Shown: positions 1 to 64,000 of the stretch, in pieces | Layout of the letters: the number at the start of each line of letters is the position of its first letter | Numbering within the stretch: the stretch's first letter is position 1 | Origin: an uncultured Pseudomonadota bacterium | GTDB taxonomy: Bacteria > Babelota > Babeliae > Babelales > CAIQNR01 | Reading direction: 5' to 3' | Assembly (NCBI GenBank): GCA_964570505.1 | Contig: CAZMYL010000001.1 | Span: forward strand, 143,501 to 207,500 | DNA length: 64,000 bases | Notes under the pieces: model-generated | What the model saw: only the letters and a program-made list of their open reading frames with translations | What the model was told of the DNA's origin: nothing | Databases searched by the model: none | Position numbers and translations under genes: made by a program

Positions 1-171
1 TCTAATAATAAATTAGTTGAATTGAATTCTTTATCTTTTACTAGTCAAATTGCTGGTTCTAAAGTTTTATGCTCAGATTATTTTAATGGTGTAGGCTCAA
101 ATATTTTAGTATATGTTCCCTTACATTTTTCAGATCCAGGAACAACCTATGTTGGAACCGATATAACATAA
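1..171 (+). CDS. 3' end (56 codons) of an ORF that begins upstream of the window; hypothetical protein
   Basis: Frame +1 is open from base 1 to the TAA at 169-171 (...PGTTYVGTDIT*). It is on the same strand as, and 40 nt upstream of, the next exported-protein gene. No recognisable motif. Confidence 0.4.
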   Translation, partial: SNNKLVELNSLSFTSQIAGSKVLCSDYFNGVGSNILVYVPLHFSDPGTTYVGTDIT

Positions 172-211
172 TTATAATCTTGTATATCCAAAAATTTTTA
201 AAAGGATAAAA

Positions 212-1879
212 ATGAAAAAATATAAATATCTTGTTGTGCTGTATGCTGGTTTTATGATTATGAAGCTTAGCTCAGTTACTTATTTTGATATGATTGAAGA
301 TACTATTGCTTCAAACGTTCCTGTTGCGACTTCAACAAAAGTAGTTATTAATGGGTGTCCCTTGAATGTTACTGATATAAATGGAGTAAAAAAAAGTTCT
401 ACAGTGGCTATTACCCTTTATGTTGATCCTAATAATATTGTGAAAGAAATTGTTATTCCATATAAGAATTCCTCTTTAGATGAAGGTAATTTTGGTATTA
501 TTTGTGGTAATGTTCAAAAATCTATTACTCCAATTTTGAATAATACAGGTAATAAAAATTATTGCCCAAAAGAGAAGCCTTATAGTGCGCGTTATATTAT
601 GACGTGGAAGTCTAAAAAATATAAAAGTGCAGCAGAATGTAATAATATAGATTCTGACACCATTTTGTTTTTTAGTGACAATGATGAAATGCTTTTTGCA
701 ATAAAATTTGATGGAATAAATAAGTATTTAGGATTAAATAAATCAGAAATTACATTAAATGGTTTTCCTATAAGTATTGTAGAAATGGGTAAACGATCAA
801 AAAATAAAACTGATATATCTCCATTTATTAATGCCCCAGATGCTGATGGTCGTTTTAAATATCATTATGCTGTATATGGTAGTAACAGTTTATATAAAAA
901 AGTTTTAATTAAATACGGAGCAATACAAGGTCCTTTTGCAGATAGCGGTGTTTATTATAATGTTGTTACTTTCCCAAATAATAACATATTATCTGGTAAT
1001 AATTCTTCTGTGTGCGATCAGCTTATCATTTTTAATGATCAAACAGTTTGGGCAAATTATCAAAATTTACCATCTAAAGTGAGCGATTTTAATTTACAAA
1101 GTTTTTTAAATAATCTTCTTCCTAAAAAAAGTTTGAAGCCATGTCCTTCAGAAGTTCCTTATTTTATGCTTGATCAAAGTAGTATGATAAATAAAAATAT
1201 ATTTACTTTTATTATTGGATATGAAACTGAGACAAAAATTCAAGTATATGATTTTAATAAAATGGATGGATTGGTTGCTTATTCAAAAGATTATCAAGTT
1301 TCAGGGTCTACAGGTTATTATACTATTGTTGATGCTGTAACAAAACAAGTTAAAGAAGTTAGAAAATATACAGATATTAAAAAAAATACAACCACTTTTA
1401 TTCCTCCAAAATTAACAGGAATTGGGTCTGTTCTTAAAAATTCAGATAATGCCTATATAGGTATTGTTACAAGTCTTGATGGAATGATTATGACAGATAT
1501 TATTTATGCAGATGCGGATGCTAATTTCATTAATATATGGTCGATTGATAATTCAGATAATATGACTGCCAATTTGATTAGTGGATATGATAATGGTGTT
1601 TCTGTTAATGTCAGAGTTGAGGGTAATCAAATGGTTGCTACACTCACAACAGCTTCAGGTGTAAACACTAAAGTTGGAATGATGGTAAATTCTTCTGAAA
1701 GTTCTTCTTCTAGTCAAGGCGCAATGATGGAAAATGAATCTACTCTTACAGCTGCAGTAACTAAAGGAGTTGTTCCAGAATCAGCACTTACTTTTCAGGC
1801 TTTTCAAGAGAGGGTATCTAATTACGCATTTAAAAATGCGTATATTACTCCAACTGGTGAACGTTATATTTTATTTTAA
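212..1879 (+). CDS. hypothetical exported protein, 555 aa
   Basis: Long ORF with an ATG start. The N-terminus MKKYKYLVVLYAGFMIMKLSS looks like a signal peptide. Composition is N/S/T-rich, with a Ser run near the C-terminus, and the protein ends ...GERYILF. No family recognised. Confidence 0.7.
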   Translation: MKKYKYLVVLYAGFMIMKLSSVTYFDMIEDTIASNVPVATSTKVVINGCPLNVTDINGVKKSSTVAITLYVDPNNIVKEIVIPYKNSSLDEGNFGIICGNVQKSITPILNNTGNKNYCPKEKPYSARYIMTWKSKKYKSAAECNNIDSDTILFFSDNDEMLFAIKFDGINKYLGLNKSEITLNGFPISIVEMGKRSKNKTDISPFINAPDADGRFKYHYAVYGSNSLYKKVLIKYGAIQGPFADSGVYYNVVTFPNNNILSGNNSSVCDQLIIFNDQTVWANYQNLPSKVSDFNLQSFLNNLLPKKSLKPCPSEVPYFMLDQSSMINKNIFTFIIGYETETKIQVYDFNKMDGLVAYSKDYQVSGSTGYYTIVDAVTKQVKEVRKYTDIKKNTTTFIPPKLTGIGSVLKNSDNAYIGIVTSLDGMIMTDIIYADADANFINIWSIDNSDNMTANLISGYDNGVSVNVRVEGNQMVATLTTASGVNTKVGMMVNSSESSSSSQGAMMENESTLTAAVTKGVVPESALTFQAFQERVSNYAFKNAYITPTGERYILF

Positions 1880-1914
1880 TGTATAAATTTTATTAATAAT
1901 GAGGATTAAAAGGT

Positions 1915-4900
1915 ATGAAATATTATTTAATAGTAGCTCTTTTGAGTTTATATTCTGATATTCATACCTTTACTGTTACAACTCAATCAAAAACACCAGT
2001 AAATACAACAAATCAATTATCAAATACTTCATCTTCAAATATTGTTGCTCTATCTACAACTTCTTCTGGTTTAAATTCTAATTCTCAAAATAGTTCTACA
2101 CAAAGTGCTCTTACTTTAAATTCTGGTGCTGTAAAAAATAATTCAAAAGTTGTAAAGCAGTGGAGCGTAAAATTAAATGATTCTGATATTCCTAGTTTAT
2201 ATACGAGTCCTGAATTTATAACTGTACAAAAAACTGTGTATCAACTTTCTCAATTGATGAATTCATTGATTGGAAATTTTAAATCAGTTCAACAACAAAA
2301 TAATCAAATTATATGGTCTGTAACCGCTCAATCGTCATCTGATACATTAAAAAATTCGAATCAAAATGCAATAAATTCTCAAGGATTTGATTATGTTAAA
2401 ACATATAGTACTTTTCAGTCTTATATGTCTGGGCAAAGTACCTCTTTTGTAGCTTCTTTTCAAAGTGTTTATACTATTTATCAAAATTTATTTCCCACAT
2501 TTAAAGAGTATATGCAAAGTAGTGGTAAAGAGGTAAGTGCAACATCTCAAGCTTATTTTACTAAGCTGCCATTTCAAAAAGATTCATATACAATTACATT
2601 ATTGCAATCAATAAGTTCTGCAATTATTAAATATTTGACTGCTCGAGCATCGCTTATATCTGTTCAAAATTATATTCAAAATAATGGATCATCAGATCTT
2701 TTTGGTTCATCTGGAGCATTTCAATATGGCGATATAATTATGTCAGCACTTAAAAAATTTATGGACGAAGAATATAAAAAAGTTACTTCTCTTCAAGGAT
2801 TAACAGCTGAAGAAAATGTTGAATTACAATCATATTATAATCTTATTTTTTCTGATTATATAAAACAAAAAAATACCCTTCTTATTCAAACAGTAGTTAA
2901 GCTTTTAAAATCATTATCTTATAAAAATCAAAGTAATCTTGTGAGTATCAATACTAATAATCAGCCTATTGCAACTAATGAATTGGAAATTTTTGTTAAT
3001 AATGCAGTTACCGCTGCTCAGGCTTATAATTCATTGAGCGAAGAAACAATTCAAAATAAATTTTTAGAGTACGATTCAATTGATAATGCATTAATAGAGA
3101 TTCATAGTCTTCTTGCTGATTTGTATTGTTTTAATAGCAAAATTCTTTTATTAAATATAGAAAAATCTGCTCAAGAAAGTGGTGATTTACCTTATTCAAT
3201 TAATGATAAAGATCAAATTCAGTTTCAAACAACTCTGCTTAATGCTTTTTATCTTTTTCAAAAAATGATTTATCAGGCTGCTCAACATGCTTCTTTGGCT
3301 AAAAAATCAGACTTATATACACTTTATAGTGGTCAATCGGCAATGGCAGAAAGTATTATTATTAATTGGCAAAATGGACAATCTTCATATGCAGTTCAAT
3401 CATATTCTAATGCACTATCTTATTTTAATGCTGTTTTAAGCGCTTCTCAAAAATATCAACTTACTTATTGTGTTAATTATATTATTAGCATTATTCAAAA
3501 AATTAATTTGGAGTATGAGCAAACTTTGTTTGGTTTGTATGTACAAAATCCTTCTTATATTTCAGCGCTTTCAACATATATTGATCATGCCTTATCGACT
3601 AATGTATCTACATATGAAGAAGATCAGGCTTTATGGTGTTCAATTTGGTATCCAGATGCTTCTCCTGTTGCGTCTTCCGTAAAAAATTCAAATATCTATC
3701 AAGGTTTTTATTTATTATCAACATCTGCGGTTCAAACAATTCAAAGTATTTTAGCAAGTGCTCAAACTAATCAATTAAAGCTTTCTGAAGAAAAAATTAT
3801 TGATTTGCAATATGCTGTTAAAACATTAAATTTTTTAGTAGCAGGTCTTCAGGAAATGCTTGTTCAAAGTTCTTTGTTTCCAGATAAGCAATCTGCGGAC
3901 GCTAATATGTATGTTAATTATTATACGCCAGCAGGGTATAGAAAGGTTCATACACAATATCAATCTATTATTAATGCTTTTGATGGAATTGATAAAGTTT
4001 ATCAAGAGTCTGCAACTGATACATTGAATTCTTATTGTCCTTTGCAATCTTTATTAGTAAATCAAAAAAATATTTCTAATTTTGGCATGCTTGCTCGTCT
4101 TCATTATGCACGATGGGCTTTTTGTATGGGTATGTATGCAATTAAATATGCATCAAACAAAGATTGTTTAAAAGATAAAACATGTATTGTATATCAAAAT
4201 ACAGCATATCAGTATGCATTATGCGCTCTTGTTGATGCTCAAAATATATACGCAGGTTTGGGGCAAAAAGCTATTGTTAATTATATTGAAGATCAAATTT
4301 TATCTATAAAAATGTATGCATCTGGATTGCTTAATACTGCAGACTTAGTTGTATCATCAGAAAATTCAAATATGTCAGATACCTCATGGTATGATGCATT
4401 ATATTATACACAAGTTGCTGCAGCAGTAGATTCTTCAGTATATGGTAATGAATATATTAAAAGGCTTGAAGATCTAATTAAAAAAGAAACTTCTAATATT
4501 TTTAAAAGAACGATTCCCGATATTTATAAAGCATATCTTCTTTACCAAGGGTATATTTGGGCTTTATTTATTAATGATAATCTTTTAAAAAATAGTTATG
4601 CATCGCAACTACAAAAAACTCTTGATGCATCTGTGATTGCTGTTAATGCTTTACAGAATCAGTCACAATCAAAAGATAATAGTTTGTTGAATATTGAAAA
4701 AATCAAAGAATTGCAAAAAATTCAGAATATTTTAGAAATTTTTGCTGTAAATCAGAACTATCAAAAAGGTATTTTTATCACGAGCGGAAATGATTTTATT
4801 ACTATTGCTGAAAATAAAGTGGTTGGAAGTTCTATTTTAAATAAAAAAATAACATTTTTTGGCGGTTCTACTCTCTTTTTATCCAATATAGATTATAGCT

Positions 4901-7374
4901 TAGCACAGCTTTATGTAAGTCAGGCAAATACAATCCTTCTTCAAATTCAAGATTATTTTAATGGTAAAGAGTATGATAAAATTACTGATGATTTGTTTCT
5001 TAAAATGATTGGTTATTATAACAATGCAATAGAAAATTATAGTAAATTAGGCCTTTCAAATAATGTAATTTCTACAAGTAAATTAGTAAGTCAGGCGATG
5101 GCTTTTTATTTTTATAGTTTAATAATTCCATCTGATTCTGTTACATCAGCAATTGATGCTCTTATGAAATCAAGTAGCTCAACTGCTGTTAAAAAAACAG
5201 GTTTAATTATAAAAAATATGGGATCTTTTGTTAAAGATGAAAATAAAAATTTTATGAATCAATCTTTATATATTTTACGTTATGCACAACAAGATTTACA
5301 AAATTTTAAAGAAATTGCAGATGAAAATGTTGCGAATTTTCAAAAACAAACTGACTCAAGTTTGTTAAATAATGCTTTAGAACAACAAAAATTTTATGTA
5401 AAAATGATAGAAGTTGCAAAAGGATTTGTAGGTTCGCAGGATTATAAAGGAATTCTTAAAGAGTTAGTAATTCCTTTGTATAAATCAACATTAGTAAATT
5501 CTGGATATAAACATATTTTTAAAACGATTGATAATGAAGTTCAGGATTATGCAGGACAAATAGAGATGCTGATAGATAAAGGAATATCTATTGGTGGCAC
5601 AATTTTAAAAACAAAATTTGTAGTAGATCAGCAAAAAAATACTGATGGGTCTGTTTCGCTTATATTAAAATCATATAATATTCCAACTTCTGCAGTTCCT
5701 CAATTTACAGGGGATATTATGAGTGCTTTGGTTGTTTATACGCAATATCAAAATTTTTTTCAGCAAACAGCTCAGCCTGTGCAAACAAGTAGTGGTGTTT
5801 TTTCTGCTATTCCAGATCAAAATTCATATAAAAAAGCTCAATATTTAATAAATGAAACTTATATTTCTGCAGCAAATAGTTACAATAATAAATTGTTAAA
5901 ACTTATTGATCCTTTAAAAAATATTCAAAATAAAACAGAAAAAAGATTTGATGATTATGCAGCAAGTTATTCTTTGGTGAATGATATATATCAAGAAATT
6001 TTTGCTTATTATTCTGTTCTTGATCAGGTTCAAAAAGCAACGAGTATAATTTCTTATGATGTTTCTGGACTCTATGTGAAAAAATTTCAAGCATATAGTG
6101 AAGATTTGCAATATTTCTTGATAGGTGATCCTTCTTCTCCTGACTATATTAAACGAGTTATAGAATCTGCTATGGCATATTTGTTGATATCAAATTATAC
6201 ATCAGATACTACTACGTGGAGTCAAATGCATAAAAAAGCTGGAGATCTTTATAAAAAAACAGCTGATTTAGCTTATACTTATACTATTTCTGCTCCATCT
6301 TATAATGGATATCCAAGTAAATCTGCTCATAATTTTCCAAAAAAAGGCGATTCTTTTAAGGTTCCATCATCATTAATATGTGAAAATTTTGTAGCATCTG
6401 CAGATCCATCGTCACCAATTATTTTTTATGCGTATCAAGATGCTCAAGGGTATTATCAGCAAGCTTTACAAAACTACCGCCAGTCATATGCATTGTTACG
6501 CAATAATCAATCAAAAGGAGAAATGACTGATTCATCAATTATGACTTGTTGGTCTTTGTATCTTATAGCTGGAATTAAAAATGCAATTCAGCGTATAGGA
6601 TTATTTTCCAGAAATGCTTTTGAACCAATTGGAACTTCAATATTGTGTGATTTTTCTAGTGATTTTATTAAGTTGCAATCTGAAGGTAAAAATAATGGAT
6701 TTTCATCTGCGCAACAAGGGTATTCTTCGTTAGCAGGAATGGGAAATCAGTTAACAAATAATTATGTAGGCAAACAGTATGCTATTATGAAAAAATTATT
6801 AATTGATTCATTAATTTATCTTTCTGGTGCAATTAATATTTGTAATTCGTTATCTAAATCTTTGGGAATTTCAACGGCTACAATTGTTGATAAAAAACTT
6901 GGAGCATCATATTTCTGTGCTCTCGCTCGTTATTTTCCTACATTAACTTGTATGACAGGATCGGATCTTTCAGGATTGCTGCTTTCAAAATATATATCAA
7001 ATCCAGCAGGGCTTTCGATTTCAGCAGATTTAAATATACAACAACAATATGCATTTTTATATTCAGATAGTTTTATTCAAACTCATGATTATATAATTAA
7101 TTCGTTATGTGGTAATCAAACTACAATGTCTACCAAAATGAAAATGCCAGAAAATGTTGTAGCTATGGCAAGTTACATATCGCAACTTTTTGGAATGGTG
7201 CGTACGGTCTATGCAAATGCATTTTTACCGGAATTGGTAAAGGCGGTTGATGATGCTGGTGCAACTGGCAAACCTGTAGCTTCTGCTGTTTCTGCATTAC
7301 AACAAAGTATTAATACAGATGTCACAACAGCTCAACAAAATATGTTAATAGATTCATCAGGATACGTTGGTTGA
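1915..7374 (+). CDS. giant exported protein, 1819 aa, no recognisable domain
   Basis: 5.46-kb uninterrupted ORF starting 35 nt after the previous gene. Signal-peptide-like MKYYLIVALLSLYSDIHTF is followed by an S/T/N/Q-rich ~60-residue linker and then a Q/N/S/Y/A-rich body. No catalytic or repeat motif seen. Confidence 0.8.
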   Translation: MKYYLIVALLSLYSDIHTFTVTTQSKTPVNTTNQLSNTSSSNIVALSTTSSGLNSNSQNSSTQSALTLNSGAVKNNSKVVKQWSVKLNDSDIPSLYTSPEFITVQKTVYQLSQLMNSLIGNFKSVQQQNNQIIWSVTAQSSSDTLKNSNQNAINSQGFDYVKTYSTFQSYMSGQSTSFVASFQSVYTIYQNLFPTFKEYMQSSGKEVSATSQAYFTKLPFQKDSYTITLLQSISSAIIKYLTARASLISVQNYIQNNGSSDLFGSSGAFQYGDIIMSALKKFMDEEYKKVTSLQGLTAEENVELQSYYNLIFSDYIKQKNTLLIQTVVKLLKSLSYKNQSNLVSINTNNQPIATNELEIFVNNAVTAAQAYNSLSEETIQNKFLEYDSIDNALIEIHSLLADLYCFNSKILLLNIEKSAQESGDLPYSINDKDQIQFQTTLLNAFYLFQKMIYQAAQHASLAKKSDLYTLYSGQSAMAESIIINWQNGQSSYAVQSYSNALSYFNAVLSASQKYQLTYCVNYIISIIQKINLEYEQTLFGLYVQNPSYISALSTYIDHALSTNVSTYEEDQALWCSIWYPDASPVASSVKNSNIYQGFYLLSTSAVQTIQSILASAQTNQLKLSEEKIIDLQYAVKTLNFLVAGLQEMLVQSSLFPDKQSADANMYVNYYTPAGYRKVHTQYQSIINAFDGIDKVYQESATDTLNSYCPLQSLLVNQKNISNFGMLARLHYARWAFCMGMYAIKYASNKDCLKDKTCIVYQNTAYQYALCALVDAQNIYAGLGQKAIVNYIEDQILSIKMYASGLLNTADLVVSSENSNMSDTSWYDALYYTQVAAAVDSSVYGNEYIKRLEDLIKKETSNIFKRTIPDIYKAYLLYQGYIWALFINDNLLKNSYASQLQKTLDASVIAVNALQNQSQSKDNSLLNIEKIKELQKIQNILEIFAVNQNYQKGIFITSGNDFITIAENKVVGSSILNKKITFFGGSTLFLSNIDYSLAQLYVSQANTILLQIQDYFNGKEYDKITDDLFLKMIGYYNNAIENYSKLGLSNNVISTSKLVSQAMAFYFYSLIIPSDSVTSAIDALMKSSSSTAVKKTGLIIKNMGSFVKDENKNFMNQSLYILRYAQQDLQNFKEIADENVANFQKQTDSSLLNNALEQQKFYVKMIEVAKGFVGSQDYKGILKELVIPLYKSTLVNSGYKHIFKTIDNEVQDYAGQIEMLIDKGISIGGTILKTKFVVDQQKNTDGSVSLILKSYNIPTSAVPQFTGDIMSALVVYTQYQNFFQQTAQPVQTSSGVFSAIPDQNSYKKAQYLINETYISAANSYNNKLLKLIDPLKNIQNKTEKRFDDYAASYSLVNDIYQEIFAYYSVLDQVQKATSIISYDVSGLYVKKFQAYSEDLQYFLIGDPSSPDYIKRVIESAMAYLLISNYTSDTTTWSQMHKKAGDLYKKTADLAYTYTISAPSYNGYPSKSAHNFPKKGDSFKVPSSLICENFVASADPSSPIIFYAYQDAQGYYQQALQNYRQSYALLRNNQSKGEMTDSSIMTCWSLYLIAGIKNAIQRIGLFSRNAFEPIGTSILCDFSSDFIKLQSEGKNNGFSSAQQGYSSLAGMGNQLTNNYVGKQYAIMKKLLIDSLIYLSGAINICNSLSKSLGISTATIVDKKLGASYFCALARYFPTLTCMTGSDLSGLLLSKYISNPAGLSISADLNIQQQYAFLYSDSFIQTHDYIINSLCGNQTTMSTKMKMPENVVAMASYISQLFGMVRTVYANAFLPELVKAVDDAGATGKPVASAVSALQQSINTDVTTAQQNMLIDSSGYVG

Positions 7375-7439
7375 TAAATAAAAGATTTCTTTAGTATTTT
7401 TATATAATGAGACATTTAAAGAGATCTTTTATTTATGAT

Positions 7440-8069
7440 TTAGTCTAAGCATTCTACGGCTGTGGATCTAATTGTGTGAAATTTATATGATTCTTGAAAT
7501 TTATTTAATGCAGCTTGTTTATTATATAATTTCGTTGACTTAATTTTTTGAGGTTTAATTGTCGATCTAATTTTTTCAAATTCATCGAATGCAGCTTCTT
7601 TATTATCATATGCAAGTGTTAAAATTTTATAACGTTGGCTCATTGAAAAATCTTTGAATGAATTATAATTTTCTTCAGATGCTAATATTTTATATAAACA
7701 ACAAGGATGAACGGGTAGAAGTACTACTTCTTGTTCAATTCTCAGTGAAGAGTCTTTAAGTAACTTATAAACTTTAGATGTTAATAAGTTATATACAGAA
7801 GAAGACTTATATACACAAGAAGAACGAACGGGTGAAAGCATCTCTCCAGTTGCCAGTATTATTTCATCCAACCAAGGAAAAGAAACGGATAGACGCACTA
7901 CTTGTTCTTCAAAAAAAACTTTTTTAATTTTTCTTCCAATATCAAGCAGATCTTGATCTGAAGGAAGATAAGCTTGTTTCCATAGAAAATTTGGAACACC
8001 TCTACTAGCGTTTTCTATTCCTTGACATTTTCCTTGAAATAATACTAATAATGCAATTATTTTTTTCAT
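7440..8069 (-). CDS. hypothetical exported protein, 209 aa
   Basis: ORF with N-terminus MKKIIALLVLFQGKCQG (signal-like). It is preceded by conserved upstream module copy A. No family recognised. Confidence 0.6.
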   Translation of the reverse strand: MKKIIALLVLFQGKCQGIENASRGVPNFLWKQAYLPSDQDLLDIGRKIKKVFFEEQVVRLSVSFPWLDEIILATGEMLSPVRSSCVYKSSSVYNLLTSKVYKLLKDSSLRIEQEVVLLPVHPCCLYKILASEENYNSFKDFSMSQRYKILTLAYDNKEAAFDEFEKIRSTIKPQKIKSTKLYNKQAALNKFQESYKFHTIRSTAVECLD

Positions 8070-8120
8070 AAATAATCCCCCTTGATAAATTAATTAACGA
8101 AATAATTTTCAGATATGATT

Positions 8121-8146
8121 ATATATAGGGGGGGTAAAAGTCAAAT
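8121..8146 (-). promoter_or_regulatory. conserved upstream module, copy A (TTGACT, C7 tract, TATATA/TATAAT on the coding strand)
   Basis: On the minus strand it reads ATTTGACTTTTACCCCCCCTATATATAAT, about 55-75 nt upstream of the 8069 start. The G7 run at 8128-8134 is one of only two runs of 7 or more G in the window. Related modules sit at 21147-21188 and 24478-24522. Confidence 0.4.
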
Positions 8147-8188
8147 GGGAAATTATAAAATATAATTAATAATTTAAAATAGATAAAA

Positions 8189-8227
8189 AAGAACCTTTTC
8201 TTTATTGTTATTTAGATAAAGGTTCTT
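8189..8227 (-). terminator. rho-independent-type hairpin downstream of the HPS-like gene
   Basis: AAGAACCTTT ... AAAGGTTCTT forms a 10-bp stem, and a T-run follows on the minus strand (TTTTTTATC). Confidence 0.5.
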
Positions 8228-8245
8228 AGTATTTTTAATATAATA

Positions 8246-8869
8246 TTATTTATTGCATTTATCATAAAAGAATTGAGCTTCTGCAGCAGGATCATTACTG
8301 CCAAGTATTGCTTTGCCAACAATTATGCCATCCGGTTTTAGTGCTATAATATGATCAATATTTTCACGATCTACTTTTGCAGATACAAAAATTGGAAGAT
8401 CTGTATTTCCTCTCACCATTGTCCATTTTTCTAAAAATAAAATAGTTTCATTTTTGTCATAAGGTTGGTGAAACATAATAGAATCGATACCAAGGCTTTT
8501 TGCTTCAAGGGCAGCTTGGCCTGGAGAATTAGCATCTAGAACATCGAGCATTACTTTTTTCCCCATGTCATGAGCTTTTGAACAGACAGCATGAATGACT
8601 TCTTTATTGGTTCCTGCCATGACAGTTATCCAATCGGCGCCTGCTTGAGCAAAAATGCTTGCAGCATCCCTACCTCTGTCTACAATTTTGCAATCTGCAA
8701 GTAGTATTTTATCAGGAAATTCTGCGCGAAATAATTCAACTGCTTTGGCTCCCCATTTTAAAATAGGAAGTGTTCCAATTTCTAAGATTTCTGCATATTG
8801 GGCGATGATGCGCGCTTCTTCTATATTTTGATCAAGTTCGATTTCATCAAAAGATATTTGAAGTTTCAT
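8246..8869 (-). CDS. 3-hexulose-6-phosphate synthase-like enzyme (OMP-decarboxylase/KGPDC fold)
   Basis: 207 aa. MKLQISFD...EILEIGTLPILKWG...LLADCKIVD...DGIIVGKAI follows the HPS/UlaD family pattern (LQxAxD, EIGTP, ADxK, C-terminal VGxxI). I cannot separate HPS from 3-keto-L-gulonate-6-P decarboxylase by eye. Confidence 0.65.
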   Translation of the reverse strand: MKLQISFDEIELDQNIEEARIIAQYAEILEIGTLPILKWGAKAVELFRAEFPDKILLADCKIVDRGRDAASIFAQAGADWITVMAGTNKEVIHAVCSKAHDMGKKVMLDVLDANSPGQAALEAKSLGIDSIMFHQPYDKNETILFLEKWTMVRGNTDLPIFVSAKVDRENIDHIIALKPDGIIVGKAILGSNDPAAEAQFFYDKCNK

Positions 8870-8990
8870 ACGTGGTAGTTCTCCCTAGTAAATATACAAC
8901 AATATTGTTATTTAATTGTTTACTGATTAAGAAGCTTCTAATGTTTATTCTTAAAAAAAGTACTATAAAAGGATTTTTTTGCATAGTTAT

Positions 8991-9695
8991 TTATAGATTA
9001 GGATTTTTTATAGGGTCAATTGTTTTAAAAATATAATTAATTTCAAGAGAGGCTAAGTTATTTTTTATATGACTTGTGTCATCTTTTATATAAAAAGGAG
9101 GTAAGATAGTTTGACCAGTTTCATTTGTAAGAGAAGCTCCTTCTGGTATATATACACTTTCTGGTTCGGTAAAAAGTATGATTGTTTCTAAAGGTATTTG
9201 GTTATGTTCCGGTAATTTTTCTTTGGTGATTATCCAGATATAAGTTTCTGTTTGTTTGTCATATTTTTTTTCAATTTTAAAAAATGCATAGGCGCTGTTT
9301 TTTTCAATTTCAAGATGATGAACTGTATTTCTTAACATAAAAACAGGTCGAATTTGGTTTGATACTAAAAAAAACATTTCTGGATCTATATGCATTTTAG
9401 GAAACATAACAATGCCATCTGAACGAGAATGTGTAATATAACCAAAATAAATAATAGGTATGCCAGCTAAGTTTACTGTTCTTTTTTTATATTTATTTTT
9501 TCGTAAGTGATTGGCTTGTTCACCTTTGTTTTTTGGATTTATGACCATTTCAATTTCATGATCAGATTCAATTGCTTTGATATCTTGTAAAAATGGATAT
9601 TCAAGAAGTGTTAAAACGATTGAGTGAGGTATTTTTGAATGCATAGTGATCATCGTGAGAGTTAAGAGCAAGATTGTTGTTTGTTTTTTTACCAT
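8991..9695 (-). CDS. hypothetical exported protein, 234 aa
   Basis: ORF with a hydrophobic N-terminus MVKKQTTILLLTLTMITM. No family recognised. Confidence 0.55.
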   Translation of the reverse strand: MVKKQTTILLLTLTMITMHSKIPHSIVLTLLEYPFLQDIKAIESDHEIEMVINPKNKGEQANHLRKNKYKKRTVNLAGIPIIYFGYITHSRSDGIVMFPKMHIDPEMFFLVSNQIRPVFMLRNTVHHLEIEKNSAYAFFKIEKKYDKQTETYIWIITKEKLPEHNQIPLETIILFTEPESVYIPEGASLTNETGQTILPPFYIKDDTSHIKNNLASLEINYIFKTIDPIKNPNL

Positions 9696-9954
9696 GATTT
9701 TCTGGTTTCTCCGATTTTTATTACGTTTTATTATGCTCTTAGCATAGCAATAGTTTTAAAAAAATAGGAAGTGTTTTTCTTTTTTGATAAAAAATTATTA
9801 AAAATAAAAGATAAAATAATATATTTGTAATTATATTTTATTTTTGTTTTTCTATAAAATATGTACAGTACATTTGCATGATAATAATATTTTTTCTATC
9901 TTTTCTGAGGATATACCGTGATAACCATAAATACTTTGTTTAATTACAAGGAAG

Positions 9955-11385
9955 GTGCATGTGAAAAGAAACTTACTTAAAAGAAATTTACTTGTTAGTT
10001 ACTTAGGTGGTATCAGAGATCGTGATCATGGAGAGGGTTATTCAAAAATTTTTTATTATTTTATTCCAGAATTTATAACTGCGGTTATTTTATATTCAGT
10101 TCCTTTGTTGATTGATGCAAGCTGGGTTGCTCATCTTAAGTCAACATCGGCATATGCAACATTAGGTGTTACTAATTCATTACTTCATTCAATTATTAAA
10201 ATTGCAGAAGGTCTTTCCATAGGCACAATAGTAGTTGTTGGTAGATATAATGGTATTGGTAATTATAAAAAAGCAGGTTCTGCATTAATTAATTCTTTTT
10301 GGACAACTGTTTTTACAGGCTTATTTGTTGGTTTATTATTGTATTTTGGAGCTTATTATATTTTTGTTTGGTATCGAGTTCCAGAACAAATGATTGTTTT
10401 GGGCATTCCATTTTTGCGTATGCGTTCTTTGGGAGTTTTTTTTACTTTTGTTTATTTTGGTCTTATTGGTTTTTTGAGAGGTATTAAAAATACTCAAGTT
10501 CCAATGAATATTTTTATTGCAGGGTGCATATTATTTTTATTTTTTGATTACGCACTGATTTTTGGTAAATTTGGATTTCCAAAAATGGGCCTTATGGGTT
10601 CTGCAATCGCTTCTGTTGTAGAATATGGATCAATGTGTATTGCTGCCATATTGTATATTTTTTTTAGTAAATCCATCAGAGCTTATCAAATTAATTTTTT
10701 TGAATCATTTGCATCATATCAAAAAATGAAAGAGCTTTTTTTATTAAGTTTGCCTGTGATGATTGATAAAGCTGCTCTTGCTTGTTCATATGTTTGGCTT
10801 GGATATTGCATTGCTCCTATGGGTACCAATGCTCTTGCAAGTTTTTCTGTTATTAAAGATATTGAACGATTTTCATTACTTCCTGCAATTGCATTTGCTC
10901 AAGTGATTACTTTTTTGGTTAGTAATGATTATGGGAAAAAAGATTGGGAAGGAATTAAAAGTACAACAAAAAAAATTATTTTTATGGCTTCTGTGAGTGT
11001 TTTCTTTATTTTATTTTTATGTTCTATTTCTCCAAAATATATTATTCAATTATTTGACCTTAAAGGTGAATTTACTGATTTTGCTGCAAAAGCATTTCCT
11101 GTTATTAGTGTTCTTGCTTTTTTTGATATTTTACAACTGATTTTGGCAGGTGCATTACGTGGAGCAGCAGATGTTCGCGTTGTTATGTGGACTAGGCTTG
11201 TATTATGTGCAGGCTTTTTTGCGCCACTTGCCTTTGGTTTTTCTCGATTAGAAACGCAAAGTGTTGTTATCAAATTTATTTTAGTATACAGTTCCTTATA
11301 TGTTTGTAATGCCATAATGAGTATGGTTTATGTATGGAGATTACGAAGAGAATCGTGGAAAGAAAAAGTTCTAGAAGGTGTTTGA
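9955..11385 (+). CDS. MATE family efflux transporter
   Basis: 476 aa, about 12 predicted TM helices, typical MATE size and pattern (ATLGVTNSLLHSIIKIAEGLSIGT..., duplicated 6-TM halves). GTG start at 9955, so the start is uncertain. Confidence 0.7.
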   Translation: MHVKRNLLKRNLLVSYLGGIRDRDHGEGYSKIFYYFIPEFITAVILYSVPLLIDASWVAHLKSTSAYATLGVTNSLLHSIIKIAEGLSIGTIVVVGRYNGIGNYKKAGSALINSFWTTVFTGLFVGLLLYFGAYYIFVWYRVPEQMIVLGIPFLRMRSLGVFFTFVYFGLIGFLRGIKNTQVPMNIFIAGCILFLFFDYALIFGKFGFPKMGLMGSAIASVVEYGSMCIAAILYIFFSKSIRAYQINFFESFASYQKMKELFLLSLPVMIDKAALACSYVWLGYCIAPMGTNALASFSVIKDIERFSLLPAIAFAQVITFLVSNDYGKKDWEGIKSTTKKIIFMASVSVFFILFLCSISPKYIIQLFDLKGEFTDFAAKAFPVISVLAFFDILQLILAGALRGAADVRVVMWTRLVLCAGFFAPLAFGFSRLETQSVVIKFILVYSSLYVCNAIMSMVYVWRLRRESWKEKVLEGV

Positions 11386-11386
11386 G

Positions 11387-11677
11387 ATGAAAATTACTAA
11401 AGAAGAAGTTCAATCTATAGCTCACATTGCGCGTATTGCTGTTAAAGAAAGTGAAATTGAGGCGCTTGCTCATCAATTAGATGATATTTTATCTTACGCT
11501 CAGCGTGTAACTGATCTAGGGCAGGATGTTGTTGAATCTCCTTTAGTGATTCAAGAAGAAAACATTGTTCGTCCTGATATTGTTTCAATAAGCCCTGTTG
11601 ATATAGTTATGGCGGTTGCTCCAGAAGTGCAAGAGGGATATTATGTTGTCCCAAAAATTTTAGAAAAAACTAAGTGA
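11387..11677 (+). CDS. gatC: Asp/Glu-tRNA amidotransferase subunit C
   Basis: MKITKEEVQSIAHIARIAVKESEIEALAHQLDDILSYAQ is a classic GatC N-terminus. The ATG lies 1 nt after the MATE stop, and gatA follows directly. The ORF track starts it at GTG 11378. Confidence 0.85.
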   Translation: MKITKEEVQSIAHIARIAVKESEIEALAHQLDDILSYAQRVTDLGQDVVESPLVIQEENIVRPDIVSISPVDIVMAVAPEVQEGYYVVPKILEKTK

Positions 11678-11693
11678 TTTTGGAGTTGTTGAG

Positions 11694-13130
11694 ATGCAAG
11701 ATATTTCATTTTTAAGTATTGAAGAATTAAAAAGCCTTATAGATTCAAAGGCAATTTCAAAAAAAGAAGTAGTGGAGTTTTTTATAAATAAATCTACACA
11801 ACATAAAGATTTAAATGCTGTGTTAGAAAATTATGATATAGAATCAATTCTTTCGCAAAGTTCAGGTGATGGATTGTTATCTGGAATTCCTGGGTATGTT
11901 AAAAGTAATATTTGTCAAAAAGATAGAATTACTTCATGTTCTTCAAAAATATTAGAAAACTTTAGATCAACGTATGATGCAACCGTTGTAGAGCGTTTAA
12001 AAAAAGAGGGAGCTCTTTCTTTAGGATCTGCAAATAATGATGAATTTGCAATGGGAAGCTCTGGAGAAACTTCTGCATTTGGTATTACGAAAAATCCTTG
12101 GAATAAAGAGTTAGTGCCAGGGGGTTCAAGCAGTGGCTCAGCAGCAGCTGTTGCTGCTGGATTAGCGCCTTGGGCATTGGGTTCAGATACTGGAGGCTCT
12201 GTTCGTCAACCTGCTGCGCTATGCGGTATTGTTGGTTTTAAACCTACGTATGGTTTAAATTCTCGATTTGGATTAATAGCTTATGGATCATCGCTTGATA
12301 CAATTGGTTTTTTAACGCGTACTGTTTTTGACTCTGCATTATTACTTTCTGCTACTGCAGGTAAAGATAATAATGATTCTACAAGTCTTTCTGTTGGTAA
12401 AAAGGATTATACTAAAAATTTAGATGGTTCTATAAAGCCAGGCTTGAAAATCGGTGTTATAGAAGATGCATATAATGCTCAGGCATTGCATCCAGAAATT
12501 CGCCAAGCAAATGAAGAAGCTATTAAAGTATATGAAAAAATTGGTGCTACTGTTAAACGTATTAGTATTCCAAGTCTTGATTATGGAGCTGCATGCTATT
12601 TTATTATTAGTCGTGCAGAAGCTGCATCAAATTTAGCACGATTTGATGGAATACGTTATGGTCTTCGTGTACCAGGAAAATCTTTAATTGATCTTTATGA
12701 AGCAACGCGACATGACGGATTTGGCACTGAGGTAAAAGCGCGTATTCTTGTAGGTAACTATGTGTTATCTGTTGGCCATGCAGGTGCATTTTATGATAAC
12801 GCTCAAAAGGTTAGACAATTAATTCGTCAACAACTTTTGGATGCATTTAAAGATGTAGATCTTCTTGTTTTGCCAACACATGCAACTCCAGCTTTTAAAG
12901 TTGGGGAGTTTGATAATGATAAATTAACTATGGATTTGCAGGATTATTTTACTGCGCCATTTAATTTGGCAGGTGTTCCTGGTCTTTCTATTCCTGTAGG
13001 TTTTTCAAGTAAAGGGTTGCCGTTAGGAATGCAGTTAGTTGGACCACATCTTTCTGAAGAATTATTATTTCAAACTGCATATGCATATCAGCAAAAAACT
13101 GATTGGCATAGGAAACATCCGCTTCTGTAA
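11694..13130 (+). CDS. gatA: Asp/Glu-tRNA amidotransferase subunit A
   Basis: 478 aa with the amidase signature GGSSSGSAAAVAAG and GSDTGGSVRQPA. Adjacent to gatC. Confidence 0.9.
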   Translation: MQDISFLSIEELKSLIDSKAISKKEVVEFFINKSTQHKDLNAVLENYDIESILSQSSGDGLLSGIPGYVKSNICQKDRITSCSSKILENFRSTYDATVVERLKKEGALSLGSANNDEFAMGSSGETSAFGITKNPWNKELVPGGSSSGSAAAVAAGLAPWALGSDTGGSVRQPAALCGIVGFKPTYGLNSRFGLIAYGSSLDTIGFLTRTVFDSALLLSATAGKDNNDSTSLSVGKKDYTKNLDGSIKPGLKIGVIEDAYNAQALHPEIRQANEEAIKVYEKIGATVKRISIPSLDYGAACYFIISRAEAASNLARFDGIRYGLRVPGKSLIDLYEATRHDGFGTEVKARILVGNYVLSVGHAGAFYDNAQKVRQLIRQQLLDAFKDVDLLVLPTHATPAFKVGEFDNDKLTMDLQDYFTAPFNLAGVPGLSIPVGFSSKGLPLGMQLVGPHLSEELLFQTAYAYQQKTDWHRKHPLL

Positions 13131-13209
13131 TTATGTATCTTGCGTAACTACCTGTCATTTTTGATATACTGTTTCGGTATAAAGAGAAGGTAAAGGGGTA
13201 GGAGGGGGC

Positions 13210-14037
13210 ATGCGCAAGATACAAGGTATACTGTCAGTGCTAATAGCATTTTCATTTTTATATGGTGATGATGATGCGCATGAAAAAAATTTTAAAAAAC
13301 AAAGAAAAAAACCAGATGCTGTTAAAAATGTAAAAGATTTTACAGGTAGAATTCTTTCTGATATTGGTGCGGATCTTTATAATTTGTTTTCTTGGAATAC
13401 TTTTAATGTTGCTTGTGTTGGTATTCCTTTGTATATTGCAGCTCGTCCTGCAGACCATAAAATTCAAAAACATCTTTATGATCCAGTGCTTCATGAAAAT
13501 ATACATCAACCTTCGAAGGTTTTTTCTGAAATTGCATTACATACAGCAGCTATTGTAATTCCTATTGTTGCCTTACGAGATTTTTTTAGTCATGACCTTT
13601 ATCATAATAGAAGAGGTGAAATTTTTATAGGAGGTTTGGCATTAACGTGGATTACAAAAAATATTATTAAGCATACAGAAACAGAAGGAAATAAACGTCC
13701 TTGGAATGGAAATTTTAGCAGTCATTCGCGTGCGTATGGTGGTAATCCTTCTGGGCATAGCGCTTTGTTTGGTTATGTAACATCGTTTTGGTTTTTAGAA
13801 AAAGGTTTAATAGTAGGGATTCCTTTAATGATAGCTACGGGTTTTGAAATGGCGGCGTCTATTGTCACTAATAGGCATTATTTATCGCAAACGATTTTAG
13901 GTGTTACTTATGGAGTTGTATTTGGTTTTGCAGCTCATAAGACTTTAGAAAAAACAATTTTTAATGAAAATACCAAGATAGGCCTTGTTGCAAATCCTTC
14001 TACTGGTCTTGGATTAAAGTTAAGTTATAATTTTTAA
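13210..14037 (+). CDS. PAP2-superfamily phosphatase (membrane)
   Basis: All three PAP2 motifs are present: KHTETEGNKRPW (KxxxxxxRP), NPSGHS (PSGH) and TNRHYLSQTILG (SRxxxxxHxxxD-like). SD GGAGG lies 4 nt before the ATG. Signal/TM N-terminus. Confidence 0.75.
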   Translation: MRKIQGILSVLIAFSFLYGDDDAHEKNFKKQRKKPDAVKNVKDFTGRILSDIGADLYNLFSWNTFNVACVGIPLYIAARPADHKIQKHLYDPVLHENIHQPSKVFSEIALHTAAIVIPIVALRDFFSHDLYHNRRGEIFIGGLALTWITKNIIKHTETEGNKRPWNGNFSSHSRAYGGNPSGHSALFGYVTSFWFLEKGLIVGIPLMIATGFEMAASIVTNRHYLSQTILGVTYGVVFGFAAHKTLEKTIFNENTKIGLVANPSTGLGLKLSYNF

Positions 14038-14172
14038 TTACTTATTAGCTAGAAATTATTTTATTCATTTTACACTATATATATTGTTTCTTATAATTTT
14101 TTTTTGTTATCGTTGGATTTAAGTCTTTAAAGGAAAAAGATTAACAGTCTAGCCATAAAAGGAGATAGTTTC

Positions 14173-14328
14173 ATGGAAGGATACTGTGTAAAATGCAAAG
14201 CAAAATGCCAAATTGTTAACGGTAAAGAAGTGAGCATGAAGGCAAAAGGTGGTAAGCACCGCGCAGCGCTTAAAGGCGAATGTGCAAAATGTAAGACCGT
14301 TGTTTTTAGAATTTTACCAAGTAAATAA
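14173..14328 (+). CDS. small zinc-ribbon protein, 51 aa (absent from the ORF track)
   Basis: MEGYCVKCKAKCQIVNGKEVSMKAKGGKHRAALKGECAKCKTVVFRILPSK has CxxC...CxxC pairs. SD AAAGGAG lies 7 nt upstream, and a strong hairpin terminator follows. It is locally more G+C-rich than its surroundings. Confidence 0.65.
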   Translation: MEGYCVKCKAKCQIVNGKEVSMKAKGGKHRAALKGECAKCKTVVFRILPSK

Positions 14329-14346
14329 TAATCTACGCTAAAAATG

Positions 14347-14377
14347 AAAAAAGGGAGTCTTTAAGGCTCCCTTTTTT
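14347..14377 (+). terminator. rho-independent terminator after the zinc-ribbon ORF
   Basis: AAAAAAGGGAGTC TTTAA GGCTCCCTTTTTT: a GC-rich stem followed by a T6 run. Confidence 0.7.
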
Positions 14378-14440
14378 ATGGACTGTATGGTATACTGCCT
14401 CCTTTTACTAGTCTATTTGTAGTGTAGGGATACAAACGTT

Positions 14441-15406
14441 ATGTCTTATTGGCAGCAAAAAATTAAAATTGGTCATTTAGAAATTCCTCGTTTTATTGGT
14501 GGGCCACTTGATGGAATTACTGATTCTCCTTTTAGAAAAGTAGTGAGGCAGTTTTCAAAAGATGCTTTGTTGTACGGTGAAATGCGTCATGTTGGATGTG
14601 TTGCCAATGATGTAGGCGGTAAAAAATCTCTTGATTTTGAACAAATTGAACGACCTTTTACTTATCAAGTTTCTGCAAATTCTATTGATTTTATAGAGCA
14701 AGCATGTGAAAAAATTTTGGCAGCAGGTGTTGATATTGTAGATCTTAATATTGGTTGTCCTGCTCGATGTGTTGTTAAGTCAGGGTCAGGCTCTGCTCTT
14801 ATGGGTGACTTGACTCGTCTTGAAACAATATTAAAATTTTTTAGAAAAACGCTTCCTATTCCTTTTACATTAAAAATTAGAGCTGGTTTTAAAGAAAAAA
14901 ATGCTGTTACTGTAGCTAAACTTGCACAAGATTGTGGGGTTGATGCTCTTGCTATACATCCACGATTGCAAACACAAATGTTTTCTGGGCACCCAGATTA
15001 TGAATTAGCTCGTCAAGTTAAAGAAGCTCTTTCCATCCCGGTGTTTTTTTCTGGTGGTGTTGTTAATTGGGCAACGGCTCAGAGTGTTTATCAAAAAACT
15101 GGAGTTGATGGATATTTAATTGCTCGCGGTATGTGGTCAAGGCCATGGAAACTTAAAGAATTACAAGAGCTTTCTTATGGAAATCAGTTTGAAGTAAAAG
15201 AATCTATGATTTTACAAGCGGCATTAGATCACTTGTCTGCGATTGTTGATTATTATGGACCTCAAGGTATTCAAATTTTTAGAAAACATTTACCTTTTTA
15301 TATTAAAGGTAAGCCTTCGGCATCTGCTTTGCGTCAAAAATTAGTAATTTCTCAAACGCAAGAAGAATTAGCAGATGGATTAAGATCATTTTTTATAAGT
15401 GAGTAG
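14441..15406 (+). CDS. dusB: tRNA-dihydrouridine synthase
   Basis: 321 aa with Dus family motifs: PLDGITDSPFRK, DLNIGCPA and a TIM-barrel FMN pattern. Size is typical of DusB. TGGTATACT (extended -10 type) lies about 45 nt upstream. Confidence 0.8.
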   Translation: MSYWQQKIKIGHLEIPRFIGGPLDGITDSPFRKVVRQFSKDALLYGEMRHVGCVANDVGGKKSLDFEQIERPFTYQVSANSIDFIEQACEKILAAGVDIVDLNIGCPARCVVKSGSGSALMGDLTRLETILKFFRKTLPIPFTLKIRAGFKEKNAVTVAKLAQDCGVDALAIHPRLQTQMFSGHPDYELARQVKEALSIPVFFSGGVVNWATAQSVYQKTGVDGYLIARGMWSRPWKLKELQELSYGNQFEVKESMILQAALDHLSAIVDYYGPQGIQIFRKHLPFYIKGKPSASALRQKLVISQTQEELADGLRSFFISE

Positions 15407-15408
15407 TA

Positions 15409-16242
15409 ATGAAAGTAATAAAAAAAGGATTTTTGAATTTTAAATATTTTTTATTAATTTCTTTTGTTGTTTTTTTTGGTTCTATTTTTTTTATTGATAA
15501 TCATATTTTTTTTGTTGCGCGTACTACTTTTATATATCCCTTTTTATCTTTAGAGCATTGGGCAGTTAGTACTATTAAAGATTGGTCACTTTATATAGAA
15601 TCAAAACATACACTTATAGTAGAACGAAATATTTATCGCAATCGTTCTCAAGAGCTTCAAGGTGCTTTACTTGCATTAAAAGCTCAGAATATCTTCTTAA
15701 AAGAAACCAAAGAGCTTATTGAGTATAAAAATAAGTATGAAAATAATGAAAATGCAAAGCTTGCAAAAGTGCTTTTAAAACATTGCGACAAGGATGAATA
15801 TTTTTTTCTTATAAATGTAGGTGAAAAAGATGGTATTACAATCGACAGTCCTGTTGTTTATAAAAATTGCTTATTAGGTAAAGTTATAGAAGTTTATTAC
15901 TGTTTTAGTAAGGTCCTTTTGATTGTTGATCATCGATGCAAGGTGGCTTGTTTTTGTGAAAAAACAGGAGCATCGGGTATTTATGAAGGACGTTGCAGTA
16001 TGGACCATGGAGCGCTTGTTCATGTAAGTCATATGCAAAATTTGCATAATGGAGATACTCTTTTTTCTGCAGGAGAAGGGCTTGTGTTTCCGTATGGTTT
16101 TGGTGTTGGAACAATTGAATCGTTTGAGCTTGAGGGTATCCAATATAATATTAAAGTTAAACCATTGGTTGATTTTTCAACTATTGGTTATTGCTATGTA
16201 CTACCATCTCAAATATCTCAAAAAATAAAGCAATCGTTATAA
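15409..16242 (+). CDS. mreC: rod shape-determining protein MreC
   Basis: N-terminal TM segment, a coiled-coil segment, then the MreC beta-domain pattern (GEKDGITIDSPVVYKNCLLGKVIEV...GDTLFSAGEGLVFPYGFGVGTI). Starts 2 nt after dusB. Confidence 0.65.
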   Translation: MKVIKKGFLNFKYFLLISFVVFFGSIFFIDNHIFFVARTTFIYPFLSLEHWAVSTIKDWSLYIESKHTLIVERNIYRNRSQELQGALLALKAQNIFLKETKELIEYKNKYENNENAKLAKVLLKHCDKDEYFFLINVGEKDGITIDSPVVYKNCLLGKVIEVYYCFSKVLLIVDHRCKVACFCEKTGASGIYEGRCSMDHGALVHVSHMQNLHNGDTLFSAGEGLVFPYGFGVGTIESFELEGIQYNIKVKPLVDFSTIGYCYVLPSQISQKIKQSL

Positions 16243-16372
16243 AATAATTTTTTCACTAAGCTTATTTTGTTTAAAAGTGCAATTTGTAGCTTTTTTTAAA
16301 TTTGTTTTATTTTTCAAATAGTATATAATTTAATCTTGTTTTATATGCTTTTTTAAAAAAGTGAGGTTTTGT

Positions 16373-17029
16373 ATGAGAAAATTGATGATTGGTTCTTTTC
16401 TGTTTTTTACTTTAACAAGTTTTTCTACCTTGAAATTTCAAGAATCTAATATTTTTGATAAAGTTACAGAGCAATGCGTTACGGGTTCTGATATTGGGTT
16501 AAAAAATCAAATAGCAGCTCGATTTGTAGGATTGTTTATTGCTGCCAGTGCTTTAATTTTAATAAATGATTTATATTATTTATTAAATGTTGATTCTATT
16601 GTTATGCAGAAAGAACAAGAAAGATATCTTATTAAAGCTTTGAATTTTGCAAATATAATTTCTAGTTGTGGTTTAGGTTATATGGCACATTCTTTAGTTT
16701 CTTATAGATTAAGACCAGAAAATGTAGCAGGGCGAGTTTCTATTAAAGATAGAGAATTATTAAATCTTATATTTTTGAATGAAGATTTTATTGAATCGGA
16801 TAAACTTAAAAAAATATATCAATACAGAAGTGATTATCTTAAGCAAGCTTGGTTTGGTTGCAAACGTATCAAAAGGCATTTAGAGCTTATTATTTCATCT
16901 TTGCGTTCTATACCACAATATCAGCATAAAGATTTTGATTCTTTAAAAAATGATGTTGAATCTGTGCTTGATGGTGTGGAAATTGCTTTGAATAAAATTA
17001 ATCAAAAACTGCTATTATATGGTAATTAA
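16373..17029 (+). CDS. hypothetical membrane/exported protein
   Basis: ORF. The likely ATG start gives MRKLMIGSFLFFTLTSFS (the track starts at GTG 16361). Internal hydrophobic segments. No family recognised. Confidence 0.5.
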   Translation: MRKLMIGSFLFFTLTSFSTLKFQESNIFDKVTEQCVTGSDIGLKNQIAARFVGLFIAASALILINDLYYLLNVDSIVMQKEQERYLIKALNFANIISSCGLGYMAHSLVSYRLRPENVAGRVSIKDRELLNLIFLNEDFIESDKLKKIYQYRSDYLKQAWFGCKRIKRHLELIISSLRSIPQYQHKDFDSLKNDVESVLDGVEIALNKINQKLLLYGN

Positions 17030-17066
17030 GATTTTTTAAAAAAAATTATATCTAAAAAGAGCTATT

Positions 17067-17432
17067 ATGAAAAAAATAATTTTTATGGCAATCTGTTTTT
17101 TTGGATCTCAATCATTTGTTTTTGCAAGTGAAACCACTCAAAAGAGCTTAAGTAATAAAGAAATGTTGCTAATTAAGGTAAATGCTTCTATAGCAGGTAT
17201 TCAACAATCTTCTTGGTATCTTTTTACTAAAAATAACTTAAAAAAATATATGACTTATACAAAAGATAATTTTTTTTCAAAAAATAATATCCTTTTGCAG
17301 GATAGATTTTTTGCATTATCTGCAGCTTTAGCATTATTGGTTTATACTCAATGGTTTAATAAAAAATCTATAAAAAAAATAAAGCAGGTTGTTGAAAAAG
17401 ATGATCATGAAAAGAGCGACAAGCGTTCTTGA
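17067..17432 (+). CDS. hypothetical exported/membrane protein, 121 aa
   Basis: Signal-like MKKIIFMAICFFGSQSFVFA plus a second hydrophobic segment. No family recognised. Confidence 0.5.
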   Translation: MKKIIFMAICFFGSQSFVFASETTQKSLSNKEMLLIKVNASIAGIQQSSWYLFTKNNLKKYMTYTKDNFFSKNNILLQDRFFALSAALALLVYTQWFNKKSIKKIKQVVEKDDHEKSDKRS

Positions 17433-17433
17433 A

Positions 17434-17462
17434 TTGATTGATTTGAAGGCTGTGCGTATACT
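17434..17462 (+). promoter_or_regulatory. sigma-70-type promoter candidate for dnaX-der
   Basis: TTGATT, a 17-nt spacer, then TATACT, located about 40 nt upstream of the dnaX start. Confidence 0.45.
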
Positions 17463-17503
17463 AATTATAAATAATTTAATTTTTGTATTAAAAAGGCTGG
17501 TAT

Positions 17504-19234
17504 ATGGTTACCGCAGTTCTTAATTTAGCTCGAAAATGGCGTTCTAAACAATTTAATCAAGTTGTTGGTCAGGAATTGCCTGTTCGAATGTTGCAAAATA
17601 GTCTTTATGTAGGACAAATATTTCCAGTATATCTGTTTTCTGGTCAGCGAGGTTGTGGAAAAACTACGACTGCTCGAATTTTTGCATCTGCTTTAAATTG
17701 TGATCAATTAGAATTTTTTAAAAAAGACCCTAAACATTATATCATTCCATGTTTGACGTGTGCTTCTTGTTTGGCTATGGCTGCAGGAAATCATCCTGAT
17801 TTTATAGAAATTGATGCGGCATCTCATACAGGGGTTGATAATGTACGGCAAATTATTGATGCAGCATCATTATTGCCTGTTATGGGGTCTAAGCGAGTTT
17901 ATCTTATAGATGAAGCTCATATGCTTAGCAAGGCAGCTTTTAATGCTTTTTTAAAAATACTTGAAGAGCCGCCATCTTCGGTTGTTTTTATGCTTGCAAC
18001 TACCGATCCAGAAAAAATTTTAGATACTGTTAGATCTCGTTGCTTTCAGTTGTTTTTTACTGCTATAAAGAGCGATCCATTAGTCGAACATTTAAAAGAA
18101 GTTTGCGTGGCAGAAAATATTGAGTTTGAAATTTCTGCTCTTGAAACTATAGTTCAAGAAACTCAGGGGTCTGCTCGAGATGCCCTTAATCTACTTGAAC
18201 AGGTGCGTTTTTCTTCTTCTAAAGTTACCAATGATGCTGTTTTAATGGTTCTTGGGCATCTGCCAGAAGCCTTGCTTTTTGATTTAGTACAATCAGTTAT
18301 TCAAAAAAACAATTCAAGCTGTATGGAAGTTTTGAGTATTGTTCATGACGGTTCGTATACTCCTCTTTTAATTTGGCAAAAATTTCAAGAGCTCGTAAGA
18401 GCTTTATTAGCTTTAAAAAATAATGTTAAGCCTTGTGCGCACTATCATGATAAAGAACGAATGTTATTTTTAGCACAAGCAAGCTCAAGTAATGATTTGA
18501 TTAAATATCTGCAAATTTTATATGACTACGAAATGGTTTTATTAAAAAGTACTGCTCAAGAAGGTGTTTTGCATGTTATGTTTTTCACTATGATGGGTGA
18601 AAATAATCAAAAATCTCTTTCTTTTACTTTTAAAGAGCCTATTGTTCATAAAGAATTAGAGACTAAAAATATAGTAGAATTACCAATAGTTACTACAACT
18701 GTTGCTCAGCAAGCAGAAAAAGTTTTTTCTGACTTAAAAGAAGAGCAAAATGTTGAAAATTTCACTCAGTGGAGATTATTTAGTGAAGCAATAGAAACAT
18801 TAAGTGACCCTCTTTTAAAATCAATTTTTAAACAAGGAAGTTTTAAAAGCTATGATCAAAATTCTCATATTGTAACAGTTGTGTTTCCATTAGCTACTAA
18901 GTTTTATGGGGAATGGTTGCAAGAAACAAAGTTAATATGGCAACCATTGCTTCAAAAAGCATTTGGTGATCATGCAGAATGTGCAGCTTTATTTGAAGAT
19001 ATAAAAAATATTAATATGCTTTCCCATTCAGATGATATGCATGAAAAAACAAATTCTTCTGTTATAGAATCTCATTTAATAAAAAGTCAGAGTAACGAAA
19101 ATACTGAAGTAAAAATAAAACATGATTTTGTAAAAAATCGTGAAAAAACAGTTGATATTTCTGATAAAGAGACATGGAAAACTGCAAATATATTACGAGA
19201 TGCATTTGGCGGTACAATTACAGAAATAGAATAA
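17504..19234 (+). CDS. dnaX: DNA polymerase III subunit gamma/tau
   Basis: Walker A GQRGCGKTTTARIFA, a Zn module CLTCASC, Walker B/sensor LIDEAHML and SRC (VRSRCFQ). Confidence 0.9.
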   Translation: MVTAVLNLARKWRSKQFNQVVGQELPVRMLQNSLYVGQIFPVYLFSGQRGCGKTTTARIFASALNCDQLEFFKKDPKHYIIPCLTCASCLAMAAGNHPDFIEIDAASHTGVDNVRQIIDAASLLPVMGSKRVYLIDEAHMLSKAAFNAFLKILEEPPSSVVFMLATTDPEKILDTVRSRCFQLFFTAIKSDPLVEHLKEVCVAENIEFEISALETIVQETQGSARDALNLLEQVRFSSSKVTNDAVLMVLGHLPEALLFDLVQSVIQKNNSSCMEVLSIVHDGSYTPLLIWQKFQELVRALLALKNNVKPCAHYHDKERMLFLAQASSSNDLIKYLQILYDYEMVLLKSTAQEGVLHVMFFTMMGENNQKSLSFTFKEPIVHKELETKNIVELPIVTTTVAQQAEKVFSDLKEEQNVENFTQWRLFSEAIETLSDPLLKSIFKQGSFKSYDQNSHIVTVVFPLATKFYGEWLQETKLIWQPLLQKAFGDHAECAALFEDIKNINMLSHSDDMHEKTNSSVIESHLIKSQSNENTEVKIKHDFVKNREKTVDISDKETWKTANILRDAFGGTITEIE

Positions 19235-19253
19235 AAATATAAGCAGGATTATT

Positions 19254-20579
19254 ATGAAAAAGTTGAATAAAGTTGTCATTATTGGAAGAACAAATGTAGG
19301 AAAATCAACTCTTTTTAATCGTTTGTCTACTTCAGTTAAAAGTATGACACTTGATTATATGGGTGTTACTCGAGATTTTATTTCTGACACTGTTAGTTGG
19401 AAAGATAGATCATTTGAGTTAATTGACACAGGTGGTATTGATTTTAAAAAAGGTCTCGATTTTTTAACAGAAGCGATTCGTGAAAGAGCTGTTCAAGTAC
19501 TTGAGTCATCAGATGTTGTTCTTTTTGTTGTAGATGGAGCAGCTGGAGTTACGTCAGAAGACCAAACATTAGCACGTTTTGTACATAAGCTTAAAAAGCC
19601 TACATTGTTACTTATTAATAAAGGCGATAGTCATGCTGCTCAAGAAAATGAAAGTGAATTTATAGCACTTGGCTTTGGTTATCAAAATACTATTTTAATT
19701 TCTGCACAGCATGGTACTGGTATAGCTGATATTTGTGAAGGTATTTTAGCAAATCTTCCAGCGCAGGAAGATATTCCAGATGAAGAGCCAGGATATAAAG
19801 TAGTTTTGCTTGGAAAGCCAAATGTTGGAAAATCATCATTAATGAATGCTCTTTTGCAAAGAGATAGATCATTAGTTTCTGATATTGCAGGCACAACTCG
19901 AGAAGCAATTCGTGACCGTATGCATTTTTATAAAGAAACGATTGAAGTTGTTGATACTGCTGGAATTCGCCGTCAAAGATCAGTTGATGAAACTATTGAA
20001 GAAATGATGGTAAGAACATCATTTGGTGCAGTAAGAGATGCAGATATTGTTTTATTACTTATTGATGCTCATGAAGCACAACTTGCTCATCAAGAACTTA
20101 AACTAGCATCATATGTTTTTGAACAAGGTAAAGCGCTCATTATTATTCGTAATAAACATGACTTGGTTGATGAAGATATTCAAGAGCAGTGGAAATACGA
20201 TACCGAAGAATATGATCATTTACTACGAAAAATAGAGGTACTTACTGTTTCATGCACAACTGGTCATAATATTGGAAAAATTTTACCGCTTGTTAAAGAA
20301 GTTTGGGAGCGTTATACACATAATTTTTCAGCTGCTTATTTAACAATGATTTTTAAAGATGGTTTAGAGCGAACGCCGCTTTATCATAATAAGCATAGGC
20401 TTAAGATGTTCTCTGCAAAACAAGTTGGTATTAAACCTCTTTTAATCCGTTTAAATGTTAATGAGCCAGATTGGTTTGAAAGTAGCCAGCAAAACTTTTT
20501 TGAAAATCTTTTGCGTAAAGATTATAACCTTAAGAGTGTTCCGGTTAAGTTTAATTTACGAAGAATGTTTTTTGATTAA
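19254..20579 (+). CDS. der: ribosome-associated GTPase Der (EngA)
   Basis: Two tandem GTPase domains (GRTNVGKSTLFN...DTGG...NKGD and GKPNVGKSSLMN...DTAG...NKHD) plus a KH-like C-terminal domain. Confidence 0.9.
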   Translation: MKKLNKVVIIGRTNVGKSTLFNRLSTSVKSMTLDYMGVTRDFISDTVSWKDRSFELIDTGGIDFKKGLDFLTEAIRERAVQVLESSDVVLFVVDGAAGVTSEDQTLARFVHKLKKPTLLLINKGDSHAAQENESEFIALGFGYQNTILISAQHGTGIADICEGILANLPAQEDIPDEEPGYKVVLLGKPNVGKSSLMNALLQRDRSLVSDIAGTTREAIRDRMHFYKETIEVVDTAGIRRQRSVDETIEEMMVRTSFGAVRDADIVLLLIDAHEAQLAHQELKLASYVFEQGKALIIIRNKHDLVDEDIQEQWKYDTEEYDHLLRKIEVLTVSCTTGHNIGKILPLVKEVWERYTHNFSAAYLTMIFKDGLERTPLYHNKHRLKMFSAKQVGIKPLLIRLNVNEPDWFESSQQNFFENLLRKDYNLKSVPVKFNLRRMFFD

Positions 20580-20612
20580 TTGTTGAATAATACTAGTATA
20601 TATTTGATATTT

Positions 20613-20656
20613 AGATAATAAAAAAGCCTCTGTTATAAGAGGCTTTTTTATTATCT
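20613..20656. terminator. bidirectional hairpin terminator between der and the convergent 144-aa gene
   Basis: AGATAATAAAAAAGCCTCT GTTATA AGAGGCTTTTTTATTATCT: a 19-bp perfect stem with A/T runs on both sides. Confidence 0.75.
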
Positions 20657-20664
20657 AAGATAGT

Positions 20665-21099
20665 TTAGTTGGTTTTAGAAAGTTCATTTTTTTGTTTTTG
20701 GATTTCTTTATCAGGCATTAATTGAGCATTAAAAGCTGCAATTGCTTCTTTAGAAACACTTGTTAATATTTCTTTAGTCTTTCCTATTCCATAATCTCTG
20801 TCATATGAGCGTGGATGAATTTTTGTCATATCTTTCAAGTCAATATGCATAGCTCGGCCATTGATATAATCGCAGTGGCCATTCCAAGATTTTTCTGTAA
20901 ATATTTGTTTTGCTTCTTGTGCAGTTGAAATATTTGGTTGTGCATGCAAAAATCCCAAACCCATAGGTTGAGCATAATTATATAAAAGCATAAAGGCATG
21001 ATATTGCGACATACCTTCTGGCGCGCTAAAACTTTGAGATTCTGATCCATATGTTGAACTTACTATGCAAGTTAAGAGTAATAAGTTTAATTTTTTCAT
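20665..21099 (-). CDS. hypothetical exported protein, 144 aa
   Basis: Signal-like MKKLNLLLLTCIVSSTYG. It lies inside the segment bracketed by the duplicated der 3' ends and is preceded by upstream module copy B. No family recognised. Confidence 0.6.
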   Translation of the reverse strand: MKKLNLLLLTCIVSSTYGSESQSFSAPEGMSQYHAFMLLYNYAQPMGLGFLHAQPNISTAQEAKQIFTEKSWNGHCDYINGRAMHIDLKDMTKIHPRSYDRDYGIGKTKEILTSVSKEAIAAFNAQLMPDKEIQKQKNELSKTN

Positions 21100-21146
21100 A
21101 CATTGCCTTATTATATTGAGAGATTAAAATATATTTCTAAGTAAAA

Positions 21147-21188
21147 GTATATCAGGGGGTAAAGTCAAATTCTTTCTTTATTAGATTT
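21147..21188 (-). promoter_or_regulatory. conserved upstream module, copy B (TTGACT, C5 tract, TGATATACT)
   Basis: The minus strand reads AAATCTAATAAAGAAAGAATTTGACTTTACCCCCTGATATAC(T). TGATATACT matches the extended -10 form seen at other genes here. Nearly identical to copy C apart from tract length. It lies about 50-90 nt upstream of the 21099 start. Confidence 0.5.
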
Positions 21189-21203
21189 ATGCAACCGTGC
21201 TTG

Positions 21204-21240
21204 AAGTCTTTTAAATATCTTCATAATATTTAAAAGACTT
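21204..21240. repeat. palindromic repeat element, copy H1
   Basis: AAGTCTTTTAAATAT CTTCATA ATATTTAAAAGACTT: a perfect 15-bp stem with a 7-nt loop. Related copies are at 22132-22167 and 23491-23548. Confidence 0.7.
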
Positions 21241-21304
21241 ATTTTTATTTAAATGAGCAGAAAACCCCAAGTTTTTTTAAAACTGGGGATGAATGGTCAT
21301 CCTT

Positions 21305-21416
21305 ATTGGTTTGAAAGTAGTCAGCAAAACTTTTTTGAAAATCTTTTGCGTAAAGATTATAACCTTAAGAGCGTTCCGGTTAAGTTTAATTTACGTAGAA
21401 TGTTCTTTGATTAATT
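21305..21416 (+). pseudogene. orphan duplicate of the der 3' end (last 36 codons plus stop)
   Basis: The 112 bp align without gaps to der 20470-20581 (offset 835) with 4 mismatches. All four are synonymous in the der frame. No der body lies upstream. An ATG at 21289 creates a 41-codon relic ORF. Confidence 0.8.
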
Positions 21417-21441
21417 TTTAATATTTATATACTACTTACAA

Positions 21442-21469
21442 ATAAAGGCCTCTTTAAAGAGGCCTTTAT
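21442..21469. terminator. bidirectional hairpin terminator
   Basis: ATAAAGGCCTCTTT/AAAGAGGCCTTTAT is a perfect palindrome lying between the der relic and the stop of the convergent 175-aa gene. Confidence 0.65.
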
Positions 21470-21471
21470 AG

Positions 21472-21999
21472 TTATTTATTAATAATTGAAGATACAACAG
21501 AAATAAAATCTGGTTGGTAATATGGTAATTGAGGTCTTTCTAAACAATCTAATGTCAAATCTGTATGTATTGATAATGTTTCAATTTCTTCTGCTTTTAT
21601 TTTTATATATTCTAATTGTGCATTTTCTTGATTATTGCCATCTTGAAGATGTGTTGCACGTATTTCTATATCTATATTATCATATAAAAATAAAATTTGT
21701 TTTCTATGAAATTTAAAATAACGATAATATGTTGAAAATGATCCAGAAGATATATATTCTTTCATTTTTTTAAAATTATATAAAGTATAATAAATGTGAT
21801 GGGCCATAGAATCTCTTTTTTTATCATCACATAGATTTGCTAAATTAAGATAAAGAGCTGTATTTTTCTGTATTAACTCAATATCTTGTGTGTGCCACGA
21901 GATTAAAAAATTCCGTTTGTCTTTCTCAGATACATGCATTTGAGGAGAGCATTGATTTTGTGAAAAAATAAGAAATAATAAAAATGATTTTTTTGTCAT
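21472..21999 (-). CDS. hypothetical exported protein, 175 aa
   Basis: ORF with a hydrophobic N-terminus MTKKSFLLFLIFSQNQCS. No family recognised. Confidence 0.5.
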   Translation of the reverse strand: MTKKSFLLFLIFSQNQCSPQMHVSEKDKRNFLISWHTQDIELIQKNTALYLNLANLCDDKKRDSMAHHIYYTLYNFKKMKEYISSGSFSTYYRYFKFHRKQILFLYDNIDIEIRATHLQDGNNQENAQLEYIKIKAEEIETLSIHTDLTLDCLERPQLPYYQPDFISVVSSIINK

Positions 22000-22131
22000 A
22001 TTGTTCTTTTTTGAAATATATTTTGATATAAATCTTTGCGCTATAATAAGTGATATTTTATAGTATAATTTCTACAATGCAATTTTAAATAATTGAAATA
22101 ATGATTTGTGGCAGAATGTTGTAATGTTTTT

Positions 22132-22167
22132 TATGAGCAAAAAATAAGTCTTTTAAATATGATGAAG
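22132..22167. repeat. left direct repeat / half-copy (H2) of the palindromic element
   Basis: TATGAGCAAAAAATAAGTCTTTTAAATAT (22132-22160) recurs at 23491-23520 with one extra A. The following GATGAAG is the reverse complement of the H1/H3 loop CTTCAT(A/C). Confidence 0.65.
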
Positions 22168-22283
22168 TCAAATGTTGCCTAGTCATGAATTTTACGACAT
22201 TTTTTGTTTTATGATTAAGTTCAATAGAAGATAATTTATGTACATAATGATGTGATATATAAAAGTTAAAAAGAATTTTTAAC

Positions 22284-22313
22284 TTGACATAGTTCTCATT
22301 ATCCTTGTATTTT
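22284..22313 (+). promoter_or_regulatory. sigma-70-type promoter candidate for the ATPase gene, with operator-like repeats
   Basis: TTGACA (22284-22289), an 18-nt spacer, then TATTTT. A 10-bp-arm palindrome AAGTTAAAAA-GAA-TTTTTAACTT (22263-22285) overlaps the -35. TTCGAATTT occurs twice (22312 and 22325) just downstream of the -10. Confidence 0.45.
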
Positions 22314-22355
22314 CGAATTTAGAGTTCGAATTTTCAATGATAATAAGGATTATAA

Positions 22356-23495
22356 ATGAATAGAGAAAAATATTTAGCTTTAATTGAGCGACAATTTAAT
22401 GTGCATCCTGTATGTGCTATTCTTGGTCCTCGCCAGGTGGGAAAAACAACACTTGCTCACCTTTATAGTCAGCAGAAGTATAAAAATGATGCTATTTTTT
22501 TTGATTTAGAAAATCCAGAAGACTTGGCTCGATTAAGTAATCCTATGCTTGCACTCAATGGGGTGTCTCAATATTTGATTGTTATTGATGAAATTCAGTT
22601 AAGGCCAGATTTATTTCCTATACTTCGTGTGCTTGTTGATGATAAAGGTTTTAATCATAAGTTGCTTATTTTGGGTAGCGCATCTCGTGATCTTATCAGT
22701 CAATCGTCAGAAACGCTTGCAGGTAGAATTGGTTATTTAGAGTTAACGCCATTTATGCTTTTTGAAGTTCATGACATGAGTAGGCTTCTCCTTCGTGGGG
22801 GCTTTCCACGTTCTTATTTAGCATTATCTGATCAAGATAGTTATGAGTGGCGTAAAAGTTACGTTATGACATTTTTAGAGCGAGATATTCCAAATTTTGG
22901 TTTTTCTATTCCTGCGCAACAGCTGCGTCGTTTTTGGATGATGCTTGTGCATTATCATGGTCAAGTTTTAAATTATAGTGAGCTTGGGCGGTCTATGATG
23001 CTTTCTGACAATACTATCAAAAAATACATAGAAATTTTAGCAGGGACTTTTATGATTCGTTTGCTCTATCCATGGTTTGAAAACATTGGAAAGCGACAGG
23101 TTAAAGCGCCCAAAATATATATTCGTGATACGGGGATTTTTAATTTTTTAGTGGGTATGTCTACTTATGATGCAATGATGTCTCATCCTAAACTGGGAGC
23201 GTTATGGGAGGGGTTTGCGCTTGAAGAAATAATCTCAGTTCTTGGTTGTGCACAGGAAGAAGTATTTTTTTGGGCAACTCATGCGGATGCAGAACTAGAT
23301 TTATTTGTAGTAAAAGATGGAAAACGTTTAGGTTTTGAATGTAAATATTCTGATGCCCCAAAAACTACAAAATCAATGCATAGTGCAGTTGAAACATTAC
23401 ATTTAGATCATTTATATGTTATTTATCCCGGTAAGCAGCAGTATGGTTTGACTGAAAAAATTACGGTTTTTGGACTTGAAGTCTTTAAAATATGA
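22356..23495 (+). CDS. AAA+ ATPase of the AAA_14/DUF4143 type
   Basis: 379 aa with Walker A GPRQVGKTTLA and Walker B LIVIDEIQ. The C-terminal half has the DUF4143-like pattern (…LERDI…, …LYPWFENIGKRQVKAPKIYIRDTG…), typical of the widespread stand-alone ATP-binding protein family. Confidence 0.75.
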   Translation: MNREKYLALIERQFNVHPVCAILGPRQVGKTTLAHLYSQQKYKNDAIFFDLENPEDLARLSNPMLALNGVSQYLIVIDEIQLRPDLFPILRVLVDDKGFNHKLLILGSASRDLISQSSETLAGRIGYLELTPFMLFEVHDMSRLLLRGGFPRSYLALSDQDSYEWRKSYVMTFLERDIPNFGFSIPAQQLRRFWMMLVHYHGQVLNYSELGRSMMLSDNTIKKYIEILAGTFMIRLLYPWFENIGKRQVKAPKIYIRDTGIFNFLVGMSTYDAMMSHPKLGALWEGFALEEIISVLGCAQEEVFFWATHADAELDLFVVKDGKRLGFECKYSDAPKTTKSMHSAVETLHLDHLYVIYPGKQQYGLTEKITVFGLEVFKI

Positions 23496-23548
23496 GCAAA
23501 AAAATAAGTCTTTTAAATATCTTCATAATAGTTAAAAGACTTATTTTT
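23491..23548. repeat. right direct repeat plus full palindromic element (H3); probably also the terminator of the ATPase gene
   Basis: TATGAGCAAAAAAATAAGTCTTTTAAATAT contains the ATPase TGA stop. AAAAATAAGTCTTTTAA ...15 nt... TTAAAAGACTTATTTTT forms a 17-bp perfect stem (23500-23548), followed by T-rich sequence. Confidence 0.7.
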
Positions 23549-23569
23549 ATAATTTTTGTTTATGGTCTA

Positions 23570-24367
23570 TTATTTTATAGCGGAAACGTCTTTTGAATAT
23601 TTTCGTACTGCTTTAAGAACATCAGCAACTGTTGAGGCATAAAGACAACTATGTGTTTTGGGTTGCGCTGCATCTGTATAACGTTTTTCAAAAGGAGTTA
23701 AATGTTCAGTAGACGGACATTTAGATTTTTTTAAATTTTCTACCATCTTTTGCATATCATTAAGAACAGAATCTTGAGTAGATGGAATATCTGCGCGTGT
23801 TAAAGATTCAGCTATTTTATTAGCATTTCCTAAGATTCTTAAAGCAGGATTTTTACAAAAAATGCCATTGACTTGAAAATCTGATTTATTACCAATAGTT
23901 TGTTCTTTTTCTGAAAGGGTAGAAAAAATATATGCGTAGTATCTGAGTAGAGCATTCATTTCGAGATTAAAATTTTCACGTGCTATCTCATATGAATCAT
24001 TTTTATGATATCGTGATGAGTTTAAGAAACTATGAAAACTACCTATTGTTTCTTGAAAATTACCAAGAATTGTACCCATAGGATTTTTATGAAAATTATT
24101 TAAATTAAGCTCAACATCTACATGATACATAATTTCATCAAAAAGAAGAGCATATTCACCTTGTTGAAATTTAGGGATATTTTGATCGATGAGGTGACCA
24201 TATTTTTTCATTAAGTTTTGTAGGTGTTTATTGCAATCAATAGGCTGTCCTGTTAAAGGATGTACTGGCACTCCTAAATTGGTATGGGTAGCTTGTTTAT
24301 TTGATTCGGATGCATCGATGCCGTTGATGCAAGATAATAAAATAGTAAGTATTAATAATTTTTTCAT
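23570..24367 (-). CDS. hypothetical exported protein, 265 aa
   Basis: Signal-like MKKLLILTILLSCINGIDA. Preceded by upstream module copy C. No family recognised. Confidence 0.6.
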   Translation of the reverse strand: MKKLLILTILLSCINGIDASESNKQATHTNLGVPVHPLTGQPIDCNKHLQNLMKKYGHLIDQNIPKFQQGEYALLFDEIMYHVDVELNLNNFHKNPMGTILGNFQETIGSFHSFLNSSRYHKNDSYEIARENFNLEMNALLRYYAYIFSTLSEKEQTIGNKSDFQVNGIFCKNPALRILGNANKIAESLTRADIPSTQDSVLNDMQKMVENLKKSKCPSTEHLTPFEKRYTDAAQPKTHSCLYASTVADVLKAVRKYSKDVSAIK

Positions 24368-24477
24368 TTTGAGCCTTTAGTTAAAAATTTAAACCTATTA
24401 ATTCAATTGAGAATGAGTTTTTCTTAAAAAATCACTATAATTGAATTAATAAAAAGCAATATATTACAAATAGAAGT

Positions 24478-24522
24478 GTATATCGGGGGGGGGTAAAGTC
24501 AAATTCTTTTTTTATTAGATTT
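24478..24522 (-). promoter_or_regulatory. conserved upstream module, copy C (TTGACT, C9 tract, GATATACA)
   Basis: The minus strand reads AAATCTAATAAAAAAAGAATTTGACTTTACCCCCCCCCGATATAC. The G9 run at 24485-24493 is the longest G/C homopolymer in the window. It lies about 110-155 nt upstream of the 24367 start. Confidence 0.45.
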
Positions 24523-24627
24523 TTGTAATAGGCTTATAAAAATAAAAATAAGGTTTTTACAAAAGACAATTTTTTAATTTTATATACTCTGAGTTTTTAT
24601 TCGATATATAACTTTTTAAGGATAATA

Positions 24628-25911
24628 ATGAATATATTTTTTAGTTTTTTGCCTATTATTTCATTTATTGGGACGTATGTAGGTTCAGGAATTTATTTTT
24701 CATATTTAGGAGTAGATAAAGCTTTTTATCAAGTTTCTCCTATTGCTGCAATTATGCCAGCTCTTTTTTGTGCATGGATATTTTTTAAAGGTAATACTTC
24801 TGACCGTATGAAAGCCTTTATTGATGGAGTGCGTCATCCTGATATTATTACTATGTGTGTTTTATTTTTTTTAGCAGGTTCATTTGGATCGGTAACTTCT
24901 TCCATTGGAAGTGTTGATGCATTGGTAAATATGGCTATTAGTACAATACCTTCTCAGTTTTTGATTATTGGTATTTTTATAGCATGTGCTCTTATTTCTA
25001 CAGCAATTGGTACGTCTATGGGAACTATTGCAACATGTGCGCCTCTTGCTGCTGGTCTTGCTCATAGTGGTGTATTTTCTATGACACTTGCAATGGCCAC
25101 AGTAGTTGGAGGATCTATGTTTGGAGATAGTCTTTCTATGATTTCAGATACTACTATTGCAGCGGTGCTTTCTCAAGGCGCTGATATGAAGAAAAAATTT
25201 AAAATAAATGCTATTGTTGCGTTGATTGCAGCCTTTATTACGATAGGTGTTCTTTTAATGCTTTCTCATGATGGTGTTATTGTAGAACATCATTCAGCAT
25301 CTTTATTACTAGTTTTCCCTTATATTTTTCTTATAGTGCTTGCATTTTTAGGTATTAATCCATTTGTTGTTCTTTTTTTAGCATTAGTAGTTGCATGGGT
25401 TGTTGGTTATATTGATCATTCTTATTCATTATTAGAATTTGGCAAAGATATTGATGCAGGGTGTAAAGGTATGCATGAAATTGCATTGCTTTCTCTTTTA
25501 ATTGGGGGGCTTTCTAGCCTTTCAAGTAGTGCTATTAACTTTATAAGTTTATTTATTGAACGTTGTATTGGATCTTTGAAAAGTAAAAGAGCGGGTCAGT
25601 ACACAATAGGATTTCTTGTTGGTTTGTGTGATCTTTTTATGGCCAATAATACAATAGCAATTATTTTTAGTGGGAAAATAGCAAAAGATATTGCTCAGCG
25701 ACAAGCTATTCCAAGTCATTATACTGCAGCTTGGTTAGATATTTTTTCGTGTGTAACTCAAGGACTTATTCCTTATGGGGCGCAAGTTCTTCTTGCAAGT
25801 TCAATTGGAGGAGTTTCTCCTTTGAGTATTATTTCAGAAATATATTATTGTTATGCACTTTTTGTTGTTGCTGTTATATATATTGGTACTCAGAAAAAAT
25901 TATTAATTTGA
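24628..25911 (+). CDS. NhaC-family Na+/H+ antiporter-like transporter
   Basis: 427 aa polytopic membrane protein. The motif GGSMFGDSLSMISDTTIAAV resembles the NhaC-family GDxxSPISDTT signature. Confidence 0.55.
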   Translation: MNIFFSFLPIISFIGTYVGSGIYFSYLGVDKAFYQVSPIAAIMPALFCAWIFFKGNTSDRMKAFIDGVRHPDIITMCVLFFLAGSFGSVTSSIGSVDALVNMAISTIPSQFLIIGIFIACALISTAIGTSMGTIATCAPLAAGLAHSGVFSMTLAMATVVGGSMFGDSLSMISDTTIAAVLSQGADMKKKFKINAIVALIAAFITIGVLLMLSHDGVIVEHHSASLLLVFPYIFLIVLAFLGINPFVVLFLALVVAWVVGYIDHSYSLLEFGKDIDAGCKGMHEIALLSLLIGGLSSLSSSAINFISLFIERCIGSLKSKRAGQYTIGFLVGLCDLFMANNTIAIIFSGKIAKDIAQRQAIPSHYTAAWLDIFSCVTQGLIPYGAQVLLASSIGGVSPLSIISEIYYCYALFVVAVIYIGTQKKLLI

Positions 25912-25940
25912 TATTCAAAATTTAAGAAAAATTTGATAAT

Positions 25941-25967
25941 AAGAAAGGGCCTTTAATGCCCTTTCTT
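25941..25967. terminator. bidirectional hairpin terminator between the transporter gene and dsbD
   Basis: AAGAAAGGGC CTTTAAT GCCCTTTCTT: a 10-bp stem. Confidence 0.65.
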
Positions 25968-25980
25968 GTCTTAAATTAAT

Positions 25981-27753
25981 TTATTGTTGTACAAGGTTTT
26001 TAAATATTTTTGCTACATCTTCTGTGCTCATGTCGTACATTTCACTTTGCCAATGAGCAATCTCTTTTTTTGTTACTGGATCTATAATAATTAAATAAGG
26101 GACCCCAGAAACGCCAAATTCTTTTTTGATGCTTGCGTATGGTTCTACAAATGCATCAGATGCATCAACAGATAATATAACATAATCCGTTTTTAGCACT
26201 TCTGATACAACATTACTTTTAAGAATTTTATTGGTTATTCCTTTGCAGATTGAGCAATAAGGCGTCCAAGTATCTATAAATAATAATTTTTTAGAATTGC
26301 GAGCTTCTGTAAGAGCTTCTTCATAATCAGTAAACCATGCTGATTCAAATGAAACAATTTCTTGAGGATGATACCATGCCTGAACTGCTTGAATTCCTGT
26401 CATAACAGCAGTTATTATTGCTGCAAATCCTATAAGATTTTTAATGATTTTCCATGTAAAAGTATCTTCATTTTTTATAAAATAAAAGTAATGAATGCCT
26501 ATATAAAAAAATAAAAGTGTGGTTAATGCCATGATAATATAAAATGGTAAAATATTATTGAGATAATAAAGAGCCATAGCAAGTAGCATAAAACCAAATA
26601 TTTTTTGAATTTCAAGCATCCACATGCCTGCTTTTGGTAAAAGCGTCATAGATCTAGAAAATGTTCCAATAATTAAAAGTGGCGTGCTAATTCCAAATCC
26701 AAAAGCAAATAAAAGTAAAAAACCTAAAAATTTGCTACCAAGAGCGGCAACAATTGTTAAAATAAGTGCAAGCCCTGGAGATACACAAGGAGAGGCAACT
26801 GAACCACTTGCCATACCAAAAAAGAATGCAGATAATGCAGATCCTGAACCAGAAATAGAATTTTTATTTTGCATAAAGCGTGGAATATATAAATTGTAAA
26901 ATCCAAAAAGTGAAAATGCAAAATAGCATAAAAAGAGAACAATAAAAATTACAAAAATAGGGTTTGTCATAAGATAGCCAAATGCTTGCCCGGAGCTTGC
27001 AGCAAGAAGACCCATGAGTGAAAAAGTTGTTGCAAGCCCAACAGTATAAGAAAATGCGATAAAGAAATTGTGTATAAATGATGAATGTGTTTGTGATTGT
27101 AAAACACCAAGTGTTATAGGAATCATAGGGTAAATACAAGGGGTCAAACTTAATAAAAGGCCTAAAATAAAGGCTAAGAAAAGTTGCAATGTTAAAGAAT
27201 TGGTTTCTATAAGTATTTTTTTAATAGATTCTTTGTATGAAAAACTTGTTATTTTTGTAAGTAAAGATGATGAATCTGATGATTCAATTTTTAATGGAGT
27301 GTTTGTAGCTTTTTCTATATCTGGATTTGATTCTTCTGATTGATGTACTGATTGTGAAAATGAAAAAGGAATTAATATTTCTTGTGGTTCGGGGTTTTTA
27401 GAAGATGCGATTGTTACATGAAGAGAACCGCTGTTTGCAAGGGGTGTGTTATTTTTTTCTATACATGCAGTTATAATAAATGATTGATTATATGCATTAA
27501 TATTTTCTTGGAGTGTTTCATTAAAAGAAAAAACAGGTTTTTTATCGATAGACCAATTTTTTAAAGTACATTCTGGATCATCAATAGAAAGAATTATATG
27601 TTCATTATTAATCAGTTCCTGAGGTTCTAGTGAAATGGGAATATTTATAATAAGAGAATTTTCATCTTTTTGTTCTAAGGAATGGTCTAATTTAAAAGAT
27701 AGAAGCTTGCAATGAGAAAGTAGTAAAAAAGAAAATAATAATAATTTTTTCAT
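25981..27753 (-). CDS. dsbD: thiol:disulfide interchange protein DsbD-like
   Basis: Signal peptide and a periplasmic N-domain. The central DsbD/CcdA membrane core carries LTPCIYPMIPIT and ASPCVSPGL. The C-terminal thioredoxin domain has WTPYCSICK (CxxC). Confidence 0.8.
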   Translation of the reverse strand: MKKLLLFSFLLLSHCKLLSFKLDHSLEQKDENSLIINIPISLEPQELINNEHIILSIDDPECTLKNWSIDKKPVFSFNETLQENINAYNQSFIITACIEKNNTPLANSGSLHVTIASSKNPEPQEILIPFSFSQSVHQSEESNPDIEKATNTPLKIESSDSSSLLTKITSFSYKESIKKILIETNSLTLQLFLAFILGLLLSLTPCIYPMIPITLGVLQSQTHSSFIHNFFIAFSYTVGLATTFSLMGLLAASSGQAFGYLMTNPIFVIFIVLFLCYFAFSLFGFYNLYIPRFMQNKNSISGSGSALSAFFFGMASGSVASPCVSPGLALILTIVAALGSKFLGFLLLFAFGFGISTPLLIIGTFSRSMTLLPKAGMWMLEIQKIFGFMLLAMALYYLNNILPFYIIMALTTLLFFYIGIHYFYFIKNEDTFTWKIIKNLIGFAAIITAVMTGIQAVQAWYHPQEIVSFESAWFTDYEEALTEARNSKKLLFIDTWTPYCSICKGITNKILKSNVVSEVLKTDYVILSVDASDAFVEPYASIKKEFGVSGVPYLIIIDPVTKKEIAHWQSEMYDMSTEDVAKIFKNLVQQ

Positions 27754-27872
27754 ATGAATTCCTTTATCATGAGGTGATCGGTTGCATTTTTTTTACGATT
27801 ATTTACACTTACTATACTTATTTTTTTTCAATAAACAATGAGATAAAAATATTAAAAATTAAAATAAATTTT

Positions 27873-27945
27873 GGGGTTATAGCTCAGTTGGTAGAGCGCA
27901 CGGATGGCATTCGTGAGGTCAGCGGTTCGAGCCCGCTTAGCTCCA
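27873..27945 (+). tRNA. tRNA-Ala (anticodon GGC)
   Basis: The cloverleaf was folded by hand: acceptor GGGGTTA/TAGCTCC with the G3:U70 alanine identity pair, D arm GCTC-AGTTGGTA-GAGC, anticodon stem CACGG/TCGTG with loop ATGGCAT, and T arm AGCGG-TTCGAGC-CCGCT. CCA is not encoded. Confidence 0.9.
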
Positions 27946-27951
27946 AATAAA

Positions 27952-27976
27952 ATAAGGCACTTTTACAGTGCCTTAT
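27952..27976. terminator. bidirectional hairpin after tRNA-Ala and the convergent small gene
   Basis: ATAAGGCACT TTTAC AGTGCCTTAT: a 10-bp stem with T-rich flanks. Confidence 0.65.
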
Positions 27977-27979
27977 TTA

Positions 27980-28171
27980 TTAATGCGTGTGGCATTTTTC
28001 ATGTTCATTATGTTTGTGTTTGTTTGAGCAACAATGAGATACGCATTCTCCGTCTATTTTTTTTCTGCATATCATTTTACCAAGTAGATACATGGTTCCA
28101 ATGCTTGCTCCAATTATTCCAATAATCATTAAAGATATTTTTAAAAGATATGTTATTTTTTTTGATATCAT
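27980..28171 (-). CDS. small membrane protein with a Cys/His-rich tail, 63 aa
   Basis: One TM helix (LLKISLMIIGIIGASIGTMYLL) followed by CRKKIDGECVSHCCSNKHKHNEHEKCHTH. Its ATG overlaps the stop of the upstream gene (ATGA), which implies translational coupling. Confidence 0.55.
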   Translation of the reverse strand: MISKKITYLLKISLMIIGIIGASIGTMYLLGKMICRKKIDGECVSHCCSNKHKHNEHEKCHTH

Positions 28172-28962
28172 GCTCGTAACACTTTTACGTTTCCAGAATT
28201 TGTTAATAATCTAACTTCACAGCCTTCAGAATTTCCTAATGTTCCTTGTATATCTTTCCTTAATTGTGCAAGTGCCATATTAGAAATTTCTGTTGATACA
28301 TTTTTTAAAAGTACTTTTTGTTCAGTTGTTACCTTTCCACGAGATGTTTTTGCATAAAGGGTAGCATTAGTATTTTCTGGAATGCGAATGTTAACATTTC
28401 CTTTTGTACTTAATGCTAAGATATTGTCTGGTTTTTTAAGATCAGTTGTTTCTATATCAATATTGCCAAATTTTGTTTCTGCTTTAATTGCTCGAGCTCC
28501 GTTAATTTTGATTGATCCTTTATATGCTTTTGCATTAACAGGTTCAGTAACACCATTTATAGAAATATTCCCTTTTTCTGTTTGAGCGTCAACAGAGCAA
28601 CGTTTTGGAATTACTAAAGTGTAGTTAACGTGGCATGAACCAGTTGATTTTTCTACAGTTTTGATATTAAACGAAGATTTTGTATGTTTTATATCAACAT
28701 GTGTTTCTTCAATATCATCTGGTTTTCCAGATTTAACTACTTCTAGTAAAACTTCATTTTTAGACCATGTTTTTATGGTTATGTCACCAGTAAAATTTTT
28801 AATTATTATATGATTTTCTTTATCTGTTAACATATGTTTAGAAGAATTAATATCATTTTCGATGCCGTATATCCAATTGGATATATTTGTAAATAAACCA
28901 TCACGACTAACTATTGTCATGTAAGTGAAAAGTAACGATGTTAACAGTAAAATTTTTTTCAT
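28168..28962 (-). CDS. exported DUF4097-type (putative adhesin / beta-helix) protein
   Basis: Signal peptide MKKILLLTSLLFTYMTIV. Repeated G(N/D/S)I(x)I strands (GDITIKT, GNISING, GSIKING, GNIDIET, GNVNIRI, GNVKVLR) are typical of DUF4097. Confidence 0.6.
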   Translation of the reverse strand: MKKILLLTSLLFTYMTIVSRDGLFTNISNWIYGIENDINSSKHMLTDKENHIIIKNFTGDITIKTWSKNEVLLEVVKSGKPDDIEETHVDIKHTKSSFNIKTVEKSTGSCHVNYTLVIPKRCSVDAQTEKGNISINGVTEPVNAKAYKGSIKINGARAIKAETKFGNIDIETTDLKKPDNILALSTKGNVNIRIPENTNATLYAKTSRGKVTTEQKVLLKNVSTEISNMALAQLRKDIQGTLGNSEGCEVRLLTNSGNVKVLRA

Positions 28963-28987
28963 AAAAAGTCCTTTTTAAGCTTAGAAA

Positions 28988-30418
28988 GTGTATAAGACTA
29001 TGAATTCTACAAAAGTTGTAACAATTGTGCAAAAAGTAATGAAAGAAATTAAAGAAGAATTTCCTCTAATTGAAAAAATAATAAATGATCTTCATATTCA
29101 AAACAACGGTGTACAATGTATTCTTGTTGGAGGAGCGGTTAGAGATGCTTTTTTAGATATCCCTATAAAAGATTTTGATATAGAAGTGTATGGAATTGAA
29201 TTAGACGATTTAGAAAAATTTTTACGTCAATATGGTTTTGTAAGAAAAATTGGAAAAGTTTTTGGAGTTTTTAAAATTGATGGTCTGCCTGTTGATTGGT
29301 CGCTGCCACGTATCGATGGAGTAGGGAGAAGACCAGTGATTGAAATAAATTCTAAATTACCTTATCAAGAGGCGTTTTCAAGAAGAGATGTTACTATTAA
29401 TGCTATGGGAATCAATCTTGCAAATGGTGAGTTTGTTGATCCATTTAATGGAATTGAAGATTTAAAAAATAAAACGTTAAGAGTAGCCAATAGTAATTTT
29501 TTTAAAGAAGATCCGCTACGTTATTTTAGAATAATGCAATTTATAGGTCGATTCGATTTTTTTCCAGATAAAGAATTATATGAAATCGGAACTTCTATGG
29601 AATTGTCAGGTCTTTCGGTTGAACGTATTAAAGAAGAATTTTATAAATTGTTTGTTCTTTCTAAAAAGCCTTCGTTAGGATTGCAATGGCTTGTTGATAC
29701 AGGCAGACTTAAAGAAATTTTACCAGAAATTTACGCTCTTATTGGAGTTGAGCAAAATGCTCAGTGGCACCCAGAGGGGGATGTTTTTGAGCATACTAAG
29801 CAGGTAGTAGATAGAGCAGCTTTAGAGCATTATGATACGCAAGAAGATAGATATGTAATGGTACTTTCTGCATTGTGTCATGATCTTGGAAAGGCGATAA
29901 CAACTAAGAATAGTAATGGAAAAATTTCTTCAATAGGACATGATATCGCAGGTGTTCAATTAGCTCAAAAAGTTTTGGATATTGTTTCTATTTCAAAAAA
30001 AATAAATAGTAGAGTTACTAAATTAGTACGTTGGCATATGGTACCTTTTTCATTTGTTTATAATAAAGCTGGTGCTGCTGCGTATAAACGACTTGCTTTG
30101 AGACTTTCTCCTGAGACTTCATGTAAAGAATTGGGTATTTTAATGATATGTGATAAAACAGGAAGAAATCCTCATAAAGATAAGATTTCTTTAAATAATA
30201 GTGATTCAATTGTTGAAGAATTCTTAGCAAAAGCTCAATCTTATGGAGTTTTATATAAACCAGAGGATCCTATTCTTAAAGGAATTGATTTGCTTGATTC
30301 TATAAAACCTGGCAAAGCTTTAGGGGTTGCGTTAGATGCTGCGTATTCTTTACAAATTGAAAAAGGTATTGTGGATAAGCATGAACTTAAAAAAAGGGTT
30401 TTATTATGCAGAAAATAA
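28988..30418 (+). CDS. cca: CCA-adding tRNA nucleotidyltransferase with HD domain
   Basis: Pol-beta NTase head LVGGAVRDAFLDIPIKDFDIEV and RRDVTINA, with an HD domain HDLGK. The start may be the ATG at 29000 rather than GTG 28988. Confidence 0.8.
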   Translation: MYKTMNSTKVVTIVQKVMKEIKEEFPLIEKIINDLHIQNNGVQCILVGGAVRDAFLDIPIKDFDIEVYGIELDDLEKFLRQYGFVRKIGKVFGVFKIDGLPVDWSLPRIDGVGRRPVIEINSKLPYQEAFSRRDVTINAMGINLANGEFVDPFNGIEDLKNKTLRVANSNFFKEDPLRYFRIMQFIGRFDFFPDKELYEIGTSMELSGLSVERIKEEFYKLFVLSKKPSLGLQWLVDTGRLKEILPEIYALIGVEQNAQWHPEGDVFEHTKQVVDRAALEHYDTQEDRYVMVLSALCHDLGKAITTKNSNGKISSIGHDIAGVQLAQKVLDIVSISKKINSRVTKLVRWHMVPFSFVYNKAGAAAYKRLALRLSPETSCKELGILMICDKTGRNPHKDKISLNNSDSIVEEFLAKAQSYGVLYKPEDPILKGIDLLDSIKPGKALGVALDAAYSLQIEKGIVDKHELKKRVLLCRK

Positions 30419-31143
30419 GTATGTTCATTTGTTTTTTTATGAATGTTTTATATATAAAAGCAGAAGAAAAAAAAATTGTTTATCAATGCCCATGGCCTGA
30501 TCCAGAATTTTCTATTTTATCTGTTAGACCAACAAATTTGCTTCGAATTACTCCTTGTTTTTACAAAAACAAAAAAAATACACAACAGGTATATGTTGAT
30601 GTTCCTTTTGATTGGGTAGTTGTTGATCAAAAAAATAAAAATTATATTAATCTTAAAGTCTTTGGTAAAGCGGAATTGCAAAAAGATTGGACAGATGCTT
30701 TTTTAAGGCCAATGCGTTATTCATATAAATATTTATATATTGGGATATATGGATTGTTATTACCAAGCTCTGATGGAAAGCCTTTAGCCCTTGAAACTAG
30801 TGTGTCAATGACAACTAGTATTGATCCAATTACACAAAAAGAAATTGATTGTGTAAGCGGGTATGATTATATAAAAAATAAAAAATTATATGGATGTGAT
30901 ATATTAATTGAATCAGATACATTAGAAGCTCCTATTCTTGATGAAGTTTCTGTATCTTTTGAAATTCCTTTATTAAAAATAGATTATGATGCAAAAAAAA
31001 TTTCATGTGTTTATCCAGAGTATGTAGAAAAAAAGTCTGTTTTTCAAAAAAATAAAACTATTTTTAGTGCTCAATTTCCCAGTGAATTAATGAATGCTTC
31101 AGTAAAAATTAAATCAAAAAATTGCGTAGAATTTTGTTTATAA
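30406..31143 (+). CDS. hypothetical exported Cys-containing protein, 245 aa
   Basis: Signal-like MQKISMFICFFMNVLYIKA. Overlaps the cca 3' end by 13 nt and sits immediately upstream of tolQ. No family recognised. Confidence 0.55.
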   Translation: MQKISMFICFFMNVLYIKAEEKKIVYQCPWPDPEFSILSVRPTNLLRITPCFYKNKKNTQQVYVDVPFDWVVVDQKNKNYINLKVFGKAELQKDWTDAFLRPMRYSYKYLYIGIYGLLLPSSDGKPLALETSVSMTTSIDPITQKEIDCVSGYDYIKNKKLYGCDILIESDTLEAPILDEVSVSFEIPLLKIDYDAKKISCVYPEYVEKKSVFQKNKTIFSAQFPSELMNASVKIKSKNCVEFCL

Positions 31144-31200
31144 TCTTGTACAATTTAGATTACATGAATTATCTCATAATTAATCTAAAAAGGTGTGTCT

Positions 31201-31875
31201 ATGAAACTTTTTTTCGGTAATGCTTTGTGGCATTTGCTTATGCAATCTGATTTTGTAACTAAGTGTATTATGCTTGGTCTTTTAATAGTATCTATTATTT
31301 GCTGGACTGTTATTTTTTATAAATGGGTACAACTAAGTGATAAATCAAAGCAGTTATCTTTATTACTTAAAAAATTTGATCGTATCAAAAATGGAGCTGA
31401 GTTTAATCGGATAATTCATGAAAGTAGTACGCTTTTTGGTGGTGAAGTAGTAATCAATTATATTGATGAGTCAAAAAAAGTAGAGAGTTTAAAAATTGAT
31501 TATCAAAAAGAATTGTTAGATGAAAAACAATATTTAGTCATTGATGAATTGGTGTTTCAAGAATCTTCTTATTTATTAATACTTTTTATAGCTGCTGCTT
31601 GTGGTCCTTTGGTTGGTTTGTTTGGAACTGTATGGGGATTGATGCATTCATTTATGAGTATTGCTCAAAAACATACAGCAGATATTGTGACTGTTGCTCC
31701 TGGTATAGCAGAAGCTCTTTTAACTACGTTGGCGGGGCTTTTAGTAGCAATACCAGCTTTGATTATGTATCACTATTTAGTTCATAAAATTCGTTGTATT
31801 GAGCATGATTTATATAAGCTATCTGCTGTCATGAGTGATGTTTCAAAAGCATTTATTTTCTCTGTAAAGGATTAA
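31201..31875 (+). CDS. tolQ: Tol-Pal system protein TolQ (MotA/TolQ/ExbB proton channel)
   Basis: Three TM helices and the conserved C-terminal channel motif GLFGTVWGLMHSF...APGIAEALLTTLAGLLVAIPA. Followed by tolR, a tolA-like gene and tolB. The track start is GTG 31195. Confidence 0.8.
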   Translation: MKLFFGNALWHLLMQSDFVTKCIMLGLLIVSIICWTVIFYKWVQLSDKSKQLSLLLKKFDRIKNGAEFNRIIHESSTLFGGEVVINYIDESKKVESLKIDYQKELLDEKQYLVIDELVFQESSYLLILFIAAACGPLVGLFGTVWGLMHSFMSIAQKHTADIVTVAPGIAEALLTTLAGLLVAIPALIMYHYLVHKIRCIEHDLYKLSAVMSDVSKAFIFSVKD

Positions 31876-31876
31876 T

Positions 31877-32308
31877 ATGAAATTACGTTTACAGAGATTG
31901 CGTAAAAAAAAAGAAAATGTTCATTTAGATGTCAATTTGATGCCTCTTATTGATGTTGCATTAAATCTACTTATTATTTTTATGGTTGCAGCTCCAATGC
32001 TCCATCAAGAAAATGGAATTCAAGTTGAGCTTCCTCGAGGTAATGTTAAAGAAACTGATGATGCAGTAAGTCAAAACATTGTTGTTTATATCAATAAAAA
32101 AGGACAGTTTTTTATTGATGATGTTTTAACAAAATTAGAAAATTTAATAGAAAATATTCAAAAAAAAGCTGGATCTAAAGGAGAAAAAACTGTCTTTGTA
32201 AAAGCAGATACAGCTGTTTCATATGGTAAAGTTATAGAACTTGTTGATCAAATTAAGCATATTGGGGGAGTTCGGTATGTTGCGTTGGCTACATCAAAGA
32301 TTGACTAG
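31877..32308 (+). CDS. tolR: Tol-Pal system protein TolR (ExbD/TolR family)
   Basis: 143 aa with the ExbD/TolR pattern: VNLMPLIDVALNLLIIFMV, a single TM helix and a periplasmic domain. Confidence 0.8.
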   Translation: MKLRLQRLRKKKENVHLDVNLMPLIDVALNLLIIFMVAAPMLHQENGIQVELPRGNVKETDDAVSQNIVVYINKKGQFFIDDVLTKLENLIENIQKKAGSKGEKTVFVKADTAVSYGKVIELVDQIKHIGGVRYVALATSKID

Positions 32309-33050
32309 ATATAAAAATAACGTACATGCATTTTTATTTTTTACGTTTTTTCTCCATATTTTATTTGTTTGGGTGATTTTTTTTGGCTATAGGCAATCAA
32401 TTGATTTTACATTTATGATTAATAAATCATCATCACATGCTCTTATAAAATTATTACCGTTGGGTGAAATAAAACCTAAATTAAATAATGGATCTTTTAA
32501 AAATAAAGATAAAAGTGAAATTCTTTTAGATAAAAAAAATAAAAATAAAAATGAGATAAAAAAGAAAAAGACTGCAATATTAAAAGAAAAAAAACAAAAA
32601 AAAATATCTATAAAAAAGAATAAAAGTAACCAAATAAAAAATAATCAAATAAATGGTGAAAATGTTGATCAAAAAAAAGAAGAAATTTCTATAAAGGAAG
32701 CTAAGTCAGAAGTAGAAAATGTAAAAAAAGAATTAATTGACGAGAAGATGATTCAGCAGCCTCAGGAAGATGTTCTGTATGTTACTCAAAAAGAATTAGA
32801 TGCATTACAGTTAGAACAGCAACTTAAAGAGGCAATAGAACAAGTTTGGGTATCTCCTTTTGGAGTAGAAAATGATTTGATTTGTGAAGTTTTAGTTGTG
32901 ATTGGTTGGGATGGTACAATAATTGAAAAATCATTAACAAAACCAAGTGAAATTTACATTTATGATAGTGCTGTTGAAGAAGCATTAGATAAATTAATTG
33001 TTCCTCAGCAATTATGGGGTAAAACAATTACAATAATATTTAAACCTTAA
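32277..33050 (+). CDS. tolA: TolA/TonB-family energy-transducing protein
   Basis: N-terminal TM helix (AFLFFTFFLHILFVWVIFF), a long Lys/Glu/Asn-rich linker and a small C-terminal TonB_C/TolA-like domain. Its position between tolR and tolB supports the call. The start (32241 or 32277) is uncertain. Confidence 0.55.
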   Translation: MLRWLHQRLTRYKNNVHAFLFFTFFLHILFVWVIFFGYRQSIDFTFMINKSSSHALIKLLPLGEIKPKLNNGSFKNKDKSEILLDKKNKNKNEIKKKKTAILKEKKQKKISIKKNKSNQIKNNQINGENVDQKKEEISIKEAKSEVENVKKELIDEKMIQQPQEDVLYVTQKELDALQLEQQLKEAIEQVWVSPFGVENDLICEVLVVIGWDGTIIEKSLTKPSEIYIYDSAVEEALDKLIVPQQLWGKTITIIFKP

Positions 33051-33061
33051 TAATCGAAAAT

Positions 33062-34378
33062 ATGTTTATGAATATAAGATATATAAGTATGTTTCTATTT
33101 TCTTTTTTAGTATTAAATGGATATTCAAAAGATAATATACAAGAAAATATGCAAGTTCATGTTGGCGCAAAAGAGAGTAAAAAAGTTCAATTAGCCTTAG
33201 TTTTTATTGAAAAGAAAGAATCTTCTGAAAGCATAGCTTCATTGATTCAAAAAGATCTTATTTTTACAGATAGATTTGATGTAAGTATTCTTTTTATGAA
33301 AAAAATTCCTCTTAAAAAGGATATTCAAAAATTAGAAGATAAAGGATTTTCTGTAGTTGTTTTTATTGATCATAATTATAAGAAAAAATTATGTGATGTT
33401 CGTCTTTATGATGTTAAAAAAGGTACAATGATTACAGACAAGGGATATGTTGTTCATAAATCAGGTAGGTTAGAAAAAATATGGGCACATGAAATTTCTG
33501 ATTTGATAGTTGAAAAACTGACTCATAATTCAGGTTCTTTTTGCAGTAAGTTAACATATTGCAAACAGCTTGCTACAGGGCAAAGGTGTATTTGTGTTAG
33601 TGATTATGATGGAACTGATGAACGTATTGTTGCAAAAGGAAATTTGCTTTTAGCGCCTCGATGGAATCAAGATGATGAATATCCCTCTATCTTGTATTCT
33701 CGTTATACAGCATCTAATGTTTGTTTAATGGAAGTTGACTTGCGCAGCGGTAAACAAAAAAAAGTAGTAAGTTATGAAGGTCTTAATATTTTGCCTGCTT
33801 TTGCGCCAGATTCTAATGAGGTAGTATTGTGTTTGTCCTGTAAGGGTAATACACAACTCTATAGTTATAGATATGATAGAAATAAAAAACCAATAAATTT
33901 TATACAAATAACGTTTAATAATGGAAACAATATTGCCCCGACAATTTTGGAAGACGATAAAATTATTTTTTGCTCTGATTTTCAAATAGGAAGGCCTCAA
34001 TTATATTTACTTGACCGTAAAAATGAAAAACTTGTTTGTTTGTCAGAGAATGAAGATGTATGTTTTGCGCCAACGTATAGCCCTGTTAATAAAAAAGTGG
34101 TGTATACAAAGATGGTTGATGGGATTGGGCAATTATTTTTGTATAATGTAAAAACAGGAATTCATAAACAAATAACATTTGATCAAGGTCATAAACAAGA
34201 GGCCTCATGGTCGCCTTGTGGAAATTATATAGCTTTTGGATTTAGTAATGGTAATGCAAAACGAATTGCATTACAAAACATCTGTACAGGTAAGCGTATT
34301 TTTGTAACAGATGAAAATTCTTTATGCACATACCCTGCATGGTCAATCAATTTTAAAGATTTTCCAATTCTTAAATAA
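33062..34378 (+). CDS. tolB: Tol-Pal system beta-propeller protein TolB
   Basis: Signal peptide, a TolB N-domain and repeated propeller blades with P(A/T)(F/Y/W)(A/S)P(D/x) motifs (PAFAPDSNEVV, APTYSPVNKKVVY, EASWSPCGNYIAF, YPAWS). Confidence 0.8.
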   Translation: MFMNIRYISMFLFSFLVLNGYSKDNIQENMQVHVGAKESKKVQLALVFIEKKESSESIASLIQKDLIFTDRFDVSILFMKKIPLKKDIQKLEDKGFSVVVFIDHNYKKKLCDVRLYDVKKGTMITDKGYVVHKSGRLEKIWAHEISDLIVEKLTHNSGSFCSKLTYCKQLATGQRCICVSDYDGTDERIVAKGNLLLAPRWNQDDEYPSILYSRYTASNVCLMEVDLRSGKQKKVVSYEGLNILPAFAPDSNEVVLCLSCKGNTQLYSYRYDRNKKPINFIQITFNNGNNIAPTILEDDKIIFCSDFQIGRPQLYLLDRKNEKLVCLSENEDVCFAPTYSPVNKKVVYTKMVDGIGQLFLYNVKTGIHKQITFDQGHKQEASWSPCGNYIAFGFSNGNAKRIALQNICTGKRIFVTDENSLCTYPAWSINFKDFPILK

Positions 34379-34487
34379 TCAAACGATCGACAGAAATATT
34401 ATATTTTATTATAATTGGCATTGATTAGGGGTAGTGAGAGCTAATCTTGCTCGATTGCAGAGTTTCATCATTTGTGTAGGAAGTTTC

Positions 34488-36305
34488 ATGAAAAAAAATA
34501 TATTCAATTCTAGTGGTCCTCGAAATATTGTTATTGTTGTTTTACTGATAGTGGGAGCTTTGTGGCTTTTAACAAAAGTAGTTGATCCAAAAAGAAACAC
34601 AGAAGAATATAAATATTCTCAATTTTTAGAGATGGTAGAAAAAGGTGGTATTAAGAGTGCAGTAGTTTCAGGCCAATTGATTGTTGGTGTTACTAAGGAT
34701 GGTAATCGTTTTGAAACTATTATGCCTTCTGACCAAGGGGTTTGGGAAAAACTTTCAAAAAATAAAGTTGAATTTTCTGTGGTAAGCCCTCAAGCAGATA
34801 TTAATGTCTGGCAAATTCTTTTAGGGCTTTCATTCCTTATTGGTCTTTTAGTTGTTTGGTATGTTTTTAGGCAAACTAAAAGTGGTGTTGGTTCTGGAGG
34901 AGGTGCAAATCCTTTCAATATAGGTAAAAGTAGAGCTAAAATGTTTTTACCATCTTCTATTAAAGAAAAATTTACATCAGTAGCGGGAGCAACTGAGGCA
35001 AAAGAAGAGTTGCTTGATGTAGTAGATTTTTTAAGAAATCCAGAAAAATATAAAAAATTAGGTGCGAAAATTACTCGAGGGGCGCTTCTTGTTGGTTCTC
35101 CTGGAAATGGAAAAACACTACTTGCTCGTGCAGTAGCAGGTGAGGCAAATTGTCCATTTTTTAGTATTAGTGGTTCTGATTTTATAGAAGTATTTGTTGG
35201 AGTTGGTGCATCTCGTGTACGAGATCTTTTTGCTCAAGCTCGTAAGCATGCTCCTTGTATTATTTTTATAGATGAAATTGATGCAGTTGGTCGTCATAGA
35301 GGTAGTGGTCTTGGTGGTGGCAACGATGAAAGAGAGCAGACATTAAACCAATTGCTTACAGAAATGGATGGATTTGAAACATCAAAAGATCCTGTTATTG
35401 TGCTTGCAGCTACTAATAGACCAGATGTTCTTGATTCTGCATTATTACGTCCAGGTCGTTTTGATAGACGCATAGAAGTTCCTTATCCTGATTTAGTAAG
35501 TCGTGAACAAATTTTAAGAGTTCATGCTAATTCTGTTCAAATTGATCCAGATTTAGATCTTAAAAAAGTAGCAAGAGGAACTCCAGGTTTTTCTGGAGCT
35601 GATTTAGCTAATTTAATTAATGAGGCTGCTATTATTGCTTCTAAAAAAAATCAAAAAGAAGTTATGATGCATGATGTAGAAGAAGCTCGTGATAAGGTTC
35701 TTTTAGGCAAAGAATTGCGAACAATTGCGCTTTCAGAAGATGAAAGAAAAATGACTGCTTTTCATGAAGCTGGGCATGCTCTTATTCGTTTATTATTGCC
35801 AGAAGTTATGGATCCTCTTCATAAAGTAACTATTATTCCAAGAGGTCGTGCGCTTGGTGTAACACATTCAATGCCTGAACGAGAAAAATATTCAACAGTT
35901 AAAGAAGAAATGCTTGCATTAGTTCAATCTGCGCTTGGTGGTCGTATAGCTGAAGAAATTGTATTTCATAAGGTTTCAACAGGTGCTTATAGTGATTTTA
36001 CTAAAGCAACCGAAGTTGTTAGAGATATGGTTTGTCGTTATGGCATGTCAGATAAGCTTGGGCCTGTTGTTTATTCTCAACAGCAAGGTGATTTTGTATA
36101 TTCACAAGAAACAGCAAAGCTTATTGATGATGAAGTTTTGAATATTACTAATAAGTGTTATGCAGATGCTAAAAAGCTTTTAGAAGAGCATAGAGATAAG
36201 CTTGATATATTGGCACATGCACTTCTTGAAAAAGAAACAATGTATGCTAGTGAGATTTATGAACTTTTACAGATTACTCCACGAGAAGATCATAAGCTTA
36301 TTTAA
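34488..36305 (+). CDS. ftsH: ATP-dependent zinc metalloprotease FtsH
   Basis: Two TM helices, Walker [19 protein letters not shown], Walker [34 protein letters not shown] and the Zn site HEAGHAL. ATG at 34488 (the track begins at 34434). Confidence 0.9.
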
Positions 36306-36334
36306 ATAAATTTAAGTTTTCTGGCAATTTGTAG

Positions 36335-36357
36335 AGGGCTATATTTTATATAGCCCT
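36335..36357 (+). terminator. hairpin terminator after ftsH
   Basis: AGGGCTATA TTTTA TATAGCCCT followed by ATTTTATTT. Confidence 0.6.
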
Positions 36358-36441
36358 ATTTTATTTATTTAAAAATTATTTGATATTCTTAAATAAATAA
36401 ATTGATGATATTGAAACTGTTTTATTATTAGGAGTAAGTAA

Positions 36442-37215
36442 TTGAAAATTTCATTAGAAGAAATTAATAAAAAAGTTCAGAAAATTATTGTGAATGCGGG
36501 AGATATTTTAGTCAGTTTTTATCAAAAAAATCTTATTTTTAAGTATAAAACAGATGGTTCTTTTTGTACTCAAGCTGATATTGAAAGCGAAAAATATTTA
36601 ATGCAAGAGCTTTCACAATTGATTCCAGGAGCTGGTTTTTATGCTGAAGAATCGGGTGTTAAAGAATCTTTAAATAATTATGTTTGGATAATTGATCCTC
36701 TTGATGGTACTTCTAATTTTTCTATAGGAATATCATATTTTTGCATTTCCATTGCATTAACTTATAACAATGAGCCTGTTTTGGGGTGGATTTATAATCC
36801 TATTTCTAAAGAGTTATTTTATGCTCAAAAAGGAAATGGAGCTTATTGTAATGACAGATTGCTTATAATTGAAAAAAAGAAATTAATTAAGCATACGAGA
36901 ATAGCTTTTGGTATTTCTAATAAGGATTTTTTTATTATTTCTAAAGTATTACCATATGTGACAGGTATTCGTATCTGTGGTGCTTCTGCTTTAGATTTAG
37001 CTTATGTAGCTGCAGGTAAATATGATGGAGTCTTTTTAACTCAGTTTAAGTGGTGGGATGTTGCAGCAGGAATTTTATTGATAAGTGAATCTCAAGGTTC
37101 AAGTGTTACTTTTGAGGGTTTTTCTGTTGATTTGAGTTCTAAAAGCTTGATTAGTACAAATTTATTTTTGATTAATCCCTTTCTTGAGCTTATTGGTAAT
37201 GATAATTCGATTTGA
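36442..37215 (+). CDS. inositol monophosphatase family protein (SuhB-like)
   Basis: IMPase motifs AEESG, WIIDPLDGTSNF and WWDVAAG. TTG start. Confidence 0.8.
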   Translation: MKISLEEINKKVQKIIVNAGDILVSFYQKNLIFKYKTDGSFCTQADIESEKYLMQELSQLIPGAGFYAEESGVKESLNNYVWIIDPLDGTSNFSIGISYFCISIALTYNNEPVLGWIYNPISKELFYAQKGNGAYCNDRLLIIEKKKLIKHTRIAFGISNKDFFIISKVLPYVTGIRICGASALDLAYVAAGKYDGVFLTQFKWWDVAAGILLISESQGSSVTFEGFSVDLSSKSLISTNLFLINPFLELIGNDNSI

Positions 37216-37239
37216 TAAAAAAGGATCATTTGCTATACT
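37212..37239 (+). promoter_or_regulatory. sigma-70-type promoter candidate for rpmB-rpsT
   Basis: TTGATA, a 16-nt spacer, then TATACT, about 60 nt upstream of the rpmB start. Confidence 0.45.
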
Positions 37240-37297
37240 GACATTCTATCCTTCTTTATCTCATGATAGATTTTGTTAAGCGTGAAAAGGTGTAATT

Positions 37298-37501
37298 ATG
37301 TCAAGAATATGTTTTGTTTGTGGAAAAGCACCGCGAACAGCAAATTTAGTTAGTAAAGCAAATAATAAAACAGGACGTTGGGTTTACCCAAATGTTCAAA
37401 AAATGCGTTTTACTATTGCTGGTGATGCTAAAAATAAAGTGCATCAATCAAAAGTTTGTACTAAGTGCTTAAAAGCAGAAAAAGTTAAAAAGGTACTATA
37501 G
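37298..37501 (+). CDS. rpmB: 50S ribosomal protein L28
   Basis: MSRICFVCGKAPRTANLVSKANNKTGRWVYPNVQKMRF matches the L28 N-terminal consensus (MSRxCxxxGKxPxxGNxxSHAxNxTKRxxxPNL). Confidence 0.85.
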   Translation: MSRICFVCGKAPRTANLVSKANNKTGRWVYPNVQKMRFTIAGDAKNKVHQSKVCTKCLKAEKVKKVL

Positions 37502-37511
37502 GTAAGGTCAT

Positions 37512-37790
37512 ATGGCTAATACAAAATCAGCGAAGAAAAGAGTTCTTCAAAATAATAAAAAAAGAAAAATTAATTTGTCTCGTAGAACATCATTAAAAAC
37601 AGCAGTTAAAAAAGTTCTTGATGCTGTTAAATCTGGTGACTATGAAAATTCAATGATCTTGTTAAAAGATGCAGAAGCAAAATTTGCTCGTGCAAAAGGT
37701 AAGCATGTTATACATGCAAATGCAGCTGCTCGTAAAACAAGTAGATTAGCAAAAAAAGTTGCTGCTCTTGCAAAAGAAAAACAAAATTAA
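37512..37790 (+). CDS. rpsT: 30S ribosomal protein S20
   Basis: MANTKSAKKRVLQNNKKRKINLSRRTSLKT... is a classic S20 N-terminus with a basic helical protein behind it. Confidence 0.9.
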   Translation: MANTKSAKKRVLQNNKKRKINLSRRTSLKTAVKKVLDAVKSGDYENSMILLKDAEAKFARAKGKHVIHANAAARKTSRLAKKVAALAKEKQN

Positions 37791-37826
37791 ATTTTTATAA
37801 TTTAAATATTTTTTGTTATTAAAAAT

Positions 37827-37850
37827 TAAGGCACTTTTTAAAGTGCCTTA
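37827..37850. terminator. bidirectional hairpin terminator after rpsT
   Basis: TAAGGCACTT TTTA AAGTGCCTTA followed by T6. The core is almost identical to the hairpin at 27952-27976. Confidence 0.7.
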
Positions 37851-37874
37851 TTTTTTAATATTTAATTATTAAAG

Positions 37875-38183
37875 TTAATTTTTTCTAATTAAAGATTCTA
37901 TATTTGCATTAAGGATTTTAATAGATTTTTCGGTTCTTTCTGTATTTTCTTCAATTTTTACTAAAAGATAACTCATGAAAATTGTATAACCGAGTGTAGC
38001 AAAATTTATTATTGGAAAATCAAAATCCGGTTCTGGTTTTTGATTATTTAAATTTCGTACGGTCTTGAAAGCTTTTGAAGAATAACTATTAACAATTAAT
38101 CTTTTAAAAGCAGAACTAGAATGAAGTTGAAATGAATGTGTTATAAAAAAAATTGAAAATATAGAAAAGTATAATTTTTTCAA
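37875..38183 (-). CDS. hypothetical exported/membrane protein, 102 aa
   Basis: Signal-like MKKLYFSIFSIFFITHSFQLHS plus a second hydrophobic segment. No family recognised. Confidence 0.45.
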   Translation of the reverse strand: MKKLYFSIFSIFFITHSFQLHSSSAFKRLIVNSYSSKAFKTVRNLNNQKPEPDFDFPIINFATLGYTIFMSYLLVKIEENTERTEKSIKILNANIESLIRKN

Positions 38184-38256
38184 AATAATTCCCTTTATTA
38201 ATGAATTAAATAAGGAGGTAAATTATATGATTTAAATTAAAAATCAATTGTAATAA

Positions 38257-40059
38257 TTATTCCTCGTCTGCATACTGTAATTCTTTTTCAGAGAATGATA
38301 GAGTTTGCGGTTGATATTCGTAATTGATGTTTCTTTTTTCCATTACATTTTTATATTTTTTTAAAAAATCTTTTGCAATTGTTATAGGAAGTTCAGTGCC
38401 ACCTGTTTTTTCTGTTAAAATAACTAAAGTCATTGCAGGTTGTCCTTTATAACTAAAATTTGCAGCAAGCCAACCATGTTCTAAAAAATCATCGCTTATT
38501 TTTTTCTTATGAAGTCCGCTCATTTGAGCAGTACTTGTTTTTGATCGAATAATAAAATCATTTAAATATGAAAGTCTTCGTGCTGTTCCTTTAGTAGTTA
38601 CAGCATGCATTGCTTGTTGTAAAAATTTTCTTGTTTCTGGGCGTATAGCAAGTGGTTGCTTTTCAATTGGCATGTCTTCTGTTATTCGCATAGAAGTTAA
38701 ATATCCTGTTTCTACTGCTGCTACCATCCGTGCCATTTGTAATGGAGTTACTAAAAGAAAGCTTTGCCCAATTGATGCAGAAAAAGTTTCTCCAAGCCAC
38801 CAACGTTCCCCTTTTACCCTTTTTTTCCATTCTTTTGTTGGTATAAGGCCAGTATCTTCTTGTAGAGCTGTATTTGTTTTTTCGCCAAGACCAAATATAT
38901 GCGCATATCGTGCAATAGTATCAATATCAAGATGTCGAGCCATATCAAAAGGAGGAATGTTGCATGAATGGGCAAATGCTTGTTTGAGAGTCAATTCTCC
39001 ATGGCCTTGTTTGCGAGCGCAATGGTAATGTCGTTCGTTTAATACACTATATCCTCCACAATACCATGTTGATTGGTGATTGACGATTCCTGTTTCAAGT
39101 GCAGCAGAAAAGGTGACAAGTTTAAAAATAGAACCGGGTGGATACACTGCTTTGCATATTCTGTTTAAGAAAGATTTTTGTTCCTGAAGGGTGTTCCAAT
39201 CTTTTTTGTTGATTGCAGTTAAAAACATATTTGGATCAAAACTAGGTCGAGAAAGAACAGCTCTTAAGCTCCCTGTAAATGGATCCATCAATATAAAAAT
39301 GCCAGCTTTATCCAAAGGAAAAACTTCTTCGGCAATTTTCTGTAATTCAAGATCTAATGTTGTAATAATATCGTATCCTGGATGATTTTTTTCTATTTCT
39401 TGTTCTGCTATGTGGCTGCCCATTGAGTTAACTATCCTCATAAGTGAACCAGCTTTTCCTCTTAGTTCTTTTTCGTATATTTTTTCAATACCCATTTTAC
39501 CACCAACAGAACTTGAATTCTCTGATTCATTATCAAGATGACCAAGGTATCCTAATAAGTGGCATGCTAGTGTTGTATGTGGATAGTAACGTTTGAATGT
39601 TGTTTCAATAAAAATATTAGGATTATTAGAAAATATCTCTGCAATTTTACTTAATTGCTCAAATGATGCATCAGGGATAAGAGTATATTTTTTAGAATGT
39701 CTTTCTGCTCTTTGAATATCTTTTTTTTTATCAATAAGGCTTTCATTAAGTAAGTTATTAATAATTAAAAAAGTTTCTTCTTGCTCAAGTGTTAATTTTT
39801 TATTACCTGATCCCTTCCAATAAATAGAAGTAACAGGTCTATTTGTAGCAATAATAGAGCCATAGGTATCTAAAATATTTCCTCGAGGCGAAAGAAGGGT
39901 TTCATAGCGTGTATAATTTTTATTACTCTGAATTGCAAAGGATTCTCCAAGATAAATTTGTAAATAAAAAAGACGTACAATAACAATCATTAAACTTAAG
40001 GTAGTTAATTGTAAAAGCCATTTTTTTTTAGATATAAAAAGAGCAGAAACTTTTGACAT
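38257..40059 (-). CDS. mrdA: penicillin-binding protein 2 (elongasome transpeptidase)
   Basis: N-terminal TM helix and a PBP dimerisation domain. The transpeptidase motifs are SIFK (SxxK), SCN (SxN) and KTS in place of K(T/S)G, in SKTSTAQ. Confidence 0.8.
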   Translation of the reverse strand: MSKVSALFISKKKWLLQLTTLSLMIVIVRLFYLQIYLGESFAIQSNKNYTRYETLLSPRGNILDTYGSIIATNRPVTSIYWKGSGNKKLTLEQEETFLIINNLLNESLIDKKKDIQRAERHSKKYTLIPDASFEQLSKIAEIFSNNPNIFIETTFKRYYPHTTLACHLLGYLGHLDNESENSSSVGGKMGIEKIYEKELRGKAGSLMRIVNSMGSHIAEQEIEKNHPGYDIITTLDLELQKIAEEVFPLDKAGIFILMDPFTGSLRAVLSRPSFDPNMFLTAINKKDWNTLQEQKSFLNRICKAVYPPGSIFKLVTFSAALETGIVNHQSTWYCGGYSVLNERHYHCARKQGHGELTLKQAFAHSCNIPPFDMARHLDIDTIARYAHIFGLGEKTNTALQEDTGLIPTKEWKKRVKGERWWLGETFSASIGQSFLLVTPLQMARMVAAVETGYLTSMRITEDMPIEKQPLAIRPETRKFLQQAMHAVTTKGTARRLSYLNDFIIRSKTSTAQMSGLHKKKISDDFLEHGWLAANFSYKGQPAMTLVILTEKTGGTELPITIAKDFLKKYKNVMEKRNINYEYQPQTLSFSEKELQYADEE

Positions 40060-40982
40060 TATTGCTGCTTTCTTTTGATCATATTTTTAATAGGGTGTAA
40101 CGTATCGCATATCGTAGTTAATTCTTCTAATGAAATATGTGTGTATTTTTCTGTACTAGATAAGCTTTGATGTCCTAAAAGTTCTTGTACTGATCGTAAG
40201 TCGACACCAGCATTAAGTAAATGTGTAGCAAAAGAATGTCTGATTTTATGAGGAGTAATTATTTTTTTTATTGGTAAAAAGGTTCCAAACATCCCAATAA
40301 TACGTTGTATAGAACGGGGGTCTAAAGGTTCGTTTCTGCAATTTACAAATAATTTTTCTGAAAGAGAATGGCTTTTAGGGCGTTCGTGTTTAAGGTATTC
40401 AAGCATTTTTTCGTGTGCTTTTGACCCAAAAAGAACAATACGTTCTTTTCTTCCTTTTCCCATAATTCGAATGATTTTATTGTTAAAATCTATATTGCCA
40501 ATACTAATATTACAAAGTTCTGAGCAGCGGATTCCTGTTGCATAGAGCACTTCAAAGATTGCTTTGTCTCTTAAAGGTCTTTGAGTGGGAAGATCTTCAT
40601 TTTTTATAGTGTCAAGTAGGTAAAAGATTTCATCAACACTTAAATAAGTAGGTAATTTTTTATCTATTCTTGGTCGTTGTACATTAAGTTGTAAATTAAC
40701 ATCGATTGATTTTAAAAATTTTTTAAGAGAAGTGAAGGATGAAATTTTTCTTGCAACAGAATTTTTATCAATTTTTTTATTAAATAATTGAATGAAGTAT
40801 CGTTCAATTATTTGTGTAAAATTAAAATCTTTTTTTTCTGTATAATTAACTGTGTTCCAAAATGTTATAAATAATTTAAAATCACTATTATATGATCTGC
40901 AAGTGTTTTTACTAAGATTTTTTTCTATTTCTATATAGGTTAAAAAATCATCCGAATATTTTTGAAATTCAATAATTGTCAT
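40059..40982 (-). CDS. tyrosine recombinase XerC/XerD family
   Basis: 307 aa with an N-terminal SAM-like domain. Catalytic residues are present in ATGIRCSEL, HKIRHSFATHLL and LGHQSLSSTEKYTH. Its stop overlaps the mrdA start by 1 nt. Confidence 0.8.
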   Translation of the reverse strand: MTIIEFQKYSDDFLTYIEIEKNLSKNTCRSYNSDFKLFITFWNTVNYTEKKDFNFTQIIERYFIQLFNKKIDKNSVARKISSFTSLKKFLKSIDVNLQLNVQRPRIDKKLPTYLSVDEIFYLLDTIKNEDLPTQRPLRDKAIFEVLYATGIRCSELCNISIGNIDFNNKIIRIMGKGRKERIVLFGSKAHEKMLEYLKHERPKSHSLSEKLFVNCRNEPLDPRSIQRIIGMFGTFLPIKKIITPHKIRHSFATHLLNAGVDLRSVQELLGHQSLSSTEKYTHISLEELTTICDTLHPIKNMIKRKQQ

Positions 40983-41054
40983 ATACTTTTATCTCATACA
41001 TAAAATATTTATAAAGTATATAAGGGTATAACAGGTTCTTATTGCCTGCAAATT

Positions 41055-43802
41055 TTATAAAATTCCATAATCTTTGCATCTTCGATGAATGGAAGATCTA
41101 TTAACTCCAAGAAACAGTGCAATTTTATTTTGATTTTTAAATTTATTCCATAGCATTGCCATTATCATTGGATCTTTTAAGGCATGTTTTCCTAAGCGTG
41201 CAGCCTCTGCTAGTTTTGGATCAGAAATATTGTATGCAGCATCAAAGGTAGTTTCTTCATAAACATCCATTTTTTTTGATTTTGCAAGTAATAAATTTTT
41301 AATATTTTCTTTTATGTCATATAAACTTGCAGGACGCTGAGAAATTAATATTTCACGATCTTTTTCTGAAAGTGTTAATAATTTATTAGTTGGATTTTCT
41401 GCGTTAAGTGATTGTTCTGTAAAGTTTTCTATGAGTGTATTAATTTCATTAGTAGGTAATGTTAATAAAGTTGGAAGAGTTAATGATGTATTTCGTAGTT
41501 CTTTTAATAACATTTCTGAAAAAAGGCCTTCTTTTACAAGATGTTCTAAATTTTGATTAGTAGAGCATATAATTCTTACTTCACTAAACATTTTACGTTC
41601 AGTTTTTAGAATTTTATAAAATCCATAGCGTATGAATGTTGCAAGATTGTTTTGAGATTCTAAATCTAAAAAATGAATATTTTTTATAAAAAGTGTTCCT
41701 TTCTTATTTAATTTTTCAAGAAGAGGTTCTTTTGCAGATTCTGTTAAAGAGTTTATTGCAAAAAGTTGATTAATTCCAAATAAAGAAATTCCTATTTCTT
41801 TAGATGTAATTGGTGCTTGTAAATTTAGGATATGTAAATTTTCTTTAAGAGATATGTGATGGATAAGTTCAACCATAGAAATAATATCCTTTTCAGGAAT
41901 ATTAATAAGAAGTGCTTTTTTTGTAAGAGCTACTTTTAAAAGTTCTATTTTAAAATTTAGTAAAGTAGAACCATTTCCTGGGATTAAATTATTAATGAGT
42001 TTCCCTGATTCTGTTGTTTCTAAGTATAATAAATAATCCCAATTGCTAGGATTATTTATATGATCTATGAGTTCTTCTACAATATCGGAAAGTTCTGGAT
42101 AATAAACAGTAAAGATAACACTTGTATTTTCTGGGTGAGGAATTCCTGATATAACAAATCGTTTGTTATAAATATTTTTTGTAAACTGTAATTGAGGGCC
42201 CTTGTATTTTTCTATTTTTTCGGCCATTTCAAGTAATAATTTTGTAGTTGGATCACCTTTTTCTTTATTTGGATTGATTCCTAATATTTTATTTGCATCT
42301 TCATTGGCAAATGAAAATATTTTATTTTTATAAAGTATAATTCCTATAGAATTGCCTTTATTTATTTTTATAAATGATTGAAGGCTTTCTTTATATCGAG
42401 TAATTTCTTGGTGTTTTGTATAAAGTTCTTCAGTGATTTCTTTTCGTTCTTTAAGAAGCTCATTTAAATTTCTATTTTGTAGTAAATTTACAATTTTTGC
42501 TGCGTAAGTTGTAAAAATAATCATTTCATCACGTTCAATATTTGTATAGAATTTTTTTCTTCCAGAATTTTTATTAATGATGATATAGCCAATAATTCTA
42601 TCTTGATCATACATTGGTAAAAATACATCAGCATTAATATCATTTAAAAAAGTTAATAAACGTTGTGTAAAATTACTTGGTTCATGAAAATGGGTGTATG
42701 CAATTTCATCGTAAATAAGAATTTGAATAAGGTTTTCTGAATTATTTGATTGAGAAAGTATTTCAAAGTTTGCTTGAGTTATAAAATTTTCAATAGTTGT
42801 TTGTAGCAAGTTATGTTGTTTATAAAAATAATCTTTTTCTGTTGAATGAGGAGTAAAGATAATTTTTAGGTTTATTTTTTGTTGATCGATTTTAAAAGCT
42901 TTGTTGAAAAATTGCTGGGAAAGAATTTTTATTTCTGTGATGTTTGTTATTTGTCCAAGTTCTTCTAACACTATTTTAAAATCATAAAGAAAATTAAATC
43001 TTTTTGAATCATATACATGACTATGTACATTTAAAAATCTAAGTCCAATAATAGTTTTAAAAAAATAAAAAAGAGCAAAAGCTAAGAATATTTCAGAAAG
43101 AATAAGGCCTTCTGTGTGAAAAGAAAATGTATTTATTATAGGAAATACTTGCCAAATATTTGCAAGTAAAATTGGAATTAAAAAATAAACAATACATGTT
43201 TTTACTTGTTCAGATAAAATTTTAGGTAATGGCTCTGATTGTATTATTGAAATACCTTCAATAATGGCATATGGCATTAGAACTAAAAGATTATAACGTA
43301 CAATAAAAGTAATAATTTTATATTTTGTAAGATAATTTATTAAATCAACAAATCCATTGTCTTGAAAAAAAGCATAAATAATAAAGATTAATAATGGTAT
43401 CAGGAATAAATTGGTGATAATAAAAAAAATAAGATTAAGATTCTTCTTTAGATTTGTTTTTTCATTGATTTTGAAAGATTGTATAAAAAGTATAAAGCTA
43501 TAATACATAATAAGATAAGTTGCATATCCAATACAAATAATTCCCATAGTAAAATTTTGACTTGGAAATTTAAAATTTTTGTAACATATATACGAAAACC
43601 ACGTTAAATTTTCTATTAAAGAAGTTATAATAATTATAAGTAAAGTGATTGCTGGAGCTTTATTTTTTGATAATTGTGAAATTTTTCTTAAAAAAGGAAA
43701 AAATAATGCTATTTTAAATATAATTAAAGACGCTTCAATCCATAACATGACATAATGGTTGTTTAAAAAATTTGTTAATATTGTTAAAAAATTATATATC
43801 AT
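41055..43802 (-). CDS. membrane-anchored sensor/regulator: multi-TM N-domain, GAF-like and PAS-like domains, a degenerate sigma-54-activator AAA+ module and a Fis-type HTH
   Basis: 915 aa with about 8 TM helices in the first ~270 aa. GAF-like ...FLPMYDQDRIIGYIIINKNSGRKKFYTNIERDEMIIFTTYAAKIV. Residues ~628-800 align with NtrC-type AAA+ domains, but the Walker A, Walker B and GAFTGA motifs are replaced. The C-terminal HTH_8-like sequence is IALFLGVNRSSIHRRCKDYGI. Confidence 0.65.
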   Translation of the reverse strand: MIYNFLTILTNFLNNHYVMLWIEASLIIFKIALFFPFLRKISQLSKNKAPAITLLIIIITSLIENLTWFSYICYKNFKFPSQNFTMGIICIGYATYLIMYYSFILFIQSFKINEKTNLKKNLNLIFFIITNLFLIPLLIFIIYAFFQDNGFVDLINYLTKYKIITFIVRYNLLVLMPYAIIEGISIIQSEPLPKILSEQVKTCIVYFLIPILLANIWQVFPIINTFSFHTEGLILSEIFLAFALFYFFKTIIGLRFLNVHSHVYDSKRFNFLYDFKIVLEELGQITNITEIKILSQQFFNKAFKIDQQKINLKIIFTPHSTEKDYFYKQHNLLQTTIENFITQANFEILSQSNNSENLIQILIYDEIAYTHFHEPSNFTQRLLTFLNDINADVFLPMYDQDRIIGYIIINKNSGRKKFYTNIERDEMIIFTTYAAKIVNLLQNRNLNELLKERKEITEELYTKHQEITRYKESLQSFIKINKGNSIGIILYKNKIFSFANEDANKILGINPNKEKGDPTTKLLLEMAEKIEKYKGPQLQFTKNIYNKRFVISGIPHPENTSVIFTVYYPELSDIVEELIDHINNPSNWDYLLYLETTESGKLINNLIPGNGSTLLNFKIELLKVALTKKALLINIPEKDIISMVELIHHISLKENLHILNLQAPITSKEIGISLFGINQLFAINSLTESAKEPLLEKLNKKGTLFIKNIHFLDLESQNNLATFIRYGFYKILKTERKMFSEVRIICSTNQNLEHLVKEGLFSEMLLKELRNTSLTLPTLLTLPTNEINTLIENFTEQSLNAENPTNKLLTLSEKDREILISQRPASLYDIKENIKNLLLAKSKKMDVYEETTFDAAYNISDPKLAEAARLGKHALKDPMIMAMLWNKFKNQNKIALFLGVNRSSIHRRCKDYGIL

Positions 43803-43906
43803 GAAATTTTCTATTTATTTTAAACGTTTTACGTAATTGACTTTTATACAAATATACTTACATTATTGTAATAATATTTACAAAAACAGCAAAGCTAAGA
43901 GGTTTT

Positions 43907-43990
43907 ATGAAAAAAAGTGTTTCATTGTTGTTCTTATTTTTAATTATTACAATAATTTATTCATTTACACCCCCAACTCCTCCTTATTGA
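43907..43990 (+). CDS. possible 27-aa hydrophobic mini-ORF
   Basis: SD AAGAGG lies 5 nt before the ATG. The product is MKKSVSLLFLFLIITIIYSFTPPTPPY*. It may be a small membrane peptide or a relic signal-peptide exon. Not in the ORF track. Confidence 0.25.
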   Translation: MKKSVSLLFLFLIITIIYSFTPPTPPY

Positions 43991-44053
43991 TTTATTAAGT
44001 TTTAGTTTCATGATTTGGCGATTGTTTTAAGTTGCATCTATATTGAAAATATC

Positions 44054-44728
44054 ATGAAATACAGTGTTGATCCATCAATTTCTTTTGAGGTTGTTTTAAA
44101 AAAACTTAGATCGGAGACTCTTTCTATGTCTGAGCCGATCTCTTTTTTTTTAATTGAGCGCTTTGGTAGGGATCCTTATATTGTTCTTGTAAGTTGTATT
44201 TTAAGTTTAAGGACCAAGGATAAGATAACTTTAGAAGCTAGTTTGAGGCTTTTTAGTATTGCAAAAACGCCTCACGATATGGTTTTAATACCACTTCAAG
44301 TTTTGGAAAAATTAATTTATCCCGTAGGTTTTTATCGTCGCAAAGCTGAGCACATTCAAAAAATAAATAAAATTCTAATAGAAGTTTATGGCGGGCAGGT
44401 GCCAAATCTTAAAGAACTCCTCTTAAATTTGCCTGGGGTTGGCATAAAAACAGCAAATCTTGTACTTGGATTGGGTTTTAAAATTCCTGCTTTATGTGTT
44501 GATATTCATGTTCATAGAATTGCAAATAGATTAGGATTGGTTTATACCAAAAACCCTGAACAAACAGAGCAAGCTCTTATGAAAATTTTTCCTAAAGAGC
44601 ATTGGATAGAGCTTAATAGGCTTCTTGTTATGTGGGGGCAAAATATATGTACTCCTCTATCTCCTTATTGCTCAAAATGTATAATTTCTTCTTTATGTAA
44701 AAAAAATAGTGTTTTAAAACAAAGATAA
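44054..44728 (+). CDS. nth: endonuclease III (HhH-GPD DNA glycosylase with a 4Fe-4S cluster)
   Basis: HhH LPGVGIKTANLVL, a catalytic-region VDIHVHRI and a cluster loop CTPLSPYCSKCIISSLC. ATG at 44054 (the track begins at TTG 44015). Confidence 0.8.
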   Translation: MKYSVDPSISFEVVLKKLRSETLSMSEPISFFLIERFGRDPYIVLVSCILSLRTKDKITLEASLRLFSIAKTPHDMVLIPLQVLEKLIYPVGFYRRKAEHIQKINKILIEVYGGQVPNLKELLLNLPGVGIKTANLVLGLGFKIPALCVDIHVHRIANRLGLVYTKNPEQTEQALMKIFPKEHWIELNRLLVMWGQNICTPLSPYCSKCIISSLCKKNSVLKQR

Positions 44729-44782
44729 TAAGCTTAATGGGATTAATGCCAATTTTTATTTTGAGCTTATTTTCTGTGCTAA

Positions 44783-44810
44783 TTGACGATTTAGTGCTAT
44801 TTGATATACT
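44783..44810 (+). promoter_or_regulatory. strong sigma-70-type promoter candidate for the secreted-protein cluster
   Basis: TTGACG, a 16-nt spacer ending in TGA, then TATACT (extended -10 form TGATATACT), about 60 nt upstream of the 44872 start. Confidence 0.5.
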
Positions 44811-44871
44811 ATTAGTATGTTTAGAAGTTGCTTAAATAGCTGATAATAAGATTATGAGTAAAGGATTTATT

Positions 44872-45369
44872 ATGAAATTTAATCTTAGAAAAACTAAAAA
44901 AGTGATGTTCTTATGGAGTTCTTTGTTTGGAGTAAGTCTTCAGGCTCAGGTAGAAAATAAATTAACGGTGACAACAGATGTTGCTGTTGAAGTGGTGGAA
45001 AGTGTTGCTGAAGGTAATGCAGATTCAGTGACCGTCGTTGAAATTGATAAAAATGTAGTTATAGAATCAGAAGATTCTGTGATTAATGAAGAAAGCAGTT
45101 CTCTTGTATGTGCTCATTCCTTAGAAGAATTGGCAAATATAATCAATATTGGTGCGATTTCGACATTTGATCAGTTTACGATTGTTGCTAAAAACTTCCC
45201 AGAGCTTGTTGAAGCTGCAGCTGCTTTTAAAAAAGCAGGTGTTTTAACAAATGCTATGGTTCTTTTGCAATTTAAGTCATTAAAAAATCAAAAAGCAAAA
45301 GATTTTATGATGTCTTTGTTTTTGAAAATTAAAAATAAAAACAATCTGTGGACAATTATTAAAAACTAA
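44872..45369 (+). CDS. hypothetical exported protein, about 165 aa
   Basis: The ATG preceded by AAAGGA gives MKFNLRKTKKVMFLWSSLFGVSLQAQ (signal-like). An acidic V/E/S-rich segment is followed by a helical C-terminal half. The track start is 44854. Confidence 0.55.
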   Translation: MKFNLRKTKKVMFLWSSLFGVSLQAQVENKLTVTTDVAVEVVESVAEGNADSVTVVEIDKNVVIESEDSVINEESSSLVCAHSLEELANIINIGAISTFDQFTIVAKNFPELVEAAAAFKKAGVLTNAMVLLQFKSLKNQKAKDFMMSLFLKIKNKNNLWTIIKN

Positions 45370-45394
45370 TATGTATAGAAAGATGGGGTTATCT

Positions 45395-46114
45395 ATGAAA
45401 AAATTTTTATTGTTATTATGCGTTTCGCTTTGCGCAACCCGTGTTTACTGTGCTCCCACTGATGATAAATATAGTTGGCTTACAAGGCTTGGTATGTTTT
45501 TAAGAAATAGTCCTCAGCAAATTTTGACACAGTTAAAACAAGAAAATTTGTATACTGATTTATGGCTAGAAGAATTACCTGCTCCAGAAGGTATCGTATA
45601 TAGAGTATATCGTATTATTAAGGTAAGTAATGAATTGTCGATAGCTTTTCATGTAGGAAATATATTTATTGGCGATGATGGTATTAGTGTTCGTACTGAG
45701 ACTTTTGGGGGACAAGTATTAGATCATGCTCAGCAAGCCGAAGTAGATTGTGAAACAATTATAAGGTGTATTGCATGGAATCGTCCTCCGCAGCAATTTA
45801 TTGAATTTTTGAGGAAAGTTTTTTCTAAAGAATTAGATAGTAAAACAATGACAGAGATTCAAAAGCAATTGTATAATATAAAAAACCCTGAGGAGAGCAA
45901 AGGATTTGTTTTTACGCAAAACAAAAGGTGTAACTCAATTATTGATGAAGAATTAGCTCAAGCTGCTCAATGTGGGCAACGGATGATGGTTAGAGTCGCT
46001 GCAAAGGCTGCAGCTCTTTATGGATTGTATTCTTTAAGAAATGAAATTGCTACAGGTGTTAAAAATGGTACTTCATCTCTTGTGGCTGCAGTTGCAAGTG
46101 GACTAGGTAAGTAA
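45395..46114 (+). CDS. secreted/tail-anchored paralogue 1 of a three-gene tandem family
   Basis: MKKFLLLLCVSLCATRVYCA signal peptide. The C-terminus ...AALYGLYSLRNEIATGVKNGTSSLVAAVASGLGK is shared with the next two genes, and the middle is divergent. The track start is 45371. Confidence 0.7.
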   Translation: MKKFLLLLCVSLCATRVYCAPTDDKYSWLTRLGMFLRNSPQQILTQLKQENLYTDLWLEELPAPEGIVYRVYRIIKVSNELSIAFHVGNIFIGDDGISVRTETFGGQVLDHAQQAEVDCETIIRCIAWNRPPQQFIEFLRKVFSKELDSKTMTEIQKQLYNIKNPEESKGFVFTQNKRCNSIIDEELAQAAQCGQRMMVRVAAKAAALYGLYSLRNEIATGVKNGTSSLVAAVASGLGK

Positions 46115-46139
46115 TGATATATGGCTTAAGAGGTTATCT

Positions 46140-46880
46140 GTGAAGAAATTTTTATTGTTAGTATGTATTTTTGTTTGTGCAACTCGTGTTTACTGTGCTG
46201 CCACTGATGATAAATATGGTTGGTTTACAAGGCTTGGTATGTACTTAACAAAGAGTCCTCAGCGAATTGCGAAAGAGTTAAGAAAACAACGTTTGTATAC
46301 TCATTTATTGATAAAAAAATCTTCCGAAAATTCTGAATATCCAAGAAAATCTAATGGTTATCATTTATATCATTTTTTTGAAAATAGTAATGTTGGTATA
46401 TCGAAAAGAATGATAGTTGAACAATATGGTACTGTTGATGTTGAAGAATCTTCTGGGTTCTATATCGTTAACCCTAAAGAATTTCAAGAAAATTCTAGCT
46501 TAATAATATCTACTATTGCGCTGTATTATCCTCAGAAATTTATTAGTTTTTTGAGAGAAGTTTTTTCTGAAAAAGATTCTACTTTAGACGACTTCTCTAA
46601 AAGCAACAGTTGGGCTGAAATCTGTCGGAAAAAGAAAATAGATACGCTTGATTATAGTGCACAGCAACAGATTATTAGTGAAAATAATAAAAAGTGTAAC
46701 TCAATTATTGATAAAGAATTGTCTCGAGCTACTCAATGTGGAGTTGCTGCAACGGTTGGAGTTGCTGCAGCGGGTGCAGCACTTTATGGATTGTATTTTT
46801 TAAGAAATGAAATTGCTACAGGTGTTAAAAATGGTACTTCATCTCTTGTGGCTGCAGTTGCAAGTGGACTAGGTAAGTAA
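46140..46880 (+). CDS. secreted/tail-anchored paralogue 2
   Basis: GTG start 6 nt after SD AAGAGG. MKKFLLLVCIFVCATRVYCA signal peptide and a Gly/Ala-rich hydrophobic C-terminal segment. Identical to paralogue 3. Confidence 0.7.
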   Translation: MKKFLLLVCIFVCATRVYCAATDDKYGWFTRLGMYLTKSPQRIAKELRKQRLYTHLLIKKSSENSEYPRKSNGYHLYHFFENSNVGISKRMIVEQYGTVDVEESSGFYIVNPKEFQENSSLIISTIALYYPQKFISFLREVFSEKDSTLDDFSKSNSWAEICRKKKIDTLDYSAQQQIISENNKKCNSIIDKELSRATQCGVAATVGVAAAGAALYGLYFLRNEIATGVKNGTSSLVAAVASGLGK

Positions 46881-46905
46881 TGATATATGGCTTAAGAGGT
46901 TATCT

Positions 46906-47646
46906 GTGAAGAAATTTTTATTGTTAGTATGTATTTTTGTTTGTGCAACTCGTGTTTACTGTGCTGCCACTGATGATAAATATGGTTGGTTTACAAGGCT
47001 TGGTATGTACTTAACAAAGAGTCCTCAGCGAATTGCGAAAGAGTTAAGAAAACAACGTTTGTATACTCATTTATTGATAAAAAAATCTTCCGAAAATTCT
47101 GAATATCCAAGAAAATCTAATGGTTATCATTTATATCATTTTTTTGAAAATAGTAATGTTGGTATATCGAAAAGAATGATAGTTGAACAATATGGTACTG
47201 TTGATGTTGAAGAATCTTCTGGGTTCTATATCGTTAACCCTAAAGAATTTCAAGAAAATTCTAGCTTAATAATATCTACTATTGCGCTGTATTATCCTCA
47301 GAAATTTATTAGTTTTTTGAGAGAAGTTTTTTCTGAAAAAGATTCTACTTTAGACGACTTCTCTAAAAGCAACAGTTGGGCTGAAATCTGTCGGAAAAAG
47401 AAAATAGATACGCTTGATTATAGTGCACAGCAACAGATTATTAGTGAAAATAATAAAAAGTGTAACTCAATTATTGATAAAGAATTGTCTCGAGCTACTC
47501 AATGTGGAGTTGCTGCAACGGTTGGAGTTGCTGCAGCGGGTGCAGCACTTTATGGATTGTATTTTTTAAGAAATGAAATTGCTACAGGTGTTAAAAATGG
47601 TACTTCATCTCTTGTGGCTGCAGTTGCAAGTGGACTAGGTAAGTAA
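46906..47646 (+). CDS. secreted/tail-anchored paralogue 3 (identical copy of paralogue 2)
   Basis: Identical 246-aa translation and, as far as I can read, identical nucleotides at a 766-nt offset. Confidence 0.7.
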   Translation: MKKFLLLVCIFVCATRVYCAATDDKYGWFTRLGMYLTKSPQRIAKELRKQRLYTHLLIKKSSENSEYPRKSNGYHLYHFFENSNVGISKRMIVEQYGTVDVEESSGFYIVNPKEFQENSSLIISTIALYYPQKFISFLREVFSEKDSTLDDFSKSNSWAEICRKKKIDTLDYSAQQQIISENNKKCNSIIDKELSRATQCGVAATVGVAAAGAALYGLYFLRNEIATGVKNGTSSLVAAVASGLGK

Positions 47647-47833
47647 TGATATATGGCTTAAATGCCTTTTTTTGTAAAATATTTTTAAAGTGAGTTTTTT
47701 TGCATTGTGATTTTTGACATTGTAAGAAGCTCGCTTTTTGATTAATTGCCGATTTTTGCCATTTCTATATACTCTTTCTGAGGTTATATACATAAAAAAT
47801 TATTAAGATGTTTGAGTAAGGGTGATAAGGGAT

Positions 47834-49684
47834 ATGAAAACAGAATATTCATATGACGTTATTGTAGTTGGAGCGGGGCATGCAGGCGTAGAAGCTGCTT
47901 ATGCTGCTGCGCGTCGAGGTTCAAGGACTGTTCTTATTACTCTTGAAAAAGATAAAATTGGATATATGCCTTGCAATCCTGCAGTTGGGGGTATTGGCAA
48001 AGGGCATATTGTTTTTGAAATTAGTGCGCTTGGCGGTCTTATGCCAAAATTATGCACAAGAACTTATTTGCAGGTCCGTATGCTCAATACAAGTAAAGGT
48101 CCTGCTGTGCATGGGCTTCGTCTTCAAATTGACAAAAATGCGTATAGTAAAGCTGCTCAGGAAGAGCTTTTTGCTACAGAAAATCTTACTATTATTGAAG
48201 GCATGGTGGAAGATGTTCTTGTTAATGAAAAATCCCAAGTTGTTGGTGTCAAGTTGGCTCATGATACAATTATTACAGCTCCATGTGTAGTTCTTACAAC
48301 AGGAACATTTTTAAATGGATTAGTTCATGTTGGATTGCATAATTATGCTTCAGGAAGAGAAGATGAAGAACCAGCTGTTAATTTATCACATTCTCTTAGA
48401 AAATTAGGATTAGTGCTTGGTAGGTTAAAAACTGGAACACCTCCTCGGTTACTTGCATCAAGTATTGATTTTAGTCGTCTTGAAAAACAGCAATCAGATA
48501 ATTTAGATTATCTTTTTGAATTTTATCCTCATACTACAACTACAAAAAGAGATTGTTATATTACGCATACTAATGAAAAAGTTCATCAAATTATAAAAGA
48601 CAATGCGCATCTTTCTCCTATTTTACGAAAAGAAATAACAGGTACAGGTCCTCGTTATTGCCCATCTATTGAAGATAAAATAACTCGATTTCCTCATAAG
48701 GCAGCGCACCAAATTTTTGTAGAACCAGAAAGTCTTTCAACTGAATGGATTTATCCTAATGGTCTTTCAACTTCATTGCCGCTTGAAGTTCAAAAACAGT
48801 ATATTAATGCAATTAAAGGATTTGAAAACGCTATTATTGTTCGAGCTGGTTACGCTATTGAATACGATATGGTGCTTCCAAATCAATTAAAAACAACATT
48901 AGAAGCTAAGAATATAGAAGGACTTTTTTTGGCTGGTCAAATAAATGGTACAACAGGCTATGAAGAAGCCGCTGGTCAAGGTATTATTGCGGGAATTAAT
49001 GCTTCTTTAAAGGCAGATAAAAAGCCTCCCTTTGTATTAAGTAGAAGTGAAAGTTATATAGGTATTATGATTGATGATTTAACAACATTAAGCATAGACG
49101 AGCCGTATAGAATGTTTACTTCAAGAGCAGAACATAGATTGTTGTTGCGTCAAGATAATTCATTTTTAAGATTAACGGAAAAAGCGTATCAAGTAGGTCT
49201 TATTGATGAAGTTTTATATAAAGATTTTAAGCAAGAACAAGATATTATTATAAGTACCATTAAAGAACTTCGTTCTGGAAATAATACAACAGATTTATTA
49301 CGTCTTTTTGGTGATAATACAGGTGCATGTAAAGCAGTTGCAGAAACAACAGGTAAGATATTAGGGGAAAGGCCTGCTCAAACGGTACAAGCAGAAATAA
49401 AATATGCTCCTTACATAGAGCGAGAAAGCTTAGAAGTAGAGCGACTTAAAAAACATCAAGCTATGAAAATTCCTGATAATTTTGAATTCATGGGAATGGA
49501 AGGATTGTCTACAGAATTACAGCAAAAATTAACAAAAATAAAACCAGCAACAATTGCTCAGGCAGGTCTTATTCCGGGAATGACGCCGGCAGCTCTTTCG
49601 CTGCTTATGTTAAAAATAAATATTTATAATAGACCTAAAAGCGTTTATATACCCTATAGTAAATCTGAAGCAAAGGAAGATTGA
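47834..49684 (+). CDS. mnmG: tRNA uridine 5-carboxymethylaminomethyl modification enzyme MnmG (GidA)
   Basis: FAD motif YDVIVVGAGHAGVEAA, GQINGTTGYEEAA and full-length GidA architecture. A TTGCCG-16-TATACT promoter candidate lies at 47746-47773. Confidence 0.9.
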   Translation: MKTEYSYDVIVVGAGHAGVEAAYAAARRGSRTVLITLEKDKIGYMPCNPAVGGIGKGHIVFEISALGGLMPKLCTRTYLQVRMLNTSKGPAVHGLRLQIDKNAYSKAAQEELFATENLTIIEGMVEDVLVNEKSQVVGVKLAHDTIITAPCVVLTTGTFLNGLVHVGLHNYASGREDEEPAVNLSHSLRKLGLVLGRLKTGTPPRLLASSIDFSRLEKQQSDNLDYLFEFYPHTTTTKRDCYITHTNEKVHQIIKDNAHLSPILRKEITGTGPRYCPSIEDKITRFPHKAAHQIFVEPESLSTEWIYPNGLSTSLPLEVQKQYINAIKGFENAIIVRAGYAIEYDMVLPNQLKTTLEAKNIEGLFLAGQINGTTGYEEAAGQGIIAGINASLKADKKPPFVLSRSESYIGIMIDDLTTLSIDEPYRMFTSRAEHRLLLRQDNSFLRLTEKAYQVGLIDEVLYKDFKQEQDIIISTIKELRSGNNTTDLLRLFGDNTGACKAVAETTGKILGERPAQTVQAEIKYAPYIERESLEVERLKKHQAMKIPDNFEFMGMEGLSTELQQKLTKIKPATIAQAGLIPGMTPAALSLLMLKINIYNRPKSVYIPYSKSEAKED

Positions 49685-50463
49685 TGATTCCTGTTTTGTT
49701 CCATATTTGGGGTCCTTTATCTATTCATACTTATGGCTTTATGATAGCCATTGCGGCTTCTGCAACACTTTATTTAATGCAAAAAGATATGAAATTAATG
49801 AAAGTTATTCATCATAAAAATATTTTTGATATTGCAAGTATCATTATTTTTGCGGCTATAATTGGTGGTCGTTTATTACATATTTTTGAATATCCAGAAA
49901 CTATTCATTCTTTTTTTGATTGCATTGATTTAACAAGCGCAGGATTTTCTTTGCTTGGAAGTATTATTGCAGGTACGGGGTCATTAATATTGTATGGTTA
50001 TATTCAAAAAATAAATATTATAAATATGCTCGATAGATTTAGTATCTATATGCCTTTGCTTTATGCAATTTCACGAATAGGATGTTTTTTTGCAGGATGT
50101 TGTTATGGCGTTGAGACTACATATTTTTGGTCAATTGTGTATACGAATCACAATGTTTTTGCGCCTTGTTTTATTCATTTACATCCAACTCAATTATATA
50201 GCGCTTTTTTGGGTTTTTTAATTTTTTTAATTATGTATTTTTTGGTTGATTTAGTTTTTAAAAAACCAGGGCAACTTGTTGGAAGTTATTTTTTATTAAT
50301 TGGAGTAGAGCGTTTTTTTGTTGATTTTTTTCGTGCAGAACGCGTTATGGTTAATGAATTCTTTTCGACATCTCAAATCATTTCGATATTATTTATGATA
50401 ATTGGGTTATCAATTTTTGGTGTAGTAACAATCTTTCCAAAGAAAAACAATGAATGTTTTTAA
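49684..50463 (+). CDS. lgt: prolipoprotein diacylglyceryl transferase
   Basis: GPLSIHTYGFMIAIA, RIGCFFAGCCYG and seven TM helices. The ATG overlaps the mnmG stop (TGATG). Confidence 0.85.
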   Translation: MIPVLFHIWGPLSIHTYGFMIAIAASATLYLMQKDMKLMKVIHHKNIFDIASIIIFAAIIGGRLLHIFEYPETIHSFFDCIDLTSAGFSLLGSIIAGTGSLILYGYIQKINIINMLDRFSIYMPLLYAISRIGCFFAGCCYGVETTYFWSIVYTNHNVFAPCFIHLHPTQLYSAFLGFLIFLIMYFLVDLVFKKPGQLVGSYFLLIGVERFFVDFFRAERVMVNEFFSTSQIISILFMIIGLSIFGVVTIFPKKNNECF

Positions 50464-52186
50464 TATTGTAAAAAGTAAAGTTCAAATTCTTGATATTATT
50501 GGTCAGCATGTTGTTTTAAAAAAAGCTGGGCATTATTGGAAAGGATCCTGTCCTTTTCATAGCGAAAAAACAGCATCGTTTAGTGTAAGTCCTCATAGAG
50601 AAATTTTTTATTGTTTTGGTTGTCAAGAAACAGGCGATGTTATTGCATTTATTAGTAAAATTGAACATTGTTCTCAAATAGAAGCTGTAAAATTTCTTGC
50701 AGAACGTTATGCAATTGAACTTCCAGATAATTTTTCAACAGAGACAGCAGAAAGCTTTGATGAAAAAAAACGTTATTTTTCATTATGTTCGCTTGTAGCC
50801 ACATGGTGTTATGAACGTTTGTTAGAAAATCCTCAGGTTATGGAATATGTTTTGCAGCGAGGTATTAATCATGATGAAATTAATATTTTTAAAATAGGTT
50901 ATTTTCCTTCTGGAACGCAATTTTTAAAGCATTTATTACAAGAATTGCGAAAAGAAAATTTTTTATTAAAGGATCTTATTGATGCTGGGATAGCAGGAGA
51001 AGGCAAAGCTATTTATTCATCATTTGAACAACGAATTATATTTCCTATACGCGATCATTTAGGACGTTATTGTGGATTTGGAGGTCGAATTTTTAAACCA
51101 TCTGATGAGCGGTCAAAGTATTATAATTCTCCTGAAAATAATTATTTTCAAAAAGGCTCTATTCTTTTTGGGCTAGATATTGCAAAACGAGATATTCAAA
51201 CAAAAGGAACAGTTTTTTTGGTGGAAGGTTATACTGATTGTATTGCAATGCATCAGCATGGGTATAAAAACACAGTAGCCACACTTGGAACGGCTTGTAC
51301 TGTTGAGCATCTTAAATTACTTTCACATCATGCGCATACTGTTTTGACTTTATATGATGGTGATAGTGCAGGTAGAAAAGCGATGCTAAGATTGGTTGAG
51401 CTTTGTTGGCAGGTTAATTTAGAATTAAAAGTCATTGTTTTGCCTAAAGATTCTGATCCTGCTTCTTTTTTAAAAACTGGTCAGTCATTAGAATTATTAA
51501 TTGCTCAGGCTCAGGATTTATTTGATTTTTTCTTAAGTGATTTGGGTAAAGATTATAAAAATGCACCTTTACAACAGAAGCTTATTTTAGCTAGAAATTT
51601 TTTAACTATTATAAAAAAACTGAATGATCCATTAAAGGAAAATATTTTACTTCAAAAAGCCTCTGAAATTTTTGGCATTCCTTTACATTCATTACAACAA
51701 GAGCTTAAGCAATCTTATAAAAAAGAAGCTTTGCCTGTATCATCAATTCCTGTTGTAGAGCATTATGAAATTTCTAACTTAGAAAAAAAATTTATATGTG
51801 CTATATTGTCTGATACGCAATTATTAAAAAAACACTCAGTAGTAAGAATTTTAAATTATTTGCCAGACGAGCTTAAAGTTTTGATAGAAAAGTTGATTAT
51901 TGCTCAAAATGAATCAGAGTCAGAAGTTTATTCAACCTTTTTTGAGACTCTTGATGAGCGTCAAAAAATATTGGTAAATCAAATGTTGATGACTGAATCT
52001 GAGATACAAGATGATTTTGAAAATATAGAAATGTTGTTGGAAAAAAAGTATTGGAAAATGATTGTTAATGATACAAAAGCACAGCTTAATGAAGCGCAAT
52101 TGCAAAATAACTTGCAAGCAGTGCAAGCAATTATTGGCTCTTTTTTGGATCTGAAAAAAAAATTATTACATAAGGGGCTTATATAA
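50450..52186 (+). CDS. dnaG: DNA primase
   Basis: Zn finger [15 protein letters not shown]...FYCFGC and a TOPRIM domain ([16 protein letters not shown]...[11 protein letters not shown]). Overlaps lgt by 14 nt. Confidence 0.9.
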
Positions 52187-54465
52187 TGGTTATTAAAAGC
52201 ATAATTAATAAAATTTTGGGAATTTCAAAAAAGAGTAATTCTAAAAAAGCAACAAAAAAAATAAAACAAATTAAAAAAATTAGTTCTAAAAAAAGTTCTT
52301 TAAAAACAAAAAAAATTGTTGTTAGAAAAAATAAAAAAACAGTTGATAAAACTGTAAAAAAAGTAACAGTTAAAAAAAATGTTGAGTTGAAAAGCTCTCA
52401 AAAAAAGGCAGGGTCTTTAAAGAAAAATATTTCAAAGCCTTCTGTTAAAGCGCCATCTCGTGTAGTAAAGACTACATTAGATGTTAAAAATTCTTTGATT
52501 AAAAATGAAGTAACTAAAACATCTCTTCAAGCAAAGCCAACAGCTTCTATTAAAAAAACAGTAAAATCAGTCACTTCTAAAAAAGTAGCGACTAAGGCAA
52601 AAGTAGCAGCGCCTGTAGTTTCTGTTAAAAAAGAATTAGATCTTAAAAAAGATTTGATGGATGCAATCTTAGAAAAAGGTAAAGAAACAGGTGTTTTAAC
52701 TTATGAAGAAATAATGGTTCTTCATGATAAAGCTCATCTTACCGAAAAAGAAGCTAATGATTTTATGAAGGTTCTTGAAAAAGAGCATATAGAATTAATT
52801 ATGGAAGAGGAGCTGTTAGCGCAAGATGCACTGGATGATCATAGTAAAGATGAAATTGGATCTCACGCGGAATTGAAGGATAAATTTGTTTCGAGTCTTT
52901 CTGTTGATGAAGACGGTGGTGATGAAGAAGATACAGATTCAGAAGATGACGAAGAAGAGATTGTTGAAAGAGCAGAAGTTTCTCATATTGCCGATGGTGT
53001 TAAATGTTATTTAAGAGATATTGGTAAAATTCCATTACTTAATAAAACAACAGAAAAAGTTATTTCAGATAAGATAGCAACAAGTAAAAATTCTTGTATT
53101 GAGGCTATTTCTCATTTTCCTTTTGTTTATAAAGAATTTTTATCTATTGGAGAGAAACTTCATAAAAATCCAATGATTCTTAAAGATGTGATTCAATTTG
53201 CTGAATATGATGAAGAAAATTTACCTAAAATTGGCGAAGAGCGTGATGCATTTTTAAAAACAATAACAGCACTTGAAGATTTAATTAAAAATGAAGAGCG
53301 CATTTATGCTTCGTATCGGAATCAATTAACATCTCAAGAAAAAAAACAAGAGATGTTAAGAAAAGTAAAAGAGAATAAAGAGGCAATTAGTGAAACTGTT
53401 CAGTCAATTAGAATAGCTAATAAATTTATTAGAAAAATTGGTAAAAAAATTGAAAAGCTTCTTTTGAAAATTCAAGAAAAACAGCAAATTATTCGTGATG
53501 GTCAAAAAACAATTGATTTTATAAAAAAAGGAAAAGACATTTCTTCGGATAATAAAATTTTGCTTGAAGAAACAGAAGTAGAAATAAGAATGGCTACTAA
53601 GTCTATTAAAAAAACGGAAAGTGAAGCAGGTCTTCCTCTTGATGTTATCACTAAGTACTACCGTCAGCTTGTAAAGAGCCAAAAAGATGACAAACATGCT
53701 AAAGATGAACTTGCTAAAGCAAATTTACGTTTGGTAGTGAATATTGCAAAGAAGTATGTTAATAGAGGTCTTCATTTCTTAGATCTTATTCAAGAAGGTA
53801 ATATTGGTCTTATGAAGGCTGTAGAAAAATTTGAATTTGAACGTGGATATAAATTTTCTACTTATGCAACATGGTGGATTAGACAGGCAATTACACGTGC
53901 AATAGCAGATCAGTCAAGAACTATTCGTGTTCCTGTTCATATGGTAGAAACACTTAATAAAATTAATAAAATTAAACGTCTTTTTATTCAGCAACATGGG
54001 CAAGAGCCTTCATATGCAGATTTAGCAAAAGAACTGAATCTTGATGAAAAGAAAGTTAAAAATATTATTAAAATTTCAAAAGAGCCTATTTCGCTTGAAA
54101 CACCAGTTGGCGATAGTGAAGATGCGTTTATTAAAGATTTCATAGAAAATGACAAAGATTTTTCTCCTGCTGAAACAGTAGCAAATTCTGATTTAAAAGA
54201 GCGTGTACGCGAAGTTCTTAAAACACTTGCTCCACGAGAAGAAAAAGTTCTTAAAATGAGATTTGGTATTGATGTTGCATCTGAACATACTTTGGAAGAA
54301 GTAGGAAAAGATTTTTCTGTGACTAGAGAACGTATACGACAAATTGAGGTAAAAGCATTGCGTAAATTACGTCATCCTTCTAGAAGTAAAAAATTACAAT
54401 CGTTTTTTGATAAAGAAATAAATGTGGATGAAAATGATGATATTACTAGTGAATCATTTGAATAA
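52186..54465 (+). CDS. rpoD: primary RNA polymerase sigma factor RpoD with a long Lys-rich N-terminal extension
   Basis: Region 2 reads [44 protein letters not shown]. Region 4.2 reads [29 protein letters not shown]. The start overlaps the dnaG stop (TAATG). Confidence 0.9.
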
Positions 54466-54489
54466 TTTGACGAAAGGCCTAAGGGGTAT

Positions 54490-55803
54490 ATGAGTTCGGA
54501 TATAACAAATTCGTTACTTTCAATGCAGCTTATTTATTTTTCGATAGCGCTTTTTTTCTGTGCATTATTTTCATTTTTAGAGACAGCAGTTACTGCACTG
54601 CGTCTTTTTAATTTAAACGAAATTGCAAAAAGCACGCGCGGTTATACTAATTTACTTACAGTTTTAGAAAAAGAACCTCAACGTGTTTTAATTTCTATTT
54701 TAATAGCAAATAGTATTGCAGATGTTACTTCTGCTGCTCTTATTACAAGAATGATGGAAGATTTTTTTAAATCTTTACAGCTTTCAGAAGGATTGGGATT
54801 TTCTTTAGGGATTGCAATTGCAACAGCAACAACGTTATTGGTTGGTGAAGTAATACCTAAAAATGTAGCACAAGCTCATGGTCCTCAACTTTTTAAATCA
54901 ACATTATGGCTTACTAATATTACATTTTATATTATGTCTCCATTAGTTAATATTCTTTCTAAAATTTCAAATTTTATTGTTTCTTTGGTTAAAAATAGTT
55001 CTGATCAAGAAGACAGTACTGAAACATATACATCAGAAAAAGAGATTCAATTTCTTATAGATTATATTAACAAAAAAGGAATGATGGATACTGATAAAAC
55101 ACAAATGTTACATAGTATTTTTGATCTTGGACATACAACTGTTAAAGAAATTATGGTGCCAGAAACGGATATTGTAACAGTAAATGTTTCATGTTCGTTG
55201 CAAGAAGCATTAGATCTTTTTTCTCGATACCATTTTTCTAGACTTCCTGTATATGAAGGTCAAAATGATAATATTATAGGAATGGTGCATCAAAAAGATG
55301 CATATTTAGTTTTACTAAAAAATGAGAAAAAAACATTGCAAGAACTTGTTCGTCCTATTTTATTTGTTCCAGAAAGCATGAAAGTTAATCAATTATTGCG
55401 CCAATTTAAACAACAGCGGCATCATATAGCGATGGTACTTAATGAATATGGTGGCATTATTGGTTTAGTAACACTTGAAGATGCTATAGAAGAGATTGTT
55501 GGAGAAATAAATGATGAACACGAGTCAGTTCCTGAAGCAATAGTTACATTAGAGCAAGGTGGATGGCTTGTTTCTGCAAGTGTAGACCTTGATGAACTTG
55601 AAAAACTTTTAAACGTTCGTTTTGAATGTGATGATGCTGTGACTTTGGGTGGATTTGTAAGTGAAAAATTGCAAAGACTACCAAAAAAAGGAGAACGTCT
55701 TTCTTATAAAGGATATGTTTTTCAAATTCAAAAATCATCAGAAAAACGTATATTTCAGGTTCTAATTTTTAAAGATAATATACCGGATTCTTTTATTATG
55801 TAA
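54490..55803 (+). CDS. CNNM/DUF21 membrane protein with a CBS pair and CorC_HlyC domain (hemolysin-family / Mg/Co efflux-like)
   Basis: Four N-terminal TM helices (DUF21), a CBS pair region (TVKEIMVPETDIV...RLPVYEG...IGMVHQKD) and a C-terminal CorC/HlyC domain. Confidence 0.8.
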   Translation: MSSDITNSLLSMQLIYFSIALFFCALFSFLETAVTALRLFNLNEIAKSTRGYTNLLTVLEKEPQRVLISILIANSIADVTSAALITRMMEDFFKSLQLSEGLGFSLGIAIATATTLLVGEVIPKNVAQAHGPQLFKSTLWLTNITFYIMSPLVNILSKISNFIVSLVKNSSDQEDSTETYTSEKEIQFLIDYINKKGMMDTDKTQMLHSIFDLGHTTVKEIMVPETDIVTVNVSCSLQEALDLFSRYHFSRLPVYEGQNDNIIGMVHQKDAYLVLLKNEKKTLQELVRPILFVPESMKVNQLLRQFKQQRHHIAMVLNEYGGIIGLVTLEDAIEEIVGEINDEHESVPEAIVTLEQGGWLVSASVDLDELEKLLNVRFECDDAVTLGGFVSEKLQRLPKKGERLSYKGYVFQIQKSSEKRIFQVLIFKDNIPDSFIM

Positions 55804-55878
55804 TTATGAATTTGTATGTTCTTATGTGCATTTTGTGATGCAGGATAGTCACTTATTGTCGCTAAAGGATATATAATC

Positions 55879-56289
55879 ATGCCTTATAAAAGAATAATAT
55901 TAATCATGTTGTGTGTTTTTATTCATAGTGAAATACTAACTAATCAAGTTAATATTTCACATCAAAATGAATCTAATAATGCTGGAAAATTAGTTTCATA
56001 TTTTTTAAGAGATATCTTAGGTGGGATTGTTGGCCTTAAAGCAAATCAGGGAAATTCTCAAGAAGCATCAGCATCATTAAAACAGGTCTTAAATGGCATG
56101 GCTGGTTTAGTAGAGACAGTTCTTGAAGAAAATAAAGTACGTGGAGTTTCAATATCATCAGAAGATATTGAAACTATAATGTTATATTTAAAAAATATAA
56201 TCAAATATTCTCTTGATACAGAACAAGGTCAAAAAGCATTAGAGGTATTGCTTAAAGACTTAAATTTATTAAAAAAAGAAAATAAATAG
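55879..56289 (+). CDS. hypothetical exported protein, 136 aa
   Basis: Signal-like MPYKRIILIMLCVFIHSEI. No family recognised. Confidence 0.5.
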   Translation: MPYKRIILIMLCVFIHSEILTNQVNISHQNESNNAGKLVSYFLRDILGGIVGLKANQGNSQEASASLKQVLNGMAGLVETVLEENKVRGVSISSEDIETIMLYLKNIIKYSLDTEQGQKALEVLLKDLNLLKKENK

Positions 56290-56420
56290 TTCAATTAAAA
56301 TTATTATATTATCGGATCTATCCTGCATCTTTTATTGTAATAATAATATTTTTTCATTTACACTACTTTTTACGCAGTGTGTTAATTGAATCATTATTTA
56401 TTATAAAAAAAGGAGTAGCA

Positions 56421-56477
56421 ATGAATATGTTTTTAAAATTCATATTATTATGCGTTATAATTTTTCCTCAATTATAG
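56421..56477 (+). CDS. possible 18-aa hydrophobic mini-ORF
   Basis: SD AGGAG lies 5 nt before the ATG. The product is MNMFLKFILLCVIIFPQL*. Not in the ORF track. It could be a relic signal-peptide fragment. Confidence 0.2.
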   Translation: MNMFLKFILLCVIIFPQL

Positions 56478-56483
56478 AATATC

Positions 56484-57833
56484 TTATGGGAAGCAATATT
56501 CTTGCACAACAACCATTTCATAAGGTTCTAATCCAACAGAAACAATTGCTATAGGAACTCCTGCAAGACACTCAAGTTGTTTTAAAAAAATGCGAGCTTC
56601 TTGCGGTAGTTCACTAAAAGTCCGTGCATTTCGAGTCGATTTTTTCCATCCAGGAAAAACAATATAATGAGGCACAACTCGTTTTTGATCTTCAAGTGCT
56701 GGTGCAGGGTAATCAAGATGTCTTCCGTCAAGGTCGTAATCGATGCACATTTTTATTTCATCAAGATCATCAAGTAAATGTAAACCATTAAATGCTATAC
56801 AATCGGCTCCGTTTATCATAACTGCTTGACGTATCATAACAAGATCAATCCATCCGTATTGATGTTTTGGATTGTATATTTTTCCAAATTTTGTTTTTAC
56901 CATATTTGAAACTTCGGGGTCTTCTATTGCAGTAATAATTTTTTCAGTTCCTGGGTAAATACTATAAGAATCTACAATTGCTATAACAGTTTTGATTCGT
57001 TTAAATCCAACACCTGCAGAGCTACAAATGCTTGAAGCAAGAGCACTTACTCCTGAAGTATAAGAGCATGTTCCATGAGTACTATCAAGATAAGTACCAT
57101 AAGGACTATCAAAAAGACCTATTTTGCCATGGCTTAACATTTGATTAAATTTAAGCTCAATTCCATCACGAACATAAGGTTTTAGTATTTTTCTGTATTT
57201 AGTAAATGTATTATAAACTTCTTTAAAATCTATTGGCTTGTTTTCATAGAGTTTAATAATGATATCATTTCCTCTTTGAACATTTTCTTTAAGAAGGTCC
57301 TTATAACCGGCGCTCATTAAATCTGCTATTCTAAAGGCAACACCCATACATTTATCTGATCCTGCAGCGCCAACACCTACGCGTACACCAGATCCGATTC
57401 GACATGTTTTTTTCTTACGACTATAGTGTCCAATGCTTTTTTGATAAGGCATTAAAATTTGTGCGCTTGCAGATATTCGAATTCTTTTTTTTGTATCAAT
57501 TCCGAGCTTTTCAAGATCTTCAAGTTCCTTAATAAGTAAATCAGGATCAATAAGTGTTCCTGGAGCAATGTATACTTTAATTGCAGGCGATTGTAAAATT
57601 CCAACAGGGATATGATAAAAATTGTAAGAAACACCATCAACAGTTGCTTTGTGAGGATTTGTATAAGGAGCTTTTGTTTGGACTAAAAAATCAGATTTTC
57701 TTGCAAGATAATCTAAAATAACGGTTTGATAGTCATTGGTCCAACCTGTACCAATTGCAACCATACCATACGCTCTTTTTGAGTTAACATTACAAAATAA
57801 AAGTGCAACTACTATAATAGTAAATTTTTTCAT
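56484..57833 (-). CDS. exported adenylosuccinate synthetase (PurA)-like protein with degenerate catalytic motifs
   Basis: SD AAGGAG lies 7 nt before the ATG at 57833. Signal-like MKKFTIIVVALLFCNVNSKRAYG. The protein is collinear with PurA over its full length (IPVGIL, LDSTHGTCSYTSG, YGWIDLVMIRQAV, FPGW, VSVG). The P-loop, GGHNAGHT, GTTGRGIGP, TTGRRRR and (N/T)KLD motifs are all replaced. The track ORF extends to 57893. Confidence 0.7.
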   Translation of the reverse strand: MKKFTIIVVALLFCNVNSKRAYGMVAIGTGWTNDYQTVILDYLARKSDFLVQTKAPYTNPHKATVDGVSYNFYHIPVGILQSPAIKVYIAPGTLIDPDLLIKELEDLEKLGIDTKKRIRISASAQILMPYQKSIGHYSRKKKTCRIGSGVRVGVGAAGSDKCMGVAFRIADLMSAGYKDLLKENVQRGNDIIIKLYENKPIDFKEVYNTFTKYRKILKPYVRDGIELKFNQMLSHGKIGLFDSPYGTYLDSTHGTCSYTSGVSALASSICSSAGVGFKRIKTVIAIVDSYSIYPGTEKIITAIEDPEVSNMVKTKFGKIYNPKHQYGWIDLVMIRQAVMINGADCIAFNGLHLLDDLDEIKMCIDYDLDGRHLDYPAPALEDQKRVVPHYIVFPGWKKSTRNARTFSELPQEARIFLKQLECLAGVPIAIVSVGLEPYEMVVVQEYCFP

Positions 57834-57916
57834 AATCTTCTCCTTACTATAAGGACGGTAGTCTGCCTTAAAAGTAATAATCTGTAAACCCATCTATTTA
57901 TTGTTTGATAGGCTTG

Positions 57917-57959
57917 TTAAAATTAATTTAAAAATTTTTGACTTTTAAATTAATTTTAA
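57917..57959. repeat. perfect 17-bp-arm A/T palindrome in a divergent intergenic region
   Basis: TTAAAATTAATTTAAAA ATTTTTGAC TTTTAAATTAATTTTAA, located about 85 nt upstream of the PurA-like gene start. Confidence 0.6.
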
Positions 57960-58139
57960 CAGTTCAAAAAAGATGGTAATTAGTGGTTTGAAAAAAGAAT
58001 ATTTTCATGGATCAATACATTTAGAATGATTTTTGTTTGTTGTCAGAAGTTGTCAATCCATATACATGCATTTATTCAAATGATTTTTAAGATCATTATT
58101 TTTAATGAGTGCTTTTAGATAGGTTCTAAATAAATTTGA

Positions 58140-58220
58140 TGATGAGTATCAAATTGTTGGCACTACAAAAGCCTATTTTAGTGAGAAAGAGATTTTGCAG
58201 TCATTTGTAAAATAATTAAG
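58140..58220 (+). pseudogene. orphan perfect copy of the murE 3' end (last 24 codons, stop and 5 nt)
   Basis: 81/81 identity with 63362-63442 (offset 5222). An in-frame TAG lies upstream at 58120-58122 and there is no start codon, so it is not expressed as murE. Confidence 0.85.
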
Positions 58221-58359
58221 CTCATTTTTTTAAAAATCATAATAAATTTGGCTTAATCGAATTCTTTGATGCCCTTTTTGGTTTTTGTAAAATTGACTAT
58301 TTTTTAAATTTATATATTCTAATTGAATAATTTAATATAAAAAAATAGAGGTTATAATT

Positions 58360-59901
58360 ATGTTATTTAAGAAATTTTTTTTATTATTTTCTATTTGTGG
58401 TAATTATAAAGATCCTGTAAAAAGTGAACCTTTAGAATGTTCTGAAAACAGTAAAACTTCTGATTCTCCTTATTTAAGACGTATTCCAAGAGATCCTATT
58501 ACATATTTTCAATTCAAATTTGCAACAGAAAACGAAAAGGCTATAAATTATGAGAGAAGTTTAAAAAAATCAGTCGTTCCTGGCTATGATTTTACTGACT
58601 TATATGTAAAAAAAGAAAAAGAATTTATAGAAAATGATGGTGGTATTTATGCTTCTGCATTTTGTCAATTATTGATAAGCCGATCTGTTTCTGTTACGGG
58701 AAAAAGTCAATTACATAATATAGTAAGCCCAGTAAATGTTTATACATTTAAAAACAGGCCTGATACTCGAGCTTGTGCATATTTTCATACAATATGGTTT
58801 AAGGAATCTAGTTTGAAAAGAACATCTTTGTCTGAAAATTGTTTTACAGCATTGCATGAACTTCATCATATTATACACGGTGATTATAGAAGTAACAAAA
58901 GCATGTATAATCATTTTAATGATAGGTTTTCTACAGAGGAATCATATTCAAAATATATAGAATATAGTGCTGATGTAGGCGCTTTAGAGTATATGGGTTC
59001 AGCTGCAGCTATTAATGAAGTAGCTGAAAAATGTCCTGATGATTATAATTCAAGTAATGGTTATTTAAATAAAAAACAATATATGGAATTTGCTAAAGAA
59101 GCGCGAAAACAAGAAGATCAGTTTAAAGCTAATTTTTCCTATAATGATATGATTTTGCAACAAAAAGAATTTACACAAGATGATTTAAATCAATTTAAAT
59201 TTAACAATACAACTAAAAAAGAGTTGCTCCAAGATCAAGAAGAACATGCAGCGTATATGAAAAACTTGTCTTCTGATAATGATAATAATAATGAATTTCA
59301 AGCAGTTAATGATCGTAAAATGACGATGCTTTTAGCAATCCAAAAAAAATTACATATTGAAATTCAATTATTTGATATTGATGAAGAAAATAATGATCTG
59401 AAAAACAAGCTTTATATAAAATTATTGCATATTCATTCTATGCTAGAAGAGTCGGGATATATTAATCAAAAAGTGTATTCTGATGAATTTTATTATAATG
59501 GTCCTTCTTATATTGATAAAGAAAATAATGATCTGAAAAACAAGCTTTATATAAAATTATTGCATGTTAACTCTATGCTAGAAGAACATGCGTATATTAA
59601 TGCAAGAGTGCATTCGGATCAATTTCAGTATCAATATCCTTCTGATGTTAATGCTGAAGAGCTTAAAAAAAGATCATTTAATGATTTAAAAGGCAACCAA
59701 GATAAAAGTGAGCGATGGTTATTATCTAATTTATTTGCAGCATTGCAATATAATAATTTAGATAAATTAGAAGTTGATCTTAATTGGGTTGATCTAGAAA
59801 TAACAAAAGCTAATTTAGAACGTAATCAAGAAGAAGTTGAAAGACTTAAATGTATTAAAGCAAATTATGAAGAGCAGATTGAGAGTCTAAAAGGTAGTTA
59901 A
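58360..59901 (+). CDS. hypothetical HExxH-motif protein (putative zinc metalloprotease) with a coiled-coil/repeat C-terminal half
   Basis: 513 aa with a hydrophobic N-terminus MLFKKFFLLFSICG. ALHELHHIIHGD contains HExxH. There is a 45-aa internal tandem repeat, and the C-terminus is rich in E/K/N/L heptads. Confidence 0.65.
   Translation: MLFKKFFLLFSICGNYKDPVKSEPLECSENSKTSDSPYLRRIPRDPITYFQFKFATENEKAINYERSLKKSVVPGYDFTDLYVKKEKEFIENDGGIYASAFCQLLISRSVSVTGKSQLHNIVSPVNVYTFKNRPDTRACAYFHTIWFKESSLKRTSLSENCFTALHELHHIIHGDYRSNKSMYNHFNDRFSTEESYSKYIEYSADVGALEYMGSAAAINEVAEKCPDDYNSSNGYLNKKQYMEFAKEARKQEDQFKANFSYNDMILQQKEFTQDDLNQFKFNNTTKKELLQDQEEHAAYMKNLSSDNDNNNEFQAVNDRKMTMLLAIQKKLHIEIQLFDIDEENNDLKNKLYIKLLHIHSMLEESGYINQKVYSDEFYYNGPSYIDKENNDLKNKLYIKLLHVNSMLEEHAYINARVHSDQFQYQYPSDVNAEELKKRSFNDLKGNQDKSERWLLSNLFAALQYNNLDKLEVDLNWVDLEITKANLERNQEEVERLKCIKANYEEQIESLKGS
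59386..59655 (+). repeat. internal tandem repeat, 2 x 135 nt, within the HExxH gene
   Basis: ENNDLKNKLYIKLLH(I/V)(H/N)SMLEE... occurs twice. The first 45 nt of each unit are identical (GAAAATAATGATCTGAAAAACAAGCTTTATATAAAATTATTGCAT). Confidence 0.8.
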
Positions 59902-59905
59902 ATTT

Positions 59906-59982
59906 TGGTGTGCCCAACAGGAATTGAACCTGTGGCCTACAGATTAGGAATCTGTCGCTCTATCCAACTGAGCTATGGGCAC
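59906..59982 (-). tRNA. tRNA-Arg (anticodon CCT), CCA encoded
   Basis: Hand-folded: acceptor GTGCCCA/TGGGCAC, D arm GCTC-AGTTGGATA-GAGC, anticodon stem ACAGA/TCTGT with loop TTCCTAA, T arm ACAGG-TTCAATT-CCTGT, and 3' ACCA. Confidence 0.9.
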
Positions 59983-60053
59983 ATTTTAATGAGATTAGTT
60001 TTTTTAAATAGAACCCTTACATAATAACAAAAGATGTGAAAAAAAATAGGTAT

Positions 60054-60479
60054 TTAATCTTCATACTCTGTGGTGTTGTTTAAATTGTTTTGAAATTGTA
60101 ATCGCATTAAATATCCTTCTAAGATAAGTGCTGCAGCTTTTGAATGAATTTCTAACTTTTCACCTTTTTTTCCTAAATTTTGGGCTTGCTTACTAGTAAG
60201 CCGTTCGTCATAAAATTCCCATTTTTGATTTGGAAATTGTAATGATAGTTCTTCTTTAAGAAGAACTATTTTTTTTGTTTGTTCGCTTTCAGTTCCTCGA
60301 AGTGTTTGTGGATATCCTACAACAACTATTGAAATTGATTCGTGTAAAAACAATTCTTTTAAAAAATCTTGTAATTGGTTAAGAGGTACAGTTTTAAAAG
60401 GTCTGGCAAGTATTCTTGATGCATCGGTAATTGCGGTTCCTACCCATTGGTCACCAAGATCTAAAGCTATAATTTTCAT
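60054..60479 (-). CDS. ruvX: Holliday-junction-resolvase-like pre-16S rRNA nuclease RuvX (YqgF)
   Basis: MKIIALDLGDQWVGTAITD is the YqgF N-terminal signature. Size is 141 aa. Confidence 0.85.
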   Translation of the reverse strand: MKIIALDLGDQWVGTAITDASRILARPFKTVPLNQLQDFLKELFLHESISIVVVGYPQTLRGTESEQTKKIVLLKEELSLQFPNQKWEFYDERLTSKQAQNLGKKGEKLEIHSKAAALILEGYLMRLQFQNNLNNTTEYED

Positions 60480-60625
60480 TACATTTCCTTATTTAATAAG
60501 AGCTTATTTTTTCTATTATATGGCTTTATTATATCAAAATTCTGAAGACATTCATAAAAGAGTCTTGTATACTCGCTTTTTAAATAATAGTTAGTGCGTT
60601 TAATCTTCTACGAAAGGAAACTACT

Positions 60626-61999
60626 ATGATCGCTGATTTGATCTATAAGTTTCAGCACGCTGTTCATGCAGTTAAAGATGTTATATGGAGTTTGCCGTTT
60701 ATAATTTTTTTTGTTGCGGTTGCTTGTATTATTACAATTGCATTACGTTTTATTCAATTTAGAACTTTTGTAAAAAGCTGTCAGCTTGTTTTTTTTCCTG
60801 AAAAATCAACAGGTTCAAAATCAGGAGATATGTCATCTTTTCAAGCATTTTTAAATACTTTAAGTGTTAGTATAGGTAATGGATGTCTTTCTGGTACAGC
60901 CGTAGCTCTTTTTGCAGGAGGACCTGGCGTTGCTTTTTGGATGTTTGTAGTGGGATTGCTTTGTATGGCAATTAGATTTGCAGAGGTTTTTTTAGCAGTT
61001 TCTTTTGGTTTGGAAAATAAAGATAAAAATAAATTAGGCGGACCATTTCTTTATATAGAAAAACTACCAGGTGGAATGATTTTAACTTATTTATATGGTA
61101 TTGCATGTTTGTTTTTTAGTTTAACAGGTGGTAATGCTATGCAATGCAATACTATTAGTACTTCATTTAACAAGATGATTCCTTCTAATTGGTATTTGTA
61201 TGATGACATTTCTATAGTTAAATTAATGTTAGGTTTAATTTTAGCATCTTTTTCGATGTACATTCTAATTGGTGGAACAAAACGAATAGTAAAAGTTATA
61301 GAAAAGGTTGTTCCTCTTAAAGTAGGTCTTTTCTTTTTTACTATTTTGATAGTCCTTGCTTATTATTGGTCTCATATTCCTGCAGCCATTGCTCTTATTA
61401 TGGATAATGCATTTACTCCTCAAGCAATGGGTGGTGCTGCAATGGGGTTAACACTTCAGCAAGTTTTTTATCATGCAGCATATGCTACAGTTAATGCTAG
61501 TGAGGCTGGTCTTGGAACAGCTTCTGTGTTGTATGGAAGTACAGGGTCAAAAGAACCTATTAATGATGCATCTTCAAGTATGTTAAGTACATTTATTAGT
61601 AACAATATTGCAATGACTATGGTGGCAATTGCTTTGATTGCAAGTGGCGCTTGGATGTCTGGTGAAACTGGGGCTCCAATGGTTATTGAAGCATATCAAT
61701 CTGTTTTTGGTTATTATGGTGGATGGATTTTAACTGGATTAACTTTACCATTTGGTATTGGTGTTATTGTTCCTTATTGTTACATTGGGTATCAATCGTG
61801 GACTTATGTAACTGGTGGTAGAGCTATGGGATTATTCCCAATAATTTTTGTAGCAGTTTCATTTTTAGGGGCTATAGCTGATATTAGTGAGTTATGGACA
61901 TTAATTAGTATAGTGATTGCAGCCCTTTTAATAGTAAACTTGCTTGCTATGCTCTATTTTATACCTTATATGCGTAAACATGTTTTGAAAAAACAATAA
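60626..61999 (+). CDS. agcS: alanine/glycine:cation symporter (AGCS family)
   Basis: 457 aa polytopic protein. SFQAFLNTLSVSIGNGCLSGTAVALFAGGPGVAFWMF matches the AGCS signature region. Confidence 0.75.
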   Translation: MIADLIYKFQHAVHAVKDVIWSLPFIIFFVAVACIITIALRFIQFRTFVKSCQLVFFPEKSTGSKSGDMSSFQAFLNTLSVSIGNGCLSGTAVALFAGGPGVAFWMFVVGLLCMAIRFAEVFLAVSFGLENKDKNKLGGPFLYIEKLPGGMILTYLYGIACLFFSLTGGNAMQCNTISTSFNKMIPSNWYLYDDISIVKLMLGLILASFSMYILIGGTKRIVKVIEKVVPLKVGLFFFTILIVLAYYWSHIPAAIALIMDNAFTPQAMGGAAMGLTLQQVFYHAAYATVNASEAGLGTASVLYGSTGSKEPINDASSSMLSTFISNNIAMTMVAIALIASGAWMSGETGAPMVIEAYQSVFGYYGGWILTGLTLPFGIGVIVPYCYIGYQSWTYVTGGRAMGLFPIIFVAVSFLGAIADISELWTLISIVIAALLIVNLLAMLYFIPYMRKHVLKKQ

Positions 62000-62009
62000 A
62001 TTATAATTT

Positions 62010-63437
62010 ATGAAACTATCTCAAAAAATAAGCATGCCTGTTACTTTTCCTGTAGCAGCTCATACAGATAATGTTGGTCAAGGAACAATATTTGTTGCAA
62101 TTTCTGGCCAGCATTATGATGGAATTTTGTATATTCCACAAGCTATAGCAAAGGGTGCTTCTCGTATAATTATTCAACAAAATGCAGTTGTTCCAGAAGA
62201 TATTTTATTATTGCTTACTATGCATGAAATTCCACTTACTCGAGTGGATAATCCTCGCAAGGCATTGGCAGAATTAAGTAATCAAATGGCAGATTATCCT
62301 TCAAAGCAATTGAAAATTATTGGAATTACTGGAACTAAAGGAAAAACAACATCTGTTTATATTTTAGAAGCTCTTTTAAAGAGAATGGGTAAAAAAGTTG
62401 CTCGATTAAGCACTGTTTCTAATGCAATTGATGGTTATGAATTAACTGCTCCGCTTACGACTGCTCAACCAGATTATTTACATCAATTTTTTAGATTATG
62501 TCTTGATCAAAGCATTGAATATGTAGTTATGGAAATTGCAGCTCAAGCTACAACTTTTAATAGAATTGATGATATTCAATTAGACGCTCTTATTTTTACT
62601 AATTTAGAAAGAGAACATGCCGAATTGTATCCTGATATAGAGGATTATTTTCAAGCAAAATATAAAATTATAGATCATGTAAAAAGTGATGGATATGTGA
62701 TTGTTAATGCGGATGATATGTACGGGCAACGCATTTTAAAACAAAATAACTGTGCACGGGCATTTTCTTTTAAAGATGGAAATTCTGTTTATAGTTATGT
62801 TCAATACAGTCAAGAAAAAATAAAAATAATGATTAATGAATATGAATATGTTCTTAATTATAAGGGAATTCCTGGTATTTTTAATGCATATAATTTAGCA
62901 GGGGCTTTTATTGTTTTATTTTATTTAGGTATCTCTTTAGATCAATTGCTAGATGGGATTATTGAGTTTCCAAAAATACCAGGCCGATTAGAAGAGTATG
63001 CATTGCCTAATGGTGCGTGTGCTTATATTGATTATGCTCATACGGCAGGATCATTTAAAAGTTTGTTGTCTGTTGTACGTCAATGGACTGACCATTTGAT
63101 TGTTGTATTTGGTGCAGGTGGTGGTAAAGATTCTATAAAGCGTCCAGAAATGGGAAGAATTGCATCTGAATATAGTGACCTTATTATTCTTACAACTGAT
63201 AATCCTCGACAAGAAGATCCAAAAAAAATAATTGAAGATATTATGGTAGGAATTTTTGAAAAAGATAAAGTATTGGTTGAGCTTGATAGATCTAGAGCTA
63301 TACAAATGGCTTATAATTATTCAAAAAAAAGTTCTATTATTATGCTTCTTGGAAAAGGTCCTGATGAGTATCAAATTGTTGGCACTACAAAAGCCTATTT
63401 TAGTGAGAAAGAGATTTTGCAGTCATTTGTAAAATAA
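62010..63437 (+). CDS. murE: UDP-N-acetylmuramoyl-L-alanyl-D-glutamate--2,6-diaminopimelate ligase
   Basis: Mur ligase P-loop GITGTKGKTT and the DAP-specific DNPR motif in TTDNPRQEDP. 475 aa. Confidence 0.9.
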   Translation: MKLSQKISMPVTFPVAAHTDNVGQGTIFVAISGQHYDGILYIPQAIAKGASRIIIQQNAVVPEDILLLLTMHEIPLTRVDNPRKALAELSNQMADYPSKQLKIIGITGTKGKTTSVYILEALLKRMGKKVARLSTVSNAIDGYELTAPLTTAQPDYLHQFFRLCLDQSIEYVVMEIAAQATTFNRIDDIQLDALIFTNLEREHAELYPDIEDYFQAKYKIIDHVKSDGYVIVNADDMYGQRILKQNNCARAFSFKDGNSVYSYVQYSQEKIKIMINEYEYVLNYKGIPGIFNAYNLAGAFIVLFYLGISLDQLLDGIIEFPKIPGRLEEYALPNGACAYIDYAHTAGSFKSLLSVVRQWTDHLIVVFGAGGGKDSIKRPEMGRIASEYSDLIILTTDNPRQEDPKKIIEDIMVGIFEKDKVLVELDRSRAIQMAYNYSKKSSIIMLLGKGPDEYQIVGTTKAYFSEKEILQSFVK

Positions 63438-63512
63438 TTAAGAGCTTATCTAAAAACTAAATGTTCTTGAGAATAATGATCTGGAAGAACATTTGAACAA
63501 ATAATTGTATAT

Positions 63513-63575
63513 GACTTAAATGTATTAAAGCGAATTATCCAAAACAAATTAAAAATTTAAAGGGTAATGAATTTT
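63513..63575 (+). pseudogene. decayed relic of the 3' end of an HExxH-gene paralogue
   Basis: Collinear, at the same 3670-nt offset as the tRNAs, with 59843-59905. The first 26 nt match 25/26, and overall 49/63. Most differences are G to A in the relic. Confidence 0.6.
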
Positions 63576-63652
63576 TGGTGTGCCCGATAGGAATTGAACC
63601 TATGACCTACGGATTAGAAGTCCGTCGCTCTATCCAACTGAGCTACGGGCAC
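63576..63652 (-). tRNA. tRNA-Arg (anticodon TCT), CCA encoded
   Basis: Hand-folded: acceptor GTGCCCG/CGGGCAC, anticodon stem ACGGA/TCCGT with loop CTTCTAA, T arm ATAGG-TTCAATT-CCTAT. It is a paralogue of the tRNA at 59906-59982, with compensatory stem changes. Confidence 0.9.
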
Positions 63653-63716
63653 ATTTTAATGCATTAAGTTATAATTTAACTTAATAAGAATAAGTATAAG
63701 CTTTTTATAGATATTT

Positions 63717-64000
63717 TCAAATTATCCACTTTTTTCCATCAGGTAATACAAATAATGTTTTAAATTCTTGAAGTATTCGTTTAAGTTCTTCGTGTGTTTC
63801 TTGAGAAATATCTTTAGTTTCAGCAATTGTGTTGTAGAGTTTTGAATATACGGATTCAATATAACTTACAAATTGCATAACAAATGTATGAATATAAGCA
63901 GTCTCTACATCATTAATTTCATTATCTTGCAATACAAAAAGCATTAAAGCTTCTTCTATTAAAGAATAGGTCATATATTGAGATTGTTTAAGTATTTCTA
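63717..64000 (-). CDS. atpA: C-terminal part of F-type ATP synthase alpha subunit (ORF continues beyond the window)
   Basis: The minus frame is open to the window edge. ...EILKQSQYMTYSLIEEALMLFVLQDNEINDV...FVSYIES...ETHEELKRILQEFKTLF follows the conserved AtpA C-terminal pattern (ELLKQxQYxPxxxEEQVxxxxA...). The ATG at 63974 is internal. Confidence 0.6.
   Translation of the reverse strand, partial: EILKQSQYMTYSLIEEALMLFVLQDNEINDVETAYIHTFVMQFVSYIESVYSKLYNTIAETKDISQETHEELKRILQEFKTLFVLPDGKKWII

Follow-up and report, generated by a model that had tools for sequence, protein, structure and literature searches.

Duplicated 3′ end of der in a Babeliales bacterium: a probable, fairly ordinary gene-insertion scar with a near-unchanged leftover copy

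Integrase-mediated genomic islands and ICEs insert at the 3′ end of a gene, supply a replacement end and leave an attL/attR duplication. The minimal mobile elements of Neisseria, in which natural transformation is established, occupy hot spots between conserved genes and are exchanged by homologous recombination, and Campbell-type insertion-duplication of circular DNA that shares a short homology with the chromosome yields direct repeats with the remainder of the circle between them. C-terminal displacement with “orphan” 3′ ends is described for rhs, CdiA and T6SS effector-immunity loci, where it is attributed to homology-facilitated illegitimate recombination (PMC5361080, which cites Jackson 2009, PMC2935791). 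Here, we compare with these systems a locus of a Babeliales bacterium in which the 3′ end of der occurs twice, an arrangement that an initial annotation had taken for the footprint of an integrative element. The locus lies in the window, by which we mean the whole 64-kb stretch of DNA that was analyzed, and was set beside other genomes and contigs (L numbers), among them L001, a different species with ~84% nucleotide identity, and L002. Its features are as follows:

19254-20579, plus strand: der (engA), functional gene of a ribosome-biogenesis GTPase, 441-aa ORF with two MMR_HSR1 domains and a KH_dom-like domain (Pfam)
20470-20584, plus strand: repeat copy 1, comprising the last 36 der codons, the stop codon and 5 nt
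20611-20658, no strand: T1, bidirectional terminator hairpin common to der and the convergent 144-aa gene, with perfect 21-bp arms
20665-21099, minus strand: 144-aa ORF, cargo enclosed by the repeats, product with a signal-peptide-like N-terminus
21140-21194, minus strand: predicted promoter module (TTGACT ... G5 tract) 5′ of the 144-aa gene, repeat family D11
21204-21240, no strand: H1 palindrome, a dispersed repeat with 15-nt arms and a 7-nt loop (−15.1 kcal/mol)
21244-21304, minus strand: hairpin module with hairpins at 21266-21289 (−10 kcal/mol) and 21284-21305 (−9.9 kcal/mol)
21305-21419, plus strand: repeat copy 2, the relic, presumably a displaced tail of der, lacking a der body on its 5′ side
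21442-21469, no strand: T2, diverged T1 homologue, also terminator for the minus-strand 175-aa gene (−18 kcal/mol)
21472-21999, minus strand: 175-aa gene, function unassigned, with a 72% identical orthologue in L001
22000-24627, no strand: rest of the variable island, missing from L001 and L002
22356-23495, plus strand: 379-aa AAA_14/DUF4143 ATPase (PADLOC PDC-S01 at 7e-73)
23570-24367, minus strand: ORF of the island, 265-aa signal-peptide-like protein
24628-25911, plus strand: Na+/H+-antiporter-family gene, 427 aa, conserved right flank, directly after der in L002

The direct repeat (20470-20584 versus 21305-21419), recovered in a repeat search that was also run window-wide, spans 115 nt without gaps at 96% identity and an offset of 835, and includes identical runs of 50 and 23 nt. 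Its homology starts abruptly at 20470/21305, the sequences upstream of the two copies being unrelated. A base-by-base check found four mismatches in the 112 coding bases, each at a third codon position and synonymous in the der frame, just as the initial annotation had reported:

20486, C/T: AGC/AGT
20537, T/C: AGT/AGC
20561, A/T: CGA/CGT
20570, T/C: TTT/TTC

A fifth mismatch (20582/21417) lies beyond the stop codon. The relic corresponds to positions 49-81 of 81 in the Pfam KH_dom-like model, and the 41-codon ORF previously seen to start at the ATG at 21289 was recovered inside a 53-codon ORF (21253-21414). Serial integration would predict one more relic at the distal island end, and none was found: sensitive blastn and tblastn searches gave no third der-tail copy in the window, L001-L006, L011, L013-L015, L019 or L020. 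Elsewhere in the window, we noticed a second relic, a murE tail at 58140-58220 with 81/81 identical positions and no start codon, as well as ruvX at 60054-60479.

Downstream of the stop codon, each copy is followed by its own terminator and the sequences are far more diverged, in agreement with the initial annotation; the two terminators proved to be diverged homologues. T1 folds at −28.9 kcal/mol (z −8.8), and the flanks give a significant local alignment (42/53 columns match). Both share a GCCTCT..AGAGGC stem that occurs at no other site in the 64-kb window (0 expected), and the duplicated unit is thus the der tail plus terminator, ~190 nt. Within it, the copies differ at 4/112 coding positions versus 31/77 downstream columns (Fisher 1e-10). 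The complete der is itself well conserved, with protein identities of 98% to L001 and 94% to L002 and codon differences between window and L001 that are 119 times synonymous and 7 times non-synonymous. Its divergence profile contains no clear step that would mark a recombination breakpoint along the gene, and a metagenome scan with Der returned distant relatives alone (identity ≤70%).

Independent assemblies reproduce both halves of the duplication. Copy 1 is identical in L008 (SRR32119641), and L009 (SRR16481186) carries the relic with its four variant bases and 30 identical nt of the left junction, so that the junction 21304|21305 is reproduced there; the mismatch pattern, whose disappearance on resequencing would, by the initial annotation, have refuted its proposal, thus recurs. 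No independent contig holding both copies was found.

Genomically, the stretch that separates der from the following conserved gene is hypervariable, measuring 4048 bp here, 937 bp in L001 and 115 bp in L002. The variable region covers 20585-24627, and the relic lies only 0.8 kb into this 4-kb island; the repeats bracket its first 0.8 kb alone and do not coincide with the limits of the stretch whose presence varies among genomes. Differing cassettes sit between conserved flanks of core genes, with der to the left and the antiporter gene and dsbD to the right: four genes in the window, one gene and a remnant in L001, none in L002, an 81-aa ORF in L011 and a 173-aa gene in L013-L020. On the 3′ side of der, L001 has T1 and, of the 144-aa gene, a decayed 130-nt remnant, along with a degenerate T2 and the 175-aa gene. 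Even a strain that is 99.6-99.9% identical differs in structure exactly here, by a 67-nt indel and by a 175-aa gene cut off beside unrecognized sequence, a sign that the neighborhood was rearranged recently. No der relic was found in the der loci tested in other genomes (L001-L006 and six of L011-L020), and these relatives therefore do not share the duplication as the ancient, fixed feature that would have spoken against an integration footprint. The search for empty sites proposed earlier was answered in part: der occurs without the insertion in L002 and with other content in L011 and L013, and both L002 and L011 are without the whole island, but the precise donor-type arrangement der-T2-175 was not found in any collection searched. 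Small accessory genes come and go repeatedly at this site in the clade, and the 3′ side of der fits a hot spot of the minimal-mobile-element type, with the same flanks and different cassettes.

The cargo between the copies is largely as initially described (the 144-aa gene, H1 and a hairpin), except that the encoded protein has a signal-peptide-like N-terminus and that the promoter function of the 21140-21194 module is putative. The 144-aa protein had no match in Pfam, PHROG, NCBIfam or PADLOC. A word-index search returned the protein itself alone, but an exhaustive search of a representative library gave 437 distant relatives (clusters), so it is not an orphan; its family is uncharacterized, and its AF2 model (pLDDT 90) had no PDB fold match. 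The closest homologue, P0131, sits on a contig of just 586 bp without gene context. The D11 module recurs at 24489-24528 upstream of the 265-aa gene (40 nt, 93%), with G tracts of 5 and 9. A promoter scan gave no excess over shuffled sequence, and a promoter-like site on the minus strand of the relic is therefore not evidence. Further copies of H1 lie at 23506-23542 and, as a half copy, at 22146-22160, and H1 is also found 3′ of the gene of the closest homologue in L021; within the window it falls in the 67-nt indel (21183-21249) that is missing from L008. The hairpin module at 21244-21304 stops exactly at the relic junction and has a homologue at the contig start of L011, where differences in both arms of the stem still pair by eye. 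Scans of the four island proteins with Pfam, PHROGs, NCBIfam and PADLOC revealed no recombinase, integrase or transposase, as had been stated before, and matched nothing except AAA_14/DUF4143 (PDC-S01) and, weakly, DUF713; tRNA, tmRNA and Rfam elements were absent from the locus.

Evolutionarily, the relic is too intact for an old neutral pseudogene. The presence of T1, the 144-aa remnant and a degenerate T2 in L001 implies that the cassette is old or was acquired twice, and if it were as old as the split from L001, the relic should have decayed, which it has not: about 25 changes would be expected at that age, and at most 3 are seen. Had the relic decayed in place, the probability of four out of four differences being synonymous would be 0.006-0.025, and simple in-place decay is rejected on this pattern and on the age estimate. 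The initial annotation had instead invoked purifying selection on the two ends in different lineages. The improbability of in-place decay agrees with that proposal, but outgroup polarization maps just one or two of the four differences to the relic branch. The polarized differences are star-like and do not choose between models: the tails differ at 4 positions between the window copies and at 6 and 6 from L001, a star without a resolved tree that rests on 4 informative sites, and the 4-versus-6 contrast is not statistically significant. For the terminators the order is reversed, T1 of the window scoring higher against the L001 terminator (71) than against T2 (31). Given an intact relic despite its apparent age, recent import or gene conversion must be added to the original account.

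We therefore posit, with about an even chance of being right, that a small gene cassette recombined into the very end of der by way of der-tail homology, leaving the der tail present twice, and that the relic was until recently a working tail elsewhere. The incoming DNA would have consisted of a der tail, T1 and the 144-aa gene with its promoter and hairpin modules, joined through the der-tail homology either by single-crossover (Campbell-type) integration of a circularized fragment or, equally possible, by homology-anchored illegitimate recombination of a linear one. A complete der reading frame would have been kept, and no dedicated integrase would have been needed; the other tail would have ended up 835 bp downstream as a dead fragment, along with T2 and the 175-aa gene behind it. 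If a closely related strain used the relic sequence as its working der tail up to a recent recombination between strains, the near-intact state of the relic would follow, and differences that are all synonymous would fit such a functional donor tail. On the best reading, the relic either functioned recently as the der tail of another strain or was renewed a short time ago. Counting against this account, a single old insertion is the simplest explanation given L001, but something else must then preserve the relic. The insertion scar is real but fairly ordinary, its sole oddity being the near-unchanged leftover copy. Of the integration footprint first proposed, insertion at the end of der stands, and nothing points to a site-specific integrative element, with no recombinase, tRNA or tmRNA in the island and repeats that bracket 0.8 kb of it.

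A rather unlikely alternative is that the duplication is old, predating the split between window and L001, and that the der tail repeatedly overwrites the relic by intragenomic gene conversion, which would halt at the stop codon because the unconstrained sequence downstream had drifted below the homology threshold. The T1, 144-aa remnant and degenerate T2 of L001 are expected on such a history, as is a relic far too intact for its apparent age; tails that are at least as close within the genome (4) as to L001 (6), with terminators showing the opposite, form the classic pattern of concerted evolution, and the identical 50- and 23-nt runs could prime recombination. The fully identical murE relic likewise lies beside a duplicated neighbor that has diverged at 14/63 bases, and its position next to older diverged duplicates suggests that this genome may undergo gene conversion generally. 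Changes arising in the relic after conversion should, however, be mostly non-synonymous, and all four are synonymous (P 0.006-0.025); direct repeats that recombine would also lose the 144-aa gene between them, and the contrast in tail distances on which the pattern depends lacks statistical significance.

Improbable to a greater degree is the remnant of a site-specific integrative element, with the repeats as attL/attR, the der tail as att site, and a recombinase that has been lost or acts from elsewhere. Direct repeats over the 3′ end of a gene whose reading frame stays intact, empty sites in relatives, a cassette possibly inserted independently in L001, and a hairpin module that ends at the junction and has another context in L011 are all compatible with it. 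Nevertheless, the island is without integrase, transposase, tRNA and tmRNA, the repeats enclose one 144-aa gene and thereby 0.8 kb of a 4-kb variable region, and there is no second instance at der among the genomes examined, L001 having the decayed remnant alone.

We consider it very unlikely that the locus is a cross-strain assembly chimera, with the relic taken from one co-occurring strain, the der-144 segment from another and the shared 61-nt hairpin module as the joint, which would make the 835-nt spacing and the within-genome comparison artefacts. Both copies never occur on one independent contig, and the Logan contigs L008 and L009 respectively stop at 21273 and begin at 21275, ends that are compatible with co-occurring variants; moreover, neither breaks at the shared 50-nt stretch, where a k=31 graph must break given both copies at similar depth. 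Yet in L009 the sequence ahead of the relic is not der, which means that a displaced tail exists in any case, and the halves of the 21266-21289 hairpin, split across L008 and L009, are contiguous in the L011 homologue. The Logan samples also have low coverage (two of six window proteins on record; exact-protein lookups of the window der, the 53-aa relic ORF, a 513-aa protein and purA returned no record), which makes a missing branch unsurprising, and the source contig measures 229.5 kb.

Returning to the insertion by der-tail homology, a speculative and highly doubtful extension would have small accessory-gene cassettes of Babeliales move without a recombinase of their own, homing by an essential-gene tail (that of der, perhaps also the murE one at 58140-58220) and bounded by portable hairpins (H1, 21244-21304). 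Displaced tails would stay intact as landing pads for later cassettes, giving an integron-like site based on housekeeping-gene homology. Least credible of all, the relic might itself be functional, as a 41-53-aa micro-protein from the KH-like tail of Der or as an RNA or DNA element under purifying selection, given its intact ORF with two ATG starts, synonymous-only differences, lack of indels and conservation that stops at the stop codon, but it has no Shine-Dalgarno-like sequence at a usable distance, its ATG at 21289 lies within the 21284-21305 hairpin stem, the end of a KH-like domain, at 37 residues, is unlikely to fold by itself, all relatives tested lack the relic, and its murE counterpart is without a start codon.

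Biologically, these observations pinpoint a gene-exchange hot spot directly 3′ of der in an uncultured, obligate intracellular lineage, the Babeliales, in which little is known on the gain of accessory, probably host-directed, genes, and the locus offers a dated, testable recombination junction. If the intact relics of der and murE reflect gene conversion or ongoing inter-strain exchange, recombination would be active in genomes that are usually deemed isolated and decaying; otherwise, the der relic is a routine insertion scar.

Compared with known systems, the geometry is exactly that of a Campbell-type product, in which the homology is duplicated and has sharp ends where it stops, although Campbell-type integration is mainly a laboratory outcome (suicide plasmids) and no natural 835-bp circle was observed here. 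Genomic islands and ICEs share with der the direct repeats over the target 3′ end, the preserved frame and relatives that are empty for the island, and differ in that here there is no recombinase, one small gene is enclosed, the variable region extends beyond the repeats and no second instance is found. As in the minimal mobile elements of Neisseria, conserved flanks enclose cassettes that differ per genome and lack mobility genes, but those elements leave no duplicated flank; natural transformation is not known in Babeliales. With the displacement seen at rhs, CdiA and T6SS loci, the likeness extends to a conserved upstream gene body as anchor (der, 94-98% protein identity in L001/L002), a new module that brings a working 3′ end without an integrase, and an old 3′ end retained downstream with its following genes behind an abrupt junction (21305), and we count as a further likeness that repeated events build arrays. 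In those loci, however, the ends pushed aside differ in the toxins and immunity genes that they encode, diversity being the purpose, whereas the two der tails specify identical 36-residue ends of a housekeeping GTPase and the cargo lies beyond the stop codon, on the opposite strand.

The gene whose 3' end is duplicated in this Babeliales (Dependentiae) bacterium (30% G+C) is der, which encodes two MMR_HSR1 GTPase domains and a C-terminal KH-like domain, the last 33 positions of which are matched by the relic, a displaced der tail downstream. The two copies form an ungapped direct repeat of 115 nt (20470-20584 vs 21305-21419, offset 835), with an abrupt left edge at 20470/21305 and a right edge that fades 5 nt past the stop codon, and they differ at 4 of 112 coding bases (20486, 20537, 20561, and 20570), every one of them a synonymous change at a third position of a der codon. 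The duplication described in the initial annotation, with this offset and four synonymous mismatches, was confirmed base by base, and each copy is reproduced separately in an independent Logan assembly: copy 1 in contig L008 (SRR32119641), and the relic with its four variant bases, along with 30 nt of its left junction, in contig L009 (SRR16481186; 2345/2345 identical). The features are:

20470-20584: copy 1, the functional der 3' end
20611-20658: T1, terminator hairpin behind copy 1
20665-21099, minus strand: gene of a 144-aa protein with a signal-peptide-like N-terminus, between the copies
21155-21194: putative promoter module, between the copies
21204-21240: H1 palindrome, between the copies
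Up to 21304: two small hairpins between the copies, ending exactly at the relic junction
21305-21419: relic
21442-21469: T2, terminator hairpin behind the relic

By itself, L009 proves that a der tail lies behind non-der sequence, and a strain chimera in the assembly is a less likely reading. The Logan assemblies were built with k=31; L008 stops with the final 31-mer that is specific to a 67-nt deletion allele, the opening 31-mer of L009 is the first to include base 21305, and neither contig breaks at the 50-nt stretch common to both tails. Both copies are therefore seen together in no independent sample (coverage is low, with two of six window proteins on record), and the spacing of 835 and the within-genome tail comparison depend on the source contig.

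Each copy is followed by one strong hairpin of its own, as had been noted (T1, −28.9 kcal/mol; T2, −18 kcal/mol), and T2 also terminates the 175-aa gene on the minus strand (stop codon at 21472). The stem GCCTCT..AGAGGC, common to T1 and T2, occurs only at these two sites in 64 kb, where chance predicts none, and once downstream of der in L001, a different species. Together with a local alignment of the sequences behind the two copies (42/53 columns match), this makes the duplicated unit larger than previously reported: it takes in the terminator as well as the der tail and measures about 190 nt. Conservation within it is unequal, since 4/112 coding positions differ vs 31/77 downstream columns (Fisher 1e-10), which upholds the earlier remark that the non-coding stretches are far more diverged. 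Evolutionarily, the copies stand 4 differences apart, each 6 from L001 and 15-26 from more distant relatives, but T1 is much nearer to the L001 terminator than to T2; tail and terminator therefore have different histories.

At four-fold degenerate sites of der, 34% differ between window and L001. Over such a span, ~25 changes would be expected in 112 nt of neutral relic, and at most three map to it (P 3e-8); the relic is too well preserved. Polarised with outgroups, two of the changes fall on the working copy and one or two on the relic branch. Under duplication in place followed by drift of the relic, four out of four synonymous changes would have a probability of 0.006-0.025. That the relic serves as a functional micro-ORF is less likely.

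Related genomes keep the gene order dnaX-der-[variable]-antiporter/dsbD and differ in what lies 3' of der. An 81-aa ORF follows der in L011 and L012, and a 173-aa gene in L013-L020, of which L019 resembles L013 except for an altered der 3' end. At L019 7290-7314, the der C-terminus is changed (..VPVKFMINF*) with ~21 nt fewer than in L013, a further instance of der 3'-end instability. Empty sites, suggested as a check, were found in part: L002, with 115 bp from der to the antiporter gene, lacks the whole variable island (20585-24627), but L001 (~84% nucleotide identity) already has a 144-aa gene remnant. There, der is followed by a T1-type terminator, 130 nt of that gene, a deletion equivalent to ~20836-21442, a degenerate T2, and the 175-aa orthologue; the 379-aa and 265-aa genes are absent. 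No relative searched carries a der relic, and the duplication is thus not seen as an ancient fixed feature.

A sister strain 99.6-99.9% identical to the window differs structurally at the relic spot. L008 (99.9% identical) lacks the 67-nt segment 21183-21249, which contains H1 and is flanked by TTTATT direct repeats, and its end coincides exactly with the return of the deletion allele to shared sequence; both alleles are suggested to be present in SRR32119641. In L010, from the same sample and equivalent to 21596-22665, the 175-aa gene is shortened to 139 aa and preceded by 69 nt not found in the window or L001-L006. The sister strain, in which the relic stretch itself is unconfirmed, shows that this spot is still undergoing rearrangement.

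H1 (AAGTCTTTTAAATAT, 7 nt, ATATTTAAAAGACTT) is present at three places, each of them within the island (21204-21240, 22146-22160, and 23506-23542), and again at L021 549-586, 13 nt past the gene of the 144-aa protein's closest homologue (49% identity); in its behaviour it resembles dispersed repeats of the REP type. The hairpin module adjoining the relic (21244-21304) has a homologue at L011 1-54, at the contig start and upstream of a different gene, in which both stem arms differ in sequence with pairing kept (by eye). Contig ends of L008, L009, L011, and L012 fall within the hairpin module, and that of L021 within the H1 palindrome. The putative promoter module recurs at 24485-24528, the two copies lying upstream of the 144-aa and 265-aa signal-peptide-like protein genes, with a tract of 5 G in one and 9 in the other, apparently between putative -35/-10 hexamers.

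Functionally, the 379-aa island protein (22356-23495) is an AAA_14/DUF4143 ATPase matching the PADLOC phage-defence candidate PDC-S01 (E 7e-73), and its gene is missing from L001 and L002. For the 144-aa protein there is no relative in Pfam, PHROG, or PDB, and its confident AlphaFold model (pLDDT 90) has no PDB fold match, matching only uncharacterised phage and mimivirus proteins; with 437 distant clusters found, it is not a true orphan but a member of a widespread, uncharacterised small-protein family outside Pfam.

A second displaced tail comes from a Mur ligase gene (62010-63437), whose final 25 codons, stop, and 5 nt (63362-63442) are copied to 58140-58220 (81/81 identical). The copy lacks a start codon and lies in the intergenic stretch that separates purA from a 513-aa gene without a Pfam match. 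The tail of this 513-aa gene (59843-59905) has a decayed copy at 63513-63575, downstream of the Mur ligase gene (14/63 bases differ), and a tRNA-Arg lies behind each (59906-59982 and 63576-63652; anticodons cct and tct; near-alike by eye). These tail and tRNA-Arg pairs fit a ~5.2 kb segmental duplication with reciprocal deletions afterwards. A tandem array at 45371-47819 holds three ~766-bp units with 246-247-aa genes, two of them 98% identical across 300 nt.

The feature is real: it is the scar of an insertion, at a hot spot for cassettes, and has the geometry of an insertion-duplication. Only one aspect of it is more than trivial, namely how anomalously well displaced tails of essential genes are preserved. 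The chief alternative to the favoured reading is an old duplication with gene conversion keeping its copies alike; the L001 structure speaks for it, as does the identical Mur ligase tail copy beside older diverged duplicates. An integrative element whose integrase was lost is less likely: the proposed integration footprint is partly supported, holding as an insertion scar at the der end, but no recombinase, tRNA, or tmRNA was found in the island, and we favour recombination without a dedicated integrase. In this favoured route, a segment with a der tail, T1, the 144-aa gene, and upstream modules would have joined via der-tail homology, pushing the second tail, T2, and the 175-aa gene downstream. 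The relic would then be the until recently working der tail of a related strain, and the pattern would be synonymous-only because of that recent function. The recombination could be of Campbell type or homology-facilitated and illegitimate, the latter having been put forward to explain how Vibrio T6SS loci and rhs genes undergo sequential displacement (PMC5361080).

Follow-up and report, generated by a model that had tools for sequence, protein, structure and literature searches.

Three copies of a short module, in which a run of C residues separates a TTGACT hexamer from a -10-like hexamer of the form TAnnnT, lie on the minus strand of the 64,000-nucleotide stretch of DNA analysed here (hereafter the window). 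We lean, with a little more than even confidence, towards reading this module as a duplicated sigma-70 promoter whose slippage-prone poly-C spacer tunes expression. The Der GTPase encoded in the window has its best named homologues in Candidatus Babeliales / Dependentiae, and the host is an amoeba-associated bacterium of the Babeliales/Dependentiae (TM6). Members of the Dependentiae live inside the cells of amoebae and other protists; they are widespread and mostly uncultured. To our knowledge, almost nothing is known of gene regulation in the group.

Anatomy and rarity of the module

All three copies conform to the pattern TTGACTTT(T)A-Cn-(T/G)ATATA, where n is 7 in copy A, 5 in copy B and 9 in copy C, and all were located on the minus strand where an earlier note on this DNA had placed them. 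The copies and their parts are as follows.

24478-24522, minus strand: module copy C, AAATCTAATAAAAAAAGAATTTGACTTTA-C9-GATATAC, continuing after C9 as GATATACACTTCTATTTGTAATATATT
24497-24502, minus strand: -35-like hexamer TTGACT of copy C
24485-24493, minus strand: poly-C tract of copy C, C9 (G9 on the plus strand); C8 in the SRR32119641 strain
24475-24480, minus strand: -10-like hexamer TACACT of copy C, 16 nt after TTGACT (15 nt in the C8 strain)
24458-24467, minus strand: box GTAATATATT of copy C, with the counterpart GAAATATATT in copy B
21147-21188, minus strand: module copy B, AAATCTAATAAAGAAAGAATTTGACTTTA-C5-TGATATAC, continuing after C5 as TGATATACTTTTACTTAGAAATATATT
21163-21168, 21155-21159 and 21144-21149, minus strand: TTGACT, C5 and TACTTT of copy B, with a spacer of 13
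8121-8146 (8118-8146 with the -10), minus strand: module copy A, CCCATTTGACTTTTA-C7-TATATATAAT, continuing after C7 as TATATATAATCATATCTGAAAATTATT
8139-8144, 8128-8134 and 8118-8123, minus strand: TTGACT, C7 and TATAAT of copy A, with a spacer of 15

Tract length apart, copies B and C share 93-97 % identity over 34-40 nt, and they can be aligned for about 75 nt, beyond the tract and up to a common box, G[A/T]AATATATT. The box (GTAATATATT in one copy, GAAATATATT in the other) may mark either the transcript start or the -10 element (TATATT) of an alternative promoter. Copy A follows the layout of the B/C alignment more loosely. In every case the module lies 5' of a gene in the same orientation, at a distance of 56-118 nt. 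The tract is the sole hypervariable part of a module that is otherwise 93-97 % conserved, its length being 5, 7 or 9 among the paralogous copies.

A fourth ATTTGACTT site, this one with no C tract, is found at 22146-22171 on the minus strand; a gene encoding a 175-aa protein lies about 170 nt downstream of it. It is joined to a half copy of a palindromic repeat (see below) and may be a disrupted relative of the module.

The G+C content of the window is 30.1 %. As the earlier note had stated, no other G/C run of at least 7 nt is present: the G7 and G9 of copies A and C are the sole such runs in the window, where 0.32 runs of at least 7 nt and 0.01 of at least 9 nt are expected (first-order Markov model, analytic). 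The pattern TTGACT-N2-6-CCCC matches the three modules only, as against 0.07 matches expected in the 64-kb window. The three-copy observation is real and lies well beyond chance. Contingency loci are usually recognised by over-long tracts of at least 7-8 G/C; C9 and C7 reach such lengths and the C5 of copy B alone falls short. Short runs are also unevenly distributed between the strands, with 13 G runs of at least 5 nt on the plus strand of the whole window as against two C runs of that size.

Scans for the module motif in collections of genomes and metagenomes that do not contain the host species gave 24 matches among 185,579 species genomes (596 Gb) and 58 among JGI/ENA metagenomes, and IMG/VR viral contigs yielded two more, none of them a relative of the module. 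In every case the match comes from an unrelated taxon and is an ordinary promoter look-alike of the form TTGACTTT...TATA whose C run is C4-C6. The earlier note had allowed that the module might prove to be the end of a dispersed repeat present at non-promoter positions. Instead, there are only three copies in 64 kb, all 5' of genes, and none was found in the other organisms scanned. A dispersed repeat or MITE with a promoter-like end was rejected on the same grounds, namely the absence of non-promoter copies from the window and of any copy from the genome, metagenome and viral scans.

Promoter geometry and the proposed role of the tract

The window encodes RpoD, which in regions 2.4 and 4.2 agrees with E. 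coli sigma-70 at the DNA-contact motifs, so that recognition of TTGACA/TATAAT-type promoters is to be expected. The signature TTGACW-N15-18-TANNNT has six matches in the window. Five of the six lie between genes and are oriented towards the neighbouring gene, in a window of which only 9 % is intergenic (binomial p ~3e-5), and copies A and C are among these five. Judged by its placement, TTGACW-N15-18-TANNNT behaves as a promoter signature of the host genome. Its 6 matches are half of the 12 expected from shuffled sequence, a deficit suggestive of selection against spurious promoters.

The three copies were registered on the ATATA that follows the tract. In this common register the -10 candidates are TATAAT (A), TACTTT (B) and TACACT (C), with T1, A2 and T6 kept throughout, and the spacers between TTGACT and TAnnnT measure 15 nt in A, 13 nt in B and 16 nt in C. 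A generic promoter scan likewise gives TTGACT-16-TACACT for copy C. The earlier note had been troubled by a spacing of only 11-14 nt, a worry that arose because it used TATAC as its register and that vanishes with the other -10. None of the three copies has the optimal spacer of 17 nt, which would be reached with C9 in copy A, C9 in copy B and C10 in copy C. The reading of the module as a probable promoter is supported by its geometry, by a canonical RpoD, by a genome signature found at upstream positions and by the match of A and C to it; at the level of sequence this support is good. Readings as a sigma-28 or ECF promoter were rejected because their motifs are not common to all copies: copy C has a likeness to the sigma-28 -10 element in its CCGATA, where copy B reads CTGATA, and copy A lacks both a CGA and the GAAT element.

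In the model that we prefer, the module has been placed before three unrelated, lineage-specific genes for exported proteins. TTGACT would serve as the -35 element and the TAnnnT hexamer 4-5 nt past the tract as the -10, with the poly-C run making up most of the spacer, and transcription would start from here. Because a G/C homopolymer slips in replication, the length of the spacer would shift and, with it, the strength of the promoter; such changes would be frequent and reversible. Copy C, at 16 nt, would be near-optimal and the most active of the three. Copy A, and copy C in the C8 strain, both at 15 nt, would be weaker. Copy B, at 13 nt, is predicted to be nearly silent and, at C5, effectively locked.

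Sequences from a second strain bear on this model. The organism is present in two Logan assemblies, SRR16481186, which matches the window at 100 % identity over 4.6 kb, and SRR32119641, which represents a second strain 99.5-99.9 % identical to the window. The earlier note had proposed looking for differences in tract length between strains, and in these consensus sequences one copy of three differs: copy C has C9 in the window and C8 in the SRR32119641 strain, whereas both strains have the same C5 at copy B and three of three assemblies (two strains) have C7 at copy A. Over 12,018 aligned nt the window and SRR32119641 differ by 31 substitutions and by two single-base indels, one being the C9/C8 change at copy C and the other a T4/T3 change; all 86 of the A/T runs of 6-8 nt are the same in both strains. 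The longer a tract, the more it slips, and the increase is steep; a run of C5 falls short of hypermutable length, and a useful rate of slippage is not expected of it. The change at copy C and the constancy of A and B fit this steep dependence on length. The C9/C8 difference is a single one at consensus level and could conceivably be a sequencing or assembly error. The contig that spans the tract (L027) is continuous through it, so no strong heterogeneity within the sample is evident. Tuning of expression by tract length is plausible, with C9/C8 as its one supporting data point.

The same data can be read differently. The module could be an ordinary promoter that was copied along with gene insertions and whose C run drifts slowly as a passive remnant; the lengths 5, 7, 8 and 9 would then be rare neutral indels or assembly noise, with no part in switching or tuning. 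We regard this as rather improbable. It would account for the sameness of copies A and B in all assemblies, for there being a single 1-nt difference overall and for the lack of within-sample branching at the tract, and C5 and C7 are indeed at or below the lengths usually held to be hypermutable. It is harder to reconcile with a C9 run that composition leads one to expect 0.0004 times, with the tract being the only variable part of the module, and with the location of the change in the longest G/C run, given that none of 86 A/T runs had altered.

Copies B and C also contain, downstream, a second and tract-independent promoter candidate, (C/T)(C/T)GATA-16/17-TATATT. This raises the question of whether the core promoter lies beyond the tract, with xxGATA abutting the tract and a TATATT -10 within the AATATATT box; TTGACT(TTA) would then be an activator site or upstream contact, and the tract would set its distance or helical phase. 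The GATATAC and AATATATT boxes are conserved between B and C and stand 16-17 nt apart whatever the length of the tract, and a promoter of this kind would explain how gene B could be expressed at C5. Similar tract placement is known from meningococcal opc (PMC7864442) and nadA (PMC2791445) and from sabA (PMC4081817). Nevertheless we consider this arrangement unlikely, since its -35 candidates are poor (3-4 of 6 positions matching), copy A has no good equivalent and no candidate regulator was identified, whereas TTGACT fits the genome's own signature, which is enriched at real promoters.

Hardly credible, finally, is a role for the C run in the mRNA leader, as an anti-Shine-Dalgarno element or through reiterative transcription from a start upstream of the tract: although the C7 of copy A pairs with a GGGGG Shine-Dalgarno in the minimum-energy fold, shuffled sequence folds just as well (z = -0.42), the ribosome-binding sites of B and C are AAGG and their tracts unpaired, no consistent promoter is found upstream of TTGACT across the three copies, and Rfam has no match here.

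Downstream genes and their genomic setting

The three modules precede the following genes.

7440-8069, minus strand: gene A, encoding a 209-aa exported protein with no Pfam family match
20665-21099, minus strand: gene B, encoding a 144-aa orphan exported protein
23570-24367, minus strand: gene C, encoding a 265-aa exported protein with distant homologues only (27-32 % identity)

The earlier note had described the downstream genes as unrelated genes with signal peptides and this proved correct, the N-termini being signal-peptide-like in all three and the proteins having no similarity to one another. Its further idea that the module is dedicated to secreted proteins finds no support: many other signal-peptide genes have no module, and three of three gives p ~0.05, a result that is weakly informative because about 22 of the roughly 55 genes of the window start with such a peptide.

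An indexed homologue search with proteins B and C returned self-matches only. Distant homologues of protein C were found in an exhaustive search, and the region upstream of the best of them (P0127) contains neither the module nor a G/C run of at least 6 nt. Against Pfam, protein C produces a borderline match to DUF713, just under the curated cut-off. Its AlphaFold model is a confident all-alpha fold (pLDDT 83), for which a Foldseek search of the PDB gave no analogue (best E = 0.16, TM < 0.2). The family, homologue and structure searches that were run provided no functional clue for proteins A, B or C.

Some features of the leaders and of neighbouring genes may be recorded here. The leader of gene C contains a long imperfect hairpin at 24398-24449 on the minus strand (TTAATTCAATT...AATTGAATTAA), which could be an operator or attenuator, and as a whole it folds better than shuffled sequence (z = -2.0). 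The Shine-Dalgarno of gene A at 8077-8081 is unusually G-rich (AAGGGGGA) and is complementary to the gene's own C7 (8128-8134). Over the whole window, Rfam matches were to tRNAs only. Two large orphan genes, encoding proteins of 555 aa and 1819 aa with signal-peptide-like N-termini, occupy 212-7374; neither has a Pfam match and the 555-aa protein has no NCBIfam match either. At 45371-47646 a gene for a signal-peptide protein of about 246 aa, also with no Pfam match, is tandemly triplicated, the copies at 46140-46880 and 46906-47646 being 100 % identical and the third 47 %.

Modules B and C share a genomic setting, the elements of which are listed here.

20581-24627, no strand assigned: lineage-specific island between der and nhaC, with no counterpart in the nearest relative
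21301-21419, plus strand: duplicate of the 3' end of der, 96 % identical to 20470-20584
21204-21248, no strand assigned: 45-nt palindromic repeat (AAGTCTTTTAAATATCTTCATAATATTTAAAAGACTT...), 16 nt upstream of module B
23506-23550: second copy of the palindromic repeat, just downstream of gene C, 98 % identical to the first
22146-22160: half copy of the palindromic repeat

The nearest relative, whose Der is 95 % identical at the protein level and 83 % at the DNA level and whose G+C content is 37 %, has der followed by one small gene and then by nhaC; after nhaC it has an HPF (S30AE) gene that the window does not. Homology between the two ends at 20580 and restarts at the start codon of nhaC at 24628, which defines 20581-24627 as a lineage-specific island. 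This island of about 4 kb contains gene B, the gene for the 175-aa protein, a DUF4143/AAA_14 ATPase gene and gene C, together with modules B and C. The island in which these two of the three copies lie is edged by the duplicated end of a gene and by a palindrome that looks mobile. In the syntenic loci of relatives (L090-L094) neither the module nor a G/C run of at least 6 nt is present, and the module is thus young, of species-level age, and was copied to positions before unrelated, recently gained genes.

The duplicated part of der is its last ~115 nt or so, and the two copies bracket the gene-B cassette, each being followed by its own terminator hairpin. The duplication looks like the outcome either of an insertion with a long target duplication or of Campbell-type integration. 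The palindromic repeat adjoins copy B and is not part of the module; the palindrome beside module B lies within a 66-bp segment that is missing from the SRR32119641 strain. One contig (L028) begins exactly 30 nt before the junction of this 66-bp indel, as expected for a branch in a k=31 graph, so that the sample may contain both indel alleles.

The pattern seen at der, duplication of a gene end, recurs elsewhere in the window. Here the 3' end of what is probably murE (62010-63437) has a perfect 81-nt copy (58140-58220 and 63362-63442) just upstream of a TTGACT-16-TATTCT promoter of an orphan gene (58360-59901) for an exported protein of 513 aa. Both 81-nt copies are followed by tRNA-Arg paralogues (CCT and TCT).

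Comparison with known systems

Tuning of surface or exported proteins by promoter homopolymers is well known, with examples in Neisseria, Bordetella, Helicobacter, Campylobacter and Treponema. The tracts of porA and opc are long, roughly 9-14, and the promoters of fim2 and fim3 in B. pertussis carry poly-C tracts. The nearest parallel to the present case is with tp0126 and tprE/G/J/L of T. pallidum, where G/C homopolymers are likewise found in the promoters of several genes for signal-peptide proteins in a host-dependent bacterium (PMC7864442). In tp0126 a poly-G tract lies between -35 and -10, and activity is optimal at 17 nt (PMC7864442). The arrangement assumed in our preferred model has been demonstrated by experiment in tp0126 and in N. 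meningitidis porA (PMC7864442). The T. pallidum tracts are of about 7-11 nt and the genes encode outer-membrane proteins (PMC7864442). Within-isolate variation in length and a reporter effect have been measured in T. pallidum; the counterpart here is one difference between strains in sequence. The two cases differ further in phylum, the present bacterium belonging to the Dependentiae, and in their genes: those of the window do not form a paralogous family but are unrelated orphans with a duplicated module of about 75 nt in common.

In N. meningitidis, porA has a poly-G spacer and opc a poly-C tract at its -35, and spacing sets transcription from high to none (PMC7864442). The likeness lies in a homopolymer in or beside the promoter spacer. 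porA and opc are single well-studied loci, whereas the window has one module repeated before three genes, with shorter tracts (5-9). Graded expression of surface proteins from promoter-proximal homopolymers is also described in a survey of homopolymeric tracts of B. pertussis (PMC1891110) and for the poly-T tract of H. pylori sabA (PMC4081817). In fim2/fim3 and sabA the homopolymer separates the core promoter from an activator or upstream site, an arrangement that matches a core promoter downstream of the tract and not the model preferred here.

The proposed promoter design, with its proneness to slippage, is well known from pathogens, and what appears to be new, within a limited literature search, is its occurrence in Dependentiae; that search, for Dependentiae in connection with homopolymers or phase variation, returned nothing relevant. 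Separately from the question of the tract, TTGACW-N15-18-TANNNT should be usable as a promoter signature for the host genome. More tentatively, and as a possibility to which we give limited credence, the module may be a portable, tract-tunable promoter cassette that travels with newly gained genes for exported proteins and gives an obligate intracellular parasite of protists true contingency loci. If so, these would be the first contingency loci in the phylum, as far as the limited literature search shows. If the tracts do switch or tune expression, exported and probably host-facing proteins of Dependentiae would be under the control of stochastic contingency loci, pointing to host-range or immune-like selection similar to that acting on animal pathogens, and the three downstream orphan proteins would become candidates for interaction with the host.

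Follow-up and report, generated by a model that had tools for sequence, protein, structure and literature searches.

What does a relative of the bacterial enhancer-binding proteins (bEBPs) do when the catalytic and sigma-54-contact motifs are gone from its AAA+ domain and a membrane domain stands at its other end? The question is raised by a gene in an uncultured Babelota bacterium (CAIQNR01), lying in a 64,000-nt stretch of contig CAZMYL010000001.1 (assembly GCA_964570505.1) that we call the window. An original prediction, made from the sequence letters, had described its product as an EBP-derived, ATPase-dead, membrane-tethered DNA-binding sensor. The predicted domain order, from N to C terminus, is seven TM helices, a GAF-like fold, a helical spine, a PAS-like fold, a bEBP-type AAA+ domain, and a Fis-type HTH. 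The gene and its parts are as follows:

41055..43802, minus strand: regulator ORF, 915 aa, intact, ATG start
43032..43757, minus strand: residues 16-257, seven predicted TM helices (N-out/C-in), a family-specific domain (hydropathy, loop charges, AF2)
42474..42995, minus strand: residues 270-443, GAF-like alpha/beta domain (AF2 topology, Foldseek, weak Pfam GAF_2)
42363..42473, minus strand: residues 444-480, long conserved helix (signaling spine) joining the GAF-like and PAS-like domains (AF2)
42093..42362, minus strand: residues 481-570, PAS-like domain, strand-strand-helix-helix-strand-strand-strand (AF2, Foldseek)
41973..42092, minus strand: residues 571-610, highly conserved linker WDYLLYLETTxSGxLINxLIPG into the AAA+ domain (conservation)
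41268..41972, minus strand: residues 611-845, bEBP-type AAA+ domain (alpha/beta subdomain and lid) without catalytic motifs (PF00158, PF14532, PDB profile, Foldseek)
41877..41900, minus strand: residues 635-642 (I635-S642), Walker A replacement IPEKDIIS at GESGTGKE (profile alignment)
41751..41783, minus strand: residues 674-684, L1 loop remnant LFGINQLFAIN, no GAFTGA (profile alignment)
41679..41693, minus strand: residues 704-708 (L704-N708), Walker B replacement LFIKN for hhhDE, canonical LFLDE (profile alignment)
41496..41522, minus strand: residues 761-769 (F761-L769), Arg-finger replacement FSEMLLKEL at FREDLYYRL (profile alignment)
41058..41222, minus strand: residues 861-915, four-helix Fis/NtrC-type DNA-binding domain with the HTH NKIALFLGVNRSSIHRRCKDYGI (PDB alignment, NCBIfam, AF2)

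The relationship of the AAA+ domain to bEBPs is clear from both sequence profiles and fold. Pfam Sigma54_activat (PF00158) matches residues 645-773 over profile positions 40-166 of 168 with significant similarity (E 2.6e-10; 40.7 bits against a cut-off of 20.2), leaving the Walker A part of the profile unmatched, and PF14532 is a second Pfam match in this region. By phmmer against the PDB, residues 621-914 align with full-length NtrX (5m7n) and into its C-terminal HTH, and a profile of 39 family sequences matches NtrC4 (3dzd) with E 2.9e-20. Foldseek on the AAA+ model gives target-normalized TM-scores of 0.65-0.70 to PspF, NtrC1, and FlrC. The block-by-block alignment with NtrC-type domains first proposed for residues 628-800 (nt 41403-41921) is correct in its blocks and coordinates, and descent from EBPs is backed by the Pfam, PDB-profile, and Foldseek matches alike.

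In every one of the 110 family proteins compared, drawn from ~80 Dependentiae genomes, this scaffold carries other residues in place of Walker A, Walker B, GAFTGA, the two arginine fingers, and the sensor-II Arg. The position of the P-loop Lys is I641, no family member has a P-loop (GxxxxGK[ST]), and within the former P-loop D639 is invariant (110/110). Position 707 of the former Walker B is K, Q, or E across the family, with N708 in 105 of the 110. In the L1/GAFTGA region the canonical LFGHEKGAFTGA pairs with LFGINQLFA, where the family consensus is two residues shorter, and a regular-expression search of the 110 proteins returned no GAFTGA-like string. Both arginine fingers are lost, to S762 (Ser in 94/110) and E768 (Glu in 87/110), and Y828 stands at the sensor-II Arg position, which is Y, Q, or H in most members. 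The family-profile alignment thus bears out the predicted replacements of GESGTGK by IPEKDII and of DE by KN, together with the reported lack of a discernible GAFTGA. Since the replacements are fixed in every member, they reflect the ancestral condition of the family rather than damage to this one gene. With all five catalytic elements replaced throughout the family, the AAA+ module is probably ATPase-dead, as had been claimed, and has probably lost nucleotide binding as well.

The C terminus aligns to its last residue with the DNA-binding domains of NtrX and NtrC1, and AF2 helices span residues 862-912. This full-length alignment upholds the assignment of a Fis-type HTH, though dedicated models match weakly (NCBIfam Fis, E 0.01-0.017; Pfam HTH_8 in 5 of 39 members, best E 0.02). 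This four-helix C terminus is the best-conserved part of the protein (conservation 0.79; dN = 0 against an orthologue of 88% identity), consistent with the DNA binding originally proposed.

Hydropathy places TM segments at residues 16-38, 48-73, 87-107, 120-148, 163-181, 195-223, and 230-257, and loop charges are consistent with an N-out/C-in topology. The claim of a membrane-tethered protein with an N-terminal TM region therefore stands, the helices being modeled by AF2 at pLDDT mostly >85, but their number is seven and not about eight. Among the 25 most frequent of the 40 Pfam families matched by the 39 members, none covers this domain at E ≤ 1; the suggested 7TMR-DISM is not among them, and neither are 5TMR-LYT, MASE, or MHYT. 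A profile of the TM domain run against 1.84 billion representatives gave 395 matches at E ≤ 1e-3, and the 150 of these that were listed are all family-like in length or shorter; of four matches checked, three short ones are truncated members and one of 1053 aa is a full-length member.

The GAF-like and PAS-like segments of the original prediction are tentatively supported at the level of fold only, the Pfam matches in sequence being weak and few (GAF_2 in 4 of 39 members, best E 0.025; PAS_8 in 1 of 39). A model of residues 256-610 retrieves phytochrome PAS-GAF-PHY modules in Foldseek (E ~1e-5, low TM-scores). The tandem GAF/PAS-like folds on a long helical spine resemble the GAF-helix-PHY modules of phytochromes (probability 1.0), a likeness of fold and arrangement only, given ~10% identity, TM-scores of 0.2-0.3, and no sign of a chromophore pocket. 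The AF2 helices around the spine run from 421 to 443 and from 446 to 480, and the spine has a mean majority-residue frequency of 0.72 and an omega of 0.03. The linker that follows (conservation 0.76) holds the invariant residues Y590, L594, T597, G600, and P608.

Atypical EBPs that act independently of sigma-54 already form a recognized category, in which the central domain is homologous to that of bEBPs but its GAFTGA is defective or missing (PMC6158489, PMC3162934); the window regulator has such a domain and is an extreme case. Atypical EBPs with a defective GAFTGA work with sigma-70 (PMC6158489, PMC3162934). The best match of the window regulator over the AAA+ and HTH domains, in sequence and structure, is the atypical NtrC-family protein NtrX of Brucella abortus (5m7n/5m7o/5m7p), which has a variant GAFTGA and is described as a repressor at one promoter (PMC6158489). 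NtrX, a soluble response regulator, has a receiver domain and was crystallized with ATP and ADP according to the entry titles, whereas the window regulator has no P-loop and no receiver but a 7TM-GAF-PAS input. VpsR of Vibrio cholerae (7v2b), also a structural match, lacks GAFTGA, has a degenerate Walker B (DE to ND), and activates sigma-70 RNAP (PMC6158489). It differs in being soluble, receiver-containing, and c-di-GMP-responsive, and the loss in the window regulator is far more complete, extending to Walker A, both arginine fingers, and sensor II.

TyrR/PhhR, DhaR, and HupR are likewise bEBP-derived and sigma-54-independent with a defective GAFTGA (PMC3162934, PMC6158489). Unlike the window regulator, they are soluble and carry other N-terminal sensor domains. 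TyrR retains an ATP-binding site, which it uses for hexamerization. The absence of the P-loop from every member sets the present family apart within the atypical EBPs (TyrR, PhhR, DhaR, HupR, HsfA, NtrX, VpsR). With the canonical bEBPs (NtrC1/NtrC4 of Aquifex, PspF, ZraR, FleQ, FlrC) the regulator shares the AAA+ fold, the Fis-type HTH, the alpha-0 helix 'LIG.S' (here LIPG.G), the ELFG segment, the sensor-I (A/S)TN, and the lid; the motifs for ATP-driven sigma-54 remodeling that they possess are all absent from it. ToxR/CadC-type one-component regulators also combine a membrane sensor and a DNA-binding domain in one polypeptide that thus works at the membrane, an analogy only; the proteins are not homologous, and their domains run in opposite order. 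ToxR and CadC carry their DNA-binding domain, an OmpR-type winged helix, at the N terminus, cross the membrane with one TM helix, and have their sensor in the periplasm.

The protein is probably a membrane-embedded sensor and predicted DNA-binding protein, one of the few gene regulators kept by the reduced Dependentiae. We consider it fairly likely that it is a sigma-54-independent, ATPase-dead, membrane-integral one-component transcription regulator of bEBP descent. In such a mechanism the 7TM domain and the cytoplasmic GAF-like/PAS-like pair on its helical spine, a layout known from dimeric signaling proteins such as phytochromes, would sense a membrane or cytoplasmic cue, and the highly conserved linker would carry the signal into the former AAA+ domain. 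That domain would neither hydrolyze ATP nor contact sigma-54, very probably would not bind ATP in the canonical way, and may be retained as a structural relay or oligomerization module. The relay would set the C-terminal HTH on DNA and thereby repress or activate transcription by the sigma-70 (RpoD) holoenzyme. DNA binding, sigma-54 independence, and dimeric signaling are inferred, and the regulator's own cluster (xerC-mrdA and/or nth) may be among its targets. A DNA-binding domain anchored by seven TM helices must draw DNA to the membrane or be released.

The genes and signals around the regulator are as follows:

40059..40982, minus strand: XerC/D-type tyrosine recombinase, conserved neighbor, 72 bp downstream of the regulator on the same strand
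38257..40059, minus strand: PBP2 (MrdA-type transpeptidase), conserved neighbor, its start overlapping the xerC stop
37827..37850, no strand: terminator-like bidirectional hairpin, probable end of the regulator-xerC-mrdA-orf102 transcription unit
44015..44728, plus strand: endonuclease III (nth), divergent conserved neighbor, present in 66 of 79 loci
43803..44014, no strand: divergent regulator/nth intergenic region, presumably with both promoters; no conserved operator found

The short gaps, the overlapping stop and start, and a terminator placed only after orf102 suggest that regulator, xerC, mrdA, and orf102 are co-transcribed. The order nth / regulator (often with a tandem paralogue) - xerC/D - mrdA occurs in 65 of 79 loci; the linkage of regulator, xerC/D, and mrdA is kept although protein identity across the phylum is only 38-47%, and the wider flanks vary. 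Such conserved synteny may come from operon inheritance rather than regulation. We found no conserved palindrome or operator upstream of the regulator, whether among inverted repeats in 72 upstream regions or among k-mers in 70. In the 70 nth-regulator intergenic regions the only k-mers enriched over 567 control regions are RBS-like GGAGG and the sigma-70-type -10 element GTATAAT (33/70 vs. 56/567). Two candidate operators were rejected. The TGT-N10-ACA-type palindrome TTGTAA-N6-TTACAA at 43863-43886 is broken in the 88% orthologue, so we treat it as chance. The other, ACGTT-N11-AACGT, seen in 14 apparently intergenic regions and covered by no Rfam family, lies inside a 67-aa ORF that is putatively rpmB (L28), a call resting on its size and on its position beside the Pfam-annotated L28 gene of one locus (L001).

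The linkage to xerC/D and mrdA at such low protein identity, the nearly invariant HTH, and the lack of a detectable operator upstream of its own gene would also fit a structural tether, in which the HTH holds a chromosomal site, or DNA generally, the 7TM anchor sits at the envelope, and Xer recombination or chromosome segregation is coupled with PBP2-dependent wall synthesis. We judge this unlikely: GAF-like and PAS-like modules with a conserved signaling spine are typical of regulated signal transducers and not of passive tethers, the characterized relatives that pair an AAA+ domain with a Fis-type HTH are all transcription factors (PMC6158489), and linkage alone does not demonstrate shared function.

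The junction after TM7 (GLRFLN..H, with R255 invariant) is strongly conserved, and FtsH proteases are encoded nearby in the window and in relatives. Both features could point to a latent soluble regulator, a sub-variant of the one-component regulator that we favor, in which the 7TM domain sequesters the GAF-PAS-AAA+-HTH portion until signal-triggered cleavage near residue 260 frees a fragment to act on DNA. Cleavage would remove the spatial difficulty that a DNA binder fixed in the membrane poses. Yet we identified neither a site-2-protease-type nor any other cleavage motif, conformational coupling would equally lead one to expect a conserved junction, and no TM-less soluble member was seen, the short matches checked being contig-truncated N-terminal fragments. 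We regard proteolytic release as quite improbable.

Family members are annotated publicly as 'sigma 54-interacting transcriptional regulator', and a second family gene lies in tandem at 29 of 82 loci. One might thus suppose that the protein still activates sigma-54, through non-canonical contacts or by sharing a mixed ring with a partner still competent as an ATPase, for which the tandem paralogue would be one candidate. This has very little to recommend it, because the tandem paralogues lack the same catalytic motifs, because GAFTGA, Walker A, and the arginine fingers occur in no member, and because changes in GAFTGA, chiefly in its central Phe/Thr, strongly lower and mostly abolish activation in the bEBPs studied (PMC3162934). 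Nor is the sigma-54 -24/-12 promoter consensus enriched nearby (32 in the window vs. 25 ± 4), and it has no exact occurrence in 192 kb of intergenic DNA from Dependentiae family loci. We found no rpoN in 1.64 Mb comprising the window and 81 loci of ~20 kb each (~2% of each genome), where tblastn with an approximate E. coli RpoN query gave nothing below E 3.9 and the best C-terminal match falls in unrelated ORFs; at this coverage the result says little. For the original suggestion that the protein acts without sigma-54, in a genome that may lack rpoN, the promoter and rpoN results are indirect support. The presence of rpoD in the window and the enriched -10 element upstream are indirect evidence that the protein may regulate transcription by sigma-70 RNAP. 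Our literature search found no paper naming Dependentiae together with sigma-54 or rpoN. Sigma-54 is missing from most small-genome endosymbionts (PMC3162934). The public annotation, which also includes the name "transcriptional regulator of aromatic amino acid metabolism", is misleading for this family and could falsely imply a sigma-54 regulon in Dependentiae genomes. JGI auto-annotation places some members under a TyrR-type name, and NCBIfam scores are far under the equivalog cut-offs (TyrR, 43 bits vs. 576).

The family is present in 181 species-level genomes, and every informative label among these reads Dependentiae, Babeliales, or TM6. It is sharply isolated, with scores of at least 657 bits inside and 56 bits for the nearest canonical bEBP, and a profile search of 5.8 billion proteins, confined to word-sharing candidates, returned no intermediate (a family member with intact motifs or a canonical bEBP with 7TM). 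Every domain, including the degenerate AAA+, is under purifying selection: against the 88% orthologue the gene as a whole has an omega of 0.094, with values of 0.10 in the pseudo-AAA+ alpha/beta subdomain, 0.10-0.15 across the AAA+ domain, and 0 in the HTH. Conservation across the phylum peaks in the HTH, the linker, and the spine. The loss of every catalytic motif, in an AT-rich and reduced genome, might suggest a relic bEBP gene on its way to being lost; this reading is refuted by the omega, by reading frames that are intact and differ little in length across nearly all ~80 genomes sampled, by 33 invariant columns in 39 members that share 32-89% identity with the window protein, and by the fixation of the substitutions themselves, and its probability is negligible.

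Beyond the original prediction, the one-component regulator that we favor belongs to a phylum-wide family with a frequent tandem paralogue and a conserved xerC-mrdA cluster. For work on bEBPs and AAA+ proteins it marks an end point, in which the scaffold is kept and other, equally fixed residues stand in for all five catalytic or sigma-54-contact elements, so that one can ask what the AAA+ fold does without motor function. A bolder and doubtful extension would make it a master developmental or host-sensing regulator of Dependentiae, whose 7TM receptor reads a host or envelope cue and whose dead AAA+ ring or dimer, sometimes a heteromer with the tandem paralogue, serves purely as a conformational switch, directly controlling the genes for chromosome resolution and cell-wall elongation (xerC-mrdA) and so timing the unusual growth and division cycle of these intracellular parasites. 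If true, it would be the first bEBP descendant shown to work without any nucleotide and from within the membrane. Babela massiliensis has only five predicted transcription regulators (PMC4378268). Widespread as obligate parasites of protists, the Dependentiae (TM6/Babelota) possess very few transcription regulators, and their control of gene expression is almost uncharted; phylum-wide conservation under strong purifying selection therefore singles out this protein of ~900 aa as a leading candidate for a central regulator and gives experiments a concrete handle.

The regulator is encoded by a single intact gene:

41055-43802, minus strand: regulator, one ORF of 915 aa

The surrounding window has a G+C content of ~30% and carries rpoD, dnaG, gidA, lgt, ftsH, mreC, a murein ligase gene, dnaX, engA, and tolQ/tonB-like genes, a housekeeping content typical of a reduced bacterial genome. 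A Candidatus Babeliales MAG carries, on a 790-kb contig, the nearest relative of the regulator (88% identity), which places the organism in Dependentiae (TM6/Babelota). Two ORFs elsewhere in the window, of 1819 aa (1915-7374, plus strand) and 555 aa (212-1879, plus strand), match nothing in Pfam at E ≤ 1e-4 and could be effector-type or surface proteins, a class reported to be abundant and uncharacterised in Dependentiae.

Homology to the AAA+ domain of bacterial enhancer-binding proteins (bEBPs) is significant by three routes (Pfam, NCBIfam, and phmmer against the PDB). The original prediction had recognised a sigma-54-activator AAA+ module and named a profile scan as its check, a lack of significant Sigma54_activat similarity counting against it; the scan returned a significant Pfam match (residues 645-773, E = 2.6e-10, over the gathering score), with which the NtrX and NtrC4 alignments agree. 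This match spans profile positions 40-166 only, the Walker A end being absent. The NCBIfam matches are weak and sub-threshold; they include NtrX, PspF, DhaR, TyrR, and NtrC, as well as Fis at the very C terminus. With phmmer, residues 621-914 align to full-length NtrX (5m7n), HTH included. Used as a profile, our 39-member family alignment (A1) matches NtrC4 (3dzd) with E = 2.9e-20, and PspF and NtrC1 with E of ~1e-17. An AlphaFold2 model built from A1 (mean pLDDT 79.6) retrieves bEBPs exclusively from the PDB with Foldseek: NtrX is top by E-value, followed by PspF, NtrC1, FlrC, FleQ, and ZraR, with target-normalised TM-scores of 0.6-0.7 over ~240 residues.

By hydropathy, seven TM segments fall within residues 16-257, and the loop charges are consistent with an N-out/C-in topology, so that the remainder of the protein would be cytoplasmic. 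The membrane helices of the original prediction were thus recovered, as seven and not about eight, and its GAF-like and PAS-like segments found support at the level of fold: since a separate model of residues 256-610 (pLDDT 71.6) resembles phytochrome PAS-GAF-PHY photosensory modules and a LOV-PAS-HK protein (E ~1e-5, probability 1.0, global TM-scores low), this region is predicted to comprise GAF-like and PAS-like domains connected by a long helical spine. Sequence-level evidence for these domains is marginal (Pfam GAF_2 in four of 39 members, PAS_8 in one). Among the 25 most frequent of the 40 Pfam families matched in the 39 members, none covers the 7TM domain (E ≤ 1). A profile of this domain recovered only 395 clusters from 1.84 billion representatives; the 150 matches listed are all family-like in length or shorter, and the four checked are three contig-truncated members and one full-length member of 1053 aa. 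In TM3 (residues 88-109; 43476-43541, minus strand) the family consensus is IRIxWAxxxxxYQxLxLFxESL and the window sequence ICIGYATYLIMYYSFILFIQSF, with R90C, W93Y, Q101Y, and E108Q. Polar residues kept by most of the family are replaced here, as they are in the closest relatives of the window protein, so the sensing site of this clade may be altered or relaxed.

We placed the motifs residue by residue from the A1 profile alignment:

Residues 635-642: Walker A, GESGTGKE replaced by IPEKDIIS
L1 loop: LFGHEKGAFTGA replaced by LFGINQLFA, the family consensus being two residues shorter
Residues 704-708: Walker B, LFLDE replaced by LFIKN
Residues 761-769: arginine fingers, FREDLYYRL replaced by FSEMLLKEL
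Residue 828: sensor-II Arg replaced by Tyr

The loss of Walker A, Walker B, and GAFTGA, as originally proposed, holds for the window protein and for all 110 distinct family proteins taken from 80 loci, every one of which lacks a P-loop where Walker A would lie, a DE Walker B, and any GAFTGA-like string. Asp639 is invariant among them and Asn708 present in 105; the first arginine finger position is Ser in 94 and the second Glu in 87. Motif loss is thus the ancestral state of the family.

The immediate gene neighborhood is conserved. Downstream of the family gene, and on its strand, 65 out of 79 loci have genes for a XerC/D-type recombinase and an MrdA-type PBP2, and 66 have a divergent nth upstream of it; wider flanks (gidA, lgt, dnaG, rpoD) are common to the closest relatives only. 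In the window, the regulator-xerC gap is 72 bp and the xerC stop overlaps the mrdA start. The sole convincing terminator lies beyond a small ORF (orf102) after PBP2, a bidirectional hairpin that separates the regulator-xerC-mrdA-orf102 unit from the next gene:

37827-37850: terminator hairpin, perfect 10-bp stem TAAGGCACTT/AAGTGCCTTA, T-runs flanking on both strands
36442-37215, plus strand: inositol-monophosphatase-family gene, next past the hairpin, upstream in window coordinates

PBP2 is fixed beside xerC and the regulator with no rodA after it, and mreC (15409-16242, plus strand) sits 22 kb from mrdA (38257-40059, minus strand), an unusual arrangement of elongation-machinery genes. Three tandem paralogues (247, 246, and 246 aa) occupy 45371-47646 (plus strand); their N termini resemble signal peptides, they have GVKNGTSSLVAAVASGLGK in common at the C terminus, and Pfam matches none of them. 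The second and third (766-bp unit) encode identical proteins. From the small ORF beside nth to gidA, the matching stretch of the 88%-identical relative (loci L001/L003) measures ~190 bp with no called gene, so the expansion is recent and lineage-specific.

Of 82 loci, 29 have a second, faster-evolving family gene as a tandem copy that separates the regulator from xerC (for example, L013:12827-15544; also L011, L017, L019, L025, and L045), and L072 carries three. Identity between the copies is 35%-54% in most genomes and 67%-98% in L042, L066, L070, and L072, the former being older duplications and the latter recent ones. First copies are mutually orthologous, and every single-copy gene, including that of the window, belongs to their lineage. 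The paralogues share the ATPase-motif losses of copy 1; heteromers with the regulator are conceivable.

The evidence best supports a regulator of the one-component type that is membrane-integral, ATPase-dead, and sigma-54-independent. Input from the 7TM, GAF-like, and PAS-like domains would be relayed by spine and linker, both conserved, to the pseudo-AAA+ domain, a structural module that would place the Fis-type HTH. The analysis establishes architecture, motif loss, selection, distribution, and synteny, whereas DNA binding, partner polymerase, oligomeric state, signal, and targets are inferred. In its essentials the original prediction was right: bEBP descent, motif loss, and membrane helices were all borne out. 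Two rival readings, both less likely, are a membrane-DNA tether tied to Xer/PBP2 function and a regulator freed from the membrane by proteolysis.

The regulator lacks five defining features of functional bEBPs, and it is very unlikely to retain any sigma-54 activity. The promoter check named in the original prediction gave no enrichment of the -24/-12 consensus: the window has 32 matches with up to two mismatches (25 ± 4 expected) and no exact one, and 192 kb of family-locus intergenic DNA has no exact match and four one-mismatch matches (2.3 expected), all of which disrupt the conserved GG. Regions upstream of the regulator gene are enriched in a -10 element of sigma-70 type, GTATAAT. We found no rpoN in 1.64 Mb (window plus family loci, ~2% of each genome), and a literature search found no statement about sigma-54 in Dependentiae. 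According to published comparative work, small-genome endosymbionts mostly lack sigma-54, and defective-GAFTGA EBP homologues, some from sigma-54-less genomes, are sigma-70-dependent or presumed so (PMC3162934).

Unbiased palindrome and k-mer searches upstream of the regulator gave promoter and RBS words only. The window's own upstream palindrome is not conserved and was rejected as operator. So was an apparently strong, conserved 30-nt palindrome from an inverted-repeat scan, TGTGnACGTTyGGrTAnAyCCAACGTTTnAC (L014:15967-15998 and 13 other loci), which no Rfam family covers: it lies within a 67-aa coding ORF, taken by size and position to be rpmB (ribosomal protein L28), and is probably merely conserved coding sequence.

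A search of 5.8 billion proteins found 86 family clusters, almost all of ~900 aa. When each GTDB species was represented by one genome, 181 genomes proved to have relatives. All informative labels among these are Dependentiae, Babeliales, or TM6; the remaining genomes have generic labels, identical synteny, and similar G+C. Many MAG records with this Dependentiae-specific gene cluster are titled "uncultured Pseudomonadota bacterium" (L004, L005, L006, L010, L014, L019, L021, L038, and others), and since their G+C (0.32-0.43) and synteny agree with Dependentiae-labelled loci, these titles look generic or wrong. Profile-search scores are at least 657 bits inside the family versus 56 bits for the nearest canonical bEBP, with no transitional forms among the word-sharing candidates that the search covered.

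Against the 88% orthologue, overall omega is 0.094, distributed as follows:

Pseudo-AAA+ alpha/beta subdomain: 0.10
Spine, PAS-like domain, and linker: 0.03-0.04
HTH: 0, with no non-synonymous changes
7TM domain: 0.15, joint-highest among the domains analysed

Phylum-wide, conservation decreases in the order HTH, linker, spine, pseudo-AAA+, PAS, GAF, 7TM. The substituted "dead" motif positions are themselves fixed in the family, which argues for a new constraint, not drift. On these measures the gene is functional, and gene decay is refuted.

Atypical EBPs (TyrR, PhhR, DhaR, HupR, HsfA, NtrX, and VpsR) form a recognised category (PMC6158489; PMC3162934). By descent and GAFTGA loss the regulator fits among them; compared with these proteins, however, its loss is complete, Walker A included. 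NtrX was crystallised with ATP and ADP and still binds nucleotide, as does TyrR, whereas the regulator has no Walker A. Its input consists of a novel 7TM domain with GAF-like and PAS-like folds in place of a receiver or ACT/PAS input, and the regulator differs further in being a predicted integral membrane protein, conserved phylum-wide within a fixed gene cluster. Sigma-54-independent EBP relatives are already known, so the regulator opens no new category; among atypical EBPs it is a clean and extreme example, and a taxonomically important one.

Follow-up and report, generated by a model that had tools for sequence, protein, structure and literature searches.

A tandem array of orphan paralogues with a perfect 766-bp duplication and mosaic divergence in a Babeliales bacterium

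How did a bacterial genome come to carry three adjacent paralogous genes, two of them identical and the third resembling them most closely at its two ends, and what do these genes encode? The locus that raises this question lies in a 64-kb stretch of DNA, which we analysed as a whole and refer to as the window, from an obligately intracellular, protist-infecting Babeliales bacterium of the phylum Dependentiae (= Candidatus Babelota).

Genes and repeats of the array

Three genes make up the array:

45395..46114, + strand: gene A, diverged paralogue, 239 aa (ORF list; homology to B)
46140..46880, + strand: gene B1, 246 aa, GTG start, ribosome-binding site AAGAGG at 46128-46133 (ORF list; identical to a database protein)
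46906..47646, + strand: gene B2, identical to B1, 246 aa, GTG start (ORF list; exact repeat)

In agreement with the original prediction, 46140-46880 and 46906-47646 encode one and the same 246-aa protein (hereafter B), each with AAGAGG 6 nt upstream of its GTG, and the upstream gene is a diverged paralogue, A and B sharing 47% aa identity (BLASTP E = 7e-61). Judged by their sequence properties, A, B1 and B2 are real genes, because reading frames of about 240 codons stand here against a genomic GC content of 30%, A and B differ by in-frame indels only, and neither GC content nor codon usage departs from what is typical of the window. All three are complete and have their own ribosome-binding site, with no silent cassette among them. 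Position 45371, previously taken as the start of the array, proved to be merely the first ATG of ORF A, which offers a further upstream ATG at 45383; gene A most likely starts at 45395, since this position aligns with the GTG of B and is preceded by the common GGTTATCT.

The repeats that run through these genes are as follows:

46033..47661, + strand: perfect tandem repeat, period 766 nt, 2.13 units (0 mismatches, 863-nt overlap at offset 766)
46033-46129, 46799-46895 and 47565-47661, + strand: 3' module M, 97 nt, three identical copies (exact-repeat scan)
45387-45575, 46132-46320 and 46898-47086, + strand: 5' module, three copies (repeat family D2)

The exact-repeat scan showed period-766 identity over 863 nt (46033-46895 = 46799-47661) with 0 mismatches, which upholds both the predicted identity of 46033-46798 and 46799-47564 and the extension of the repeat to 47661. 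Module M comprises the last 27 codons, the stop codon and 15 nt of spacer, and the 5' module, 83% identical at the nucleotide level between A and B, takes in an 8-nt leader along with the codons for the signal peptide and for about 40 residues of the mature N-terminus. The identity claimed for the 25-nt spacer applies to the spacers between A and B1 and between B1 and B2, whereas downstream of B2 only the first 15 nt remain.

Mosaic divergence and the orphan status of the proteins

Counted in 30-nt blocks from 5' to 3', the differences between A and B amount to 5, 5, 3, 4, 8, 6, 19, 11, 16, 16, 19, 14, 11, 4, 14, 23, 17, 3, 13, 7, 1, 0 and 0. Permutation tests show the A/B mosaic to be statistically real, with a maximum chi-square of 48.9 that was reached in none of 1000 permutations, and the longest identical run of 79 nt was reached in none of 2000. 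Synonymous divergence is equally uneven: dS is 0 in the tail (last 27 codons) and ranges in the centre from 0.77 to saturation, and none of the 22 synonymous sites of the tail differs (P = 7e-4 at the lowest pS elsewhere in the gene). Codons 21-58 carry 19 nonsynonymous versus one synonymous difference (1/22 synonymous sites), giving a dN of 0.243 and a dS of 0.046 against 0.35 to saturation outside the tail and this segment; the nonsynonymous excess (19:1) is only suggestive, with a one-sided P of 0.075. In the signal peptide, dN/dS is 0.28. This uneven dS, which is not expected from varying constraint on the protein by itself, backs the earlier proposal of sequence exchange between the paralogue ends. 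Since orthologues of the window genome and its nearest relative, L002, show a baseline dS of 0.67-1.03, the near-zero dS at the ends suggests that the end modules were exchanged long after the centres had diverged. The centres themselves may reflect either extreme divergence or non-homologous replacement, which the poor alignment does not separate. We also considered a diversity-generating retroelement target and rejected it, as all four bases are involved in the 26 codons that differ within the 5' module and no template-like third copy was found in the window.

At the protein level, A and B share the islands FLRxVFS and CNSIID...QCG, and a pair of cysteines, C179/C193 in A and C186/C200 in B, is conserved between them. 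Both begin with MKK, followed by a hydrophobic core of 11 residues (FLLLVCIFVCA in B, FLLLLCVSLCA in A) and VYCA, and they thus show the basic n-region and the h-region of a Sec signal peptide, with Kyte-Doolittle 10-residue maxima of 3.0-3.5 that fall into the top class among the window ORFs. In the c-region, cleavage at V-Y-C|A fits the small-residue rule (V at -3, C at -1), whereas Y-C-A|A, with Y at -3, does not. The signal peptide of the original prediction is plausible by sequence as a Sec-type signal, and A and B, whose export we judged from hydropathy and rules of thumb, would be exported to the periplasm, the envelope or a host-facing surface, with the variable centre presumably being the portion free to change.

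The predicted Gly/Ala-rich hydrophobic C-terminal segment is present as such in B, where it is borderline transmembrane (Kyte-Doolittle 1.4-1.7; 1.4-1.67 in 19-residue windows over residues 200-221), and not in A, where the 19-residue score never exceeds 1.2 and R195, R199 and K203 lie at i, i+4 and i+8. The Gly/Ala-rich C-terminal helix is accordingly membrane-like in B and basic-amphipathic in A, and in both it is followed by the invariant 24-residue tail. AlphaFold2, run on the two-sequence alignment, gave no usable fold (pLDDT 36, pTM 0.26); according to this low-confidence model, the C-terminal half of A and B may be largely helical.

Several known types of exported protein were tried and rejected. 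A single-pass membrane anchor common to all members conflicts with the basic segment of A, which scores below 1.2. None of the three cysteines in the N-terminal signal of B is preceded by residues that fit the lipobox [LVI][ASTVI][GAS]C of bacterial lipoproteins (L-L-V, I-F-V and R-V-Y). For a bilobed domain like that of chlamydial Inc proteins, no 19-residue window past the first C-terminal helix exceeds 1.2 in A or B, and in A the first lobe is missing as well. A C-terminal sorting signal (PEP-CTERM, MYXO-CTERM, GlyGly-CTERM etc.) gave no NCBIfam match at E <= 1, and 25 residues still follow the helix.

Furthermore, we searched widely for relatives. A word-indexed search of 5.8 billion proteins returned none beyond A and B themselves, which were present in the database together with the other proteins of the source contig, and an exhaustive HMMER search of 1.84 billion representatives with an A+B profile likewise retrieved only A and B. 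Genome, viral and metagenome contigs scanned for sequence patterns revealed no further family member, metagenomes searched with a degenerate DNA version of the invariant tail yielded nothing beyond A/B, and tblastn and blastn detected no further copy or fragment in the window. Among domain and structure collections, the best Pfam match was Acyltransf_C (E = 0.012, 15.9 bits against a cut-off of 26.5), the best hits in PHROGs and in PDB sequences had E = 0.018 and E = 0.8, and NCBIfam gave 0 matches. The earlier statement that no known domain is recognisable thus stands, and homology to a characterised housekeeping family was looked for in the same four collections with no significant match. 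By these comparisons, the A/B family is a lineage-specific orphan.

Genomic neighbourhood and related genomes

Three further features define the surroundings of the array:

44872..45369, + strand: gene U, 165 aa from ATG 44872, in an ORF that opens at 44854 (orthologues at the same position in L002 and L001)
45371..47677, + strand: segment present here and missing in L002 (collinear blocks; intergenic alignment resumes at ~47678)
47687..47740, + strand: hairpin and U-run, putative intrinsic terminator of U-A-B1-B2 (fold of 47680-47745)

The nearest relative is a Candidatus Babeliales MAG (L002), whose 91% identical MnmG places the host in the Babeliales and which is collinear with the window over 21 kb: window 36454-45370 corresponds to L002 947-9812 and window 47803-57957 to L002 9971-20129, two blocks that lie only 158 bp apart in L002. 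The comparison of the locus between genomes that had been recommended could be made with this one collinear relative, which is without the A-B1-B2 triplet. The difference would reflect either a gain here or a loss there; in the outgroup L001 the content of the slot differs again, the region between the U homologue and mnmG being occupied by unrelated genes including an AAA-ATPase-like/PD-(D/E)XK (PDDEXK_9) gene.

Directly upstream of gene A, gene U appears to encode a conserved, fast-evolving exported protein, with orthologues likewise placed in L002 and L001 (55% and 35% aa identity, respectively) and a family of only four members among 5.8 billion proteins. It shows no relationship to A/B (hhalign probability 0.2%). 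The exact sequence of U is also found on an independent Logan contig (run SRR16481186), which matches the U-to-A junction exactly and ends at 45469 inside gene A, before the repeat; the Logan assembly of this run agrees with window 40285-45469 without a difference. Of the exact-protein look-ups, only that with the 165-aa form of U led to such a contig, those with A, B, the 171-aa form of U and MnmG giving none. A terminator scan found none between the U stop codon and gene A, and downstream of B2 the hairpin at 47687..47740 is the probable intrinsic terminator closing the U-A-B1-B2 unit. Although missed by the simple terminator scan, it lies in a 66-nt segment (47680-47745) that folds with -20.3 kcal/mol (z = -4.8), and it is the positional homologue of the L002 hairpin directly after U, between the conserved flanks AAATATTTTTAAA and TTTTTGATT. 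Because the array sits between U and U's own terminator, A-B1-B2 is most likely transcribed with U, and the four genes are probably co-transcribed. Rfam gave no matches in 43500-48500, and no tRNA was found at the array borders.

Origin of the array and rival explanations

Alongside the observed repeat anatomy, mosaic, uneven dS, orphan status and absence from L002, the mechanism by which recombination built the array is our reconstruction. We consider it probable, though by no means certain, that an orphan Sec-exported family, likely transcribed together with U, had its ends homogenised by recombination and was expanded by unequal crossing-over between the 97-nt 3' modules. After the centres of A and B had diverged to saturation, gene conversion or crossing-over would have homogenised the ends of the two genes, the 3' end more than the 5' end. 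Sister chromosomes would then have undergone unequal homologous recombination, with module M, the 97-nt 3' module that A and B have in common, as the likely substrate; this would have duplicated the 766-bp unit and turned A-B into A-B-B. With 0 substitutions in the 863-nt overlap, both steps would be very recent, and the triple 97-nt repeat makes it reasonable to expect an unstable copy number. The exchange appears limited to A with B, as no other family member was found.

It is rather unlikely that assembly created the second B copy or miscounted the repeats, so that the genome in truth carried A-B or a higher number of B copies, or the population was mixed. In favour of this reading, a perfect 766-bp tandem repeat with 0 differences is beyond what short-read assemblers can count, the B-B junction and the copy number are known only from the assembly of the source, a 229.5-kb metagenome-type contig, and the independent Logan assembly stops at 45469 short of the repeat. 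However, assemblers tend to collapse tandem repeats and not to expand them; at k < 97 the de Bruijn graphs of A-B and A-B-B would be identical and the shortest path would hold one B, so that a two-copy output should normally imply junction or coverage evidence, and the three-fold 97-nt module offers a natural route to a true duplication. An arrival of the triplet as cargo of a recent horizontal transfer, as a small islet from an unsampled donor, would explain its absence from the same place in the collinear L002, and the unrelated genes in the L001 slot suggest an insertion hot spot. We regard such a transfer as unlikely, since the borders are free of integrase, transposase, tRNA and flanking repeats, codon usage and GC match those of the window's genes, no collection searched holds a donor homologue, and there was time enough for the centres of A and B to reach saturation. 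Uneven purifying selection acting by itself, with vital ends, a free centre and no recombination, is very unlikely. The signal peptide with its low dN/dS, the FLRxVFS and CNSIID...QCG islands and the tail are plausible functional elements, but selection on protein spares synonymous and non-coding differences, of which the tail shows 0 synonymous ones and 15-25 nt of the spacer none at all, and the dS of codons 21-58 is far below that of the gene outside the tail; an RNA element across 46033-46139 could rescue this explanation, and Rfam gave none.

The hypervariable centre between conserved ends, the nonsynonymous excess in codons 21-58 and an exported-looking product in an intracellular parasite also call to mind cassette-based antigenic variation systems such as Neisseria pilE/pilS, Borrelia vlsE and Anaplasma msp2, which likewise combine conserved flanks around a hypervariable centre with an exported protein and a host-associated bacterium. 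Unlike these systems, the A/B array has neither silent donor cassettes nor a dedicated expression site, every copy being complete with its own ribosome-binding site. Cassette exchange, as originally suggested, needs a donor pool, and none was found in the 64-kb window (tblastn/blastn) or in the protein and contig collections, where the databases hold two distinct proteins and thus just two alleles. Programmed antigenic or phase variation, with flank-guided exchange into an expression site and copy number as a contingency switch, is accordingly very unlikely, and we rejected the cassette type. A smaller contingency system, in which A/B end-module recombination reshuffles centres, changes copy number within a population and so varies a protein that is exposed in the envelope or towards the host and is subject to diversifying selection, is improbable too, if slightly less so; it draws in part on the 19:1 ratio in the first 38 mature codons, and if it were true, the Logan break at 45469 in the 5' module would represent allelic heterogeneity in the sample.

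End homogenisation followed by unequal crossing-over has well-known counterparts: gene conversion and unequal crossing-over underlie the concerted evolution of tandem paralogues, a general phenomenon in bacteria, e.g. in tuf genes and tandem surface-protein families. The array shares with these cases identical segments within diverged neighbours, a duplication unit bounded by an identical segment and uneven synonymous divergence; it departs from the typical case in that conversion is limited to the two ends, leaving a saturated centre, and involves only two alleles.

Within the phylum, exported orphans are the norm: in the cultured Chromulinavorax destructans, signal peptides occur in 44% of coding sequences, a set enriched in ORFans (PMC6561590). 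A and B resemble these proteins of the same order in being short, with a signal peptide, no domain and no homologue outside the lineage, and differ from other exported orphans of Dependentiae in their tandem arrangement, perfect duplication and conversion-homogenised ends, a combination for which a narrow look at the literature found no description in this phylum. About 20 of the 48 window ORFs (~42%, by a crude rule) look like exported orphans as well. A variable surface or host-interaction role for A/B is therefore putative; it fits the organism, and the property is not distinctive because so many coding sequences of C. destructans and of the window are alike in this respect.

The family is thus new, with no relative among billions of sequences, and its kind is familiar: an obligate intracellular bacterium has expanded in tandem an exported protein particular to its lineage, with the copies partly homogenised by recombination, which is fairly ordinary for such organisms. 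The value of the array lies in being a clean, datable example, with three age layers in 2.3 kb and a collinear sister genome without it. It illustrates the gain and diversification of exported proteins in such parasites and may serve in Babeliales as a marker of genome change in the very recent past.

Additionally, the slot in L001 contains a paralogue pair of its own (233 and 246 aa, signal peptide MKKxLVVLTSLLVCGVQG). This pair differs from A/B in being unrelated (hhalign probability 0.3%), encoded on the opposite strand, placed on either side of the AAA-ATPase-like/PDDEXK_9 gene and devoid of the C-terminal hydrophobic helix; like A/B, it is located between mnmG and the U homologue, has a signal peptide and no Pfam domain, and forms a mosaic of long identical blocks and variable stretches.

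Repeat anatomy and assembly of the array

The array is a very recent tandem duplication, real and cleanly resolved, in an orphan family of exported proteins that has two alleles. Comparison of the window with itself confirmed the original prediction that 46033-46798 and 46799-47564 are identical, and extended this identity at a period of 766 nt, without a mismatch, over 863 nt (46033-46895 equals 46799-47661). The exact-repeat scan delimited a 97-nt 3' module (M), consisting of the 27 final codons, the stop codon and 15 nt of spacer, and besides M it detected no repeat of at least 20 nt touching the triplet region. The identical genes B1 and B2 were likewise recovered as predicted, each with AAGAGG 6 nt 5' of its start codon. 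Their upstream paralogue A shares 47% identity with B (E = 7e-61); its ORF opens at 45371, and ATG 45395 matches the B start in the alignment and is preceded by the shared GGTTATCT.

Features of the array (window coordinates)
45395-46114, +, gene A (ORF list, start aligned to B)
46140-46880, +, gene B1 (ORF list, GTG start)
46906-47646, +, gene B2 (ORF list, GTG start)
46033-46129, 46799-46895 and 47565-47661, three identical 97-nt copies of M (exact-repeat scan)
47687-47740, hairpin and U-run, at the same position as the hairpin of the related locus L002, between conserved flanks AAATATTTTTAAA ... TTTTTGATT

The triplet is the sole paralogous set among the 48 larger ORFs (at least 100 aa) of the window. 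The cassette exchange also proposed for it did not hold up, as the array is not a classical cassette system and the 64-kb window contains no additional copy or fragment of A or B.

That the second B copy is an assembly artefact, or that the copy number was mis-counted, we consider unlikely. Run SRR16481186, assembled independently by Logan, matches the U-to-A junction (U being the conserved exported-protein gene directly upstream) and 5.2 kb further upstream base for base, and its contig ends at 45469, within the 5' module of A and short of the repeat; M is also longer than the Logan k-mer size, taken to be below 97 nt, so that both copy number and the junction of B1 with B2 rest on the source assembly. 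However, assembly-graph reasoning indicates that two B copies are put out only given junction or coverage evidence, and the usual assembler error on repeats is collapse. The break at 45469 is not explained by any exact repeat of at least 20 nt in the window, and could be caused by low coverage or by a population that is heterogeneous in sequence here.

Mosaic divergence and origin of the triplet

The divergence between A and B is strongly mosaic, with 5, 5, 3, 4, 8, 6, 19, 11, 16, 16, 19, 14, 11, 4, 14, 23, 17, 3, 13, 7, 1, 0 and 0 differences per 30 aligned nt, and max-chi-square, longest identical run and block variance each lay above all 1000-2000 permutations.

Divergence per segment (Nei-Gojobori on the A/B codon alignment)
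Signal peptide, codons 1-20: dS 0.46, dN 0.13
Mature codons 21-58: dS 0.046, dN 0.243 (19 nonsynonymous, 1 synonymous)
Centre: dS 0.77 to saturated, dN 0.8-0.9
Two islands: dS 0.42-0.46
Last 27 codons: dS 0, adjoining spacer identical too

Orthologues of the window genome and L002, a locus from a Candidatus Babeliales MAG, differ by a dS of 0.67-1.03. In the tail, 0 of 22 synonymous sites differ (P = 7e-4 or less), and in codons 21-58 at most 1 of 22 (P = 7e-3 to 1e-5). Because selection at the protein level cannot erase synonymous or non-coding differences, these values argue that A and B would have swapped their ends, through gene conversion or crossing-over, at a time when their centres had long diverged. 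Together with the permutation tests, the uneven dS thus sustains the predicted mosaic with conversion between conserved ends, and is good evidence for a recombinational homogenisation of gene ends. The 19:1 excess hints at diversifying selection after the signal peptide, although alone it is not significant (P = 0.075).

With two identical M modules lying 766 bp from each other, a single unequal exchange by homologous recombination of sister chromosomes would yield A-M-B-M-B-M exactly as observed and would thereby conceal the duplication borders within M, and such a single exchange is probably the most economical mechanism. In codon usage and GC, A and B are typical window genes, and neither mobility genes nor a tRNA or border repeats were found at the triplet, so there is no sign of recent foreign origin. 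The difference from L002 is equally compatible with gain here or loss in L002. The protein family is new, while the kind of feature is already known.

The slot between U and mnmG

L002 is 83-86% identical to the window in nucleotide sequence and collinear with it across 21 kb (window 36454-45370 with L002 947-9812, and window 47803-57957 with L002 9971-20129), broken by the triplet only, its two blocks being 158 bp apart. The product of U has 165 aa and an N-terminus resembling a signal peptide; in L002, a strong terminator hairpin (z = -8) comes directly after the gene. As hairpin positions and flanks match, the array lies between the U stop codon and the ancestral terminator of U. The terminator scan found no terminator-like site from the U stop to A, and the sole site reported, at 45998-46014 inside A, matches weakly and lies in coding sequence; with no terminator between U and A, and that of U after the array, U-A-B1-B2 presumably form a single transcription unit. 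The hairpin stems (window 47687-47740 and L002:9847-9899) are completely different in sequence, and the stem has evidently turned over with its structure kept.

In a more distant relative (L001, VK2_bin-0242), the slot from the U homologue to mnmG (L001:6023-10000) carries another pair of signal-peptide-bearing paralogues (233 and 246 aa, ~50-67% identical), mosaic like A/B but unrelated to them in sequence, which flanks a 515-aa AAA-ATPase-like and PDDEXK_9 (PD-(D/E)XK) gene. A fragment of this arrangement recurs in an independent sample (L058:3132-3839). The slot is thus variable among relatives and appears to be a hot spot for exported paralogues that are specific to individual lineages.

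U itself (44872-45369, +) shares 55% aa identity with L002:9314-9811 (dN 0.36), as against 91% for MnmG (dN 0.05) at similar dS, and evolves much faster than its neighbours; with only four family members among 5.8 billion proteins, it is a near-orphan exported protein. Window 41055-43802 (-) encodes a 915-aa protein (88% identity in L002) whose N-terminal half is long and very hydrophobic and whose C-terminal part has a sigma-54-interaction (AAA+) domain and an HTH-like end, by sequence an unusual membrane-embedded enhancer-binding-protein architecture.

Family distribution and predicted protein features

Searching 5.8 billion proteins returned the A and B sequences only, both from one NCBI contig of 229.5 kb, and exhaustive HMMER with an A+B profile on 1.84 billion representatives found the same two and nothing more. 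Genome, metagenome and viral contig scans revealed no further member, and Pfam, NCBIfam, PHROGs and PDB sequences gave no significant match, in line with the predicted absence of a known domain. The L002 protein P0003 is present in the collection searched; if coverage of L002 is as this suggests, the proteome of this closest relative is without a detectable A/B homologue. Downstream of the array, MnmG is most similar to its counterparts in L002 (91% identity) and L001 (87%), every other match being at most 47%. The family is specific to one lineage of the Babeliales, which are placed in Candidatus Babelota (Dependentiae, TM6); the GC content of the window is 30%. Known members of this phylum are all intracellular parasites of protists (PMC12172432; PMC4776705).

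A and B start with a basic n-region and a strong hydrophobic core, predicting Sec export with cleavage near the VYC-A junction. Two Cys residues are conserved at a distance of 14 residues (CNSIIDxEL....QCG) and may form a disulfide in an oxidising compartment. The AlphaFold2 model has a pLDDT of 36, so fold comparison is not meaningful; in this low-confidence model the C-terminal half is predicted to be helical, and the terminal helix before the invariant tail could insert into or lie on the membrane. The Gly/Ala-rich hydrophobic C-terminal segment attributed to all three proteins stands for B, where it is borderline transmembrane (Kyte-Doolittle 1.4-1.67), but not for A, whose aligned segment lacks hydrophobicity, with R195, R199 and K203 sharing one helical face. 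Most likely the proteins act in the envelope or face the host, which is the default for the phylum. Of the 48 window ORFs of at least 100 aa, about 20 have a signal-peptide-like N-terminus by a crude rule, many beginning with MKK and rich in Leu/Ile. This is close to the 44% of coding sequences that carry signal peptides in Chromulinavorax destructans, a set enriched in ORFans (PMC6561590).

Models of a lipoprotein, an Inc-like protein, a C-terminal sorting signal, a DGR target and a cassette-variation locus were each tested and did not fit. Elsewhere in the window, 1915-7374 (+) is a 1819-aa ORF with a signal-peptide-like N-terminus.
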